From Gemmatimonadaceae bacterium (lineage in GTDB: Bacteria > Gemmatimonadota > Gemmatimonadetes > Gemmatimonadales > Gemmatimonadaceae), in assembly GCA_040902005.1 (NCBI GenBank), contig JBBDYA010000010.1, positions 1-49,319 of the forward strand: a stretch of 49,319 nt of DNA, read 5' to 3'. Each line of letters begins with the position of its first letter. Within the stretch, counting starts at the first letter, position 1. The position numbers were made by a program, and so were the translations under genes. Below the pieces are notes generated by a model, which saw only the letters and a list, made by a program, of their open reading frames with translations, ran no database searches and was not told where the DNA came from. Positions 1 through 49,319 of the stretch are shown one piece after another.

Positions 1-1
1 C

Positions 2-892
2 GAAGCGGTGCGCGGCGTGAAGGTCAGCGTGGGTGAGCCATTCTTCAACCGGATGGCGGTCCCGGCGATGGTGGCGCTGATCTTTCTCATGGGCGTTGGG
101 CCCGCGCTGCCATGGGGCAGCTGCACGTGGGCTGAAGCGCGCAGACGGTTGTTCCCGCCTGCCATCGGCGCCGTCATTCTCGGCGCGATCGCGGTCCTCG
201 CCGGCGCCCGAACGATCAGCGTGATCCTTGCGTTCGCTCTGGTGGGGTACGCCGCAACCGGCAACCTGCGGGAATACTGGATCGGCATGCGCGCTCGACG
301 CCGCGCACATGGCGAGAGTTGGGCGACGGCGCTGGTGCGTCTCATCCGCGGCAATCGCCGCCGCTACGGCGGCTACGTGGCGCACATCGGCGTGCTATTC
401 GTCGCGCTTGGTGTCACGGCGTCGTCCGCGTTCCGTTCGGAGCGCGAAGCCACGCTCGTGCCGGGCGGGTCGCTCACGGTCGCCGGACAGACGGTGCGCC
501 TGAAGAGCGTGTGGGGTCGCGAGGAACCACAGCGATCCGTGATCGGCGCCACGCTGGAGGTGCTCGGCACTGACGGCGCGGTGATCGGCACCATCGCGCC
601 ACGCATGAACTATTACCGCGTATCGGACCAGCCCGTCCCGACGCCGGATGTCCGCAGCGGCTTGCGCGGCGATCTCTACGTCAATCTCATGGCGTTCGAC
701 GCCAACGGCGCCAACGCGACCGTGAAGGTGATCGTCGAGCCGCTCGTGCCGTGGATCTGGTTCGGCGGATTCGTCATCGTGGCCGGCGCCGTCATCGGCC
801 TGTTCCATCGCGGCCACCGTAGGACGGCACCGGAGTTCGTTACCGAAAGTGCCCCAACACCGGATCCGGCTCTGGCCACGGCGGCTCCGTGA
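2..892 (+). CDS. ccmF: Cytochrome c heme lyase CcmF, C-terminal part (5'-truncated by window edge)
   Basis: SVGEPFFN, RRYGGYVAHIG and PLVPWIWFGG motifs typical of the CcmF C-terminus; the frame is open from the window start; upstream of ccmG/ccmH-like genes. Confidence 0.93.
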   Translation, partial: EAVRGVKVSVGEPFFNRMAVPAMVALIFLMGVGPALPWGSCTWAEARRRLFPPAIGAVILGAIAVLAGARTISVILAFALVGYAATGNLREYWIGMRARRRAHGESWATALVRLIRGNRRRYGGYVAHIGVLFVALGVTASSAFRSEREATLVPGGSLTVAGQTVRLKSVWGREEPQRSVIGATLEVLGTDGAVIGTIAPRMNYYRVSDQPVPTPDVRSGLRGDLYVNLMAFDANGANATVKVIVEPLVPWIWFGGFVIVAGAVIGLFHRGHRRTAPEFVTESAPTPDPALATAAP

Positions 893-1482
893 ACTGGAGG
901 CGCGCGTTCATCGCCATGGTCGCCGCGGTGCCGATCATCGCGCTGTTCGCGTTTGGCTTCACCCGCAATCCGGCTGAAATCCCCTCTCCCCTTCCCGGGC
1001 GCGATGCCCCAGCGTGGGCCCTCGCGGTTTTTGCGCCCGGCGAACCGCCGCTCGCGCGGCCGGTTGGCGATACGCTCCGTCTCCACGACCTGCTCGGCAA
1101 AGTGGTCGTCGTGAATTTCTGGGCCTCGTGGTGTCTCGCGTGCCGCGACGAGCATGTCCCGCTCAGTGAGACCGCGCGTCACTACGCGGACCGGCCGGCG
1201 CAGTTCATTGGTGTGCTGTACAACGATCGGCCGTCCGCGGGGATACGCTGGATCACACAAATGGGCGGCCAGAGCTATCCGTCCGTGACCGACAACAATT
1301 CGCGGACAGCCATCGATTACGGACTGTACGGAGTGCCGGAAACCTTCATCGTCGACACGAAAGGACGTATCGCGTACAAGCACCTCGGACCCATTTCGGA
1401 GAGGGTGCTGCGTCAGTGGATCGACTCCCTACTGCCCAGGGCGGCGGGCGGCGATACGCCGCGGCGCGACTCAGTCCGGTGA
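889..1482 (+). CDS. ccmG: CcmG/DsbE/TlpA thiol-disulfide oxidoreductase
   Basis: N-terminal TM anchor, VVNFWASWCLAC and YGLYGVPETF motifs; GTGA overlap with ccmF. Confidence 0.9.
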   Translation: MNWRRAFIAMVAAVPIIALFAFGFTRNPAEIPSPLPGRDAPAWALAVFAPGEPPLARPVGDTLRLHDLLGKVVVVNFWASWCLACRDEHVPLSETARHYADRPAQFIGVLYNDRPSAGIRWITQMGGQSYPSVTDNNSRTAIDYGLYGVPETFIVDTKGRIAYKHLGPISERVLRQWIDSLLPRAAGGDTPRRDSVR

Positions 1483-1910
1483 AGTCGCTCGTTGCGCTCA
1501 TGGTTGTCGCGCTGTGCGCCGCCTGGCCCGCGAGAGCGCAGGACGCCGGGACGCGTCCAGCGTCAACTTCGACGGCCGACTCCGCGCTCGAGGCTCGAAC
1601 GGCCGCGATCGCGGCGACACTCCGTTGCCCCGTGTGCCAGGGTGAAGCCATCCAGGACTCGCCGGCGGAGCTCGCGCAGCAGATGCGCGCCGTCGTGCGG
1701 GACCGGTTGCGCGCCGGTGAAACACCGGACGAGATCAAAGCCTATTTCGTCTCGAAGTACGGCGAGTGGATCCTGCTCGAACCCCGCATGACGGGCCTCA
1801 ACATCCTGCTCTATGTTTTCCCCGTCGCGCTCATCAGCGGCGGCCTGGCGCTCGTCGCGGTCCTCGTCCGGCGATGGACTACACCGAAGGCAAACGCGGA
1901 CGAATCGTGA
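1479..1910 (+). CDS. ccmH: Cytochrome c biogenesis protein CcmH
   Basis: LRCPVCQGE motif, YFVSKYGEWILLEP, signal peptide and C-terminal TM; GTG start overlapping the ccmG stop. Confidence 0.92.
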   Translation: MKSLVALMVVALCAAWPARAQDAGTRPASTSTADSALEARTAAIAATLRCPVCQGEAIQDSPAELAQQMRAVVRDRLRAGETPDEIKAYFVSKYGEWILLEPRMTGLNILLYVFPVALISGGLALVAVLVRRWTTPKANADES

Positions 1911-2623
1911 CAACGGGCAAATCCGGCGTAAAACGCCGATTCTGTAGTGAATGCGGCACGCTGCTCAACGTGGACGCGCGGTTCTGTCATGACTGCGGCT
2001 CACCAATCGAGGGTCGGCCTGCCGGCGCGCGCGCGGCCAGTGGCGCCTCCAGCGCTCCCAACGCGTGGAGGTGGGGAGTCCCGGCTGTCGCAGTCGTCGC
2101 GCTCGTCCTGCTCATGATCTTCCAGTTTGGCTCGCGCTCACCGAGCGATGACTCCGCAGCCACCGTACCGCTCGGCGCGCGCGCGGCGCAAGCGCCCGAC
2201 ATTTCGTCGATGTCGCCGGAAGAGCGAGCCGATCGCCTGTTCAATCGGGTGATGCGGCTGTCGAGCGAGGGAAAAGCGGACAGCGCGGCGTTCTTTGCGT
2301 CGATGGCGATGGGCGCGATCGCAACGCTCACGCCCCTCAATGCGCATCGGCGCTACGACATGGGCCTCATCGCGCTCGTCAGCGGGGACGCCCCGACGGC
2401 AAGAGCTCAGAGCGACACGATCCTGGCTCAGCATCCCACGCACTTGCTTGGCCTCTCGCTCGCCGCGCGCGTCGCGGATGCGCGAGGCGACGTGGCCGCG
2501 AGCAGGGCCTTCCGACGGCGGCTCCTGGCCGCGGAATCAGCCGAGCGAGCGCGCGCGCTGCCGGAATACACCGACCACGACGCCGACATTCGCGCCGCCG
2601 TTGAGCTGGCGCGCCAACGCTGA
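1907..2623 (+). CDS. Zinc-ribbon membrane protein with helical/TPR-like periplasmic domain
   Basis: CSECG..CHDCG pairs, one TM helix, Ala-rich helical C-terminus; GTGA overlap with ccmH. Confidence 0.75.
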   Translation: MTTGKSGVKRRFCSECGTLLNVDARFCHDCGSPIEGRPAGARAASGASSAPNAWRWGVPAVAVVALVLLMIFQFGSRSPSDDSAATVPLGARAAQAPDISSMSPEERADRLFNRVMRLSSEGKADSAAFFASMAMGAIATLTPLNAHRRYDMGLIALVSGDAPTARAQSDTILAQHPTHLLGLSLAARVADARGDVAASRAFRRRLLAAESAERARALPEYTDHDADIRAAVELARQR

Positions 2624-2653
2624 CCGGGAACGGGAGACGTCGCGGCTCGCGAC

Positions 2654-3649
2654 TTAGGGTGCCGCCGCCTTCACCCTCCTCCCCGGCTCCACCACCTCGA
2701 TCGCCTCGACCGCTTCGACCGCCTTGGCTGCCTCGGCTGCCGGGCTCGCCGCGCCGTTGCGCGGAACGAGTCCCGCCGCGCCCATGATGCCCATCAGTGA
2801 CGGGACGTTCAATGAGTCGGCCAGTCCCGACGGCACCACCATCAGTGAGCCGCGCTTGACGATGCTCTCGTACAGCATGTTCATCGCGCGCAGGTTCATC
2901 GCCGCGGGGTGGTCGCGGTATGCGTCGGCCGCTTCCACGAACTTGTGGGCGATCTCCGTCTCCGCGGTTCCGAGAATGATGCGCGCCTGCCGCTCCCGCT
3001 CGGCCTGCGCCTGGCGCGACATCGCGTCCTCGAGCGCGGCGGGAATGATGACGTCGCGAATCTCGACGGACTGCACCTGGATTCCCCAGTTCTGCATCTT
3101 CTGCTCGAGCGCCAGCTTGAGCCCATGTCCGAGCTCGACGCGAGACTGGATCAGTTCCGCGAGATCATGCTTGCCAATGGCGTCGCGTAGCGCGGTCTGC
3201 GCCGAGAGGATGACCGCCTCGTCGTAGTCCTGCACCTCCAGCGCCGCGCGCTCCGCGTCCCGGACGATCCAGAACGCGATGGCGTCGACGTTGACCGGCA
3301 CGGTGTCGCGCGTCAGACACGATTCGGCGCCAAAGGCGGTGGTCCGGATGCGTTGATCGATGGTGTAGGCGATGCGGTCGAGGATCGGTAAAACGGCAAA
3401 GTACCCGGGGCCTCGCAGTCCGCGGTAGCGCCCAAGCCGCATGAGCACCGCTTTCTCCCACTGGTCGGTGTACTTGATCGACGCGGCGAGAAAGATCCAC
3501 ACCCCCACGCCCGCGGCGGCCACCAGCGGGAGCGGCACGCCCGTGATGAACAGCGCCCCAGCCAGCCCGGCACCGCCGATCAGCCCTGCTGCAAGAGCGG
3601 CGAAGGAGTAGCGGGTGTCGTTCGGAGTTTTTCGGGTCATGTTCATCAC
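2654..3649 (-). CDS. SPFH/stomatin (slipin) family protein
   Basis: LTRDTVPVNVDA, AQTALRDAIG, VEIRDV and AMSRQAQAERER are stomatin hallmarks; the start may be ATG at 3640. Confidence 0.92.
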   Translation of the reverse strand: MMNMTRKTPNDTRYSFAALAAGLIGGAGLAGALFITGVPLPLVAAAGVGVWIFLAASIKYTDQWEKAVLMRLGRYRGLRGPGYFAVLPILDRIAYTIDQRIRTTAFGAESCLTRDTVPVNVDAIAFWIVRDAERAALEVQDYDEAVILSAQTALRDAIGKHDLAELIQSRVELGHGLKLALEQKMQNWGIQVQSVEIRDVIIPAALEDAMSRQAQAERERQARIILGTAETEIAHKFVEAADAYRDHPAAMNLRAMNMLYESIVKRGSLMVVPSGLADSLNVPSLMGIMGAAGLVPRNGAASPAAEAAKAVEAVEAIEVVEPGRRVKAAAP

Positions 3650-3688
3650 CTCATGAGAGAAAGTTGGCCGGCGAGCCGGCCGCTGCTT

Positions 3689-4978
3689 CTATTTCGTGCG
3701 CACGGGGCGCACGTCTTTTGGTTTCGCGCGGTTGCTGCGGGGACGCACGATCTGCGCGACACGCGTTTCGTCGATGTACGGGCTGCGCGCTTCGCCGAGC
3801 TCGATGGGAAGCGCCACGCGGACGAGCACCGTGAGAACGAACAGGCCGAGCGCCCACACGCCCGCGGTCACGCCCAGCTCGACCAGCGTTGGCGTGTACT
3901 CGACGATTTCGCCCAGCGGCGACGGGATGAACCCGGGCACCACCAGCCCCAGCCCTTTCTCGATCCAGATGCTGACGAACAGCACCGCGCAGGCAGGCAT
4001 CAGCCAGCGCGGATTGCGGCGCAACGGGTGGATCATCAGGGCGGTCGTCGCCAGCACGTTCAGCGCGATCGCCGTCCAGATCCACGGCACCAGCGCGTTG
4101 TGGCCGTCGATGCCGAAGAACAGGTACTTCGCGTTGATGCCGTGATGCGTCGGTGAGTAGAACTTGTAGAACAGCTCCGAGCCAAGCATCACGATGTTGA
4201 TCTGCGCCGCGACCGTCGTGACCAGCGCGAGCTTGGTGAAGGCGCCGTCGGCGATTTCGTATTTCGTCTCCTTGCGTATGAACCACAGGAGCAGAATCAC
4301 GAACGCGGGGCCGGCGGTGAACGCCGACGCGAGAAAGCGCGGGCCGAGCAGCGCGGTATTCCAGAACGGCCGCGCCGGCAGTCCCGCCAGGAGGAACGCC
4401 GTCACCAGGTGAATGCTCACCGCCCACATCACGGCGATGTACATCCAGGGGAGGTACTTCTTCTTCTCCGGCGTACGCCCGCCGTAGCGGCTGTACAGGA
4501 TGTAAAACGGAATGGCGAGATTGAGCGCCAGATAGCCGTTCAGCACCAGCACGTCCCAGGCTAGGAGCGACCGAGGCCAGTTCAGAAAGCCGATGCCCGG
4601 CATGAGGTGCCAACCGGCCAGCGGGTTGCCGATGTCGACCACCACGAACGTGAGGCACATGACCAGGGCGGCCACGGCAACGGCCTCCGCCATGAGCACC
4701 GCGCGGCCGAAGTCGACGTCCTGCAGGATGTAGGCGGGAAGCACCAGCATCATGGCGGCGGCCGCCAGGCCGACGAGGAATGTGAAGTTGGAGATGTAGA
4801 GTCCCCAGCTCACGTGATCGTTCAGTCCCGTGACGCCCAGTCCATACCGCAGCTGAATGCCATACGCGTACCCGCCGACGAGCATGATGAGCGTCAGGCT
4901 GCCCATCCAGAGGTGGTAGCGCCGGCCCCCGGAGGTCGCCGCGTGGAGCGCGTGCAGCGCGAATGGCTTCAGGTGCAC
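3689..4978 (-). CDS. NrfD/PsrC/DsrP-family integral membrane quinol-interacting subunit
   Basis: About 10 hydrophobic helices; GLGVTGLNDHVSWGLYISNFTFLVG and SLLAWD motifs of the NrfD/DsrP family. Confidence 0.9.
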   Translation of the reverse strand: MHLKPFALHALHAATSGGRRYHLWMGSLTLIMLVGGYAYGIQLRYGLGVTGLNDHVSWGLYISNFTFLVGLAAAAMMLVLPAYILQDVDFGRAVLMAEAVAVAALVMCLTFVVVDIGNPLAGWHLMPGIGFLNWPRSLLAWDVLVLNGYLALNLAIPFYILYSRYGGRTPEKKKYLPWMYIAVMWAVSIHLVTAFLLAGLPARPFWNTALLGPRFLASAFTAGPAFVILLLWFIRKETKYEIADGAFTKLALVTTVAAQINIVMLGSELFYKFYSPTHHGINAKYLFFGIDGHNALVPWIWTAIALNVLATTALMIHPLRRNPRWLMPACAVLFVSIWIEKGLGLVVPGFIPSPLGEIVEYTPTLVELGVTAGVWALGLFVLTVLVRVALPIELGEARSPYIDETRVAQIVRPRSNRAKPKDVRPVRTK

Positions 4979-4985
4979 GATCGCC

Positions 4986-5963
4986 TCAGTCGGTGAAATA
5001 CCAGAAGCGCGGCTCGGTCTTCAAGTCTTCCTTCAGCCGGAACACGCGCTTGTTCGCGAGCACCCACCGGATCTCCGAGCTCGGATCGAGCAAATTTCCA
5101 AACACCCGCGCTCCAGTCGGACAAGCTTCCGCGCAGGCCGGGAGCCGGCCCTGCCGGGTCCGATGGATGCAGAAGTGGCACTTCTCGACCACGCCCACTT
5201 TGCGTTCGCGGTTGCCCAGGTAGTGCTGGTTCGGGTTCAACTCGGCGACTGGCACTTCCGGCGCGCTCCAGTTGAAGCGGCGCGCCCAATACGGGCAGGC
5301 GGCCATGCAGTAGCGGCAGCCAATGCACCAGTCGTAGTCGATGACGGTGATGCCGTCGGGTTCCTGCCAGGTGGCGCCGACGGGGCAGACCTTCACGCAT
5401 GGGGGATCCGCGCATTGAAAGCACTGGGTTCCCATATAGAAGTGACCCTGCGCCGGCACCTCGTGCTGGAAGGTGGCGTCGGCGTGGTCGAGATCGACGA
5501 TACCGTCCTCCATCTCGAAAATGCGGATGTACTGCGTGGCCGCGCGGCGGTCGAGATTGTTCTCGTTGATGCAGGCCTCGACGCAGCTTCGAAATCCCTT
5601 GCACTTCGAGATGTTGAAGGCGTAACCGAACACGACGCCCGGCTGGGCGCCGGTCGACTGTATCGTGACGTCGGCACCTTGTTTGATCTTCGCGATGCGC
5701 TCGAGACGCGCGATGGTCTCGGCCCGTTCGGCTTCCGTCATGACGCGGTAGTTGCCTTTGATGTACTCCCGCCAAGCGAGGAGCTTCATCTCCCGCTCTT
5801 CGTCCGACATGGTGGTGAGCGGCGCGCACGCGCTCATCGCCTGTGAGGCAGCCGCCGCGCCGCCCAGGAGAATGGCCAGCGCGCGCCGCCGGTCGACGCG
5901 TTTCTGCAACATCGATCCGTCATCGGTGACGGCGACCGGCTCCGGTGTTCGCGCAGTGCTCAT
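4986..5963 (-). CDS. NrfC/DsrO-type iron-sulfur (4Fe-4S dicluster) protein with Tat-like signal
   Basis: DRRRAL twin-arginine leader; Cys groups CKGFRSCVEAC, CFQCADPPCVKVCP, CIGCRYCMAACP, CHFC..CAEACP. Confidence 0.92.
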   Translation of the reverse strand: MSTARTPEPVAVTDDGSMLQKRVDRRRALAILLGGAAAASQAMSACAPLTTMSDEEREMKLLAWREYIKGNYRVMTEAERAETIARLERIAKIKQGADVTIQSTGAQPGVVFGYAFNISKCKGFRSCVEACINENNLDRRAATQYIRIFEMEDGIVDLDHADATFQHEVPAQGHFYMGTQCFQCADPPCVKVCPVGATWQEPDGITVIDYDWCIGCRYCMAACPYWARRFNWSAPEVPVAELNPNQHYLGNRERKVGVVEKCHFCIHRTRQGRLPACAEACPTGARVFGNLLDPSSEIRWVLANKRVFRLKEDLKTEPRFWYFTD

Positions 5964-6721
5964 TGATCCCTGCCTCGGATTCGCTCGAGGCGCGGAGCGC
6001 GGAATGGGATGCGTGGCTCGATCGCGGGTTTGTGCGGATCGTGGCAGTCGGCGCAGCCCATGAGCACGCGCCGCCCCTGCCAGCCGTCGAGTCGCTTGCC
6101 ATGCGCGCCGCCCGCCCAGGCCTCAGCCTGCGCGAAGTGGCACTGCGCGCACAGCCGGTACGTGTGATCGAGCGTAACACGTTCGCCGCTCTTGAGCGCG
6201 AGGAACTCGACATTCCCGGCCGCATGGCAGGTGGCGCAGGCGCCGCCGGTCTGCACGGGGTGCGCTGTCTGGATGTTCTCGTGAGCGCCCACCACGCGCT
6301 TGTCAGCCAGCACCATGCGTCGGCCCAGGTGACACGACGTGCACGGGTACTGACCGAGGTCCGGCGCGCGCACCCGGAGCGACGTCCGCATGGTGATGGT
6401 GCCGAATCGCCTCGAAAGGGCGGTCGTGGGGTCCACGGTACGGAGCGCGACTTCGAACGGCTGGCTCCCCGGGCCCTGCCAGTTGTCGACCGGCGCTGCG
6501 TACACCGTCTGGAGCGCGCCAGGTTGGAGCGTCGCGTTACGGGTGGTCTCCAGCGTCAGGACTCCCGAGTCGGATTTCGCGCGTGCGATGTCTGGTGTCG
6601 GCTCGCCATGCGGCGCGCCGAGCGCTGCGCGGTCGGCCGCGCCGTCACGTTCTCCGCATGCGGCATTCATCCACACCACCGCGACCGAAATTGCCGCCAC
6701 GATCTCCCGGCGCCGGATCAT
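5960..6721 (-). CDS. Tetraheme c-type cytochrome, probable lipoprotein
   Basis: CTSCH, CATCH, CAQCH, CADCH; MIRRREIVAA..NAAC lipobox-like leader; ATGA overlaps at both ends. Confidence 0.85.
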   Translation of the reverse strand: MIRRREIVAAISVAVVWMNAACGERDGAADRAALGAPHGEPTPDIARAKSDSGVLTLETTRNATLQPGALQTVYAAPVDNWQGPGSQPFEVALRTVDPTTALSRRFGTITMRTSLRVRAPDLGQYPCTSCHLGRRMVLADKRVVGAHENIQTAHPVQTGGACATCHAAGNVEFLALKSGERVTLDHTYRLCAQCHFAQAEAWAGGAHGKRLDGWQGRRVLMGCADCHDPHKPAIEPRIPFRAPRLERIRGRDQ

Positions 6722-7527
6722 GGCGCGCCCTCGCCGCCACCGGCAGCAAGTCGCGCCGGGCGGACGAACACGTCTGCGCCCGTGGCCGCCGCCACATGGC
6801 ACTGGCGGCAGTTGGCCCGCTCCGGGTGAGCCGTCCGGATCTCCGCGACACCCGCGGGGGCGGCGTGGCATGCCAGACAGTTCCCGCGCATCTGCAGCGC
6901 GTGCGGAATCGGCGGCGGATTGCCGCCGCGTGTCACCTGCGTCAGTTTCGGCCAGTCGAGCGGCGTCCAGTTCACCGCGGAATCCCTCCACCGCGCGGCG
7001 TTCGGCGCGTGGCACTGGCGACAGCGGGCGCTGGGATCGATGCCCGGCAGCGGGATGGCCATGAGTTCAGCGTCGCCCACGTGACACTGCAGACACGCGC
7101 CCATTTCGGAATGCGGCGTCACCGGCACATAGGCCCCAAAACGCTGAGAGAATCCCCCGCGCTCGTGGCACGTCTTGCAGCCACCGGTCTGAAACTCCGT
7201 CGGGGTCAGCCCGTGCGGGATGCGCGGCGGCGCGCCCGGGTAGGCTCGAAGCGCGCGAAAGGTCGCCAGCGTGCGCGGATGCGCCGCGCGCCGCGCAGCT
7301 TGCATTGGCTCGATTGCCAACATGCCGGGGCGGATGCGGAACACCTCCGCTTCGGCGGCGATCGGCGTGCCGGCCTGCGCCAGGATGGGCACGGTGGCCG
7401 GTGCGGCCGTGCGGTGCGTCGTCACGCGCTCGGCCGCGAGGATCAGCGCACCCAGTGCCGTGACCGCCGAGGCGATGAGAAAGACACGCATCGGCAGAAC
7501 GGATGGGCGCCGCTCGGGGAATCTCAC
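6718..7527 (-). CDS. NapB-like multiheme cytochrome c (5 CxxCH, two NapB-type repeats)
   Basis: YPGAPPRIPH..CKTCH..CLQCH, CRQCH, NPPPIPH..CLACH..CRQCH; directly downstream of the napA-like gene. Confidence 0.82.
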   Translation of the reverse strand: MRFPERRPSVLPMRVFLIASAVTALGALILAAERVTTHRTAAPATVPILAQAGTPIAAEAEVFRIRPGMLAIEPMQAARRAAHPRTLATFRALRAYPGAPPRIPHGLTPTEFQTGGCKTCHERGGFSQRFGAYVPVTPHSEMGACLQCHVGDAELMAIPLPGIDPSARCRQCHAPNAARWRDSAVNWTPLDWPKLTQVTRGGNPPPIPHALQMRGNCLACHAAPAGVAEIRTAHPERANCRQCHVAAATGADVFVRPARLAAGGGEGAP

Positions 7528-9866
7528 CTGCCGCTCCTCGCGGGAAGTCGCTCCACGCTCACCGCGCAGGTGCCGGTATCGGGCTGCCCGGAAAGAGGGC
7601 AGGAGGCATCGAGCATCAACCGTCTGACGGGTAGCGTCTCGTCGAACGACGGCACGAAGAGTTGTCCCCGCTGGGGCTGCGACCGGTAGTCGATGCGCGC
7701 TTGGATTTCGAGTGAGCCGCGCCGGCTCGCGACGCGCACCGTCTCACCGTTCTGAACGCCGAGCCGCTGCGCGTCGTCCCGGTGCATCTCGAGATATGCG
7801 CGCGGCACCGCGCGGTGGAGTGTCGGGACGCGTTGCGTCATGGAGCCCGCACCCCAGTGTTCGAGCACCGGTCCGATATTGAGCCAGAACAGGTAATCGG
7901 CGTTGGGCGACTCGGCCGGTGGCTCGTGCGGCCGCAGCCAGATCCACGCGCGTCCATCCGGATGACCGTAGAAGTCGAACGCGCCGCGGTCGCCGTTGGC
8001 CGCCGGGTCGTGCGCGGTGTTGTAGCGCCACCTGGTCTCGCGTCCGTTGACGAATGGCCACATCACGCCGGACTTGCCGCGCAACTCGGAGAGCGGCGCG
8101 AGTGCGCTCCGCGGCTCGTCGTGGAATCGGCGGTACTCCTCCCAAATCTGCGCGACGTGGCCGCGGCGCTCCCACGGAAAGAGCTTGGACAACCCGAGAC
8201 GGCGCGCGACCTCGATCATCTGCCAGGCGTCGCTCATCGCGTCACCGGGCGGCGCGACCATCTGATCGAAGTGCTGCGTACGTCGCTCCACATTCGCGAA
8301 GACGCCTTCGCGCTCGATCCACATCGCCGCGGGCAGGACGACGTCGGCCACGTCCGTCGTCGGCGTGGGGTACGCCTCGGACACGACCAGAAAGCGATCG
8401 CTCTTCGCCGCCGCGCGGCGATACTTGCTCAGGTTCGGCAGGCTGACCATCGGGTTGGTCGCTTGAATCCACAGAAAGCGGATGTCGCCTCGATCGAGCG
8501 CGCGAAACATCTCCAGCGCGGTTCGGGTGGGCCGAGGGTCGATCTTCTCCACCGGAATGCCCCAGATCGCGGCGGCGCGGCCGCGGTCCTGATCGTTGTG
8601 CACCACACCTCGGGGGAGTGTGTGGGTCAGCGTGCCCGCGTCGTGTACCGCGCTTCCGCCGCTCGGCTGCCCCGTGATGCAGAACGGGCTGTTCCCGGGC
8701 GACGCGACTTTCCCCACGAGCAGATGGATGTTGTAGAGCACGTTGTTCAGCCACGTGCCGCGCGCGTGCTGATTTGCATTGGCGCCCCAGACCGACATCA
8801 CCTTGCGCGAACGATCGCCATAGACCGAGGCGAGCCAGCGGATACGCTCCGACGGAACCCCCGACAGCTCCTGGCCGCGTTGGGGCGCGTAATCGGCGAG
8901 AAACGCCACGTAGTCGTCCCACGTGACCGATGTGGCGTCGTTGGCCACGGGCGCGTCGTCGGAGAGGCCGTACCCGATGGCGGTCTTGCCACGCCTGAAT
9001 GCCACGTGCCGATCGACGAATTCGCGATTCACCAACTTGCGCGCGACGATCTCGTGGCAGATGGCGTTCGCGATCGCTATCGCCGAGTGCGGCGCGTGGA
9101 GCAGGGACTGGTCGGCGGCGTAGCTGGTGCGCGTGGTGCGCGTCGTCAGATCGATGATGAGAACGCCGCTGTCCTGCCGCCGGCGGTCCAGGATGCGCGA
9201 GAAAAGAACAGGGTCCGTCTCGGCGATGTTCGCGTCCCAGAGGACGAACGCGTCGGCACGATCGATGTCCTCGTAGCAGCCGATCGCGCCGTCCAGGCCG
9301 AAGCTGCTCTCGAGGCCGGCCATCGCGCTGGCCGCGTAGAGCCGGGCACTGGTTTCGACGTTATTCGTCCCCAGCCCGCCTTTGAAGAGCTTCGACGCGA
9401 CGTAGGCGTCCGCGATGGTCCACTGCGCGGATCCGTATACGGCGACGCTGTCCTTGCCGTGCTGTTGGGTGGTCTCGCGGAGCCGCTGCGCGACCAAGTC
9501 GAGCGCTTCGCCGATCGGCACCTCGACCAGGGCGTTATCGCGACGGATCATGGCGCGCGTGATCCGATCCCGTCCGTAGAGCGCCTGCACCGAGTAATAG
9601 CCTTTCGCGCACGCCAGTCCCTTGCTCACCGGTGAGTCCGGGTCGCCTCTGACGGCAACCGCGCGCCCTTTCTCGATTCCGACTAAAAGCCCGCAACCAA
9701 CACCGCACAGCCGGCAGGGTGACTTCTTCCAAATCGGACCTGCCTCGTTTTCAGTCCGATCGGCGTTCGCGTGCAGAAGCGCGCCGGGCGCGAGGGCCGA
9801 CCCGGCGGTGGCCGCCGATACGGCAGCGATCCGTCTGAGGAACGTCCTTCGATCGACAGTTCGCAT
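7524..9866 (-). CDS. NapA-family molybdopterin oxidoreductase homolog with degenerate active site
   Basis: Tat signal DRRTFL; CRLCGVGC-x27-CAKG [4Fe-4S] motif; collinear NapA motifs (QWT, ADAFVLW, NQH, TGQPS, EHW) but Mo-ligand Cys replaced by Tyr. Confidence 0.88.
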   Translation of the reverse strand: MRTVDRRTFLRRIAAVSAATAGSALAPGALLHANADRTENEAGPIWKKSPCRLCGVGCGLLVGIEKGRAVAVRGDPDSPVSKGLACAKGYYSVQALYGRDRITRAMIRRDNALVEVPIGEALDLVAQRLRETTQQHGKDSVAVYGSAQWTIADAYVASKLFKGGLGTNNVETSARLYAASAMAGLESSFGLDGAIGCYEDIDRADAFVLWDANIAETDPVLFSRILDRRRQDSGVLIIDLTTRTTRTSYAADQSLLHAPHSAIAIANAICHEIVARKLVNREFVDRHVAFRRGKTAIGYGLSDDAPVANDATSVTWDDYVAFLADYAPQRGQELSGVPSERIRWLASVYGDRSRKVMSVWGANANQHARGTWLNNVLYNIHLLVGKVASPGNSPFCITGQPSGGSAVHDAGTLTHTLPRGVVHNDQDRGRAAAIWGIPVEKIDPRPTRTALEMFRALDRGDIRFLWIQATNPMVSLPNLSKYRRAAAKSDRFLVVSEAYPTPTTDVADVVLPAAMWIEREGVFANVERRTQHFDQMVAPPGDAMSDAWQMIEVARRLGLSKLFPWERRGHVAQIWEEYRRFHDEPRSALAPLSELRGKSGVMWPFVNGRETRWRYNTAHDPAANGDRGAFDFYGHPDGRAWIWLRPHEPPAESPNADYLFWLNIGPVLEHWGAGSMTQRVPTLHRAVPRAYLEMHRDDAQRLGVQNGETVRVASRRGSLEIQARIDYRSQPQRGQLFVPSFDETLPVRRLMLDASCPLSGQPDTGTCAVSVERLPARSGR

Positions 9867-9982
9867 CGCGAGGGCATAAAGGGAGCATCGTGGCCCGTGG
9901 CGTGACCCTGCCGCGGACCCGTTTGATGTCATGCATACGTGCTCACCCGCGGGCCGGGAATCGTGTAAAGTGGAATTCCCTG

Positions 9983-10150
9983 TGAGGTTCTCACCGCATC
10001 GCATCAGGGATTCCCGTACAGACGCTTCGCCGTTCGGCGTGAAGCGCTAAACGATGCGGGGATACCCTGGATGCCTGCGTAGGTAGTTTTACTGACAGGC
10101 CATGTGGGGCAACCCCCGACTGTCCGAAAGCTCACGAGGAGAGTTCCTTA
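9983..10150. promoter_or_regulatory. Divergent promoter region with several copies of the 15-bp palindromic box
   Basis: TCAGGGATTCCCGTA (10004), CGGGGATACCCTGGA (10057), TAGGTAGTTTTACTGA (10080), TGGGGCAACCCCCGA (10105), GAGGAGAGTTCCTTA (10136). Confidence 0.55.
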
Positions 10151-10207
10151 GGCTGGGCCTGATACTGCAGATGTACGGCTTCGCACTTCTCTCTCGAGAG
10201 TGACGCT

Positions 10208-11773
10208 ATGCGCCAAGCACGATCGATCGTCCGAGCGCTCAGCCAGTTGACGACAGCATTCATCACGACGGTCTTCATCGCGGGGTGTTCCAACGAGAGG
10301 GTCGTCTTCCGTGATCGCGCGCCGTTCAATATCCCGGTTGCCGCCGCGGCAGGCTTCCTCGGGTATTACGACGTGGCGTCAAAGCAGACCACGTGCGGCA
10401 ACTGCCACGCCGACATCCAGGGAAGCTGGAAGGGCACCAAGCACGCGAGTGCCTATACGACGGTGAACACAAGTCCCGCGAAAGCCGATGCGTGCTACGG
10501 CTGCCATACCGTAACGGGCAACGGGAACAAGGCGGTCGGCACGGTGGCTGGACATGACGCGGTCAAGGAGGCGACGTACTATGACGTCCAGTGCGAAAGT
10601 TGCCACGGCCCGGGCCTCGAGCACGTCGAGGGCGTCGGCCAAGCCACGCTGGTGAGGCCGCTCGCGAGACTCAGCATGGCCGGCACGGGCAACTGCGGCG
10701 ACTGCCATTCAGGAGCCCATCAGCCATTCGCGGAGGAGTGGGCAGCCTCGAGACACGCGAATGTCAGCGCGTCGCGTGCGTCGAATGCCACGTGCGCCGG
10801 CTGTCACGACGGCCGCAAGGCGCTGCTGCGGTGGGGCGTCGACGACAACTACGCCGAGCGCGATTCGGCAACGGCCTACCAGCCGACGACCTGCGCCGTG
10901 TGTCACAATCCGCACGGCTCGAGCAACCCGAGTCAGCTGCGATTCTCGGTGACGTCACCCGACCCTGAAGAGAATCTCTGTGTCCGATGCCATCTGCGGA
11001 TTGCCGAGCCGACCGTCACGACGAGCTCACCACACGGACCGCAGGGTGCGGTGCTGTTGGGCTTCGCCGGCTGGCGTCCGCCCGGATTTGTGTACGACAC
11101 CGCGACGATCTTCGGGTCGCACGCCACCGAGAGGAACCCCAAACTTTGCGCGGGCTGCCACATCGCCAAGTTCACGGTGACCGACCAGCTGACCGGCGCT
11201 TTCTCGTTCCAGGCGACGGGCCACCTGATGCGCCCGATCCCGTGCCTCGACGCCACCGGCAAGCCGACCGCCGACAAAACGTGCGCCTATACGGCGACGG
11301 CGAGGTCGTGGCAGACCTGCGCGAGCTCGGGCTGTCATGGCAGCGCCACGGCCGCTGCAACCGTATTCAACGACTCCCGCGCCTTGATGAAGTCGTTCAC
11401 GGATCAGCTCTGGACCGACCTGAACGCCAGTGGCTCGATCCAGGCTTCGCCGACCGACGGCGGTCTGCTCGCCACCCTGAAAGGCTCCAGCTCGGCCGAA
11501 TGGAGCAACACCGACAACGTCATCACGCCGGCGGAAGGCGCCGAGTTCAACGCGCGTCTCTGCGGCGAGTTCAACCAGTCCACCGCCGATAACTCGAAAG
11601 GCGCGCATAACCCGTTCTTGTGCCGGGCGCTCCTGATCGCCACAATCAACTACGTGAAGAGCTACTACGGGCTGCCCAGCATCTCGGCAACCGTGCAGGC
11701 CAGCATGGACAGTGTGAGCCAGCCACGGTTATTGAGCGGGATGCACGTTTCCCGCGCACCACGCGGTAGGTGA
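10208..11773 (+). CDS. Multiheme cytochrome c lipoprotein (8 CxxCH + 1 Cx4CH)
   Basis: FIAGC lipobox; CGNCH, CYGCH, CESCH, CGDCH, CAGCH, CAVCH, CVRCH, CAGCH, CASSGCH. Confidence 0.9.
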   Translation: MRQARSIVRALSQLTTAFITTVFIAGCSNERVVFRDRAPFNIPVAAAAGFLGYYDVASKQTTCGNCHADIQGSWKGTKHASAYTTVNTSPAKADACYGCHTVTGNGNKAVGTVAGHDAVKEATYYDVQCESCHGPGLEHVEGVGQATLVRPLARLSMAGTGNCGDCHSGAHQPFAEEWAASRHANVSASRASNATCAGCHDGRKALLRWGVDDNYAERDSATAYQPTTCAVCHNPHGSSNPSQLRFSVTSPDPEENLCVRCHLRIAEPTVTTSSPHGPQGAVLLGFAGWRPPGFVYDTATIFGSHATERNPKLCAGCHIAKFTVTDQLTGAFSFQATGHLMRPIPCLDATGKPTADKTCAYTATARSWQTCASSGCHGSATAAATVFNDSRALMKSFTDQLWTDLNASGSIQASPTDGGLLATLKGSSSAEWSNTDNVITPAEGAEFNARLCGEFNQSTADNSKGAHNPFLCRALLIATINYVKSYYGLPSISATVQASMDSVSQPRLLSGMHVSRAPRGR

Positions 11774-11792
11774 ACCGAGCGCGCTCTCGGTC

Positions 11793-13829
11793 GTGATCGG
11801 CACTCGAGCGAGCGCCGTCGCCCAGGTTCTCCACTCGGCGGCGGCGCTTCAGCAAGCGCACGTCCCGCCCGCGGACTCGATCGTCGTCGAGTCGCCCCTT
11901 CCCGGTGGCGTTTCAGCGGTCGTCCGGTTTCTGCTGAACACCGTCCCGCCGTGGGTGCAAATGGGCGGGGTTGTCGTTGGGGCCGTCGTTGCCATATTCG
12001 TCCTCCGGCAACTGTTCCTGCGCCGCGCCGCGATCCGGGCGTGGCTGGCCTCCCGCACGCGCGGCGTCAGATTGGCGCTCGCGATGGCGGCGGTGGTGGT
12101 ATTCGCCGCCGCCGCGGGCGCGGGGACCGCGACCTGGAATTACACGCAGCACGCGAACGACTTCTGCATCGGGTGTCATGTCATGAACCCGGCGTTTCAG
12201 AAATTCGGCGCCGAGGCGAACAAGCACGCCGAGCTGTCGTGCCACGACTGTCACCAGCAGCCGCTGTCCGCCAGCGTGCGGCAGCTGTACCTGTGGGTCG
12301 CGGAGCGTCCGGAGAAGATTGGTGAACACGCGAAGGTGGCGAATCGGGTTTGCGAGACGTGCCACGTCACGGGGGACACCGCCACCTGGCAGCGCATCGC
12401 CGCCACGGCGGGACACCGCGTCCATCTGGAGTCCGACTCGAGCGCGCTCGACGACATGCAGTGCGTCTCGTGTCACGGCGTCGAGGTGCATCGATTCAAG
12501 CCGGTGAACGAGACGTGCGGTCAGAGCGATTGCCACAAGGCGAGCGAAACGGGGATCGTGCTCGGCAAGATGGCGACGCAGACGGTGCGGCATTGCACCA
12601 GCTGCCACGCGTTCACCGCTGACGTTCCCGCGCTCGCCACTCGGGACTCGGCGCGCGGCACGCTGGTCCCCGGCAAGGGGGAGTGTCTCGGGTGCCACGA
12701 GATGCAACAAGTCCTCAAGGACTTCAATGAGGGGAAAGACCCTCACGGCGGGAAGTGCGGCGCGTGTCACAACCCGCATACGCAGAAGACGCCGGCGGCG
12801 GCGGCGATGTCGTGCGCCACGGCGGGCTGTCATGCGAATTGGCGCGACGAAGCGTTCCACGTCGGCGCGAGCCACCGGCGGGTCGGCGCACAATGCCTCA
12901 CGTGTCATATGCCGCATGCCGCGAAGGTTGACGCGAGCAGTTGTGAAGGATGTCACGTGAGCGTGCGGGCCCGGGGAAAGCTGCGGCCACCCCTCCCGTT
13001 CGACACAACCAGGGCGCTGCGGCGCGTCGGCACGCCGGCCACACCGCCGCCGCCCGAGACCCACCCAGGATCCTGGCATTCCGTGTTGACCGGGTCGCTC
13101 CGCGAGGATGGTTCCGAGCCTGATTCCGGCGATGATGCGACGCTGTTCGAGCAGGACGAGACAATACCGGACGAACAATTCCTCGACGTTCGCCTGTCGC
13201 GGCCGCCGCCTGCCTCTGCCGACAGCTTTCCCCACGCGAGGCACGCGAAGCTGGCGTGCCTCACGTGTCATGAGACCGGGGCGGGACACGGCCGCCTCAC
13301 GTTCGAGCGGCCGCGAGGGTGTGCCATCTGCCACCACCAGGCGCCGGCGGCCGACAAGTGCGCGTCCTGCCACCGAACGGAGAGGTATGCGGGCCCGAAA
13401 CACGCGACGGTGACGGTGACGGTCCCCGGGCGTTCGCCCAATCCGCGGCCGGTAGACTTTCTTCACGCGCGGCACAGCGCGCGATCCTGCGTGGAGTGCC
13501 ATACTACGCCGGTCACGCTCTCGCCGGCACAGGCGCTGTGCCAGGATTGCCACAGCGAACATCATGCGGCTGACCGTACCTGCTCGTCGTGCCACGCGAT
13601 CGTCGAGCCCAAAGCCGAGCACAAGACGCTCGAGATGGCGCACCAGCGCTGCGATGCGTGCCACACCGCGACGACCGTCGAGCGCCTGACGCCGGCGCGA
13701 AGCTTCTGCAGTACCTGCCACGCGGCGAAGGCGAAGGACCACTACGACCGGAAGGAGTGCAGCGTCTGCCACTTTCTCGCTGACCCTGACGTCTATCGTT
13801 CGAAACTGATCACGCCTCCGCCAGGATGA
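11793..13829 (+). CDS. Membrane-anchored multiheme cytochrome (18 CxxCH + 2 Cx4CH) with NapC/NrfH-like N-terminal domain
   Basis: Two N-terminal hydrophobic helices followed by DFCIGCHVM (CxxCHxM); 20 heme motifs counted in the translation. Confidence 0.88.
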   Translation: MIGTRASAVAQVLHSAAALQQAHVPPADSIVVESPLPGGVSAVVRFLLNTVPPWVQMGGVVVGAVVAIFVLRQLFLRRAAIRAWLASRTRGVRLALAMAAVVVFAAAAGAGTATWNYTQHANDFCIGCHVMNPAFQKFGAEANKHAELSCHDCHQQPLSASVRQLYLWVAERPEKIGEHAKVANRVCETCHVTGDTATWQRIAATAGHRVHLESDSSALDDMQCVSCHGVEVHRFKPVNETCGQSDCHKASETGIVLGKMATQTVRHCTSCHAFTADVPALATRDSARGTLVPGKGECLGCHEMQQVLKDFNEGKDPHGGKCGACHNPHTQKTPAAAAMSCATAGCHANWRDEAFHVGASHRRVGAQCLTCHMPHAAKVDASSCEGCHVSVRARGKLRPPLPFDTTRALRRVGTPATPPPPETHPGSWHSVLTGSLREDGSEPDSGDDATLFEQDETIPDEQFLDVRLSRPPPASADSFPHARHAKLACLTCHETGAGHGRLTFERPRGCAICHHQAPAADKCASCHRTERYAGPKHATVTVTVPGRSPNPRPVDFLHARHSARSCVECHTTPVTLSPAQALCQDCHSEHHAADRTCSSCHAIVEPKAEHKTLEMAHQRCDACHTATTVERLTPARSFCSTCHAAKAKDHYDRKECSVCHFLADPDVYRSKLITPPPG

Positions 13830-15307
13830 CGCGGCGCTGCGCGCTGATCGCCGCGTCCATCCTCGTGATGGAGACCGCTCCGGCCGGGGCCCAGAATTAC
13901 CGTGTTCGCGTGGACGCGAGCTCGCAGGCCGTGTCGTTTCGCGGTCTCGTCTCCGACAGCATCGCGGTTGGGTTGGCGGTGCCATCCGCGAACGGAGGAT
14001 TCGAGACGCCGGATGGCCATGCGGTACGATGCGGCGCGGGCGAGTACTGCTTCTTCCTGCGGCCGGGCCCCGTGTTGCGCGGGATTCCTGTGACGACCTC
14101 CGCGAGCATGGTCCTGTGGGGCTTGGGCGTTCAGGGGCTGACAGTGCGCGCGACCGGTCGGGTCTTGGCGGATCTCGGCCGCGATCAGGTGTGGCCCGGG
14201 ACCGATCCGTCGGCGCAGCTCATCGAGGGGTATCTCGAATACGAGCGCTCGGCGGTCGTCGCGCGAGCGGGGCGTCAGCTCGTGATGTCGCGCCTCGAGC
14301 CGATCGGCTTCGACGGCGGCTGGCTCAAGGCTCGTTGGGACAACCCTTCGCTCACGTTCACGGGGTACAGCGGATGGGGCCTCGGACAAGCGGCCGCGCT
14401 TTCAGCGCTGAGTCCCGCGCTCAATCCGCTCGATGAGTGGCGGCCGCGCGACCGGCAGATCGTGGCGGGCGCCGAAGCGTCGTGGCTCCACCGCGACCTT
14501 GACGTCCGCGCGGAGTATCGGCGAGAGATCGACCCGCAAGACGACTACTTCGTCTCTGAGCGCACGGCGCTCTCGTTCGGTGCGCGCGCCGCTGCGTTTC
14601 GCGCGGCCGGCGGAATGGATTACAACATTGCCGAGGGACACTTTGGAAGCGTTGATGCCACGCTGACATATTTGCACCCGCGGTTTTCGGTGTCGGGGGG
14701 CGCGCGGCGGTACCGTCCGTACTTCAGTCTCTGGACGCTGTGGGGCGCCTTCAGCCCCGTGCCGTACCATGCGCTGAATATTTCCGCGCAGGTTCAGCAG
14801 ACTGGCTGGCTGTCGCTACGCGGACGCGGCGAACGCTATCGCTACGAGAGCGCGGACGTCTCCACCGCGCTCGTTCCCGATTTGCAGGATCGCGGATGGC
14901 GCGCGAGCGCCGGGGCCACCGCGACATGGGGCTCGGCCTGGACGCTGGAAGCCAACTACGGCCTCGAGCGGGGTCCGGGCGCTGCGGGAAGGTTCGCCGA
15001 TGGCACGGTGACCTACGCGCCCAACGAGAGGTACTCGTTTGATTTCTATGGCGGCACGATGGCGCGACCACTCGAGCTGCGCTACTACGACGCGACGAGT
15101 CGCTGGATCGGCGGCCGCACGGAGTGGCAACTCACCGCGCAGCGCCGGGTCTGGTGCGACATCGCGTTCGTCAACGACGATCGCGACAGACCCGATGCGA
15201 GCGCGTCGTCGCTCACGCAGTTCCGTCTCCGAGCGGGATTGAGTTTGGCGTTCGGCTCTGGCGCCGATCGTACGCCGCTTCCGCCGGCTCGACGGACGGG
15301 AAGATGA
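13826..15307 (+). CDS. Probable outer-membrane beta-barrel (porin) protein
   Basis: Signal peptide; many alternating aromatic/Gly/Arg amphipathic strands; terminal strand RAGLSLAF; ATGA-coupled between two multiheme genes. Confidence 0.7.
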   Translation: MTRRCALIAASILVMETAPAGAQNYRVRVDASSQAVSFRGLVSDSIAVGLAVPSANGGFETPDGHAVRCGAGEYCFFLRPGPVLRGIPVTTSASMVLWGLGVQGLTVRATGRVLADLGRDQVWPGTDPSAQLIEGYLEYERSAVVARAGRQLVMSRLEPIGFDGGWLKARWDNPSLTFTGYSGWGLGQAAALSALSPALNPLDEWRPRDRQIVAGAEASWLHRDLDVRAEYRREIDPQDDYFVSERTALSFGARAAAFRAAGGMDYNIAEGHFGSVDATLTYLHPRFSVSGGARRYRPYFSLWTLWGAFSPVPYHALNISAQVQQTGWLSLRGRGERYRYESADVSTALVPDLQDRGWRASAGATATWGSAWTLEANYGLERGPGAAGRFADGTVTYAPNERYSFDFYGGTMARPLELRYYDATSRWIGGRTEWQLTAQRRVWCDIAFVNDDRDRPDASASSLTQFRLRAGLSLAFGSGADRTPLPPARRTGR

Positions 15308-16812
15308 GCCCGCGGCGACGGGTGCGTCCGGCGGCGATTGTCGCGGCGGTAATCGTCGCGGCGGTGATCGTCGCGGCGCTGGCCTCCGGGACTGTCTTCG
15401 CCGCGCCGTCTGCCGTTCGCGTGTTGGACTCCCGATTCCCCCACGACAAGCACGGCAACGTTTTTCCTCTCTGCGCCACCTGCCACGCGGGAGTCGTCGA
15501 ACCGGGCCAGCCGATGTGGCCCGAACCGGCACGGTGCGTGTCATGTCACGACAGTGTGGTGAAACCGCGAATCGAGTGGGAACCGCGAACGGGTCCGCGC
15601 CCGGGCAATCGGCGCTTCACGCACGAAGCACACAGTCGTGCGGCCGCCGCCAAGAATCCAGCCGACAGCGCGCTGATCCGAAACTGTTCCGCGTGTCATA
15701 CCGAGCGCGGTGCGCCACGGATGACCGTGCAGAACGCCGTAGTCGGACAATGCCTCGATTGTCACGGACTCGAGGCGCCCCACGTGGATGTCGCGAGCGA
15801 CGCATGCGCGACCTGTCACGTGCGACTGACCGACGCGCCGGGTTTGACTCGCGACGATATCGCGCGCTTCCCCCGGCCTCAGTCGCACGGCGCGAAGGAT
15901 TTCTTACTCGGCGGCCACGGCAAGGCAGCGAAAGTACCTGGCATTACCTCGGGCCCGCTCGCGGTCGCGGCGAGCTGCGCCACATGCCACGCGCGCAATC
16001 TCTGCATCGCGTGTCATGTCAACGCCCCGGAATCGCCCGTGATTCGCGCGCTGGCGCTCGACGATCGGTCACCCGCTTACGCGTCGCTGCGGCTCGTGCC
16101 GGCGGGTCACGCGTCCGCCGACTTCATGCGGGCGCACGGCCGGGACGCGCAGCGATCGACCGCGACTTGCGCGACCTGTCATGCGCGGGAGAGTTGCATG
16201 AGTTGCCACGCCAGAGACCTGCCGCGCGCCGTGGCGTCACTGCCGGCCGCCGGCACGGGACGCGCGCTCGGCGCGCGGTTGACACGCGCTGCGCCATCGA
16301 GTCACACGCGGGAGTTCAGGGAACGACATGGGGCGGAGGCGAACGCCCGCCCGAGGTCGTGCGAGACTTGCCACGTGCGCTCGACGTGCCTCGAGTGCCA
16401 CCGTCCAGACGGTGCCCGGCAGTCTCGCTACCACGCGCAGGGGTTCCTGACGCGCCACCCGAGCTCGGCCTACGCGCGCGAAGCGAATTGCAGCGATTGC
16501 CACAACCCCGCGCAGTTCTGCCAAAGCTGCCACCAGCAGGCGGGGCTTGTCGCGACGTCACGAATCGGACCGAAGGGGTACCACGACGCTTTTCGCGGCT
16601 TCAGCCTGGGACACGGACAGGCCGCGCGCCAGAGCCTCGAGTCGTGCGCGTCGTGCCACGCGGAGCGCGACTGCACTGCGTGTCATTCCGCGGTGGGCGG
16701 CGGTTTCCGATTCAACCCTCACGGGCCCGGCTTCAACGCGGCGCGGCTCCGATCAAAGAACCCGTCCTTCTGCATCGCGTGTCATGGCCGCGCGATACCG
16801 GGCGGCCGGTGA
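15304..16812 (+). CDS. Periplasmic multiheme cytochrome c (16 CxxCH)
   Basis: Hydrophobic leader; 16 CxxCH motifs including five CxxCH-x4/5-CxxCH doublets; ATG overlaps the porin stop. Confidence 0.9.
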   Translation: MSPRRRVRPAAIVAAVIVAAVIVAALASGTVFAAPSAVRVLDSRFPHDKHGNVFPLCATCHAGVVEPGQPMWPEPARCVSCHDSVVKPRIEWEPRTGPRPGNRRFTHEAHSRAAAAKNPADSALIRNCSACHTERGAPRMTVQNAVVGQCLDCHGLEAPHVDVASDACATCHVRLTDAPGLTRDDIARFPRPQSHGAKDFLLGGHGKAAKVPGITSGPLAVAASCATCHARNLCIACHVNAPESPVIRALALDDRSPAYASLRLVPAGHASADFMRAHGRDAQRSTATCATCHARESCMSCHARDLPRAVASLPAAGTGRALGARLTRAAPSSHTREFRERHGAEANARPRSCETCHVRSTCLECHRPDGARQSRYHAQGFLTRHPSSAYAREANCSDCHNPAQFCQSCHQQAGLVATSRIGPKGYHDAFRGFSLGHGQAARQSLESCASCHAERDCTACHSAVGGGFRFNPHGPGFNAARLRSKNPSFCIACHGRAIPGGR

Positions 16813-16857
16813 TCGTGCGCTGATTCTCCGGTCGCCCGACATTGCCGGACTATTTTG

Positions 16858-16894
16858 GCGTGCAAACGCCGACTCCCCTTAAGGGAAACTCCGA
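16858..16894. promoter_or_regulatory. Pair of palindromic boxes 22 bp apart upstream of USP copy 1
   Basis: GCGTGCAAACGCCGA (16858) and TAAGGGAAACTCCGA (16880); conserved upstream of the paralog. Confidence 0.55.
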
Positions 16895-16955
16895 CGCCGG
16901 AAGTCCTTGTGGACCGGCACTTTGTCTCCTGAACAGGACGCCCACGGGAGGCTCC

Positions 16956-18237
16956 ATGGCTACCGCAACGCTGCAGGATAACCGAGCAAGCGATTCTTCC
17001 GAACTCCTTGCCCGCGAGCCGACGGTAGCCGGTCCCCTGCTCGTGGCCACGGACGGCTCGGTGCGTTGTGACGCTGCCGTGCGCGCCGCGCGGGCGATCG
17101 CGTCAGTGACGCGGCAGCAGGTCCTCGTGCTCGCGGTGCACGCGCCGCTCCCGGTGATGGGCCCCGAAGTGCAGCTCGCGACGAGTCCGGCCATGGACGA
17201 GCAAAGCAGAATCGGACTTCTGGGCCAGGTGGCGGATCAGCTCGACCGGGTCGGCATTGCGGATTGGCCGGTGGAGGTGACGACGGGATCCCCGGCTGCA
17301 ACCGTCGCGACGCGCGCGAAAACGATCGATGCATCCCTGATCGTGATGGGGCTGGGCGGACACGGTGTGCTCGAGCAGGTTTTTGGCGACGAGATGGCGC
17401 TGCAGGTCTTGCGCGTTGGGTTGGTACCGATTCTCGCGGTCGCCGAAGACTTCCGGGGCCTGCCTTCGCGGGCGCTGTGCGCGGTGGACTTCAGTGCGTC
17501 GAGCAAGCGCGCCCTCGAGTTGGGCGGACCGCTGGTCCGCGCCGGCGGCAGACTGACGCTCGCGCACGTGATCACCTCCGACACCGACCCAGTGAATCTG
17601 GCGGCGATGGATCGCGTGCACGTCGGTTCGATCGGGCGCGCGCTCAAACGCGAGACGGCGGACGTGGACTTTTGCCGACGGGGTGATCTGCGAACATCGC
17701 ATCCTCGCCGGCGATCCGGCGAGCGAGCTGCTCGGGCTTGCCGCGAAGTTGCGCGCAGACTTGATCATCACCGGCTCACACGGACACAACTTCCTCAGCC
17801 GGCTGCTCGTGGGCAGCGTCTCGACGCGACTCCTGCGAAAGGCCGGTTGCTCGATCCTCGTGGCTCCGCCGCTCGGCGCGCCTGAGCTCGTGAAGGAGCT
17901 GCCTGAAAGCTCGGGACGCTTTGCCTTCTATGAGTGGGCTGAGCGTCTCGAGGAGTTTACTCGGCAGAATCTTTGGCGGCGTGCGCGGCTGGAGGTCATC
18001 GATCCCGAGATGGGCGCGCAAATCGCCGAGGACAATGTGGCCTTCATGGGCGCCTCGTTCGATCCGCGCGATGGCCGTGTCCATCTCATGTTCGGCTCCC
18101 GGAACGGCGACCGAAAGCAGCTCACGCACAGCATCGGTGGTGTGACGGCGATTCAGATTCTCCGCGGCCGGACCAGCGGTTCCTATCTCCGCATCGGGCA
18201 CGGCCGCGGACAGACGTTGCTTACGCTCGCGCCCTGA
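16956..18237 (+). pseudogene. Tandem-USP + DUF5335-like protein, split by a +1 frameshift (or sequencing error)
   Basis: ORFs 16956..17885 and 17683..18237 together align with the intact paralog 18388..19671; removing one T from TTTT at 17670-17673 restores VDFADGVICEH. Confidence 0.85.
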
Positions 18238-18283
18238 GGTACGTGAGGTACGCGCCGGGCCGACCAGCAATGCCGAATTATTT

Positions 18284-18320
18284 GGGGACAATCGCCGACG
18301 CGGTCTCAGGGAAACGCCGA
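18284..18320. promoter_or_regulatory. Pair of palindromic boxes 22 bp apart upstream of USP copy 2
   Basis: GGGGACAATCGCCGA (18284) and TCAGGGAAACGCCGA (18306). Confidence 0.55.
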
Positions 18321-18387
18321 CGCCAGAAGGCCTTGTAGAACGCCACTTTGCCTCCGAACCGCAGTGCTAATGCTCGTCGGAGGACCT

Positions 18388-19671
18388 ATGGCAACCGCGA
18401 TGCTGCAACGTGCACGCCCCCAGGAATCGGCCCTACTCCGAGCCGCGCCGGCGGCCATCACGGACCAACCACTTCTGGTGGCGACCGATGGATCATCGCC
18501 GTCGGATGCGGCCCTGCGCGCCGCCCGCGCCATCTCGGATCTCACCGGGCAGAAGGTGATCCTGCTCGGCGTGCACGCGCCGATGCCGATGATGGGACCC
18601 GAGGTGCAAATCGCCACGACGCCGAACGTGGACGCCGAGCAACGCGCGGCGCTGCAATCGCGGCTCAAGGAACAGCTGGAGCGCGTTGGGATTTCCGCGC
18701 CCTGGTCCGAACACGTCGTCACCGGGCATCCCGCCGCCACGATCGCCAACTTCGCGACGAAGATCGATGCTTGGCTCATCATCATGGGGCTGGGCGGACA
18801 CGACTTGTTCGAGCGGATCTTCGGCGACGAGATGGTGCTCCAGGTGCTGCGAGTCGGTACCGCGCCGGTGCTGGCGGTCGCGGAGAGCTTTCAGAGCTTG
18901 CCGAAGCGTGCTCTCGCGGCGGTCGATTTCAGCTCGTCGAGCGTTCAGGCGCTGGCGCTTGGCGGCGCGCTGATGAAGTGGGGCGGCGAGATCACACTGG
19001 CGCACGTGCTTTCCGCGGATCGCGAACCACTCAAGTGGTCGTCCACGGAGGCCGACTATGTACGCTCTGTTGGGCGCACGCTCGACCGGATCGTCGTGGA
19101 CGCGGGGCTGTTCGGTGAAGCAGTGCGATGCGAGCGCAAGGTACTGTCCGGCGATCCATCGAAGCAGTTGATCGATCTGGCGAAAAGCCAGCAGCCGGAT
19201 CTCATCATCGCCGGATCGCACGGACACGGCTTTCTGTCGCGACTGTTGATCGGAAGTGTCTCGACCAAGCTCTTGAGAAAGACGGGCTGCTCGATCCTGA
19301 TCGTGCCGCCGACCGAAGGTCCGGAATTCATGGACGAGCTGTCCGAGCTCGGGCGGTTCGCCTTCTACGAATGGACGGAGCGTCTCGAGGAGTTCACGCG
19401 GCGCAATACCGGCCGGCTTGCGCGGCTCGAGGTCCTCGATCCGGACATCGGTGCGCAACTCGAGGAGGACCATTCGACTTTCGTTGGCGCATCGCTGGAT
19501 CCCCGAGACGGTCGGGTCCAGATCATGTTCGGCAGCGAGGACGGCGGACATCTGACACGCTCAATCGGAGGGGTGACGGCGATCCAGATGCTGCGTGATC
19601 GGAACGGACAAGACGCGTTTCTACGCGTCGCTCACGGACGTGGGCAGACGCTGTTGACGCTCGAGCGCTGA
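18388..19671 (+). CDS. Universal stress protein (two USP domains) with C-terminal DUF5335-like domain
   Basis: LLVATDGS..LIIMG and LAAVDFS..DLIIAGSHG..GSVS USP motifs; C-terminal EW..LEEFTR..LEV.DPDIGAQ..HLTRSI; GGAGG RBS. Confidence 0.9.
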   Translation: MATAMLQRARPQESALLRAAPAAITDQPLLVATDGSSPSDAALRAARAISDLTGQKVILLGVHAPMPMMGPEVQIATTPNVDAEQRAALQSRLKEQLERVGISAPWSEHVVTGHPAATIANFATKIDAWLIIMGLGGHDLFERIFGDEMVLQVLRVGTAPVLAVAESFQSLPKRALAAVDFSSSSVQALALGGALMKWGGEITLAHVLSADREPLKWSSTEADYVRSVGRTLDRIVVDAGLFGEAVRCERKVLSGDPSKQLIDLAKSQQPDLIIAGSHGHGFLSRLLIGSVSTKLLRKTGCSILIVPPTEGPEFMDELSELGRFAFYEWTERLEEFTRRNTGRLARLEVLDPDIGAQLEEDHSTFVGASLDPRDGRVQIMFGSEDGGHLTRSIGGVTAIQMLRDRNGQDAFLRVAHGRGQTLLTLER

Positions 19672-19702
19672 GTTCTCGCGCGGAGCGATACCGGGCGGGC
19701 AC

Positions 19703-21490
19703 GTGGCGAATGGGGCGTCCGTGCCCGTTCCGCCTTTTCAGGGGGGAGTCGAAGTGAGCTGGCAGGATGTCGGTATCGTCGTCCTCATAGTGGCGGGTGC
19801 GCCGATCGTCTGGCGTACTGCGCGCAGCGCCCTGCACGGCCACTTTGCGACTGACATCGTCGCCACTCTCGCCATCGTGACCGCGGTGGTGTTGCGGCAG
19901 CCGGTCGCGGGCCTCGTGATCGTTCTGATGCAGACCGGCGGCGAGATGCTGGAGCGCTACGCCGCTCGGCGCGCATCGCGGGCACTGGAAGAGCTCGAGG
20001 ACGCGCGACCACACTCTGCCCACAGGCTTCACGACGACCGGGTGGAGGAGATCGCCGCCGACGACGTTCGTGTCGGCGACCTCCTGGTCGTCAGACCGGG
20101 CGAGCTGGTTCCAACCGACAGTGTGGTGACGGCGGGCGCGTCGTGGGTCGACCAGTCCCGACTCACCGGAGAATCCGTCCCCATCGACGTCGCCGCCGGC
20201 ACGACACTCATGAGCGGCAGCATCAACGGCGACCGTCCGCTGACGGTGCGCGCCACGGCGCCCGCCGGCGAGAGTCAGTACGAAAAGATCGTGGAGCTGG
20301 TGCGTTCGGCCCAGGCGAGCAAGGCGCCGCTGCAGCGCATCGCGGACAAGTACGCACGGTGGTTCACACCGCTGACGCTGGCCGTCTGTGCCACCGCGTT
20401 TCTGATCACGGGCGACTGGACGCGCGTACTCGCGATACTGGTCGTCGCGACGCCCTGCCCGCTGATTCTCGCGACGCCCGTCGCGGTCGTTGGAGGCATC
20501 AGTCATGCGGCGCGTCACGGCATCATCGTGCGCCATGGCGGCGCGCTCGAGGCGCTGTCGCGCATTACCGTGGCGGTTTTCGACAAGACAGGGACGCTCA
20601 CGATCGGGAGGCCCGAAGTGAGCCGCGTCGTTGCCACGCCGCCATGGAATGCGACAGAACTCGTGCGCCTCGCGGCTGCGTTGGAGCAGGGATCCGGGCA
20701 TCTGCTGGCGCGTTCGATCGTTGCCGAGGCGCATCGCCGAAACGGCTCGCTGCCGAAGGCGTTGGACGTGGCCGACGCAGCCGGGCGCGGTGTCAGTGGC
20801 ACCGTGGCGGGGAAGCGTGTGAGCGTCGGATCACGGTCGTTCGCGCTGGAGCAGAGCACACTGCACAAGACGCGGATCCACGCGATGGAAAACGGCGACT
20901 CCGCTTTACGCGCTTACGTGCTCGTGGACGGCGCACCCGCCGGCACGATCGAATTCGCCGATAGCATCCGGCCGAACATTGCGGCGACGTTTGGCCGGCT
21001 GCGCCATGCCGGCGTGGAGCGGACACTGCTCCTGTCCGGCGACAACCAGCGCTATGTGAATGACGTCGCGCGCGCTGTCGGCATCACGGAGGCGCGTGGC
21101 GACTTACTACCCGAAGACAAAGTGGACGTCGTGGCCCAGCTGGCCCACGCCGGCGAGTACGTCTTGATGATCGGTGACGGCGTGAACGACGCGCCGGCCT
21201 TGAGTCGTGCCCACGTGGGTGTCGCGCTCGCGGCGCACGGGCGCGGCATCGCGAGCGAGTCCGCGGACGTCATTCTGCTCGAGGACGACATCTCTGGCGC
21301 GGCCGAAGCGATCGAGATCGGCCGCAAGACCATGCGCGTCGCGCGGCAGAGCATCATCGTCGGCCTTGGTCTCAGCGTGATCGCGATGGTCTTCGCCGCG
21401 TACGGGATGATCCCTCCCGTGCTCGGCGCCGCGCTGCAGGAAGGGATCGACGTCGCGGTGATCGTCAACGCGTTGCGAACAAGTCGCTGA
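19703..21490 (+). CDS. Heavy-metal P1B-type ATPase (P1B-5-like)
   Basis: TGES, ATPCPL, DKTGT, GDGVNDAPAL, QEGID; start uncertain (19703 or 19754). Confidence 0.92.
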   Translation: MANGASVPVPPFQGGVEVSWQDVGIVVLIVAGAPIVWRTARSALHGHFATDIVATLAIVTAVVLRQPVAGLVIVLMQTGGEMLERYAARRASRALEELEDARPHSAHRLHDDRVEEIAADDVRVGDLLVVRPGELVPTDSVVTAGASWVDQSRLTGESVPIDVAAGTTLMSGSINGDRPLTVRATAPAGESQYEKIVELVRSAQASKAPLQRIADKYARWFTPLTLAVCATAFLITGDWTRVLAILVVATPCPLILATPVAVVGGISHAARHGIIVRHGGALEALSRITVAVFDKTGTLTIGRPEVSRVVATPPWNATELVRLAAALEQGSGHLLARSIVAEAHRRNGSLPKALDVADAAGRGVSGTVAGKRVSVGSRSFALEQSTLHKTRIHAMENGDSALRAYVLVDGAPAGTIEFADSIRPNIAATFGRLRHAGVERTLLLSGDNQRYVNDVARAVGITEARGDLLPEDKVDVVAQLAHAGEYVLMIGDGVNDAPALSRAHVGVALAAHGRGIASESADVILLEDDISGAAEAIEIGRKTMRVARQSIIVGLGLSVIAMVFAAYGMIPPVLGAALQEGIDVAVIVNALRTSR

Positions 21491-21975
21491 TGGAGACCAC
21501 CATGTCACTCGTGCATCTACATCTGTTGCTCAATCATGTCCCCGTGATCGGGTTGTTGTTCGTCCTGCTGGTGCTCGGCGTAGCGCTCTGGCGCCGCAAC
21601 AGCGAGACCGGAAAGCTCGGCATGGCCATGCTGGTTGGCATCGCCGCGGTGACGGCCGTCGTGTTCCTGACGGGCGAGCCGGCGGAGGAAGCGGTCGAGA
21701 ATCTCGCTGGGGTCTCGGAAGCGGTGATCCACGAGCACGAGGAAGCGGCCGATGCCGCCCTGATCGCGACGAGCGTGGCCGGCGTGACCGCGCTGGGACT
21801 GCTGCTGCTCTATCGGCGGCGCGAGCTACCGCGGTGGGCGGTGGGCGGCACCCTGGCGATCGTGCTCGTGGTCAGTGGACAGATGGCGTGGACCGCGAAC
21901 CTCGGCGGGCAGATCCGGCACACCGAAATTCGGTCGGCCTCACCGGCCAACGACTCCGGCGCCAACGAGCACTAG
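21490..21975 (+). CDS. His-rich four-helix membrane protein (DUF2231-like)
   Basis: HLHLLLNHVP, HEHEE and TANLGGQIRH motifs, four TM segments; TGATG coupling to the ATPase. Confidence 0.75.
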   Translation: METTMSLVHLHLLLNHVPVIGLLFVLLVLGVALWRRNSETGKLGMAMLVGIAAVTAVVFLTGEPAEEAVENLAGVSEAVIHEHEEAADAALIATSVAGVTALGLLLLYRRRELPRWAVGGTLAIVLVVSGQMAWTANLGGQIRHTEIRSASPANDSGANEH

Positions 21976-22097
21976 TGCTTCACAAGGCCGGGAGGGTCGC
22001 CTCAACGGTTTGGTTTCAGGCCGCGCTCTTGCCCTCGGCGTGCGCTCAGTGGCCGCAGCAGGGGGGCGCATTTTTCCAGCGTCGGGCATTCGCCGCC

Positions 22098-22442
22098 ATG
22101 TCTGCGAATCATGTCACGCACGTCGATAGCGACGCCCTCGACGCAGCGATCCTGAAGGGGTTTTCCGCCGTGAAGTTCTCGGCGGCGTGGTGTCCTCCAT
22201 GCCGCATGATGGAGCCGGTCCTCGACAAGATCGCGGCAGAATACAAGGACCGCATCACGTTCCTGGAGATCGATGTCGACGACGCCGATCCGCGGATCGC
22301 GGAAGCGCTCGCTGTCCGGGCTCTGCCGACGCTCGTGTTCTTCCGCGACGCCCGGCCCATCGATCGACTGGTCGGCCTCCCCACGAAGGAGCAACTGCGC
22401 AGGAAGGTGGAGCAGATCTTGACCGGTCCCGCTGCGATCTAG
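22098..22442 (+). CDS. Thioredoxin
   Basis: FSAAWCPPC active site and VRALPTL cis-Pro motif. Confidence 0.88.
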   Translation: MSANHVTHVDSDALDAAILKGFSAVKFSAAWCPPCRMMEPVLDKIAAEYKDRITFLEIDVDDADPRIAEALAVRALPTLVFFRDARPIDRLVGLPTKEQLRRKVEQILTGPAAI

Positions 22443-22451
22443 AATCAGATC

Positions 22452-22487
22452 ATGAAGACCCTGTTCATTCTCAATGATCCGCCATAG
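22452..22487 (+). pseudogene. 11-codon stub of a DsrE/DsrF-family gene
   Basis: Reads MKTLFILNDPP then TAG TGA; resembles the DsrE/YchN N-terminus (..ILNDPPYG). Confidence 0.6.
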
Positions 22488-22511
22488 TGATCCTCTTCTA
22501 AGGCCAGGCAC

Positions 22512-23678
22512 ATGCAGCACTCAGCAAGACGCGCGCAGCGCGCGCTCATCCTCGGTGGCGGAGTGGGTGGCGTGGTCGCCGCCAATCGGTTGCGCAAGCT
22601 GCTCCCCAGAACCCACGATGTCGTTCTGGTGGAGCGTGAACGGTACCACGTGTTCCAACCCTCGTTGCTCTGGCTTGCGGTTGGCTGGCGCAGACCGGAC
22701 CAGATTCGTCGGCCGCTCGAACGTCTTCGGCGCAAAGGCATCGACGTTGTCACAGGGGAAGTCACTCGCATTGAACCGGCAACGCGGTCGGTTGTCGCCG
22801 GTAGCCAGACACTCACAGGTGACGCGTTGATCGTGGCGCTCGGGGCCGAGCTGGGGCCGGATTCCATTCCGGGGCTCTCGGCCGCGGGCCACAACCTCTA
22901 CACGCTCGATGGAGCCATCGCGATAAAACGGGCGCTCGACTCGTTTCGCTCGGGGTCCATCGTGGTGCTGACTGCGGCTCCGGCGTACAAGTGTCCAGCG
23001 GCTCCGTACGAGGCCGCCATGCTCATCGAGGGCGCTTTGCGTCGGCGCGGCCTGCGCGAATCCACCCAAGTGAACCTGTATGCGGCCGAGCCGGGTCCCA
23101 TGGGAGTCGCGGGTCCGCACGTCTCGACCGCCGTTCGACAGATCGTGGAGTCAAAAGGAGTCAACTATCACCCGGGGCACCAGGTGGTCTCCGTCGACCC
23201 TGAAAAGCGGCGATTGGCATTCGCCAACGGGGTCGCGGCGGACTTCGACCTCCTCATCTACGTGCCGCCACATCGCGCACCCGCCCTCGTGCGCGCGGAT
23301 CTGGGCAACGAGACGGGGTGGATTCCCGTGAATCGCACGACGTTCGAGACGAGCTTCCCCGGTGTGTTCGCGATCGGCGACGTCACGACGGTTCCCCTCA
23401 GCGTCGGAAAGCCGCTCCCGAAAGCGGGAGTCTTTGCCCATGCTCAGGCCGAGGTCGTCTCGGCGAACATCGCCAACGCATGGACTGGCCGCGGCACGCG
23501 CCGTGGGTTCGATGGGCACGGCCAATGTTTTGTAGAAACGGGGGACGGCCGAGCCGGTTACGGTGCGGGGAATTTTTACGGGGAACCTGCCCCACAGATC
23601 GCGCTCCACCGACCGAGCGTCATGCGGCACTGGGGCAAGGTCCTGTTCGAGAAACAGTGGCTCTATCGATGGTTCTAG
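22512..23678 (+). CDS. SQR-like FAD-dependent oxidoreductase
   Basis: GGGVGG Rossmann motif, YKCPAAPYE, FAIGD, LPKAGVFA and a second Cys in GQCFVE. Confidence 0.88.
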   Translation: MQHSARRAQRALILGGGVGGVVAANRLRKLLPRTHDVVLVERERYHVFQPSLLWLAVGWRRPDQIRRPLERLRRKGIDVVTGEVTRIEPATRSVVAGSQTLTGDALIVALGAELGPDSIPGLSAAGHNLYTLDGAIAIKRALDSFRSGSIVVLTAAPAYKCPAAPYEAAMLIEGALRRRGLRESTQVNLYAAEPGPMGVAGPHVSTAVRQIVESKGVNYHPGHQVVSVDPEKRRLAFANGVAADFDLLIYVPPHRAPALVRADLGNETGWIPVNRTTFETSFPGVFAIGDVTTVPLSVGKPLPKAGVFAHAQAEVVSANIANAWTGRGTRRGFDGHGQCFVETGDGRAGYGAGNFYGEPAPQIALHRPSVMRHWGKVLFEKQWLYRWF

Positions 23679-23719
23679 CCCGGCTGCGTGACGGAAGACG
23701 GAGAACGACTGTGCCTGCG

Positions 23720-23875
23720 TCAGGACGCGGCGAGCCGAGCGGAAATCCCCTGCGTCGACGCGCGGTCCAGACGCTCCACGAGCTCGCGGACGCGCGCGGA
23801 CAGTCGACGAAGAAACAGCCACGCGACCGCCGGATCGTCGCGCATGATCTCGCGAAGCGTCGCGCGAGGGTGTCG
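23720..23875 (-). pseudogene. Crp/Fnr-family regulator internal fragment
   Basis: PRATLREIMRDDPAVAWLFLRRLSARVRELVERLDRASTQGISARLAA resembles the Crp/Fnr C-helix/hinge; no start, cNMP barrel or HTH remains. Confidence 0.5.
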
Positions 23876-24014
23876 AGAACGGCCGGATTCGGCACTCGTG
23901 GACTCTGATTTGGTCACGCCCAAAGTGACTTTAGTACCTGCGCCGCGGAAGCCCGAGGGGATAGCATGGTGGAGCAGATACGCAACAAGGAAACGCGAAA
24001 CAACAGGGGGCGGT

Positions 24015-24890
24015 ATGTGGCGGTATGGCGTAGCGGGTCTCATCGCGCTGGTCAGCACTTCGCTCGCGGCGACGCCCGCGCGCGCACAGCAGCCGGAGCG
24101 AATGCGGATGGGCGCTGGAATGATGAACATGAGCCACGATTCGGCGACCAGGGCTCAAATGGTCGTGATTCATGAATTGGTGGTCAATCACGACCGGATC
24201 AAGCGCACCGTCACGAACCTTACCAACGGGATTCGCGCTGTCACCGAGACTGACGATCCGCGCCTGCGACAGCTCATCCAGCAGCACGTGACGGACATGG
24301 ATCGACGCGTTAAACGGGGCGACGACCCGGGCCTGCCGGTGGAGACACCCGCGATGCATACGATCTTTCGCAATCATGACAAGATCCGCACGACCACCAA
24401 GGCGACCGCCAAAGGCATCGTCGTCGAGCAGACCTCGAGCGATTCGACCGTGGTCGCCGCATTGCAGCAGCATGCGGCGGAAGTGAGCAATCTCGTGCAA
24501 GGCGGCATGACCGCGCTGCAGGAGCGAGGCAAACGAGCCATGGGCATGGACCAGAGCACGTCGACGCACAAGTTCGAAGCGCTGCCGGACGGTGGCCGCA
24601 TCGAGCTGCAGCGCAGCGTCGACGATACGGCGGGGGTGGCTCAGATTCGGCGGCATCTCCGGGAGATCGCCAAGGCGTTCGCGGCGGGCGACTTCAGCAC
24701 GCCGGGTTTCGTGCACGCGCAGGAGGTCCCTGGTACCACGGTGATGGCAGCCAATCGGGCCGCGATCACCTACGTGTATGGCGAGCTCTCACGGGGCGGT
24801 GAAGTGCGAATCGTCACCACCGACCCGGACGCACTCGCGGCGATCCACGACTTCCTCTCATTCCAGCGAAAGGATCACCGCGTGCGGTGA
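24015..24890 (+). CDS. Secreted Met/His-rich hypothetical protein with four internal repeats
   Basis: Signal peptide ending ARA-Q, Met-rich segment, repeated hairpin-helix units; GGGGG RBS-like sequence upstream. Confidence 0.8.
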   Translation: MWRYGVAGLIALVSTSLAATPARAQQPERMRMGAGMMNMSHDSATRAQMVVIHELVVNHDRIKRTVTNLTNGIRAVTETDDPRLRQLIQQHVTDMDRRVKRGDDPGLPVETPAMHTIFRNHDKIRTTTKATAKGIVVEQTSSDSTVVAALQQHAAEVSNLVQGGMTALQERGKRAMGMDQSTSTHKFEALPDGGRIELQRSVDDTAGVAQIRRHLREIAKAFAAGDFSTPGFVHAQEVPGTTVMAANRAAITYVYGELSRGGEVRIVTTDPDALAAIHDFLSFQRKDHRVR

Positions 24891-24912
24891 CGTGGTCGTC
24901 CTGCGCGAGCCA

Positions 24913-25281
24913 TCAGCGCGAGGCGAGCGCGACCCAGACAAGCGACGCGATGATGACGGCGTTCAGAACGACTCCTGTCTTCGTGCCAGGCCACCCGACG
25001 ATCGTCATGATGCTCGATAACGTCACCGCAATCCAGGTCAGGGTGACTGCGTTCTGGGTCAGCCGGAACATGTGCACCGCCGCCACGCCGACCGCGACGG
25101 CGGCCAGCAGCCAGAATACTCCGACGACCCGGATCCCCACCGCTCCAACGTTTACTCGGCCGCCGAGTATGGTCGTGCGATACTGCCCGCCGGGCTCGGA
25201 CATCCATCGCCATGAGTACAGAAATCCAGGCAGGTGGGCGATCGCGTGCGCTCCGAGAAGGAGGCCAAGGAGCATTCGCAT
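24913..25281 (-). CDS. Small hypothetical membrane protein
   Basis: 122 aa, about four hydrophobic helices, HAIAH motif. Confidence 0.7.
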   Translation of the reverse strand: MRMLLGLLLGAHAIAHLPGFLYSWRWMSEPGGQYRTTILGGRVNVGAVGIRVVGVFWLLAAVAVGVAAVHMFRLTQNAVTLTWIAVTLSSIMTIVGWPGTKTGVVLNAVIIASLVWVALASR

Positions 25282-25282
25282 G

Positions 25283-25438
25283 CTAGTACCGGACCTGGAC
25301 CCTTCGCGTAGAGCGCACGGCCAGGCAGCCGAGCGTCAGCAGCGCCGCGCCGACCAGAACGAATTGTGCCGGCCAGATGGCGGCGTTGTGGTCCGCAAAG
25401 ATCTGAAAGAACTGCTCACTCGTGAAAGGCAGTGTCAT
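25283..25438 (-). pseudogene. Truncated DUF6064-like membrane protein (51 aa)
   Basis: MTLPFTSEQFFQIFADHNAAIWPAQ resembles the DUF6064 N-terminus; stops after the first TM helix. Confidence 0.55.
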
Positions 25439-25568
25439 TAATCCCCCGCGCAGACCGAAGCGCGATGATTTTCTCGGTAGGTTTTCCGGGCCGGCCGCCT
25501 ATTCCCACCGCGGCGGCGAGATAGATGTGGGCAGCGAGAAAAGCAGCGCGATCGCGCCGATCGCAACG

Positions 25569-26537
25569 TTACGGCGTCGCATCGGGCGGAGGCGCGACGA
25601 GTACCGAGCATGGCGCCGCGCGCAGGATCTGCGACGGCGTGCTGCCGACCATGAGCCGATCGAGGACGTTCTGCTTGTGACTCCCCAGCGCGATGAGATC
25701 GGCTTTCACGGACTTCGCCGCCTGGAGCACCTTCTCGATCACGCTGCCGGTGAGCAGCTCGGTGGTGATCTCGATCCCGGGATGCTCTCCCAGCTCGTCG
25801 CGGACGCGGGCAAACTCATGCTCCGCGCCGGCCGCGTAGGCACGCTCCCACTCCGAGTCCGCGAACGCGGTCACGTTGTAGCTCCACTTCACGTGCACCA
25901 GATGAAGGCGGCCGGGCCGCTGCAGCAGCGCTAGGGCTTCTCGCGCCGCCCGCATGCTCGACTCGCCGAAATCCAGCGCGACGACCACGACCTTCGGGCG
26001 CGCGCCCCAGCGATCGCCGGGATGCACGGCGAGCGCCGGGACATCGGAGTGGCGGGCGACGCGCGCCGCGGTTTCGGCGCCGAAGAGTCGCGCGAGCGTA
26101 CGGTGACGACTCAGACCCATGACGATGAGACCCGCTTTGCGGGCGCGCGCCGCTCGAACGATCTCCGGCGCGGCGCCGCCGAACTCGACCACGAGGTTCC
26201 ACGAGGCCGCGCCGTACCTCGACAGCTGCCGCCGAATGGTCGCTGTCAGGCTGTCGGCGTGCGCGATCTCGATCTGCGCGGGCGGCGCGGGGAGCATCAC
26301 GTCGCCCACGGCGATCGGCATGGGCTCGCATACCGTGAGGATCTCCGGCGCCCACGCGCCCGCGTCGGCCATGGTCCGCGCGAACCGCAGCGCCGCCGTT
26401 GCCTGGCGGCTGCCGTCGGTGGCGATGAGCACGCGACGCGGCGGACCCTCACGCGGTGCGACGACGGGTGCGGCGCCGAGCGGGCGCCGGATCGGCTTCG
26501 TTTTGCTGCGTCTATGAGTGCGACGAGTTGCGGGCAT
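25569..26537 (-). CDS. Universal stress protein (two USP domains)
   Basis: VLIATDGS..LIVMG and VVALDFG..DLIALGSH..GSTP..APCSVLV. Confidence 0.92.
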   Translation of the reverse strand: MPATRRTHRRSKTKPIRRPLGAAPVVAPREGPPRRVLIATDGSRQATAALRFARTMADAGAWAPEILTVCEPMPIAVGDVMLPAPPAQIEIAHADSLTATIRRQLSRYGAASWNLVVEFGGAAPEIVRAARARKAGLIVMGLSRHRTLARLFGAETAARVARHSDVPALAVHPGDRWGARPKVVVVALDFGESSMRAAREALALLQRPGRLHLVHVKWSYNVTAFADSEWERAYAAGAEHEFARVRDELGEHPGIEITTELLTGSVIEKVLQAAKSVKADLIALGSHKQNVLDRLMVGSTPSQILRAAPCSVLVAPPPDATP

Positions 26538-26619
26538 GGTGTCTCCTTACATCGCCATGCGTGTGACCACGGGGGCGATGCGTTTGAAGGCGATGATGGC
26601 GAATGCCAGGCGGACGCGC

Positions 26620-27030
26620 TCAACCAGCATGGCGAGGCTCCGGCAGCGCCCAGCGTCCCCAGAGGAAGGGCATGAACGCGAGTGCCGCGAGCGCGACCGG
26701 CCACAGGCGGCCGTTCCAGAGCTCGTAGTTCGCGAAGAGCTCCGCCCACGTCTTCCCGTCGACGTAGCGGCCGAACAGGAACTCGAACGCCACCGTCAGC
26801 GCCACGAGCGTGACGCTCGCACGGACCATCTCCGGCACCGGCCGTCCGGCCAGCGGGCGCAGAAGGTAGCGCGTCATCACCACGATGATGGCGATGCCCA
26901 GCGTGACACTGAGGATCTCCGCCGCGAGCGCTCCGACGAACCGCTCGATCACGAGCTCGCGGACGACACCGTTCGCGATCATCGCGGGAAGGATGATCAA
27001 CCAGGCTCTGAGAACTCGGGTGAGCGTCAT
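26620..27030 (-). CDS. Hypothetical membrane protein
   Basis: IANGVVRE, LTVAFEFLFG, YELWNGRLW; four TM helices; GGAGG RBS. Confidence 0.75.
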   Translation of the reverse strand: MTLTRVLRAWLIILPAMIANGVVRELVIERFVGALAAEILSVTLGIAIIVVMTRYLLRPLAGRPVPEMVRASVTLVALTVAFEFLFGRYVDGKTWAELFANYELWNGRLWPVALAALAFMPFLWGRWALPEPRHAG

Positions 27031-27046
27031 CGGCTTGCCTCCAGCG

Positions 27047-27568
27047 TCAGGAACCGTTTGTGGGCCGTCGGCGCTTTGGCGCCTTTGCGACCGGCTGCGC
27101 GCGGCGCCCTCCCCGCTTCGCCGTCGCCGGCTGCGCCATTCGGCCGGACACGTGATCGATGTGCAATCCGTACACGTTCTCACGCGCGGGCGTCGGGTCG
27201 CTTGGCATCAATGTCTCCGGCACCACCCGCCGCAGCGCGGCGAGGGCGCGCTCGAACTCGCGTCGCTCGATCGGCGCTCCATCCGCCGGCAGCATGTAGA
27301 TCGTCCCGTGGACGACGACACTGCGCCAGTCGAAGGGGCCCTTCACCTCGTCCACCTCGAAGGCGACGAAGGGGTTGTGCGCGAGCGCCTCGAGCTTGGA
27401 CCCATAGGCTGAACGGAAGAACAGCCAGTTGCCACGCGCGACGTAGCCGATCGGCTCGATGTCGACCGTTCTCTGGTTGATGAACGCGAGGCGACCGACG
27501 TGATTGCGGTCGAGCACGTCCTGGCAATCGGAGCTCGTGAGGATCAGAAACTGCGGCGCGTGTGTCAT
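27047..27568 (-). CDS. Pyridoxamine 5'-phosphate oxidase-like flavin-binding protein
   Basis: HVGRLA, GSKL, VAFEVDE and WRSVVVHG motifs. Confidence 0.88.
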   Translation of the reverse strand: MTHAPQFLILTSSDCQDVLDRNHVGRLAFINQRTVDIEPIGYVARGNWLFFRSAYGSKLEALAHNPFVAFEVDEVKGPFDWRSVVVHGTIYMLPADGAPIERREFERALAALRRVVPETLMPSDPTPARENVYGLHIDHVSGRMAQPATAKRGGRRAQPVAKAPKRRRPTNGS

Positions 27569-27604
27569 TGCCGAGAGTATGCGCGCAAATGCTGGCGCGC
27601 AGAG

Positions 27605-27686
27605 TCGGCGAATCGCCGAATTCGCGTCGGGGGCTTGCCTGTCCGACCCGCAGAGAAATGCCGACAGAGCTTCCGATATTTCCCGA
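27605..27686. promoter_or_regulatory. Four palindromic boxes phased at 22/23/22 bp in a divergent promoter
   Basis: TCGGCGAATCGCCGA (27605), TCGGGGGCTTGCCTG (27627), GCAGAGAAATGCCGA (27650), TCCGATATTTCCCGA (27672). Confidence 0.6.
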
Positions 27687-27756
27687 CCGCATGCACGAGA
27701 GTCGTCGAGGATCGTTCATCGTGACCGCACACCCTCTCCGCCAGCTGCCGCACTTC

Positions 27757-29067
27757 ATGACGCGGCGACTGCGTGCCCCCAGCCTCAGCTGGCGAGCGCG
27801 GTTGCTGATGGCGGCGGTCGCGTTCGGTGGTGCGTCGTTGGCCGTATTCCGCGCGACGGTGCCGGACGTCCAGACGCTCGTGATTCAACCCGACATCGCG
27901 CTGGTCGATGCCGAGGCTCAGGGTTTCCCGCGCGTGCTCGAATCGTATACGGGGGCGCGCCTGGAAAGCGGCAACAGCGTGGATTTGCTGCTGAACGGCC
28001 ACGGAACCTACCCGCGCCTCTGGCGCGATCTGCGCGCCGCGAGGCGCTCGATCACCGTCCAATCCTATTACGCCAAACCGGGCGCGATTACCGACTCGCT
28101 GTCGCAGATCCTGCAAGACCAGGCTCGCGCGGGCGTACATGTCCTGCTGTTGCTGGACGCGTTCGGCTCCTCCGCGATGTCGCACGCCTGGATCCGCGAG
28201 ATGCGACGCCAGGGCGTTCGTGTCGCGTTGCTCCGTCCCGTTCACTGGCACAGCATGCACGGGGCGGCGGACCGCTCGCACGTGCGCGTCGTCGTGATCG
28301 ACGGCCGCGTGGGATACACCGGAGGCTTCGGATTCGCGGATTACTGGGACGGCGACGGCCGGCACGAGCAACAGTGGCGGGAGACGAACGTCCGGGCCGA
28401 GGGTCCCGTGGCGCTGCAGTTCCAGACGACCTTTGCGGCCGGATGGCTCGAGGCGACGGGCGAGCTGTTGACCGATCGTGTGTACCTTGGCGCCGACTCG
28501 CCGCGCGACAGCGGCACGCGAGACGCCGCACTCCTCTTCACCACGACGAGCACCGGCAGCACGACGGCCGAGCGTTTTCTGGCGCTCGCGATCTTGAGCG
28601 CGCGCCGGCAGCTCCACGTGACGAACTCCTATTTCGTCCCCAGCCCCGATTTCCGGCGGCTCTTGGCCGCCGCCGTGCGGCGCGGCGTGGATGTCCGAAT
28701 TCTCACCGCCGGCAATGACACGGACGTCCGGACGACGCGCTATGCCGGACGATATCACTACGAGAAGCTGTTGCGCGCGGGCGTGCGGATCTACGAGTAC
28801 CAGGCGGCGATGATGCACGCCAAGACGATGACCGTCGATGGCCTGTGGGCGACCGTCGGCTCGATGAACTTCGACAACCGGTCGCTGGCATTCAACGACG
28901 AATCGACGCTGCTGGTTCGCGATCGGGGGTTCGTCGCGGAGATGGATTCGGTGTTCGCGGCCGACCTCGGGCACGCGCGCGAGATTACGCTCGACACATT
29001 CCGGCGGCGCGGCGCGCTCGAGCGCCTGCTGGAGATCGGCGCCAACCTGTTGTCAGCGCTTCTCTGA
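27757..29067 (+). CDS. Cardiolipin synthase-like phospholipase D
   Basis: GNSVDLL, SHVRVVVIDG..YTGG, NSYFVP, HAKTMTVDG..GSMNFDNRS; start uncertain. Confidence 0.88.
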   Translation: MTRRLRAPSLSWRARLLMAAVAFGGASLAVFRATVPDVQTLVIQPDIALVDAEAQGFPRVLESYTGARLESGNSVDLLLNGHGTYPRLWRDLRAARRSITVQSYYAKPGAITDSLSQILQDQARAGVHVLLLLDAFGSSAMSHAWIREMRRQGVRVALLRPVHWHSMHGAADRSHVRVVVIDGRVGYTGGFGFADYWDGDGRHEQQWRETNVRAEGPVALQFQTTFAAGWLEATGELLTDRVYLGADSPRDSGTRDAALLFTTTSTGSTTAERFLALAILSARRQLHVTNSYFVPSPDFRRLLAAAVRRGVDVRILTAGNDTDVRTTRYAGRYHYEKLLRAGVRIYEYQAAMMHAKTMTVDGLWATVGSMNFDNRSLAFNDESTLLVRDRGFVAEMDSVFAADLGHAREITLDTFRRRGALERLLEIGANLLSALL

Positions 29068-29433
29068 GCGGTCTCGTATCGACCGCGCGGCGGCCACGGC
29101 CAGGCCGACCGCGAATGCCACCCAGGCAGCGCGAATGAACCCCGCCAACAGCCGATGCGGCCTGGCGTTGCCGTCGAGCGCCACGAGAAACGCGAGCACG
29201 GGTGGGAGCGCGATCGCTCCGATGAGGGCCGCCGTGCGCGCCGCGCGCCACGACCACGCATGCTGGTCGGAGGCGTACGCCATCCAGCCGGCGCCGAGGC
29301 CGAGCAACGCGCCCGGCGCCATGAAGACGACGAGCTGATAGACGGCGATGCCCCAGGGCTCCGTCGCCAGCACCCACACCGCGAGTCCGCCGGCAATGCC
29401 GGCAACGTACTGGAGTCTCTTTCGTGTCATCAT
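29053..29433 (-). CDS. Small hypothetical membrane protein
   Basis: Four hydrophobic segments; convergent overlap with the cls-like gene. Confidence 0.55.
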   Translation of the reverse strand: MMTRKRLQYVAGIAGGLAVWVLATEPWGIAVYQLVVFMAPGALLGLGAGWMAYASDQHAWSWRAARTAALIGAIALPPVLAFLVALDGNARPHRLLAGFIRAAWVAFAVGLAVAAARSIRDRSEKR

Positions 29434-29488
29434 GACGGAGTGCGGAAGCATTGTGCACTCAATGTCGCGTTCGGAAGTCCGCCGGCAG

Positions 29489-29546
29489 TCAGGAAGACGG
29501 GCGCGGCCTGTCGTGGAAAACCTGATGACTTGCATGGTTCGCCCGA
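29489..29546. promoter_or_regulatory. Phased palindromic boxes upstream of the CBS gene
   Basis: TCGTGGAAAACCTGA (29511), with weaker copies at 29489 and 29532. Confidence 0.45.
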
Positions 29547-29613
29547 CAGACGCGGCGTTCGCTCACCGGTAGCCTCCGATAGCGAAACATGCGAAATATG
29601 CGCGGAGGCGCCC

Positions 29614-30195
29614 ATGCTGCGATTGCGTGACATCATGACATCAGACGTCGTCACCGTAGGCCAGGAGCTCACGCTCCGAGACGCGATGGACCTCTTGACC
29701 ACACGTCACATCTCCGGCGCTCCGGTCGTCGCGCGGGGCAAAGTCGTTGGCGTCGTCTCCCTCACCGATCTTGCGGAGTCCGCGGCGGGGACGCCGGGAG
29801 TTCCCACCCAGCGGCCCGACGTCGCCGAATGGGGCGAATTCGAGAACCCCGGCGATTGGGTAGAGGGCGACGAGCCACCCAGCGCGTACTTCGCCGAGAT
29901 GTACGACGACGCCGGCGCCGACGTGTCCGTGCGCATGGCCGAGACCATGGGACCGGAATGGAACGTGCTCGAGGAGCACACGGTCGCCGAGGCGATGAAC
30001 CGCAAGGTGGCGTCGCTGCCGGCGGACACGCCGGTCGAGCATGCCGCGGCTGTGATGCAGCGCGCCGGGATCCACCGCGTGCTGGTAATGGAGAACGGTA
30101 ATCTGCTGGGCGTCGTCACGACCAAGGACATCAGCGACGCGGTCGCCGACCACCAGCTCACGAAACGGGTCTACGTCTTCGACCGCCGGCCGTAA
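29614..30195 (+). CDS. CBS-domain protein
   Basis: LRDIMTSDVVTV..ISGAPVV..GVVSLTD and TVAEAMN..IHRVLV..GVVTTKD; GGAGG RBS. Confidence 0.9.
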   Translation: MLRLRDIMTSDVVTVGQELTLRDAMDLLTTRHISGAPVVARGKVVGVVSLTDLAESAAGTPGVPTQRPDVAEWGEFENPGDWVEGDEPPSAYFAEMYDDAGADVSVRMAETMGPEWNVLEEHTVAEAMNRKVASLPADTPVEHAAAVMQRAGIHRVLVMENGNLLGVVTTKDISDAVADHQLTKRVYVFDRRP

Positions 30196-30266
30196 CGAAC
30201 GGCCCCTGTCACTCACGACCGCTGAGATCTCCCGCATCTCGCTGCTGCTCTATCTGCGCGGGTTCT

Positions 30267-30767
30267 TCATCCTCGGGCTCGCCCACGAGTTGTTTCGAAG
30301 AACATGCTCGGTGATACGCCGCCCAGTCCGGAGCGCTCGAGCCAGGCGTCGAGCGCTACCACGAGTCGCTCTTGTGTCTCGATCGGAAGACCATCGAAGC
30401 CGGCGACCAACCGTTCCTGCACCGTCGCGCCAGCGCGCTCCGCGATGTTCTGGCCACTCCGGGTCAGCCGGAGCTCGACCCGGCGCGCGTCCGACGTAGC
30501 CACGCAACGCTCCACGAGCCCGGCCGCGACAAGGCGCGAAGCCACCTCTGATACCGAGCTCGGCGCGCTGCGAGTTCGCTGGGCCAGGGCCGCGAGCGAG
30601 AGGCCGGGAGCGGACGCGATCTGACGCAAGACGAAGAGCTGGGCGGTGGTGACACGAAAGTTTCCCTCGGTACGCGCGTTCGCCGAGTGGAGCGCGTGCA
30701 CGATGCACCGGAGCGCGTCCATCGCGCGTGTCGCGTCCGCACGCGCCGGCGCGGCCGATGGAATCAC
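30267..30767 (-). CDS. MarR-family transcriptional regulator
   Basis: TTAQLFVL..SLAALA..SSVSEVASRLVAAGLVER..DARRVELRLT; start uncertain (30767 or 30722). Confidence 0.85.
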   Translation of the reverse strand: MIPSAAPARADATRAMDALRCIVHALHSANARTEGNFRVTTAQLFVLRQIASAPGLSLAALAQRTRSAPSSVSEVASRLVAAGLVERCVATSDARRVELRLTRSGQNIAERAGATVQERLVAGFDGLPIETQERLVVALDAWLERSGLGGVSPSMFFETTRGRARG

Positions 30768-30849
30768 GCGGCCTCCTGGGGCGTGGAACGACGCGCCCGC
30801 ACGAGCGGCACGTGCGTTCTCAGGAACGCCTTGACGAACCAGTCCATCG

Positions 30850-31863
30850 TCAGTGCGCCATGCGAGTGAAAGCCTTGGGCGTGCCGACCTGGATGATCCC
30901 GACCGCGCCTTTTTCCGCGTCGGCAAAGCTGTGTGTGACGAATGGGTACAGCCCCTCACCGCTCCGGCCTTTCTCGAAGATCGTCTCGAAGACGGCACCG
31001 CCACCGGCGGGCACCGTGTACGTCTGCACCCTCGCGAAAGCGTGATCCGGATCGCCATCCGGATATACGCGATCGAATATCGCTCCGACCACGTGGAAGT
31101 CGCTACGGAACGTGGGACCAGCGTTCACGACGAAGAAGCGCACGCGATCGCCCTCGTCCACCTTGAGCGGGGTGTCCTTGTACTGGAAGGACCGGCCGTT
31201 GAACACAACATACGAGGCGCGCTTGGACATGGCTGCATTCCAATCGGGTCCCGTACGCTTGAGCGAATCGGTTGTCGTGTAGAACTCGCTCTGCACGAGG
31301 ACGAATTCCTTGTCCGCGTCGGTGCCCCACCCGCCTTTGGGATCCACGATGATCGCGAAATACATCCCTTGCATCAGGTGCATCGTGATCGGCGGAGTGC
31401 CGCAGTGCACGAGGTAGGCGCCCGGGTCGCGCGCGACGAACTCGAACGAGATGGAGTCGCCCGGAACCAGCATCCGGTACGCTACGTTGGCCGGAATGCG
31501 CGCCGAGTGGAAGTCGATCGAATGAGGCATCGGCGACTTGTTGACGACTTTCACGCGCACCAAGTCGCCTTCGCGAACGCGAAGCGTGGGTCCCGGCACG
31601 GTCCCGCCAAAGGTCCATCCCTCGTACTTCACGCCTTTCGCGATCTCGATCGTGTCATGCGTGATGGGGATGATGAATTCCTTCACGTCAGCGTCGGACG
31701 CGGGTTTGAGACGTGCGTCGAATGCGGGCACGGTTGCGGTCCTGACCGTGCCGAAATCGACGCGCTCGACAGTATCGTTGCCGCGCGCCGCGGCGAGCAC
31801 AACCATCGCGGCAGCGACGCTTCCGGTGGCGAGGAGCAGTTGAGTCAGTGTGCGGGAACGCAT
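30850..31863 (-). CDS. nirK: Copper-containing nitrite reductase
   Basis: Signal peptide; PHSIDFH, HCGTPPITMHLMQGM, FHVVG and VTHSF supply the type-1/type-2 Cu ligands and the catalytic Asp/His. Confidence 0.82.
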   Translation of the reverse strand: MRSRTLTQLLLATGSVAAAMVVLAAARGNDTVERVDFGTVRTATVPAFDARLKPASDADVKEFIIPITHDTIEIAKGVKYEGWTFGGTVPGPTLRVREGDLVRVKVVNKSPMPHSIDFHSARIPANVAYRMLVPGDSISFEFVARDPGAYLVHCGTPPITMHLMQGMYFAIIVDPKGGWGTDADKEFVLVQSEFYTTTDSLKRTGPDWNAAMSKRASYVVFNGRSFQYKDTPLKVDEGDRVRFFVVNAGPTFRSDFHVVGAIFDRVYPDGDPDHAFARVQTYTVPAGGGAVFETIFEKGRSGEGLYPFVTHSFADAEKGAVGIIQVGTPKAFTRMAH

Positions 31864-31957
31864 CTTTTCTCCGGGCTAATTGGACGTGTTGGTTCTCTCG
31901 TCCAGCAAATTGCTTCGGACCCGATGTATTTCCTGTCGGCGAAAAGTGGAATCTCGC

Positions 31958-32016
31958 TGAGGGGGAATCGGACTCGCGCGTCGGGTAATTGCCTACACGG
32001 CGGAGGGAACTATCCG
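31958..32016. promoter_or_regulatory. Palindromic boxes upstream of nirK
   Basis: TCGGGTAATTGCCTA (31981) with weaker copies at 31958 and 32002; a further copy TAGGGGTTTTCCGCT at 32146. Confidence 0.45.
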
Positions 32017-32028
32017 CTTCAAGTCGCC

Positions 32029-32142
32029 GCGCTTCGATTTCTTCGGCGCCCGAGCCAGTGCCATGCGCCCGTCGAGCCGATCGACGTGCAGGCCGTAGAT
32101 CGTCTGCCGTTCCGGGACCGGATCGGCCGGGGCCAGCGCTGC
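32029..32142 (-). pseudogene. C-terminal remnant of a second PNPOx-like gene
   Basis: AALAPADPVPERQTIYGLHVDRLDGRMA aligns with ETLMPSDPTPARENVYGLHIDHVSGRMA of 27047..27568. Confidence 0.7.
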
Positions 32143-32218
32143 GTGTAGGGGTTTTCCGCTCGCCCGTCACACCATCTCGCCGACAGCCACGGCGGCGCGC
32201 ACTGCCTACCATGATGCC

Positions 32219-34495
32219 ATGGCTACTCCCGTTATCGGGCAGGCCCGTCGGGGCGTCGCTGCTGCGGAACCACCCGCGTCGCCCGCGTCGCCCGCGTCGC
32301 CCGCGTCGCCCGCGTCGCCCGCGTTGCCCGCGTCGCCCGTGTCGCCCGTGTCGCCCGTGTCGCCGTCGCCGCTCGCGACGCTCCTGGCACCCACCAGCAT
32401 CGCGGTCATCGGGGCATCGCGCACGCCACGCACGATGGGCAATCAGGTATTGCGCAATCTCATCCATCAGGGATTCACCGGTCCAGTGTACCCCGTGAAT
32501 CCGGGAGCGCGGTCCGTGTGCTCGGTTCGCGCCTATCCGAGCATCACCGACATTCCGGAGGCGGTGGACCTGGCCGTCATCGCCGTGCCGCAGGAGAGCG
32601 TCGCCAAGGTCGCCGCGGAGTGTGGCAAGTCCGGCGTGCGAGGCCTGATCGTCATTAGTGCGGGCTTCAAGGAGGTAGGCGCGGAGGGCGCAGCTCGCGA
32701 ACGCAACCTGGTGGAGGTCGTGCGACGCTACGGCATGCGCATGGTCGGACCCAACTGCATGGGCGTCATCAATGCATCCCCCGACGTGATGATGAATGCC
32801 ACCTTCGCGCCGTATATGCCGCCGTTTGGCGCGGCCGCGTTCGTGTCGCAGTCGGGGGCGTTGGGCGTGAGCGTGCTCGATTACGCGCGCGAGTACGGTA
32901 TCGGCATCTCGCAGTTCGTTTCGGTCGGCAACAAGCCGGACGTGAGTGGCAACGACCTCCTGGAGGCATGGGAGCATGACGACACCGTCAAGGTCATCCT
33001 CATGTACGTCGAGAACTTCGGGAACCCGGCCCGTTTTCTCCAGATCGCAAGTCGTATCACCGCGACGAAACCGATCATCGCGGTCAAAGCTGGGCGCAGC
33101 AAATCGGGAGCGCGCGCCGCCCTGTCGCATACCGGCGCACTCGCGGCGAGCGACGCCGCGGTGGACGCGCTCCTCGCACAAGCGGGAGTGCTTCGCGCCG
33201 CCACCATCGAAGAGCTGTTCGACATGGCCATGGCGTTTGGCGTTCGCTCGCTTCCCCGCTCGCGCCGGACCGCCGTGCTCTCCAACGCCGGCGGCCCGGG
33301 CATCCTCGCGGCCGATGCCATGGAAGGGTGCGGCCTCGAGCTGGTTTCGCCGACAACCGCGACCGTGACCGCGATCAAGCCGCTGTTGCCACCCGGGGTG
33401 CCGGTGCGCAACCCGCTCGATCTCATCGCGTCGGCGACGCCGGCGGGATACCGCTCGGCGCTCACGAGTCTGTTGCAGGACCCGATGGTGGATTGCGTAG
33501 TGCCGATCTTCATTCCGCCGCTGGGCGTCGATCAGGAGGCGGTCGCCACCGCCATCGTGAATGCCTCGCGCGCGCGACCCGACAAACCGGTGCTGGCGGT
33601 CCTCATGGGACGCAAGGGTCTGAGCGAGTGGCGTGCCGAGCTGCATCATGCCGGAATTCCGACGTACATCTTCCCGGAATCGGCCGCGCGCGCGATCGCC
33701 GCGCTCAACCGGTATCGGGAGATGTCACAGCGCCCGCGCGAGACACCGGCGCCGCTCCCTGTGGATCGTGCCGGCGCGGCGGCCATCATCGCACAGGCGC
33801 GCGGGGAGGGACGGACCCGCTTGAACGAGCTGGAAGCCCTCGCGCTGCTGGACGCGTACGGAGTGCGGGTGACGCGCGCGCGTCTCGCGAGATCGCGGGA
33901 AGCGGCGCTCGTCGCGGCGTGCGACCTCGGGTTTCCCGTGGTCATGAAGATCGTGTCGCCCGACATCGTGCACAAAACGGACGTGGGCGGCGTCGCGCTC
34001 GACATTCGTGACGAGCACGCGGCCGCGAAAGCGTACGACCGCATCATCAGCGAGACCGGACATCGCGCAGCCGGCGCCCGGGTCCAAGGCGTGCTGGTGG
34101 CGCCCCAGGTCGATGCCTCGGGCGGGCGCGAGACGATCGTCGGTTTCGCGCGCGATCCGCTCTTCGGTCCCCTGGTCATGTTCGGGCTCGGCGGGATCTA
34201 CGCCGAAGCGCTTCGCGACGTCGTCTTTCGCATTGCGCCCCTCACGCAGCGGGACGCGCGCGACATGGTCTCGGGCATCCGTGGGACGTCGTTGCTCGAC
34301 GGGATCCGCGGCCAGCCATCGGTGAATCGTGAGGGGCTGCAGGAGGTCGTGCGCCGCGTGGCCCAGCTCGCCGTGGATTTCCCCGAGATAGGCGAAGTGG
34401 ATGTGAATCCCGTGCTCGCGTTCGAGCACACCGTCGTGGCGGTCGACTGCCGAGTCGTGCTGTCGGCCGTCGCGAACAACGCAGGACCGCATTAA
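32219..34495 (+). CDS. ADP-forming acyl/acetate-CoA ligase (fused alpha-beta)
   Basis: IAVIGAS, GPNCMG, SQSGALG, SHTGALA (phospho-His), NAGGPG, ATP-grasp HKTDVGGV..DPLFGP..DVNP. Confidence 0.93.
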   Translation: MATPVIGQARRGVAAAEPPASPASPASPASPASPALPASPVSPVSPVSPSPLATLLAPTSIAVIGASRTPRTMGNQVLRNLIHQGFTGPVYPVNPGARSVCSVRAYPSITDIPEAVDLAVIAVPQESVAKVAAECGKSGVRGLIVISAGFKEVGAEGAARERNLVEVVRRYGMRMVGPNCMGVINASPDVMMNATFAPYMPPFGAAAFVSQSGALGVSVLDYAREYGIGISQFVSVGNKPDVSGNDLLEAWEHDDTVKVILMYVENFGNPARFLQIASRITATKPIIAVKAGRSKSGARAALSHTGALAASDAAVDALLAQAGVLRAATIEELFDMAMAFGVRSLPRSRRTAVLSNAGGPGILAADAMEGCGLELVSPTTATVTAIKPLLPPGVPVRNPLDLIASATPAGYRSALTSLLQDPMVDCVVPIFIPPLGVDQEAVATAIVNASRARPDKPVLAVLMGRKGLSEWRAELHHAGIPTYIFPESAARAIAALNRYREMSQRPRETPAPLPVDRAGAAAIIAQARGEGRTRLNELEALALLDAYGVRVTRARLARSREAALVAACDLGFPVVMKIVSPDIVHKTDVGGVALDIRDEHAAAKAYDRIISETGHRAAGARVQGVLVAPQVDASGGRETIVGFARDPLFGPLVMFGLGGIYAEALRDVVFRIAPLTQRDARDMVSGIRGTSLLDGIRGQPSVNREGLQEVVRRVAQLAVDFPEIGEVDVNPVLAFEHTVVAVDCRVVLSAVANNAGPH
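32273..32362 (+). repeat. 9-bp tandem repeat x10 (CCCGYGTYG) encoding PAS/PAL/PVS
   Basis: CCCGCGTCG x5, CCCGCGTTG, CCCGCGTCG, CCCGTGTCG x3 read directly. Confidence 0.95.
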
Positions 34496-34505
34496 AGGAG
34501 GCGGT

Positions 34506-34979
34506 ATGGCACTGATTCGTTTTACCAATCGTCCGGCTGGATCCCTGCCTCGCTCGTTCATCGACGAGCTGCCGGAGCGCTTTCGCCAGATGTTCGAGGG
34601 CAACATGGCCTTCGAGCCAATCGCGGAGCCACTCGGGTGGATGCCGGCCATGGAGATCTTCGAGAAGGATGACGCGCTCGTGGTGACCGCCGAGCTGCCG
34701 GGCGTCAGCAGCAAGGACGTCGACATCACGCTCGACGACGGTATCCTGACGGTGCGTGGCGAGAAGAAGGAAGAGCGGAAGGAAGGCGAGCCGGAATCCC
34801 GCTACCACATGTGGGAGCGGCGTTATGGCTCGTTCCAGCGCGCCTTCACGCTGCCGAAGGCGGTGGATGCCGCGAAGATCTTCGCGAAGTTCGAGAACGG
34901 CGTCCTGACCATCACGCTCCCCAAGAGCGAGAAGGCGAAGGTCCAGGGCCGCAAGATTCCGATCTCGAACGGCACGTAG
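34506..34979 (+). CDS. Hsp20/alpha-crystallin small heat-shock protein
   Basis: AELPGV, ERRYGSFQRAFTLP, FENGVLTITLPK; AAGGAGG RBS. Confidence 0.95.
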   Translation: MALIRFTNRPAGSLPRSFIDELPERFRQMFEGNMAFEPIAEPLGWMPAMEIFEKDDALVVTAELPGVSSKDVDITLDDGILTVRGEKKEERKEGEPESRYHMWERRYGSFQRAFTLPKAVDAAKIFAKFENGVLTITLPKSEKAKVQGRKIPISNGT

Positions 34980-35118
34980 AGGCACATGAACGCCGCGGCG
35001 GCCGTCGAGATGGTGGGACGATGGTGGGACGGATCGCGCGTTTGCGAGTCGAGCGCGTCGGCGACGTCGCGGCGTTCGTGGCGGACACCGCGCGATGTCC
35101 GCGTGTCTCTACAAGCGC

Positions 35119-35862
35119 TCATGAGCGGAGCGCGCCGCCGGAACCTCCTTGGGGCCCGATGGGGCGCACGGGGCTTCCGGCGTACGCGACGCCGGCATCC
35201 AGGCGCGCTCGCTTCGGAACGAAGCTGAGTGCGCCCACGTCGCATCCGTCACCGATCTCGGCGCCCAGCATGACGACGCTCCCGACCCCGATCGTGACGT
35301 TCCGACCGACGCGCACCGCACGCGTCTTCACGACGCCACCCTCGACCGTGTGGCCCGCGATGTGGACGTCGGAGCCGACTACCGTCCCGGCGCCGAACTC
35401 GAGCAGGTTGTGATCGCTGGCGCCGAGGGTGTTCACGTAGACGCCGCGACCGATGCGCGCGCCGTTCAGCCGAAGGTACATCGTCCAAACGGGGGTGGCG
35501 CGCAGGATCGTCCCTGCGAACACTCGCGCGACATGAGTCAGAACCGTGTAGCGCACCCAGTCGAGCAGGGGCCACTCGAGATCGCGGATGCGCATCTCGG
35601 CGTCAGCCGGCGTTCGCCAGCCAAGCAACCAGGTGGCGGCCGCGGAAAACAGCATCAGCGCGACGGCGAACAGCAGGTACGCCGGCACGAAGGCCATGGC
35701 CAGAGCGACGACGCGAGCCCATTCGCCGGGGAAGCGCCACGTGAGATGCCACTCCCAGAAGAGGGCGGCGGGAAGCACGGCGAGCCCAAAGACGATGCTC
35801 TCGACTACAAACGCGGTGAGCACCGTCCAGGTGGCTCGCGCCCATCGACGGGCGGCTACCAT
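35119..35862 (-). CDS. Membrane-anchored hexapeptide-repeat (left-handed beta-helix) acyltransferase-like protein
   Basis: GARIGRGVYVN, VRVGRNVTIGVGSVVMLGAEIGDG and YAGSPVR after two TM helices. Confidence 0.8.
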   Translation of the reverse strand: MVAARRWARATWTVLTAFVVESIVFGLAVLPAALFWEWHLTWRFPGEWARVVALAMAFVPAYLLFAVALMLFSAAATWLLGWRTPADAEMRIRDLEWPLLDWVRYTVLTHVARVFAGTILRATPVWTMYLRLNGARIGRGVYVNTLGASDHNLLEFGAGTVVGSDVHIAGHTVEGGVVKTRAVRVGRNVTIGVGSVVMLGAEIGDGCDVGALSFVPKRARLDAGVAYAGSPVRPIGPQGGSGGALRS

Positions 35863-35936
35863 GCGAACCCGTGGTGCCAGCGCAAGAACATTTGCTCGGG
35901 ATACCTGGTCCGACGGCGGAGGGTCCTCCAGCGACG

Positions 35937-36740
35937 ATGATGCATCCACCAATTCGGCGAGGCCGGACCGAGCGGGCCGCCTACAATCCGGACGTGCGCA
36001 TCGACGGAACCGGTGCCCCGCTCGTGTTCGTGCCCGGCATGGACGGCACGGGCCGGCTGTTCCACCGCCAAGTGCCGCTTCTGGCCCAGCGGTTTCGTGT
36101 TGCGACCTACGCCCTGCGCGACGATGCCCCGGACATGGCGACGCTGGTCGCGGACCTGGCGCGTGTGCTCGACGCCGTCGCGCCGGAAACCGGGGCGGTC
36201 GTGATCGGCGAATCGTTCGGCGGCACACTCGCGCTGAGCTTCGCCCTCGCCCATCCCGATCGCGTGCGGGCGCTCGTCGTGCTCAATTCGTTCCCGCGAT
36301 TTCTTCCCCAGATCCGGCTGCACCTCGCGATGATCGGCATCCGGATGATGCCGTGGGGCGCCATGCGTTTCGTGCGTCGTGTGACGGCACTCCGGCTGCA
36401 CTCGCCGCATACTCACCGCTCGGAGATGAAGTACTTTCTCGCCCAGACGCGCGTGACGACCCGTCGCGGCTATCTTGGGCGTCTGCGGATCCTCACGCAA
36501 TACGATGTGCGCGACCGATTGGCGCGCATCGAGATGCCCACGCTGTTTCTCGCCGCCGACAGCGACCATCTCATTCCTTCGGTCGAGCAAGGAACTTACA
36601 TGGCCGCGCGCGTGCCCGGTGCGACCCTGCGCGTTCTCACGGGACACGGCCACGCGTGCCTGATTGCTCCTGGCGTGGATCTCGCTCGGACCATCGCCGA
36701 CTGGGAACGCGAGACGCAGCGCTCATTGAGCCATTCCTAG
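35937..36740 (+). CDS. Alpha/beta hydrolase
   Basis: PGMDGTG, GESFGG nucleophile elbow, Asp (DHLIP), GHGH; start uncertain (35937 or 35994). Confidence 0.88.
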   Translation: MMHPPIRRGRTERAAYNPDVRIDGTGAPLVFVPGMDGTGRLFHRQVPLLAQRFRVATYALRDDAPDMATLVADLARVLDAVAPETGAVVIGESFGGTLALSFALAHPDRVRALVVLNSFPRFLPQIRLHLAMIGIRMMPWGAMRFVRRVTALRLHSPHTHRSEMKYFLAQTRVTTRRGYLGRLRILTQYDVRDRLARIEMPTLFLAADSDHLIPSVEQGTYMAARVPGATLRVLTGHGHACLIAPGVDLARTIADWERETQRSLSHS

Positions 36741-36949
36741 CACTCGCTGTCGACATCCTTGCCAGGCTCCACAAGCGCTTCGACGCGCGGCCACTCCGGC
36801 TCCTTGCCGAGTTTCGCCGGCAGCTCCGCGTGAAGGTCGATCGTGGATCCTGCGCTTGAGCCGGCACTCGGGCCGACCGCCCAGCCGTTCTCGCGGTCTA
36901 GCTTCCCGGCCCCGGCACCTGTTGTGTTCTGGCGTGTCGTCCTGGCCAC
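36737..36949 (-). CDS. Small hypothetical protein (70 aa)
   Basis: GGAGG RBS before GTG; fills the gap downstream of a USP gene. Confidence 0.45.
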   Translation of the reverse strand: MARTTRQNTTGAGAGKLDRENGWAVGPSAGSSAGSTIDLHAELPAKLGKEPEWPRVEALVEPGKDVDSEC

Positions 36950-37009
36950 TTCCGCCTCCGTGTCAGATGTTTCCCTTCTCGGAACTCATCCACAATGGCT
37001 CTCGTCGCC

Positions 37010-37999
37010 TCAGGCGTGAACGAACGCGGGCAACTGCTCCTCGATGCTCTCAGGGCTGGGGACACCGGGCTCCGCGCTCACCGTCGCGGGGCGTTTGATC
37101 AGGATCGGAACTCGGCTTCCGCGGAGCAGCTTGTCGGCGACGCTCCCGACCACGAGTCGCGACATGCCGCGGCCGTGCGTGGACATCGCGATCATGTCCG
37201 CCGCATTCGCTTGGGCGAACTGGAGGATCCTGGATGCCACGCCGGGGGCGACGACGACGTGTGTTTCCACATTCGTTGCGCCCTGGTGTGCGAGCGTGCG
37301 CGCGATGCTGGCAAGATCTTCCTTCGCGTCGTCTTCGAGATGCCGCGTCGCGGTTTCGTCCGGAACCGTCGCGGCGTACGCCCACGTCAAGCTCGTGTCC
37401 GCGACGATTATCGGGACAGGCGGCACGACCCGGAGCAGCACCAGGCGAGCGCCGTCGATTCGTGCCAGGTCCGAGGCCGCGGCCAGTACTTCCGTCGCAA
37501 GCGTCGAACCGTCAAGCGGCACGAGAATCCGGTTCATTGGTCGAGTCGTCCGCGAGCGGCTGCCGGCCCTTGTCCTGTGTGGGCGCAGCATGAGCACCGG
37601 AATCCTGGACTGGCGCACCACACCGTCCGCGACGCTGCCCAGCCAGGAGCGGCTCAGGCCCGTGCGGCCGTGGGACGTCATCACGATGAGATCGGCGCCG
37701 ACATCGTGTGCCCGTGCGCTGATCTGCTCCACCGGTTCACCACGTGGAACGGCCATGGTCACCACGACGCTCGCGCCCGTGCGGAGCTCGGCGGCGAGAG
37801 TCTCCAGATAGCGGCTGTCCTCGAGCCATTGCTTCGCCTCCTTCTCTGGCGACGTGCTCACGCCCATGAATCGCACGGGTTGGTGCACGAAGATCAGGTC
37901 AACGTCGGCATGCGACGCACGAGCAATGGCCGCGGCGGTTCCCAACGCCTGCTCGGCGAGCGGGGAACGATCGAGTGGGACGAGCAGCCTTTTGAACAT
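37010..37999 (-). CDS. Universal stress protein (two USP domains)
   Basis: LLVPLD, DLIVMTSHGRTG..GSVAD, ILVPLDGS, MSTHGRG..GSVAD; GGAGG RBS. Confidence 0.95.
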   Translation of the reverse strand: MFKRLLVPLDRSPLAEQALGTAAAIARASHADVDLIFVHQPVRFMGVSTSPEKEAKQWLEDSRYLETLAAELRTGASVVVTMAVPRGEPVEQISARAHDVGADLIVMTSHGRTGLSRSWLGSVADGVVRQSRIPVLMLRPHRTRAGSRSRTTRPMNRILVPLDGSTLATEVLAAASDLARIDGARLVLLRVVPPVPIIVADTSLTWAYAATVPDETATRHLEDDAKEDLASIARTLAHQGATNVETHVVVAPGVASRILQFAQANAADMIAMSTHGRGMSRLVVGSVADKLLRGSRVPILIKRPATVSAEPGVPSPESIEEQLPAFVHA

Positions 38000-38058
38000 C
38001 TGCGCCTCCAGTGCGCGGAGCTGTCACAACACGATAGGGTCTGGCCGAGCGCGTGTAG

Positions 38059-38095
38059 TCAGGGCGGTTCCGCTCCCGTGTGCGGACTTCGCCTA
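38059..38095. promoter_or_regulatory. Pair of boxes 22 bp apart upstream of a USP gene
   Basis: TCAGGGCGGTTCCGC (38059) and TGCGGACTTCGCCTA (38081). Confidence 0.4.
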
Positions 38096-38189
38096 CCGGG
38101 GGCTGAGGCGCCGGTCGGTGCGAGGAAGCGGCCGATGACGCGCGCGCACTCGTATGCCTTCGCCGTACGGTGCGCGGCGCGGTGCAGTG

Positions 38190-38516
38190 GTCGCGATGAA
38201 TGTGGTCGGGTCAGCGACAGCCCTCTTGTCCGGAACGCTCGTCACGCGACGGTCAAGCGCGTGCCCGTGCCGCGGCATCGGCGGACGCCGTCTCGTCAGC
38301 GCATCTTCCACGTCGCCGATGACGGGGACACGGACGCCACGTTCGAGCGATCCCCAGCGCCTCGATGGTACGCGAGCGCTCCGCGACGTCCGCGACGTTC
38401 GTTGGCGAGATGCTGCACCAATCCTTCGTCGCGCCGGGGTAGTGCTCACACAGTGTGATCAGGCGGCTCTCGTCGCGCAGCGGTAACGGCCGGAGCACCA
38501 CGCCGTTCAGGATCTT
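38190..38516 (-). pseudogene. Remnant of an ADOP/MacB-like ABC permease
   Basis: NGVVLRPLPLRDESRLITLCE..ISPTNVADVAERSRTIEALG resembles the ADOP permease N-terminal periplasmic region; frame is broken afterwards. Confidence 0.6.
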
Positions 38517-38519
38517 CGC

Positions 38520-41216
38520 TCATGGTAGCTCCTGTCGGCTGGCGGGCAGCCCCCGCGTCCGAGCGATCTTGATTGCCTGGCCGACGACAGCGGGCGCCGC
38601 CGCTGCCGCCAGCACGAGCGCCCAATCACCGGTCGAGAGCGGCACCACGCGTAGTACGCGGGCTAGGCCGGGCAAATACATGGCGAGCGCCTGCAGGGCG
38701 ACGACGAGCACCACTGAACCGAGCGCCCAGCGGTTCGACAGCGCGTGTCGCGGATGCAGCACTGCCGCGGTGCTTCGCGCATTGCCCAGGTGCAGAGTTT
38801 GCGCGAGCGCGAGCGTCATAAAGGCGACCGTTCCGGCGCGCGTCGCGTCGCCGTCGCCGAGGGCCACCAGGAACGCGACGAGGGTAACCGCGGCGATGAG
38901 AACCGCATGGAACGCGATCCTCGCGAGGAACGAACGCGAGAGAATCGCTTCCTGGGGATCGCGCGGCGGGCGGCGCATGAGGTCGGGCTCCGCGGGCTCC
39001 ACCGCGAGCGCGAGCGCCGGGAAAGTATCCGTGACCATGTTGAGCCAGAGGATCTGGAGCGGGAGCAGCGGCTGGGGTAGCCCGATCACCGCGGCGACGA
39101 GCAGCACGAGCACCTCGGCGAGGTTACAGGAAAACAGGTAGAAGACGAACTTGCGGATATTGTCGAAGATGACGCGACCCTCCTCGACCGCGGCCGCAAT
39201 GGTCGAGAACCGGTCGTCCGCCAGCACGATGTCGGCGGCCTCCTTGGCGATGTCTGTCCCGCGCATGCCCATCGCGACGCCGATGTCCGCTTTCTTGAGC
39301 GCGGCAGCGTCGTTCACGCCATCGCCCAGCATCGCCACGATTTCGCCGCGCCGCTGGAGCGCCTCGACGATACGCAGCTTGTCGGCGGGGCTCACGCGGT
39401 TGAACACGCCGGTGTGCTCCAGCCGCGCCGCGAGCGACGCCTCGTCCAGCGTCGCCAGCTCCCGCCCGTCCATCGCGCCTTCCTTGTCACCGATGATGCC
39501 GAGCTCCCGCGCAACCGCCACGGCGGTGAGCCGCTGGTCGCCGGTGATCATGACGGTGCGGATGCCACCGTCGCGCAGGCGGCGGATCGTCTCTTTCACC
39601 TCGGGCGCCGGCGGGTCGGCGATGCCCACAAACCCGACGAACGTGAGAGCGCGCACGGCTTCCTCGCTCATGTTCCGCACGTCGGCTCGCGCAAGCGCGA
39701 GCACGCGCAGCCCGCGCGCCGCGAGTGTCTGGTTCGTGTCGATCAGCCGTTGGCGGCCCGCCTCATCCAGCGGCCGCTCACCACCCGCACCCAGTTCCCG
39801 GACGCTGCGTTCGATGATTCGCCCCGGCGCTCCTTTCACATAGGCGCGAAGTGTGTCGTCCGGTGTTCGGTGAAAGGTCGCCATCCATTGCCGTTCGCTC
39901 GAGAATGGAATCTCGCCGGCTTCCGGCAACTGCCGCCGCAAGCGCTCGCGATCCATCCCCGCCTTCTGCGCGGCGACCAGGAGCGCGGCCTCGGTGGGGT
40001 CGCCTATGGCGCGCCAGGTACCGTTCTCGCGCTTGACGTCCGCGTGGTTCGTCAGGGCCCCGATGCGGAGCGCTTCGGCGAGTACGCTGTCCGCAGCGAT
40101 TGAAATCGCCCGCCCGCCGCTCGTGAATTCTCCCTCCGGTGCGTACGTAGTGCCCGTCACGTCTACGTCGCGCCCGTCCGCGACGATCGTGGTCACCGAC
40201 ATCTCACCGGCGGTGAGAGTTCCGGTCTTGTCGGCGCCCACCGTCGTCACCGAGCCGAGCGTCTCCGCGGCGGGGAGCCGCCGTACGACGGCGCGACGCC
40301 GCGCCATGCGCCAGACGCCGACGGCGAGTGTGATCGTGGCGACCGCCGGAAGCCCTTCCGGGACCGCCGCGATGGCGAGCGCAATCCCGGTCTGGAGCAC
40401 CAGCCCCCACGACGCGCCGCGCGCGAGACCAAGGACCGCGACGAGAGCGGCGAAAGCAAGCGCGACCCAGACGAGGCGCCGGCCAAGCGCGTCCAGCCGG
40501 TGCTCGAGTGGCGTGCGCTCCTCAGCGACCCCGCTCGTCAGTGTGCCAATCTTTCCCAGCTCGGTCGCGTTGCCCGTCGCAATGACGACGGCGTGCGCCG
40601 ACCCCGACACCACGGCCGTCGCCTGGTAGATCATGTTCGTGCGCTCGGCGAGCATCGTGTCCTCGGCGAGCACCGTATCGGCACGCTTCTCCACCGGGAG
40701 CGACTCACCGGTGAGCGGCGCCTCGGTGACGCGGAGGTCCACCGCCGAAATGAGCCGCGCATCCGCGGGCACCGACTCACCGCTTTCGACGACGATCACG
40801 TCTCCGGGAACCAGCTCCATCGCGCTGATCTCGAGCCGGCGGCCGCCGCGGATCACCGTGGCGTGCGGCACTTCGAGCCGGCGCAGCGCCTCCATCGCGC
40901 GGCGCGCGCGAAGCTCGGTCACAAAGCCGATCGCCGCATTGATGACGAGCACCGCCGCGACCGCCGCTGCTTCGAGCGCGTCGCCGATCGCCCACGCGAC
41001 CGCGGTCGCCACCACGAGAAGAAGCACAACGACGCTCCGGAACTGCGCCGCGAGGATGGCCCACGCCGGCGTCGCTCTGCCGATGTCGATGCGGTTGGGG
41101 CCGTAACGCTCCAGCAAGCGTGCGGTCGCGGCGGGCGTGAGCCCGTCAAGGGACGAGTCGAGCCGCGCCAACGCGTCGTCCGCGGGGAGCGCGTGCCACG
41201 ACACCGGCTCATTCAT
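38520..41216 (-). CDS. Cation-transporting P2-type ATPase (CtpF/Ca2+-ATPase-like)
   Basis: YGPN, TGES, PEGL, DKTGTLT, KGAP, MITGD, GDGVNDA, LWLNMVTD. Confidence 0.95.
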   Translation of the reverse strand: MNEPVSWHALPADDALARLDSSLDGLTPAATARLLERYGPNRIDIGRATPAWAILAAQFRSVVVLLLVVATAVAWAIGDALEAAAVAAVLVINAAIGFVTELRARRAMEALRRLEVPHATVIRGGRRLEISAMELVPGDVIVVESGESVPADARLISAVDLRVTEAPLTGESLPVEKRADTVLAEDTMLAERTNMIYQATAVVSGSAHAVVIATGNATELGKIGTLTSGVAEERTPLEHRLDALGRRLVWVALAFAALVAVLGLARGASWGLVLQTGIALAIAAVPEGLPAVATITLAVGVWRMARRRAVVRRLPAAETLGSVTTVGADKTGTLTAGEMSVTTIVADGRDVDVTGTTYAPEGEFTSGGRAISIAADSVLAEALRIGALTNHADVKRENGTWRAIGDPTEAALLVAAQKAGMDRERLRRQLPEAGEIPFSSERQWMATFHRTPDDTLRAYVKGAPGRIIERSVRELGAGGERPLDEAGRQRLIDTNQTLAARGLRVLALARADVRNMSEEAVRALTFVGFVGIADPPAPEVKETIRRLRDGGIRTVMITGDQRLTAVAVARELGIIGDKEGAMDGRELATLDEASLAARLEHTGVFNRVSPADKLRIVEALQRRGEIVAMLGDGVNDAAALKKADIGVAMGMRGTDIAKEAADIVLADDRFSTIAAAVEEGRVIFDNIRKFVFYLFSCNLAEVLVLLVAAVIGLPQPLLPLQILWLNMVTDTFPALALAVEPAEPDLMRRPPRDPQEAILSRSFLARIAFHAVLIAAVTLVAFLVALGDGDATRAGTVAFMTLALAQTLHLGNARSTAAVLHPRHALSNRWALGSVVLVVALQALAMYLPGLARVLRVVPLSTGDWALVLAAAAAPAVVGQAIKIARTRGLPASRQELP

Positions 41217-41372
41217 GTCATGCAATATCGCCGTGAAGCCGCCGTTGTGAGGCAATGCCGGAAAAGGCGATGGAGAGCAAACACTCACGTGCAACCCGGC
41301 GTTCCCCTACTGACATTTTTCCCTGGAGCGAGCATCGTGCAGGGGAAGGCGCCGGTGTAACCGCGAGGTCAT

Positions 41373-41720
41373 GTGAACGCACGCAGTAAGTGGTCACGCG
41401 CGCTGGTCATCGTGGGACTCATCGCGATGGTCCTCGGAGCTCTCGACCCGCTCGAGGGATCCATCGTGATCCTGCTGGCCTCGGCTCTGGTCGCCAGTGG
41501 CGAGATGGTGGCCGGTAGCCGGTACCGCGGGGCGCTCTATGGGTCTTTCCTTCTCATCACCGCCGGTGTTGTCGCGCTGTGGGTCATGAGCGCCATTGGC
41601 GGCATCGGTGGCGATACGGGGCGCTCCGTGTGGTGGGCGCTCGTTCTCATCCCCTATCCGGTCGGCTGGCTTTTGGGCCTCGTTTTTGGCGCGCGCAAGC
41701 TGCGCGCGGGCTTCTCGTGA
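41373..41720 (+). CDS. Small hypothetical membrane protein
   Basis: GALDPLEGS and PYPVGW motifs, four TM helices, GAGG RBS. Confidence 0.7.
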   Translation: MNARSKWSRALVIVGLIAMVLGALDPLEGSIVILLASALVASGEMVAGSRYRGALYGSFLLITAGVVALWVMSAIGGIGGDTGRSVWWALVLIPYPVGWLLGLVFGARKLRAGFS

Positions 41721-41934
41721 CGGGCCTGCGCTTCGTCTATGAAACCTGAGTATCTCCGGTTCTTCCAGGCGCGATTCGAGCCGCTGGGCGTCGCCCTCTT
41801 TCGGGACGGGTTGCCGGCGCCGTGCGGCGCGAGCCTCGATTGTCAGGGATTTCCGGGTTGAGAAGTAGCAGTTCTTCCCACAGACACGTTCCACCGGTAG
41901 CAGCACTTTTCGCTCGACCATAGTGGAGGTTTCC

Positions 41935-43211
41935 ATGCTCAGTGCTCGCGATCCGGAGGCTGGGACACCAATGCCGTTCGCAGCGAGTTACCGGCCCGCG
42001 TCGTCTCTCGCCCAGGCTTGGCGCGCCGATTCCGCCACCGGCCTCTCGGACCGGCCCACACCGGCCCGAGAGGAAACCGCGGACGCGCTCCACGCCAACG
42101 TCGCTCGCGAACTCCTCGAGAGCGAAGAGCGGTTTCGACAGATCGTCGAGGGCCTGCATCACGTCGTCGCACTCAGCGACGAGAGTGGCAAGCAGATCTT
42201 CTTCGTGAACGCGGCGTACGAGCGGATCTGGGGCCAGCCGCGCGAGAGGTTGTACGAAGACCCGATGGCGTTCCTCGAGGGTGTTGATCCACAGGAACGC
42301 GAGCGAGTGCGCGGCGCCATTTTCGGAGACCCGGGCAAGGAATTCGACATCGAATTCCGCATCGTGCGTCCGGACGGCGAGCAGCGCTGGGTATGGAGCC
42401 GGGGCTTTCCCGTGCGCAACGCTGGCGGCGATATCTTCCGCATCGCCAGCATCACCGAGGACGTAACGGAGCGCAAGGCGATCACCGAAAGTCACGAACG
42501 GCTCCTGCGCGGCTTTACGCACGACGTGAAGAACCCATTGGGCGCCGCCGACGGTTATCTCTCCCTGCTCGAGACCGGCGTGTTCGGCGAGCTGCCCGCT
42601 GCCCAACTCGAAGCCGTCGGGCGCGCGCGGCGGTCCATTGGCGCCGCGCTCAACCTCGTCTCTCAGCTGCTCGACATCGAGCGCGCGAAAGCGGGCGAAC
42701 TGCTGATCGAGCGAGACCGCGTCGAGGTCGGAGCACTGACCCACGACTGCGTCGAGGACTTTCGGTCCGCGGCCATCGCGAAACGACAGAGCCTCACGCT
42801 GCTGATTTCGCCCGGGGACGACGGCCTCGTGGTGGAGTCAGATCGGGCTCGCGTCCGACAGATCCTCGCCAACCTGCTCTCCAACGCGGTGAAATACACC
42901 CAGCCGGACGGCAGCATCACGGTATCCGCGCGCGTCGCCGACGCTGACGAGGGACCGCGGCCCGGCCGCTGGGTTGCCTCGCCGTCGCAGACGGCGGACC
43001 GGGGATCCCGTTGGAGAAGCACAGGCTGCTGTTCCGCGAGTTCACGCGCTTCGATCCAGGCGCTGCCGAGGGATCGGGGATCGGCCTCGCCATCAGCCAG
43101 CACATCGCTCACGCACTCGGTGCGGCCATCACGTTCACGAGCACGCCGGGGATCGGTAGCACGTTCACGCTATGGCTTCCGCGCGATCGCGAGCCACCGC
43201 TCACGCGCTGA
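41935..43211 (+). pseudogene. PAS-domain histidine kinase with 1-nt deletion near 42978 (or sequencing error)
   Basis: PAS (FVNAAYERIWG, RIVRPDGEQRWV), H-box THDVKNPL and N-box NAVKYT in one frame; G1/F/G2 boxes (DGGPGIP, GSGIGLAIS) in the shifted frame ending at 43211. Confidence 0.85.
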
Positions 43212-43242
43212 CAGACGACGTTATTCGCGGAAGAGGCAAACC

Positions 43243-44550
43243 GTGACTGCTCGCCTTGCCAGTCTGCTGAACGCCCACCCGGACATCGAGAAGCTCGATG
43301 CCCTGCTCGCTGGGCCGGGCGCTGCCGATTCCGCCGCGCTCTGGGCTGCGACGCGATTGCTGGAAGTCACGACACTTCTCGGAGAAGCAGCGACGGCGTC
43401 CGAAGTCGCGCGAATCGTCATCGAACATGGACTCGACGTGACGGATGCCTCGTCGGGCCTTCTGGGCGTCATGGATGCCGGCACGCTGCGTGTGGTCGAA
43501 TGGCGAACGCCTGAGCGCGCCGCCGCGAACGGTCCCTTTCCGGCGTGCGCGAGCGCGGGCGACGGACCGCTCGCCGAAGCCCTGCGGAAGCGCGCGCCGG
43601 TGTGGCTCGAATCACGTGCGCGGTTTCGCGAGCTGTATCCGACCGCCTTTGAGTGCCTTCCGCGCGATAGCCGCGCCAAGGTTTTCGTGGCGCTGCCGTT
43701 GCTACACGGTGACGAGCTGGTCGGCGGGCTTCTCATGGGTTTTCGCAAGAGGTCCGCCCTGAGCGCGACGGGCAAGACCTTTGCTCGACTGCTCGCACAT
43801 TCCGCGGGAAGCGCCCTGGCGCGGGTCCGCACGCTCGAGCGCGCGCAGACCGGGCGTCGCAATGCCGAGACCATGGCGGAAGCGTGCGAGCAAGTGCTCG
43901 GCGTCGTTGCGCACGATCTGCGCACCCCACTCGGCGTCGTCGGCATGGCGGTGCAGATGCTTCAGGAACCGGACCTCACGCGCACGGACCGCGAGAAATT
44001 TCTGGGCGCCTCGCGGCGCGGACTCCGTCAAATGAATCGTCTCATCGGTGATTTGCTGGATGTGATTCGCCTGAAAACCGGTCATCTCGCGCTCGATACC
44101 GAGGTCGTGCGCGTCGATACGGCTTTAGACGAAGCCGCGGAGTGTGTTCAGCGTGCCGCGTCAGGACGCTCGATTCATCTCAGAGTGGAGCGTCCGCGCT
44201 TGATGCTTCGCGTCCGCGCCGACCGCGGAAGGCTCGCGCAGGTGCTCGGCAACCTTCTGGACAATGCCGTGAAGTTCACGCCCGAGGGCGGCCGCATTCT
44301 GCTGCGCGCCTGGAGCGACAATGACGAAGTGGTCTTCGAGGTCGGCGACTCCGGCCCGGGAATCGCGGCCGAGGTACAATCTCACCTGTTCGAGCGCTTC
44401 TGGCAGGCGCCCGAAGCGGACCGCCTCGGCGTGGGGCTGGGGCTTCCGATCGCGCAAGCCATCGTCGAGACGCACGGCGGCCGGATCTGGGTCGAGAGTA
44501 AGCGTGGCAAGGGCAGCCGGTTCTGCTTCACGCTTCCGCGGGTGGCGTAG
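43243..44550 (+). CDS. GAF-domain histidine kinase
   Basis: GAF-like region (GPLAEALR, ALPLLHGDELVGGL), AHDLRTPL, NAVKFT, DSGPGI, GLGLPI; AGAGG RBS before GTG 43243. Confidence 0.85.
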   Translation: MTARLASLLNAHPDIEKLDALLAGPGAADSAALWAATRLLEVTTLLGEAATASEVARIVIEHGLDVTDASSGLLGVMDAGTLRVVEWRTPERAAANGPFPACASAGDGPLAEALRKRAPVWLESRARFRELYPTAFECLPRDSRAKVFVALPLLHGDELVGGLLMGFRKRSALSATGKTFARLLAHSAGSALARVRTLERAQTGRRNAETMAEACEQVLGVVAHDLRTPLGVVGMAVQMLQEPDLTRTDREKFLGASRRGLRQMNRLIGDLLDVIRLKTGHLALDTEVVRVDTALDEAAECVQRAASGRSIHLRVERPRLMLRVRADRGRLAQVLGNLLDNAVKFTPEGGRILLRAWSDNDEVVFEVGDSGPGIAAEVQSHLFERFWQAPEADRLGVGLGLPIAQAIVETHGGRIWVESKRGKGSRFCFTLPRVA

Positions 44551-44589
44551 GATCGCTTCGAAGCGCCGCACTCGAGATCGGCGGAACAT

Positions 44590-45261
44590 TCACGCTACGA
44601 CGTCGCCGCGATCGCAAACCCGCCTGGGAGTTGTATCCCTCCGAAGACGGCGTCCGGCGGCTCCCGATGCGGCGACCAGGAGCACCAATGCCAAGGCTCC
44701 GCTCGCCGAGCCGGCGGCGAGTCGCAAGGCCTCGGCGGACGCTGGCGGGCCAACGATGAAGGCGTACCCTGCAAGCAGGAAGGCAATCAGCCCCGCCGCG
44801 GCAAGTGGATCGAACAACGCGTGTGTGCGTGAGGGCGACCGGTGGCGCCCGTCTTTCTCATGCTCGTGCGCGACGAACCACGCCACCATCGCGATCACAC
44901 CCGCGCTCGCTGCCCACACTCCCAGCGCGCCGTAAAACAGCACGAGCGTTATGGGGAAATAGGGAATTCCCGGAAACGCAAGCGTGGCGATCCCAGCGGT
45001 GCAACGCAGAACCGCGTCAGCCAGGACCAAGGATAAGAGCGGCGGCGGCGCACCGATCGGCTTCCGTCGAGCGAGCAACGCAACTGTCAACAGCCCGATG
45101 ACGCCGTCCGCGAGCGCGTACTTGGCCCCCATCGCAAAGATCTCGAGCCAGACCGGCACGCGGGTGAGCAACCACACGGCGAATGCTCCGTTGACACAGG
45201 CTCGCAACAGAAGCGCAGCGGCGAGCGGGAGAGCGCCTACCGACCACTTTGGCATGCTCAT
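44590..45261 (-). CDS. Hypothetical membrane protein (HdeD/DUF308-like N-terminus)
   Basis: LLLRA..YALADGVIG, about six hydrophobic helices. Confidence 0.6.
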   Translation of the reverse strand: MSMPKWSVGALPLAAALLLRACVNGAFAVWLLTRVPVWLEIFAMGAKYALADGVIGLLTVALLARRKPIGAPPPLLSLVLADAVLRCTAGIATLAFPGIPYFPITLVLFYGALGVWAASAGVIAMVAWFVAHEHEKDGRHRSPSRTHALFDPLAAAGLIAFLLAGYAFIVGPPASAEALRLAAGSASGALALVLLVAASGAAGRRLRRDTTPRRVCDRGDVVA

Positions 45262-45288
45262 TTACCGTCGTTCGAGACTGTCCGCCGA

Positions 45289-45416
45289 TTAGGTCGCGGA
45301 CACCGGAATGCTGATCGCGAGCTGGTCGTCCACGCACGTGACGCCCGGCGCGGACCAGGCCGCACGCTCGGCATCCTGACACTCTGTCGCTGCGCGTTCT
45401 GCGGGTCCTTCTTCAT
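45289..45416 (-). pseudogene. BON-domain (OsmY-like) gene remnant with internal deletion
   Basis: ECQDAERAAWSAPGVTCVDDQLAI..stop is a typical BON C-terminus, preceded by an out-of-frame MKKDPQ start. Confidence 0.65.
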
Positions 45417-45423
45417 ATCCGGG

Positions 45424-45460
45424 TCAGGGGTTCCCTCACGGACGCTGGGAGTGTAGCCGA
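45424..45460. promoter_or_regulatory. Pair of boxes 22 bp apart upstream of the BON remnant
   Basis: TCAGGGGTTCCCTCA (45424) and TGGGAGTGTAGCCGA (45446). Confidence 0.55.
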
Positions 45461-45543
45461 CTGCTGCGAGCCTGGTACGCGTGAGGAGGCCGAGACATCG
45501 ATGCCGACAAGGACTCGCAGCATATATAAAGGAAGTGGGAGGT

Positions 45544-47886
45544 TCAGGGGCTCCGGCGCGCACTCTCCACTAGAAGGCGCTGCTCGGCCCGAGCAACGTT
45601 GACCCGGGTCCGCTCGATGGCGTCCGGAACCACCGAAATGGAGTCGATGCCGCGGCGCACCAGGAATTCGGCGTACTCCGGGTGCACCGACGGCGCCTGG
45701 CCGCAGATGGACACGGTAAGCCCCGCCTGGTGCGATCGCGCAATGATCTCACGGATTGCGTCGAGCACCGCGGGGTCGCGCTCGTCGTACAGCGCCGCCA
45801 ACCGCTCGTTATCCCGATCCACGCCAAGGATGAGCTGCGTCAGATCGTTCGACCCGATCGACACGGCGTTCACGCCAAGCTTCGCGTAGTCCTCCAAGCG
45901 CCAGATCACCGACGGCACTTCGGCCATGATCCAGCGCTGCATCCCGCGCGAGCGGCGCAGCGGGCTGCGGTTCACCAGGTCGAGGCACTGCTTCAGCTCC
46001 CAGTCGGTGCGCACGAATGGGATCATCAGGTGCAGATTGTCAGACGCGGCCCGCGCTTCGTACAACGCCAGCAGCTCGACGCCGAACAGTTCGCGATCCT
46101 GGATGTACCGATAACAACCGCGATAGCCGATCATCGGATTCGCTTCCAGCGGCTCGTGCGTCTCCCCGCCGCGCAGCGACCTGAACTCGTTCGTGCGAAA
46201 GTCCATGGCGCGATAGATCACCGGCCTCGGATGAAATGCGCGGGCGATCTGCGTGAGCGGCTCGACCAGCTTGCGCACGATCTCGTCGCGTTTCCCTTCG
46301 GCGAGCAGTTGCTTCGGGTGCACACCCCCAAGAGCCTCGAGCAGCATGAACTCTGCGCGCAGCAGTCCCACACCGTCGACGTCGCGGGCGGCGACCGATT
46401 CCGCTTGAGACGGATCGCCGAGGTTCACGTAAAGGCGCGTCGCAGTCGTCGGTGCGCGAGTCGGAGTTGAAGCGACGATGCGTGCTGGATGTTCGGCCTT
46501 CGACACCGCGCCCTCGAACACTCTGCCCGACGACCCGTCGACCGTGACGAGCATTCCGTCGCGGAGTACGCGCGTCGCGTCGCTCGTCCCTACGACACAG
46601 GGCACGCCGAGCTCGCGCGAGACGATCGCGGCGTGGGATGTCATGCCTCCCGTCTCGGTCACGATGGCCGACGCGCGGCGCATCAACGGCACCCAGTCCG
46701 GGGACGTCATATGCGCGACGAGGACTTCGTTCTTCAATAGCTGGGCACCCGCGCTGATGTCAGCCAGCACCCGCGCCGCGCCTGTGGCGACGCCGGGGCT
46801 CGCTCCCAAGCCGCGCACGAGAGTCTGCCGCGAAGCGGCGCCCGCGCGCTGTGCCGGCTGCGACGTCTCGGGGGGATGCGTCAGCGTAGTGATTGGACGT
46901 GTCTGGGTGAGGTAGATGCCCGATGCGTCGATGGCGAACTCCAGATCCTGCGGTGCTCCGAAAAGCGATTCGACTTTGATTGCCAGCTCGGCGAGCGCGA
47001 CCAGCTCGGCATCCGTCAGCACGCGGGCCGTATCGCTCGTCTGTTCGCGTCGAAAGCCACCGCCTTCGGCATTGGGCGACACGACGTAGCTCTTCGTGGA
47101 GACTCTCATTTCACGGACAGTCAGCGCCTTTTTGTCGAGTACGTAGCGATCCGGCGTCACCTGGCCCTGCACGACCGGTTCGCCAAGGCCGCGGCTGGCT
47201 TCGATGACGATGCACGACGTGTCGTGCGTAGCCGGATTAGCCGTGAACATGACGCCGGATTTGTCGGAGCGGATCATGCGCTGCACAACGACGGCCACCG
47301 CCATCTCCAGCGGCAACGACTGCTTGGCGCGATAGAAGAGCACGCGGGCGCTGAATGCCGACGCCCAACAGTCGCGAACGCGCTCGATCAACTCGGACTC
47401 GCCGGTCACCATGAGATAGCTCTCGAACATTCCCGCGAACGACGCCGACGGCGCGTCTTCGACGGTGGCCGACGATCTGACCGCCACCGGAATGTCGCCA
47501 AAGGGGCCGATGAGCTCGGTGTACGCGGCGAGGATCTCACCCCGAACGTCGTTGGGCACAGCGACCGCGCGCACCGCCTGCTGCGCGGCGGCGGCGGTTT
47601 GAAGTGCCTTCGGATCGTCCACGTCCACGTTCTTCAGCTGTTCTCTCACCTTCGCGAGCACACCGGTCGCATCCATCGCCTTCGCGAATGCGTCGACGGT
47701 GACGACGAACCCCGGCGGCACCGGGAGTCCGGCTCGGGTCATCTCACCGAGGTTCGCCCCCTTCCCCCCCACCAGGGCGACGTCCGTGCGCCCGATTCTG
47801 TCGAACCGCCGGGTAACGCCCGCGGCGCGCTCGCCGGTGGGCGGGAGCTCCGGACTGGGCGGCGGCGCCTCGAGCAGCGTCGGCAT
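45544..47886 (-). CDS. ppsA: Phosphoenolpyruvate synthase
   Basis: VGGKGANLGEM, VRSSATVED..SFAG, GGMTSHAAIVSRE (phospho-His), EANPMIGYRG, SIGSNDLTQ, ICGQAPS. Confidence 0.95.
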   Translation of the reverse strand: MPTLLEAPPPSPELPPTGERAAGVTRRFDRIGRTDVALVGGKGANLGEMTRAGLPVPPGFVVTVDAFAKAMDATGVLAKVREQLKNVDVDDPKALQTAAAAQQAVRAVAVPNDVRGEILAAYTELIGPFGDIPVAVRSSATVEDAPSASFAGMFESYLMVTGESELIERVRDCWASAFSARVLFYRAKQSLPLEMAVAVVVQRMIRSDKSGVMFTANPATHDTSCIVIEASRGLGEPVVQGQVTPDRYVLDKKALTVREMRVSTKSYVVSPNAEGGGFRREQTSDTARVLTDAELVALAELAIKVESLFGAPQDLEFAIDASGIYLTQTRPITTLTHPPETSQPAQRAGAASRQTLVRGLGASPGVATGAARVLADISAGAQLLKNEVLVAHMTSPDWVPLMRRASAIVTETGGMTSHAAIVSRELGVPCVVGTSDATRVLRDGMLVTVDGSSGRVFEGAVSKAEHPARIVASTPTRAPTTATRLYVNLGDPSQAESVAARDVDGVGLLRAEFMLLEALGGVHPKQLLAEGKRDEIVRKLVEPLTQIARAFHPRPVIYRAMDFRTNEFRSLRGGETHEPLEANPMIGYRGCYRYIQDRELFGVELLALYEARAASDNLHLMIPFVRTDWELKQCLDLVNRSPLRRSRGMQRWIMAEVPSVIWRLEDYAKLGVNAVSIGSNDLTQLILGVDRDNERLAALYDERDPAVLDAIREIIARSHQAGLTVSICGQAPSVHPEYAEFLVRRGIDSISVVPDAIERTRVNVARAEQRLLVESARRSP

Positions 47887-48025
47887 ATTGTCCTCGATTA
47901 CCTCGGATGCGTTTCGAGATAGCGCCGGATGGCGCGCTCAGGTGTTCTGCGAGAAGACTCCATCCACGAGCAATCCGTCTCGTGAACGCGGTGGCAATAT
48001 GTCGCTCGCCGATGCGGCGACCTAT

Positions 48026-48105
48026 ACGAGAGAGTCCTGAACTTCCTAGCGGGAATCCCTCACGCCTCTTGCAGGATTTGCTTACGAGTTTCAGGCAGTC
48101 CCCTA
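48026..48105. promoter_or_regulatory. Four palindromic boxes phased at 22/22/21 bp in the ppsA/PRT divergent promoter
   Basis: ACGAGAGAGTCCTGA (48026), AGCGGGAATCCCTCA (48048), TGCAGGATTTGCTTA (48070), TCAGGCAGTCCCCTA (48091). Confidence 0.6.
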
Positions 48106-48201
48106 TCAATCGGCCCGCGCGAAGAGGCGATGATACACCACTCGGCGGAGAGCGATGAGGCGCCGCCCGTCAACACGCTCGACGAAGGCTGGGGGTCACC
48201 C

Positions 48202-49319
48202 ATGCTGTCTCCTCTGTTTCACGACCGGACAGACGCCGGCCGCCAATTAGCCCGGCGCTTGATGAATCTCGCGGGCAATCCTGATGTAGTCGTGCTCGGG
48301 CTCCCGCGCGGCGGCTTGCCTGTGGCGTACGAAGTCGCCGCGGCACTTCGCGCGCCGCTGGACGTGTTCGTCGTGCGGAAGCTCGGCGTTCCCGGGCATG
48401 AGGAGTTCGCCATGGGCGCCGTCGCGACCGGGGGCGTGCGCGTCCTCAACCCCGCGGTGATTTCGGGGCTCGACATCAGTCCACAGCTCGTCGAGGAGGT
48501 CACGAGGCACGAGCGCCAAGAGCTCGAGCGCCGAACGTTGGCCTACCACGTGGACGGCGTGTTGCCCGTGATTCGCGGGGCAACCGTCGTCCTCGTGGAC
48601 GACGGCATCGCCACCGGCGCGACGATGCAAGCCGCCGTCGCGGCGATCCGCCAGATGAACGCAGGAGCCGTCGTGGTGGCCGCGCCCGTGATGTCACGCG
48701 ACGCGTTGCGCGATTTGTCATCCATCTCCGATCGCTGTGAGTGCGTCGCGGCACCCGAGCCATTCGGGAGCGTCGGCGCGTACTACGCCGATTTCTCGCA
48801 GACGTCGGACGCCGAGGTGCGACGACTCCTCCAGGCGCGGAACGGGAGCGCAGTCCCGGCAGTCCCGGCGACGGCATCCGCGAACGCCTCGCCAGTGCGC
48901 ATTCCGGCATCCGGGGTCGAACTGCACGGCGATCTGGCCGTGCCGGCCGGCGCCAAGGGCATCGTCGTTTTCGCGCATGGTAGCGGCAGCAGCCGGCGCA
49001 GTCCACGCAACCGGCAGGTCGCTGCGTCGCTCAACGAACGTGGATTCGCCACGCTGCTGTTCGATCTCCTGACGGAGCAGGAGGAGCACATCGATCGGGT
49101 GAGCGGCGCGTTGCGCTTCGACGTCATGCTGCTCGCCTCTCGCCTGGCCCAGGCCACGGAGTGGCTGTCCAGGCGCACGGACACGCGCGCTCTGCCGCTG
49201 GGCTATTTCGGCGCGAGCACCGGCGCCGCGGCCGCGCTGGTCGCCGACGCCGGTGATCCCGACGTCGGGGCAATCGTCTCCCGCGGCGGCCGGCCGGACC
49301 TCGCGAACGAGTTCCTGCC
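48202..49319 (+). CDS. Phosphoribosyltransferase fused to a dienelactone-hydrolase-like domain (3'-truncated by window edge)
   Basis: Manual translation: FHDRTDAGRQLA..LGLPRGG..VRKLGVPGHEE..LVDDGIATGAT, then FAHGSGSSRRSPRN..GYFGASTGA; absent from the ORF track because no stop lies in the window. Confidence 0.92.
   Translation, partial: MLSPLFHDRTDAGRQLARRLMNLAGNPDVVVLGLPRGGLPVAYEVAAALRAPLDVFVVRKLGVPGHEEFAMGAVATGGVRVLNPAVISGLDISPQLVEEVTRHERQELERRTLAYHVDGVLPVIRGATVVLVDDGIATGATMQAAVAAIRQMNAGAVVVAAPVMSRDALRDLSSISDRCECVAAPEPFGSVGAYYADFSQTSDAEVRRLLQARNGSAVPAVPATASANASPVRIPASGVELHGDLAVPAGAKGIVVFAHGSGSSRRSPRNRQVAASLNERGFATLLFDLLTEQEEHIDRVSGALRFDVMLLASRLAQATEWLSRRTDTRALPLGYFGASTGAAAALVADAGDPDVGAIVSRGGRPDLANEFL

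Follow-up and report, generated by a model that had tools for sequence, protein, structure and literature searches.

Gene content of the locus

The window, i.e., the whole stretch of 49,319 nucleotides from a Gemmatimonadaceae contig that was analysed, carries on its minus strand five tightly coupled genes, joined by three 4-nt overlaps (GTGA, ATGA, ATGA) and one 7-nt gap. The first encodes a NapA homologue without the cysteine ligand of molybdenum (Cys-less NapA, or NapA*). This coupling and the gene set, described in the original prediction as a degenerate NapA followed by pentahaem NapB-like, tetrahaem, NrfC-like, and NrfD-like proteins, were both re-found, and an ORF check located all five genes at the coordinates below. 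A sixth operon gene, for an SPFH protein, begins 39 nt past the DsrP-like gene and is present in 48 of the 49 Cys-less operons having at least 5 kb of downstream sequence.

7524..9866, minus strand: Cys-less NapA (NapA*), 780 aa, ATG at 9866; Tat motif RRTFL; Tyr177 at the Mo-ligand position (codon 9338-9336) and His408 at the catalytic-Arg position
6718..7527, minus strand: membrane-anchored pentahaem cytochrome c, five CxxCH, one hydrophobic segment (Pfam NapB; alignment)
5960..6721, minus strand: tetrahaem cytochrome c, four CxxCH, probable lipoprotein (lipobox-like Cys22, judged by eye)
4986..5963, minus strand: DsrO/NrfC-like Fe-S subunit with Tat motif (DsrO model 186 bits, cut-off 200)
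3689..4978, minus strand: DsrP-like NrfD-family membrane subunit (DsrP model 399 bits, cut-off 350; tree)
2654..3649, minus strand: SPFH/Band-7 (stomatin-like) protein (Pfam and synteny)
8..1910, plus strand, facing the operon: cytochrome c maturation genes (ccmF C-terminus, ccmG-like, ccmH; Pfam)

No napC, napG/H, napD, or Moco gene was found among the 42 window ORFs scanned with Pfam, as had been predicted. The missing Moco genes are uninformative, because the genome carries moaA, moaC, moeA, and a mobA-like gene. Since moaC occurs in 52 and moeA in 54 of 59 genomes with Cys-less NapA, a Moco supply exists; the argument that NapA* has no cofactor for want of Moco genes was thus rejected, as both this genome and most relatives have the pathway. 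Another possible Moco client is the product of an Fdh-like gene, which shows an in-frame TGA where its ligand residue is encoded. FNR-, Rex-, or CRP-like boxes were not found in positions 9867-10207, where the best matches to the consensus sequences had at least three mismatches.

Residues lost and kept in NapA*

The fold of NapA* matches that of C. necator NapA (3ML1; TM-score 0.90, 39% identity), and an ESM Atlas search returned Nap clusters only. The protein retains the [4Fe-4S] cysteines (Cys51, Cys54, Cys58, and Cys86), Lys88, and Tyr90. In 50 Cys-less sequences, whose frames are open over 740 or more amino acids, the four Fe-S cysteines and the Tat motif are invariably present and the NapB-interface Tyr is kept in 48. 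Selenocysteine-containing NapA, suspected from '1 TGA' flags, was discarded as an explanation, since the six stops inspected were terminal.

The Mo-ligand Cys is absent from all 50 sequences, its position (Tyr177 in the window protein) being occupied by Tyr (36), His (6), Ala (3), Phe (2), Arg (2), or Ser (1). In the funnel of NapA*, Arg is replaced by His408, Glu by Gly193, and the Met following the ligand by Ala178; the funnel Asp192 is retained in 45/50, and the loop 403-411 is shortened or scrambled in some lineages and decayed in L051, L056, L066, and L115-L117. When 147 positions near-invariant across 37 intact NapA proteins were scored, 107 were held in at least 90% of the Cys-less sequences and 22 were lost, the latter including the Mo Cys, the next Met, the funnel Glu and Arg, and the pterin-patch Gly, Arg, and His named in PMC13223375. 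Within the two pterin patches (E. coli residues 212-219 and 718-729), Gly213, Arg720, and His726 are lost, Trp212, Asn215, Glu218, and Val721 are kept, and His724 and Trp725 persist in 40 and 37 of the 50. Judged from its sequence, NapA* has lost the residues needed for holding molybdenum and binding nitrate.

That NapA* is still a nitrate reductase, working with an unusual ligand set, is therefore a very improbable reading. It has in its favour the NapA-like fold and length, the preservation of most invariant positions, and the label 'nitrate reductase NapA' borne by many homologues in databases, but the protein scores 778 bits on the NCBIfam NapA profile, below the cut-off of 904 (two intact relatives score 952 and 982). 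Moreover, the five solved NapA proteins reported in PMC13223375 are all Cys-ligated, with Arg354 over the pocket, and both residues are lost in 50/50; the E. coli enzyme is described as inactive and degraded without NapD (PMC10609526).

The main rival, unlikely but of more weight, is that NapA* binds a Mo/W-pterin without an amino-acid ligand and that the complex works on a new substrate, either as a terminal reductase supplied with quinol or as an oxidase. Precedents are AioA (arsenite oxidase) and IdrA (iodate reductase), listed without such a ligand in PMC10100899, and Moco genes are present in this genome and its relatives. The cofactor site is also partly retained in the 50 sequences: Asn213 is found in 48, Glu216 and Trp210 in 50, Gln400 in 46, His670 in 40, Trp671 in 37, and Lys88 in 47 (Arg in the other 3). 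Around the site, some ten new residues have become fixed (among them Ser173, Gly193, Asp211, Asp218, Gly403, Asp409, and Gly672), with His408 in 38/50 and Asp409 in 47/50; a dead site need not show such clade-fixed, small or acidic residues. The long stem branch of the clade (see below) points the same way. Against new chemistry stand losses seen in nearly all 50 sequences, namely those of Arg, His, and Gly in the pterin patches and of Asn177, Asp266, Met375/Gly376, and Lys822 (C. necator numbering), as well as the variable ligand residue, the decayed funnel loops, and the loss of napD. Taken together, the sequence signs for and against a Mo/W-bisPGD in NapA* are mixed.

A single clade under purifying selection

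In an even sample of the phylum, 45 of 401 Gemmatimonadota genomes have a NapA-type match, and 23 of these have the Cys-less form. The degenerate NapA might have been a singleton, a case considered in the original prediction, but a search leaning towards close relatives gave 74 loci of which 56 are Cys-less, 15 have the Cys, and 3 are unreadable; with the Cys-less proteins forming one conserved clade (support 100, stem branch 0.29), singleton decay was ruled out. The final NapA tree comprised 36 intact rows and 24 of the 50 Cys-less ones, after removal of two rows with long branches; from an 88-row tree, six duplicates, a frameshifted locus, and all partial loci (fewer than 740 aligned residues) were excluded. 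Because intact close relatives survive at 60-67% identity, the loss of catalytic residues in NapA* is recent and traceable.

The Cys-less clade is under purifying selection, with dN/dS of 0.12-0.18 in 13 pairs (8 pairs of intact sequences gave 0.08-0.17). The gene set is complete at every one of the 52 Cys-less loci for which 3.9 kb or more of downstream sequence is available. napD was found at none of 63 Cys-less loci versus 14 of 16 intact operons, and genome-wide searches gave one marginal match (E 7.5e-4) in 59 Cys-less genomes versus 8/10 intact ones. Frameshifts, either assembly errors or real, occur at L012, L036, L048, L057, L058, L065, L068, and L071.

These data bear on the possibility that NapA* is a slowly decaying passenger, in which the enzyme went dead after napD had disappeared, the operon surviving on account of its cytochrome and DsrOP genes. 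The rate of NapA relative to the DsrOP pair is about twofold higher in the Cys-less group (1.89 versus 0.86), long branches and internal deletions are seen in L115-L117, L054, and L062, two close intact relatives (G038 and G089) have no napD match, and the tetrahaem-DsrOP module does exist without napA (L126-L128, L149-L154, and L160-L163). Nevertheless, the passenger reading is decidedly doubtful, given the low dN/dS in 13/13 pairs, the open frames with Tat and Fe-S motifs in 50/50, and the fact that no full-length close DsrP-like gene (at least 68% identity) was shown to be without napA in the 401-genome sample, a count in which G013 stops at a contig end and G258 holds an extra partial copy.

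The intact ancestral operon

The order napD-napA-cytochrome-tetrahaem-dsrO-dsrP, with intact NapA, was found in Gemmatimonadota, Rokubacteria, Bacteroidota, and Desulfobacterota, with 17 full-set loci in one synteny survey and five more in another; it is annotated in Flammeovirga kamogawensis (NZ_CP076130, KM029_RS26130-26155). Genes and order are the same as in the Cys-less operons, whereas the intact operons have the Cys, the Arg, and napD and are mostly without the SPFH gene (present in 1/16) and the porin link described below (1/14). The gene order predates the residue loss, and the intact operon is the direct ancestor in the NapA tree. The proposal that the architecture was built on an already disarmed NapAB scaffold is not supported in that form, since operons with all five genes, an intact NapA, and napD are widespread and represent the ancestral state. 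On sequence grounds, the operon of the window is a descendant of a NapC/NapGH-independent periplasmic nitrate reductase and would no longer carry out nitrate reduction.

No paper characterising this intact variant was found in a mainly open literature. Four Nap operon types are described in PMC13223375, none of them with a tetrahaem-DsrO-DsrP module, and figure text of PMC10732223 refers to two MAGs in which Nap genes are followed by an NrfD cluster.

Cytochromes and membrane module

The pentahaem protein barely exceeds the Pfam NapB cut-off (26.2 versus 25.1 bits); by alignment it consists of two NapB-like dihaem halves and a fifth, middle haem, and the more distant intact operons have four haems. 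With the NapAB systems of C. necator (3ML1) and E. coli (2NYA) the operon shares the fold, Tat export, the [4Fe-4S] cluster, the Lys, the interface Tyr, and an adjacent NapB-family cytochrome. It differs in that NapA* is without the Mo-ligand Cys, the catalytic Arg, and napD, NapB is doubled and anchored, and the quinol module is tetrahaem-DsrO-DsrP instead of NapC or NapGH.

The DsrP-like subunit is 45% identical to a DsrP from a dsrMKJOP cluster, and its Tyr61, Asp115, Ser137, and Asp142 (putative quinone site) and gate Lys341 align with DsrP residues named in PMC8076601. In an NrfD-family tree, built from a quick search that contained no QrcD sequence, it groups with DsrP and not ActC, and is well separated from the ActC-like gene that this genome has on contig C45 (long branch); PDB ActC matches reached E values of 1e-10 to 1e-7 only. 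The membrane module is DsrOP-like, not QrcCD- or ActBC-like. DsrMKJOP shares the DsrP-family subunit and the quinone-site residues, but dsrM, dsrK, and dsrJ were not found among the scanned window ORFs. The tetrahaem protein was rejected as a DsrJ, a DsrJ query having no match within the window's first 20 kb; it is homologous to the tetrahaem protein accompanying stand-alone DsrO/DsrP homologues.

A probable published counterpart is the DsrOhPh-tetrahaem module (PMC13047784), which likewise combines a DsrP-clade NrfD protein, a DsrO-like protein, and a tetrahaem cytochrome outside dsrMKJ. According to that paper, it occurs in cable bacteria and some Proteobacteria, was proposed to transfer electrons from quinone to periplasm, and had earlier been put forward as a candidate alternative complex III. 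The match with that locus is inferred from composition and order, not from its own sequences. Loci with the O-P-tetrahaem order (in genomes of the family holding L069) match the window genes at 28-35% (tetrahaem), about 49% (DsrO-like), and 37-39% (DsrP-like). No NapA/NapB genes lie within about 6 kb of the stand-alone copies, whose first Fe-S motif retains its four Cys; in the DsrO-like subunit of the window (C121-K-G-F124-R-S-C127), and in all Nap-linked copies read, that motif is without its second Cys.

Qrc and ACIII have the same general layout as the operon, with a multihaem cytochrome, a molybdoenzyme-fold subunit without the catalytic ligand, an Fe-S subunit, and an NrfD-type protein (PMC6303296). 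Ancestry differs, however, for the Mo-fold subunit (NapA here) and the membrane subunit (DsrP here). Scores are far below cut-off on the QrcB (75/440 bits), QrcC (149/400), and QrcD (52/570) models, and in contrast to ACIII the genes are separate, with neither an ActB-type fusion of Mo-fold and Fe-S domains nor ActD/E/F. The predicted derivation independent of Qrc/ACIII is borne out by the QrcB score, compared with 778 bits for NapA, and by the structural match to C. necator NapA. Because the gene order predates the loss and the membrane module is DsrOP-like, the resemblance is, as far as sequences tell, convergent, by way of disarming an existing Nap variant. FhcB, Nqo3/NuoG, ActB, and QrcB, all cofactor-less proteins of the DMSO reductase superfamily, have similarly kept the fold and lost catalytic function (PMC10100899, PMC6303296); none of these listed members stems from NapA.

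The porin-multihaem neighbours

Divergently from the operon runs a second cluster:

10208..11773, plus strand: octahaem cytochrome c, probable lipoprotein, first gene of the cluster
11793..13829, plus strand: cytochrome with 18 CxxCH and two N-terminal transmembrane helices
13826..15307, plus strand: outer-membrane beta-barrel protein (AlphaFold pLDDT 79.5, all-beta; Foldseek matches are outer-membrane barrels)
15304..16812, plus strand: cytochrome with 16 CxxCH and an MtrC/MtrF-like domain match, start codon not fixed

The barrel has no Pfam match, and the 18-haem protein shows weak similarity to NrfH/NapC (E 9e-8, under the cut-off). By genes and predicted structure, the cluster has the organisation of a porin-cytochrome conduit, an outer-membrane barrel flanked by multihaem cytochromes. 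A hand count found the operon and the porin gene on one contig, no more than 20 kb apart, in 18 of the 23 Cys-less genomes. This linkage may reflect a shared low-oxygen island, because the porin family occurs in many more genomes (180/401) than the operon does, two well-assembled Cys-less genomes (G378 and G314) have it on another contig, one intact operon (L094) also adjoins a porin cluster, and the 18-haem protein possibly has its own quinol-oxidising domain.

Genome-wide, frames with at least three CxxCH are confined to these two islands and one pentahaem gene beside ACIII-like genes. That the genome already holds an ACIII-like locus counts against the reading favoured below. nrfA, clade II nosZ, narG, and napD were not found in the genome (93% complete).

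Proposed function and implications

NapA* probably has a structural role within a membrane complex that carries electrons. The reading favoured here, with a probability of about one half, is a quinol:cytochrome c oxidoreductase in which NapA serves as a scaffold without Mo and which probably delivers electrons to the neighbouring porin-multihaem cluster. The DsrP-like subunit would oxidise quinol and hand the electrons to the Fe-S wire of the DsrO-like subunit, from which they would reach first the tetrahaem and next the double-NapB cytochrome. NapA* would be exported by Tat with its [4Fe-4S] cluster, without a working Mo centre, and would bind and stabilise the cytochrome, in the way that QrcB and ActB do in theirs. 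Lacking a terminal catalytic site, such a complex might pass electrons from its haems to another periplasmic carrier; the likeliest candidates are the porin and the 8-, 18-, and 16-haem proteins of the divergent cluster, which could perform extracellular electron transfer under low oxygen. The direction of flow is assumed from the ancestor, and the reverse is possible.

A broader evolutionary proposal is put forward more tentatively. It envisages an independently evolved Qrc/ACIII analogue, derived from a disarmed DsrOP-coupled nitrate reductase and rewired in Gemmatimonadota so that quinol electrons reach an outer-membrane multihaem conduit. It would be the first loss of the Mo centre in the NapA lineage, with the intermediates preserved in living genomes: SPFH and the link to the porin acquired, napD lost, and the ligand lost after that.

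A description of Cys-less NapA or of its operon was not found in the mainly open literature searched. The superfamily survey of PMC10100899 demanded the expected ligand and would therefore tend to miss this group. Since 23 of 45 NapA-type genomes are Cys-less and homologues are labelled 'nitrate reductase NapA', the nitrate-reduction potential of Gemmatimonadota may be over-counted, and surveys scoring NapA* as nitrate reduction would be wrong. The intact parent looks like an undescribed route wiring Nap to the quinone pool through tetrahaem-DsrO-DsrP, and offers a candidate role for the orphan DsrOhPh-tetrahaem module. The clade itself provides a recent, testable case of a molybdoenzyme turning into a scaffold or adopting altered chemistry, with its intact relatives as controls.

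The operon and its surroundings

ORF reading of the window bore out the five genes of the original prediction, with their overlaps and gap, and an SPFH gene (2654-3649) continues the operon. A divergent cluster begins 341 nt away from the start of the napA-like gene; in it, cytochromes with 8, 18, and 16 CxxCH motifs surround an outer-membrane beta-barrel. The window opens with ccm genes. Close relatives are Gemmatimonadota. The source genome (93% complete, 2.5% contamination) holds a second, inverted copy of this ccm, nap, and porin-multihaem island on contig C6 (about 9287-26078, locus L119; 75-79% nucleotide identity), which may be a duplication or a binning artefact; its napA-like gene likewise lacks the Mo-ligand Cys (Cys-less). 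Positions 16842-47886 of the window encode several universal stress proteins, a CBS protein, Hsp20, two P-type ATPases, a PLD-family protein, an acyl-CoA ligase, and a PEP-utilising enzyme, a combination common in low-oxygen regulons.

A NapA lacking its molybdenum ligand

By predicted fold and by ancestry the napA-like product is a NapA: its best solved-structure matches are NapA, and the predicted structure (pLDDT 89.8) has a TM-score of 0.90 to C. necator NapA. It scores 778 bits against a NapA cut-off of 904, which two intact relatives exceed. Counting from the ATG at 9866, Cys51/54/58/86, Lys88, and Tyr90 are kept, while the Mo-ligand Cys is replaced by Tyr177, the following Met by Ala178, the funnel Glu by Gly193, and the funnel Arg by His408 (ligand, funnel, and pterin-patch roles from PMC13223375). 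Of 147 positions near-invariant among 37 intact full-length sequences, the 50 Cys-less ones retain 107, retain another 18 in part, and have lost 22; divergence rises most steeply in segments 171-200, 356-415, and 736-773. The pterin patches are partly eroded, with Gly213, Arg720, and His726 gone and Trp212, Asn215, and Glu218 retained (E. coli numbering). Because ligand and funnel residues are lost and the patches partly eroded, the subunit almost surely does not reduce nitrate, and residual nitrate reduction is highly improbable. Some pterin cofactor may remain, and several new residues are fixed throughout the Cys-less clade. A molybdenum enzyme performing new chemistry with no protein ligand is the strongest rival reading, though unlikely.

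Distribution and history

Among 401 genomes sampled evenly from the phylum, NapA-type genes matched in 45 (eight paired with earlier loci by coordinates): in 23 the gene is Cys-less, in 10 it is intact and the same genes follow it, nine have another Nap type, and three are others. The Nap derivation originally predicted is upheld by phylogeny: the Cys-less sequences (all 50 in the first tree, 24 of the 50 in a rebuilt one) fall into a single clade, support 100, nested among intact Gemmatimonadota NapA. The sister group of these shares the operon, which occurs there in Rokubacteria, Bacteroidota, and Desulfobacterota. The Flammeovirga kamogawensis copy carries the annotations napD, molybdopterin oxidoreductase, cytochrome, hypothetical protein, 4Fe-4S protein, and DsrP, and five further intact copies with napD occur in genomes of the family holding locus L069. 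The compared genomes are kin, so that counts are not independent events; napD lies upstream of 14/16 intact operons versus none of 63 Cys-less loci.

G038 and G089, two genomes with intact NapA near the Cys-less clade, both carry the SPFH gene, and G038 has the porin cluster as well; napD gave no match in either, the G089 contig beginning 285 nt upstream. This pattern is consistent with a possible order of events in which SPFH and porin linkage came first, napD was lost next, and the active site last; the tree does not resolve how the two join the clade.

Cys-less copies L004, L023, L026, and L039, in records titled Acidimicrobiaceae, Zixiibacteriota, Tepidiformaceae, and Vicinamibacterales, may reflect transfer or mis-binning. 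In Planctomycete loci L072 and L073 the same parts have another order, napD-napA-cytochrome being divergent from tetrahaem-dsrO-dsrP. The other Nap type consists of intact napA, an octahaem cytochrome (multihaem HAO-type Pfam match), and cytochrome b, plus a Rieske protein in L101:

L101, 7458-13299, minus strand: second Gemmatimonadota Nap type
L110, 7468-12604, minus strand: second Gemmatimonadota Nap type

Its NapA clade occurs in nine of the 401 genomes, and in outline this type recalls the napA-pOOC scheme put forward for cable bacteria.

Pairwise dN/dS (Nei-Gojobori, on high-GC genes) was 0.12-0.18 over 13 pairs of Cys-less NapA and 0.08-0.17 over 8 pairs of intact NapA. Measured against the DsrO/DsrP-like genes, the Cys-less rate is about twice the intact one, paralog swaps of the membrane module being possible. 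The full gene set is present in each of the 52 Cys-less loci whose contigs extend far enough downstream. Judged from these comparisons, the gene is under relaxed selection yet maintained; slow decay, with which the faster rate would accord, is an unlikely rival reading.

The putative quinol module

The DsrP-like subunit exceeds the DsrP cut-off, scores 52 against the 570 required by the QrcD model, and is 45% identical to DsrP from genuine dsrMKJOP-dsrAB loci. A quick NrfD-family tree places it near that DsrP and far from the ActC-like gene of the same genome. The subunit keeps the residues that PMC8076601 lists for the quinone site and gate of DsrP1. The tetrahaem, DsrO-like, and DsrP-like module also occurs on its own. 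Its composition corresponds to that of the DsrOhPh-tetrahaem locus of cable bacteria, for which quinone-to-periplasm electron transfer has been proposed (PMC13047784).

In every Nap-linked DsrO-like copy read (46 from Cys-less operons, 15 of 16 from intact ones, one not being parsed, and ten more) the second Cys is absent from the first Fe-S motif; ten stand-alone copies retain it. On this comparison the loss is older than the disarming of NapA. By analogy with NarH numbering, the altered cluster is presumably the farthest from the membrane, and perhaps a [3Fe-4S]. A tandem second DsrO/DsrP-like copy, often with SPFH, belongs to a distinct paralog clade (about 70% identity) at L021, L031, L036, L037, L040, L057, L066, and L089. 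Within the phylum sample, dsrMKJOP-type genes adjoin dsrAB at L123, L124, L129, L131, and L132.

Proposed function

The ancestral path would have run from quinol through the DsrP-like and DsrO-like subunits, tetrahaem cytochrome, and doubled NapB to NapA and nitrate; in the Cys-less clade it would stop at the haems or at the Fe-S cluster of Cys-less NapA. The likeliest reading, at roughly even odds, is that Cys-less NapA is a scaffold, since different residues occupy the ligand position, some lineages have a decayed funnel loop, and napD is lost, while the subunit retains its Fe-S cluster, interface Tyr, and Tat signal. In complex I, the equivalent cluster N7 of NuoG has a structural role, a precedent for such a scaffold.

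The electron outlet is the least certain part of this proposal. Of the 23 Cys-less genomes, 18 have a porin gene no more than 20 kb away, and porin or octahaem genes flank 25/33 Cys-less versus 1/14 intact operons. No match to nrfA, clade II nosZ, or narG was found in the source genome (93% complete). Against a porin outlet, the porin family occurs in 180/401 genomes, most of which lack the operon, and the source genome also encodes haem-copper oxidases and an ACIII-like locus. Coordinates of that locus, and of a formate-dehydrogenase-like gene whose TGA is probably selenocysteine, are as follows:

Contig C45, about 17900-25650, plus strand: ACIII-like locus with pentahaem, ActB-like, ActC-like, and further genes (names inferred)
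Contig C30, about 8600-10650, minus strand: formate-dehydrogenase-like gene with in-frame TGA at the metal-ligand position

On the tested features the operon belongs to none of Qrc, ACIII, and DsrMKJOP, and the Cys-less subunit falls outside NapA, although the operon possibly works like Qrc or ACIII. The cofactor-less superfamily members named in PMC6303296 and PMC10100899 are FhcB, Nqo3, ActB, and QrcB, none NapA-derived, and no description of the Cys-less clade or operon was found in the literature searched. Two Gemmatimonadota surveys, in their available parts, score napAB as nitrate reduction. The Cys-less operon is a real and conserved variant, apparently not described before.

Follow-up and report, generated by a model that had tools for sequence, protein, structure and literature searches.

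A NapA-derived protein without the molybdenum-ligand cysteine, a candidate Mo-free subunit of a quinol:cytochrome module in Gemmatimonadota

The window analyzed here is a stretch of 49,319 nucleotides from a Gemmatimonadaceae bacterium (assembly GCA_040902005.1, contig JBBDYA010000010.1), and one of its genes encodes a NapA-like protein that has lost the cysteine ligating molybdenum in NapA. The gene descends from a Gemmatimonadota NapA that shares its five-gene operon, and the loss of the cysteine is a feature of a whole clade, neither decay nor read error. Comparative evidence supports the view that the protein is a former NapA catalytic subunit that would no longer reduce nitrate, and Mo-bisMGD is probably absent from it. 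We consider it probable, with moderate confidence, that the protein carries an Fe-S cluster but no Mo and acts within a quinol:cytochrome module as a scaffold or relay subunit. The features discussed are collected in Table 1.

Table 1. The NapA-derived gene and its neighbors in the window
Coordinates	Strand	Product	Features
2654..3649	(-)	SPFH/Band 7 (stomatin-like) membrane protein	next after the DsrP-like gene
3689..4978	(-)	DsrP-like NrfD-family integral membrane quinone-interacting subunit	NrfD Pfam; DsrP 399 bits, above the cut-off of 350
4986..5963	(-)	DsrO/NrfC-like periplasmic Tat-exported 4Fe-4S ferredoxin-type subunit	Fer4_11; RRRAL signal
5960..6721	(-)	CytB, tetrahaem lipoprotein	4 CxxCH, lipobox MNAAC; colinear in relatives
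6718..7527	(-)	CytA, membrane-anchored pentahaem cytochrome c	two NapB-like dihaem repeats and one extra haem; 5 CxxCH
7524..9866	(-)	NapA-derived subunit	780 aa, no internal stop; Tat signal, [4Fe-4S] ligands, NapA matches
10208..11773	(+)	lipoprotein multihaem cytochrome with MtrC/MtrF-like domain	8 CxxCH and 1 CxxxxCH; PF22113, Paired_CXXCH; lipobox
11793..13829	(+)	cytochrome c with about 20 haems	18 CxxCH and 2 CxxxxCH
13826..15307	(+)	predicted outer-membrane beta-barrel, about 24 strands	AF2 pLDDT 78.5, all-beta

A reading made earlier from the sequence alone had described an intact open reading frame of about 780 codons with a Tat signal and a full [4Fe-4S] motif, and this description holds. 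The longest possible frame extends to 10004, and the start at 9866 agrees with the twin-arginine motif DRRTFLR; the cluster motif is C51-x2-C54-x3-C58 ... C86-x-K88. NapA gives the best matches of the protein among PDB structures and families (649 bits for 3ML1), but the protein scores below both NapA equivalog cut-offs, with 778.9 bits against 904 for NCBIfam NF010055 and 754.2 bits against 930.55 for TIGR01706. Its AF2 model has a pLDDT of 90, and Foldseek aligned this model to 3ml1_A with a TM of 0.90, indicating a predicted four-domain fold that is intact. The least confident structured part of the model is the loop around His408 (pLDDT 65).

Residues were compared by alignment to the solved NapA proteins 3ML1 and 2NYA, and they were mapped through motif alignment and the residue lists in the available part of a 2026 NapA review (PMC13223375). 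Each motif substitution in the sequence-only reading was borne out. The Mo-ligand motif nidpnarhCmasa of NapA reads vetsarlYaasa in the window protein, with Tyr177 (codon 9336-9338) in place of the ligand cysteine and Ala in place of the Met next to it. DEPMG is changed to DGAIG, WGxNMAEMHP to WDANIAETDP, WTMGFNQH to WGANANQH, TGRVLEHWHxG to IGPVLEHWGAG and DFKKCA to DTGTCA. In addition, GQPSACGTAREVG is changed to GQPSGGSAVHDAG, in which His408 (codon 8643-8645) occupies the place of the pocket Arg, the equivalent of DdNapA Arg354 that the available part of the review describes as a conserved Arg above the catalytic pocket. The same part lists G213, N215, E218, R720, V721, H724, W725 and H726 of EcNapA as residues hydrogen-bonded to the pterin. 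Three of these eight contacts are changed in the window protein (G213 to D211, R720 to P666 and H726 to G672; the P666 position is Ala or Pro overall and Ala in most of the clade) and five are kept (N213, E216, V667, H670 and W671). The canonical residues at the substituted positions are kept by all ten full-length canonical NapA representatives and by five Fdh/Nas outgroup rows, and the superfamily-invariant D262 and K765 are lost in the derived clade.

To describe the clade, the window protein was aligned by MAFFT with the 120 homolog clusters closest to it (n = 121). Position 177 is Tyr in 114 of the 121, His in 7 and Cys in none; position 408 is His in 110 and never Arg. The four cysteines of the [4Fe-4S] cluster (FS0) are present in 121/121, and K88 in 117/121. 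Among loci of the derived clade, position 177 can also be Ala (5 loci) or Phe (3 loci), divergent fragments have A or Q, and the Cys-less clade as a whole has Y, H, A, F, Q, S, G, E or D at this position. The same substitutions recur in the 120 homolog clusters and in 66 loci from many assemblies, and the bacterium's own genome has two paralogous clusters of the NapA-like operon. The dN/dS ratio is 0.10-0.18 for 12 derived pairs, compared with 0.04-0.15 for 5 Cys-type pairs. The sequence-only reading had raised the scenario that close orthologs would carry Cys, implying strain-specific decay or read errors. The absence of Cys from all 121 sequences speaks against it, and the purifying selection rules out both. 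A pseudogene in decay or a mistake in the assembly or reads, already at odds with the intact frame, the clade-wide recurrence and the two genomic copies, has a negligible probability. Under purifying selection the protein has kept its fold, export by Tat, the [4Fe-4S] cluster at its N terminus and its NapB-type docking face.

The extent of change was measured over 130 columns conserved at 95% or more in 20 Cys-type NapA proteins. Twenty-five of these are changed in the derived clade (56 rows), and the Fdh/Nas outgroup majority sides with NapA in 21 of the 25. Twelve of the changed columns are hypervariable (>1 bit), and the changed columns have a mean entropy of 1.08 bits versus 0.16 in the 105 retained ones. 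Eight changed positions are newly fixed, each at 95% or more in the derived clade (S173, G193, D211, D218, G403, G404, D409 and G672), which could mean a rebuilt site. Because most substitutions reduce residue size, there is no obvious filling of the cavity. We know of no precedent for a vacated NapA pocket rebuilt for another metal or small ligand through newly fixed Asp, His and Tyr residues, giving a new activity or a sensing role, and we count this against such a rebuilding. D211, D218 and D409 are each conserved at 96% or more, H408 at 86% and Tyr or His at 177 together at 86%, and their canonical counterparts line the Mo/pterin region according to the available part of PMC13223375; yet 8 loci have Ala or Phe at 177, and overall we regard a rebuilt pocket as quite unlikely.

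Trees were inferred with FastTree (82 rows) and with IQ-TREE under a mixture model (52 rows), the columns of the trait itself being left in the alignments. In both, the derived clade has a support of 100 and neighbors the locus L080 (94-97), and a grade of Cys-type NapA from Gemmatimonadota encloses the two (96-99). The Cys-less rows all fall in one clade of 26 rows (support 93). Identity to the window protein is 63-94% for derived proteins versus 57-67% for Cys-type proteins, ranges that overlap. Six intermediates, L080, P0312/P0316 and P0309/P0352/P0372, have Y/S/S/G/E/D at position 177. L080 has Tyr at the ligand position, yet 17 of the 25 canonical residues are present in it and NapD is retained, so a Tyr form with an otherwise intact site existed. 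We regard as quite unlikely a course in which Asp211, Asp218, His408, Asp409 and Tyr/His177 came to form a new metal or ligand site. The protein would in that case be a redox enzyme or sensor of a new type, located in the periplasm where an extracellular electron conduit has its inner end, and each step of the conversion would be preserved among the intermediates.

We searched for NapD, the maturation chaperone of NapA, with the PF03927 profile (E<=0.01). This search gave no match in the bacterium's own genome (93% complete) or in any of four other derived-type genomes (0/5 in all). NapD lies directly upstream of napA in 3/5 Cys-type genomes, and at L080 it lies 12 bp upstream of the napA-like gene (42 bits). 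The genome has MoaC and MoeA matches and thus makes Moco; a TIGR01706 profile search found no canonical NapA in it. An ActB-like gene is present in the same genome, as is an Fdh-like gene on contig C30.

Arsenite oxidase is an enzyme of the DMSOR family that holds Mo-bisMGD with no protein ligand. The window protein might likewise still bind Mo- or W-bisMGD and, where the cytochrome chain ends in the periplasm, catalyze some reaction that is not nitrate reduction. The predicted four-domain fold is complete, K88, N213, E216, Q400, H670 and W671 are retained, the genome makes Moco, and L080 combines Tyr with 17/25 canonical residues and NapD. However, the contacts G213, R720 and H726 are lost together with D262 and K765, the residues Y, H, A and F at position 177 cannot share one role, NapD is absent from all five derived-type genomes, and the modeled His408 loop has a pLDDT of only 65. 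We judge ligand-free binding of this kind unlikely, though the most plausible of the alternatives. The protein might also remain a nitrate reductase in which Tyr or water replaces Cys. JGI naming favors this, and C. jejuni NapA C176D keeps some activity according to the available part of PMC12769810, so ligand swaps can be tolerated. Against this, loss of the pocket Arg has gone together with that of the Met beside the Cys and of pterin contacts, some members have Ala or Phe at the ligand position, NapD was not found in the five derived-type genomes, and the protein scores below both equivalog cut-offs; we hold continued nitrate reduction to be very improbable.

The nested Cys-less clade, the variable position 177, the 25 of 130 changed columns and the missing NapD thus support the earlier view that this is not a nitrate reductase. 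That view had left two options, a cofactor-free structural or electron-relay subunit and an enzyme with new chemistry, between which the comparative evidence favors the former. The five retained pterin contacts and K88, which bridges cluster and pterin in NapA, count against a cofactor-free protein.

The partner genes are consistent with a quinol:cytochrome module. CytA matches the Pfam families Cytochrome_C7 and NapB and contains the repeat PPxIPH...CxxCH...CxQCH twice, and its start overlaps the stop of the NapA-like gene by 4 nt. The start of cytB (ATG 6721) is assigned from the signal peptide and lipobox, as a longer frame to 7015 would overlap cytA. The DsrO-like subunit scores 186 bits for DsrO, just under the cut-off of 200, and 149 bits for QrcC. 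The four partner genes are colinear in 31/31 derived and 4/4 Cys-type loci with full flanks (35/35), and the SPFH/Band 7 gene follows the DsrP-like gene in 30 of the 31 derived-type loci. A complex of the NapA-like protein with CytA was modeled with a score of 0.69 (median of three runs; best control 0.00), a mark reached by 116/157 solved complexes and 2/215 mismatched pairs. At least 96% of contacts agree between runs, the pLDDT of the partners is at least 68, and the predicted interface joins the FS0 domain (residues 63-99) to a haem motif of CytA (141-153). Since NapAB complexes have already been solved, this pass may reflect likeness to them rather than independent evidence.

Taken together, the comparisons suggest the following course. 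An ancestral Gemmatimonadota complex would have comprised NapA, a tandem-NapB pentahaem cytochrome, a tetrahaem lipoprotein, a DsrO-like Fe-S protein and a DsrP-like quinol-interacting membrane protein, and in this five-subunit complex the Mo-ligand Cys of NapA may have disappeared in a single event. Stepwise loss of the pocket Arg, of several pterin contacts and of the chaperone gene napD would have followed. The present NapA-like protein would most likely be a scaffold or one-cluster relay free of Mo-bisMGD, keeping the NapB-like cytochrome in place within a quinol:cytochrome c oxidoreductase. The DsrP-like and DsrO-like subunits, together with the two cytochromes, would carry electrons between the quinone pool and haems in the periplasm. 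The path would probably extend to the neighboring 20-haem cytochrome, the outer-membrane barrel and the 9-haem lipoprotein, for extracellular electron transfer in one direction or the other.

These three outer-membrane genes are probably linked functionally to the NapA-like module. The 9-haem lipoprotein, transcribed divergently from the NapA-like operon, matches the DmsE and GSU2203 decahaem families. Pfam and NCBIfam searches returned no family match for the barrel, and in Foldseek its model best resembled usher and porin barrels, with MtrB (6r2q_B) at rank 30. At least two of the three barrel and multihaem genes lie within 10 kb in 19/31 derived loci, and they are missing within this distance in 12/31. 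Similar multihaem genes occur near the Cys-type Gemmatimonadota loci L039, L078 and L083, so this association is not peculiar to the derived form.

The earlier expectation that automated annotation miscalls such proteins as NapA was borne out in part. The name NapA is given to them by many metagenome pipelines. In JGI, many members are labeled "nitrate reductase NapA" or "nitrate reductase (cytochrome)", whereas NCBI calls them "molybdopterin-dependent oxidoreductase" because they score under the NapA equivalog cut-offs. A literature search of main article texts turned up no account of a NapA clade lacking Cys, nor of such a Gemmatimonadota complex. The NapA phylogeny of PMC12769810 covers cultured organisms only, and "Gemmatimon" has no match in the available part of that article, nor has "Nap" in the available part of a review of NrfD complexes (PMC8076601). 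As far as its available text goes, a survey of marine Gemmatimonadota infers nitrate reduction from NapAB (PMC11316326). Should the clade not act on nitrate, estimates from napA are too high for soils and sediments rich in Gemmatimonadales, and napA counts would be corrected by a simple filter on two residues, Cys as the Mo ligand and Arg in the loop of the pocket. The clade also offers an unusually well resolved case of pseudoenzyme evolution. The active ancestral type survives alongside at least three lineages with partial erosion and the clade in which erosion is complete, all with the same operon, so the losses can be put in order and that order tested. Furthermore, the clade suggests that a widespread soil phylum with few cultured members has a quinol:cytochrome module not previously described, and perhaps a route for extracellular electron transfer.

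Among known systems, NapA itself (PDB 3ML1, 2NYA, 1OGY and 2NAP) is the direct ancestor by phylogeny and shares the four-domain fold (TM 0.90), the Tat signal, the FS0 motif with its bridging Lys and, in the model, a docked NapB-like cytochrome; the window protein differs in having neither the Mo-ligand Cys nor the pocket Arg nor NapD, in three of the eight pterin contacts and in scoring under the NCBIfam cut-offs. Closest in gene content are the Cys-type Nap operons with a DsrOP-like quinol module in Gemmatimonadota, Rokubacteria and Bacteroidota (L039, L042, L043, L045, L046, L049, L055, L075, L077, L078, L082 and L083), which have the tandem-NapB cytochrome, tetrahaem, DsrO-like and DsrP-like genes in the same order. 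They keep Cys and all canonical motifs, whereas the window clade is their eroded descendant. The genes beside the operon resemble the porin-cytochrome conduits MtrCAB and Geobacter Pcc/Ext in that a predicted barrel, a large multihaem cytochrome of the periplasm and a multihaem lipoprotein are encoded together, but the barrel best matches generic outer-membrane barrels and the trio is only partly conserved near derived loci, at the frequency given above. The TMH1-DsrOhPh-tetrahaem locus of cable bacteria also combines DsrO-like and DsrP-like homologues with a periplasmic tetrahaem cytochrome (PMC13047784), and the module in the window is distinct in being joined to a NapA-derived subunit and a tandem-NapB cytochrome. 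Membership of the QrcB family was rejected, since the protein scores 75.7 bits for NF041783 against a cut-off of 440 and lies inside NapA by phylogeny. QrcB, listed with no cofactors in the available part of PMC8076601, and the N-terminal part of ActB, likewise a molybdopterin-like subunit that lacks the cofactor, are nevertheless analogous to the role proposed here and similar in arrangement: in Qrc and alternative complex III, a non-catalytic DMSOR-family fold accompanies a multihaem cytochrome, a ferredoxin with four clusters and a membrane subunit of the NrfD type. In contrast to both, the window protein is of independent NapA origin and retains its FS0 cysteines, and its intermediates are extant.

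Three molybdopterin oxidoreductase domains were detected by Pfam in the product of the NapA-like gene, whose frame is uninterrupted. The top NCBIfam models for this protein are two NapA equivalogs, with scores of 778.9 and 754.2 bits that fall short of the curated cut-offs (904 and 930.55); among solved structures it is closest to the NapA of Cupriavidus necator (649 bits) and that of E. coli (645 bits). Alignments to solved NapA bore out all the substitutions listed in the sequence-only reading. Tyr177 stands at the position of the Mo-ligand Cys and is followed by Ala instead of Met, DEPMG has become DGAIG, WGxNMAEMHP has become WDANIAETDP, the Arg of GTAREVG is His408, TGRVLEHWHxG reads IGPVLEHWGAG and DFKKCA reads DTGTCA. 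The Tyr and His codons lie at 9336–9338 and 8643–8645, as that reading had placed them, and the [4Fe-4S] motif that it described as complete is intact (C51, C54, C58 and C86), together with Lys88.

Features of the window and of related loci
Feature	Location	Strand	Description
NapA-like gene	window 7524–9866	-	780 codons, no interruption, twin-arginine signal at the start
cytA	window 6718–7527	-	membrane-anchored pentahaem cytochrome; two NapB-like dihaem repeats and one extra haem
cytB	window 5960–6721	-	tetrahaem lipoprotein
Ferredoxin subunit (DsrO-like)	window 4986–5963	-	Tat-exported, four-cluster; closest to DsrO, 186 bits (cut-off 200)
NrfD-family membrane protein (DsrP-like)	window 3689–4978	-	above the DsrP cut-off, 399 vs 350 bits
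SPFH/Band 7 gene	window 2654–3649	-	
Divergent barrel/multihaem genes	window 10208–15307	+	9-haem lipoprotein with MtrC/MtrF-like domain; cytochrome with about 20 haems; 493-aa protein of no known family, AF2 model (pLDDT 78.5) a barrel of about 24 strands
CcmF C-terminal part and redoxin (CcmG-like)	window 2–1482	+	cytochrome c maturation genes adjoining the haem-rich locus
Predicted 435-aa frame	window 15516–16823	+	after the barrel gene; no Pfam or NCBIfam match
Universal-stress-protein domain genes (three)	window 16842–17885, 18364–19671, 25569–26537		downstream of the cytochrome genes
P-type ATPases (two)	window 19703–21490, 38520–41294		downstream of the cytochrome genes
Paralogous cluster, same genome (L001)	contig C6, 758–13358		barrel, 20-haem, 9-haem, NapA-like (also Tyr), cytA, cytB, Fe-S, DsrP-like, Band 7
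Formate-dehydrogenase-like molybdopterin gene, same genome	contig C30, 9284–10558	-	one in-frame TGA, possibly selenocysteine
Partly eroded intermediate (L080)	10001–12337		NapA homologue with Tyr at 177

The sequence-only reading had asked beforehand for orthologues and dN/dS values, and had named close orthologues that all keep the Cys as one case against it. A search of 5.8 billion proteins with the window protein returned 120 closest clusters at 74–94% identity, of which the named ones belong to Gemmatimonadaceae or Gemmatimonadales. Counted over these and the query (n = 121), position 177 is Tyr in 114, His in 7 and Cys in 0. The four cluster cysteines are kept in 121/121 and Lys88 in 117, and the altered positions are shared as well (Asp211 in 116, Asp218 in 113, His408 in 110 and Gly672 in 118). 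A library clustered at 50% identity held a single full-length representative of the family, 64% identical to the query, and divergent fragments with Ala or Gln at position 177; the next full-length matches there were canonical NapA at 39–44% identity with every canonical motif present. dN/dS was 0.10–0.18 across 12 pairs of these derived, Cys-less genes vs 0.04–0.15 across five pairs of Cys-type genes, which keep the ligand and the canonical motifs. The window's genome, 3.64 Mb in size and 93% complete, contains the entire cluster a second time, as a paralogous copy on another contig with 59–92% identity per gene. Decay or read error in the window gene is excluded by the same residues across the clade, the dN/dS values and this second copy.

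A scan with one genome per species gave 79 loci, all from metagenome-assembled genomes, in which position 177 is Y in 47, C in 12, H in 7, A in 5, F in 3 and S in 1 (L037, frameshifted and untrustworthy), with four rows gapped. The same operon accompanies a fully canonical NapA (Cys, Met, DEPMG, HP, Arg, TGR, HWH, KK), 57–67% identical to the query, in 12 loci of Rokubacteria, Bacteroidota and Gemmatimonadota (L039, L042, L043, L045, L046, L049, L055, L075, L077, L078, L082 and L083). Trees rooted on Fdh/Nas were built with FastTree (82 rows, after 14 with <90% coverage or an internal stop were left out) and with an IQ-TREE site-mixture model (52 rows), and in both the derived clade is monophyletic with support of 100. 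L080 is its sister (support 97 and 94); the two are nested in a grade of Gemmatimonadota Cys-type NapA (96–99), which is itself nested within the clade of five-gene-operon NapA (100). The window protein therefore descends from a working NapA of the five-gene operon type.

L080 has Tyr at 177, yet of the 25 canonical residues replaced in the derived clade it retains 17. Its pocket Arg, TGR and KK are kept, and it may be a Mo enzyme whose protein ligand is unusual or absent. Among the 120 clusters listed in a search with L080, 114 were canonical and 6, its own included, were without the Cys. In the other five of these six (P0309, P0312, P0316, P0352 and P0372), position 177 is Ser, Ser, Gly, Glu or Asp, the pocket Arg is present and the domain IV patch is partly lost. 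All Cys-less rows fall in one clade (26 rows, support 93) in a 65-row FastTree, and a history in which the Cys was lost once and the site then eroded step by step would be the simplest, with the caveat that the trait columns were kept in the tree alignments. The distribution of the trait is patchy: at E ≤ 1e-150 the protein occurs in 5 of 41 genomes, which comprise the window's own and those of its relatives, and, with its own set aside, in 2/10 of the same genus, 3/24 of the same family and 1/16 of two other families.

The extent of the erosion was assessed over the 130 of 731 aligned columns that are at least 95% conserved in 20 Cys-type NapA. At 25 of the 130 the majority residue of the derived clade (56 rows) is another one; at 21 of these 25 the majority residue of the Fdh/Nas outgroup is that of NapA, so they are superfamily-wide positions. 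Twelve columns are now hypervariable (>1 bit; 81, 177, 178, 194, 262, 362, 363, 396, 397, 405, 666 and 765), and in eight a new residue has become fixed, with a frequency of 95% or more (S173, G193, D211, D218, G403, G404, D409 and G672). Within the derived clade the changed columns average 1.08 bits of entropy, as against 0.16 bits in the 105 invariant columns that are retained and 0.91 bits in the remaining ones. Most of the 25 changed positions (columns 81–765 of the window protein) become smaller, to Gly, Ala or Ser, so the former cofactor cavity shows no obvious filling-in. A 2026 NapA structure review (PMC13223375) describes pterin hydrogen-bonding patches at EcNapA 212–219 (G213, N215 and E218 conserved) and 718–729 (R720, V721, H724, W725 and H726 conserved); it also points to DdNapA Arg354, over the pocket, and to an essential Lys that lies between the cluster and the pterin. 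By residue identity in the motifs given there, the window protein retains the patch N, E, V, H and W and the Lys, and replaces G213 with Asp, R720 with Pro (Ala in most of the clade), H726 with Gly and Arg354 with His.

The Pfam model for NapD (E ≤ 0.01) had no match in the window's genome, and none was found in four other derived-type genomes. Of five Cys-type genomes, three (L039, L043 and L045) have a NapD gene immediately upstream of napA; of the other two, L042 is without NapD and L077 has a match on a different contig. In L080 a NapD match (42 bits) lies 12 bp upstream of the gene. The window's genome has MoaC and MoeA, making Moco synthesis possible, and encodes other molybdoenzyme homologues. 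Canonical NapA is absent from it, as the NapA model matches just the two paralogues, both below cut-off. The derived lineage has thus lost the ligand, the pocket Arg, three pterin contacts and NapD, and from these losses we infer that the window protein no longer binds Mo-bisMGD. Lys88 and the five retained pterin contacts, the eight newly fixed residues and the shift towards smaller rather than cavity-filling residues speak against full cofactor loss, and two alternatives are kept because of them. A Mo/W-bisMGD enzyme working without the protein ligand seems unlikely in view of those losses, and a rebuilt site is more doubtful still.

The fold, Tat export, cluster ligands and operon are retained under selection. 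The AF2 model of the window protein (alignment of 46 rows; pLDDT 90, pTM 0.90) superposes on NapA with a TM of 0.90, and its weakest structured block is residues 401–410, the loop carrying His408 (pLDDT 65). cytA, cytB and the ferredoxin, NrfD-family and Band 7 genes follow the NapA-like gene on the same strand with 4-nt overlaps. The four partner genes, from cytA to the NrfD-family gene, keep this order after the NapA homologue in every locus with enough flank to tell, which includes 31/31 derived and 4/4 Cys-type loci with full 10-kb flanks. Barrel/multihaem genes occur within 10 kb in 19 of the 31 derived loci and are missing within that distance in 12, and similar multihaem genes are also near some Cys-type Gemmatimonadota loci. 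The model of the 493-aa protein resembles outer-membrane barrels, with MtrB among the matches at rank 30. A complex model of NapA-like residues 42–780 with cytA 52–258 scored 0.69 (median of three runs) vs 0.00 (best of three controls), a level attained by 116 out of 157 solved complexes and by 2 out of 215 mismatched pairs; since NapAB complexes are already solved, this score reflects likeness to NapAB and is not independent proof of binding. The runs agreed in at least 96% of contacts with a partner pLDDT of at least 68, and the modelled interface sets the cluster domain (63–99, including 83–87) against a cytA haem motif (141–153).

The NapA-like protein probably belongs to a quinol:cytochrome module in which, free of the cofactor, it would act on the NapB-like cytochrome as a scaffold or as a relay with a single cluster; the module would exchange electrons with the products of the adjacent barrel/multihaem genes. 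No account of the Cys-less clade or of this complex was found in the main texts of the literature searched, and the text of a review of NrfD complexes (PMC8076601) does not mention Nap. In the Cys-type five-gene operon, the place of NapC or NapGH is taken by a DsrO/DsrP-like module. The proposed role would be analogous to that of QrcB in Qrc or ActB in alternative complex III. Cofactor-less molybdopterin-like subunits are already known, and the one described here would be a separate case that arose from NapA and whose intermediates are still extant.
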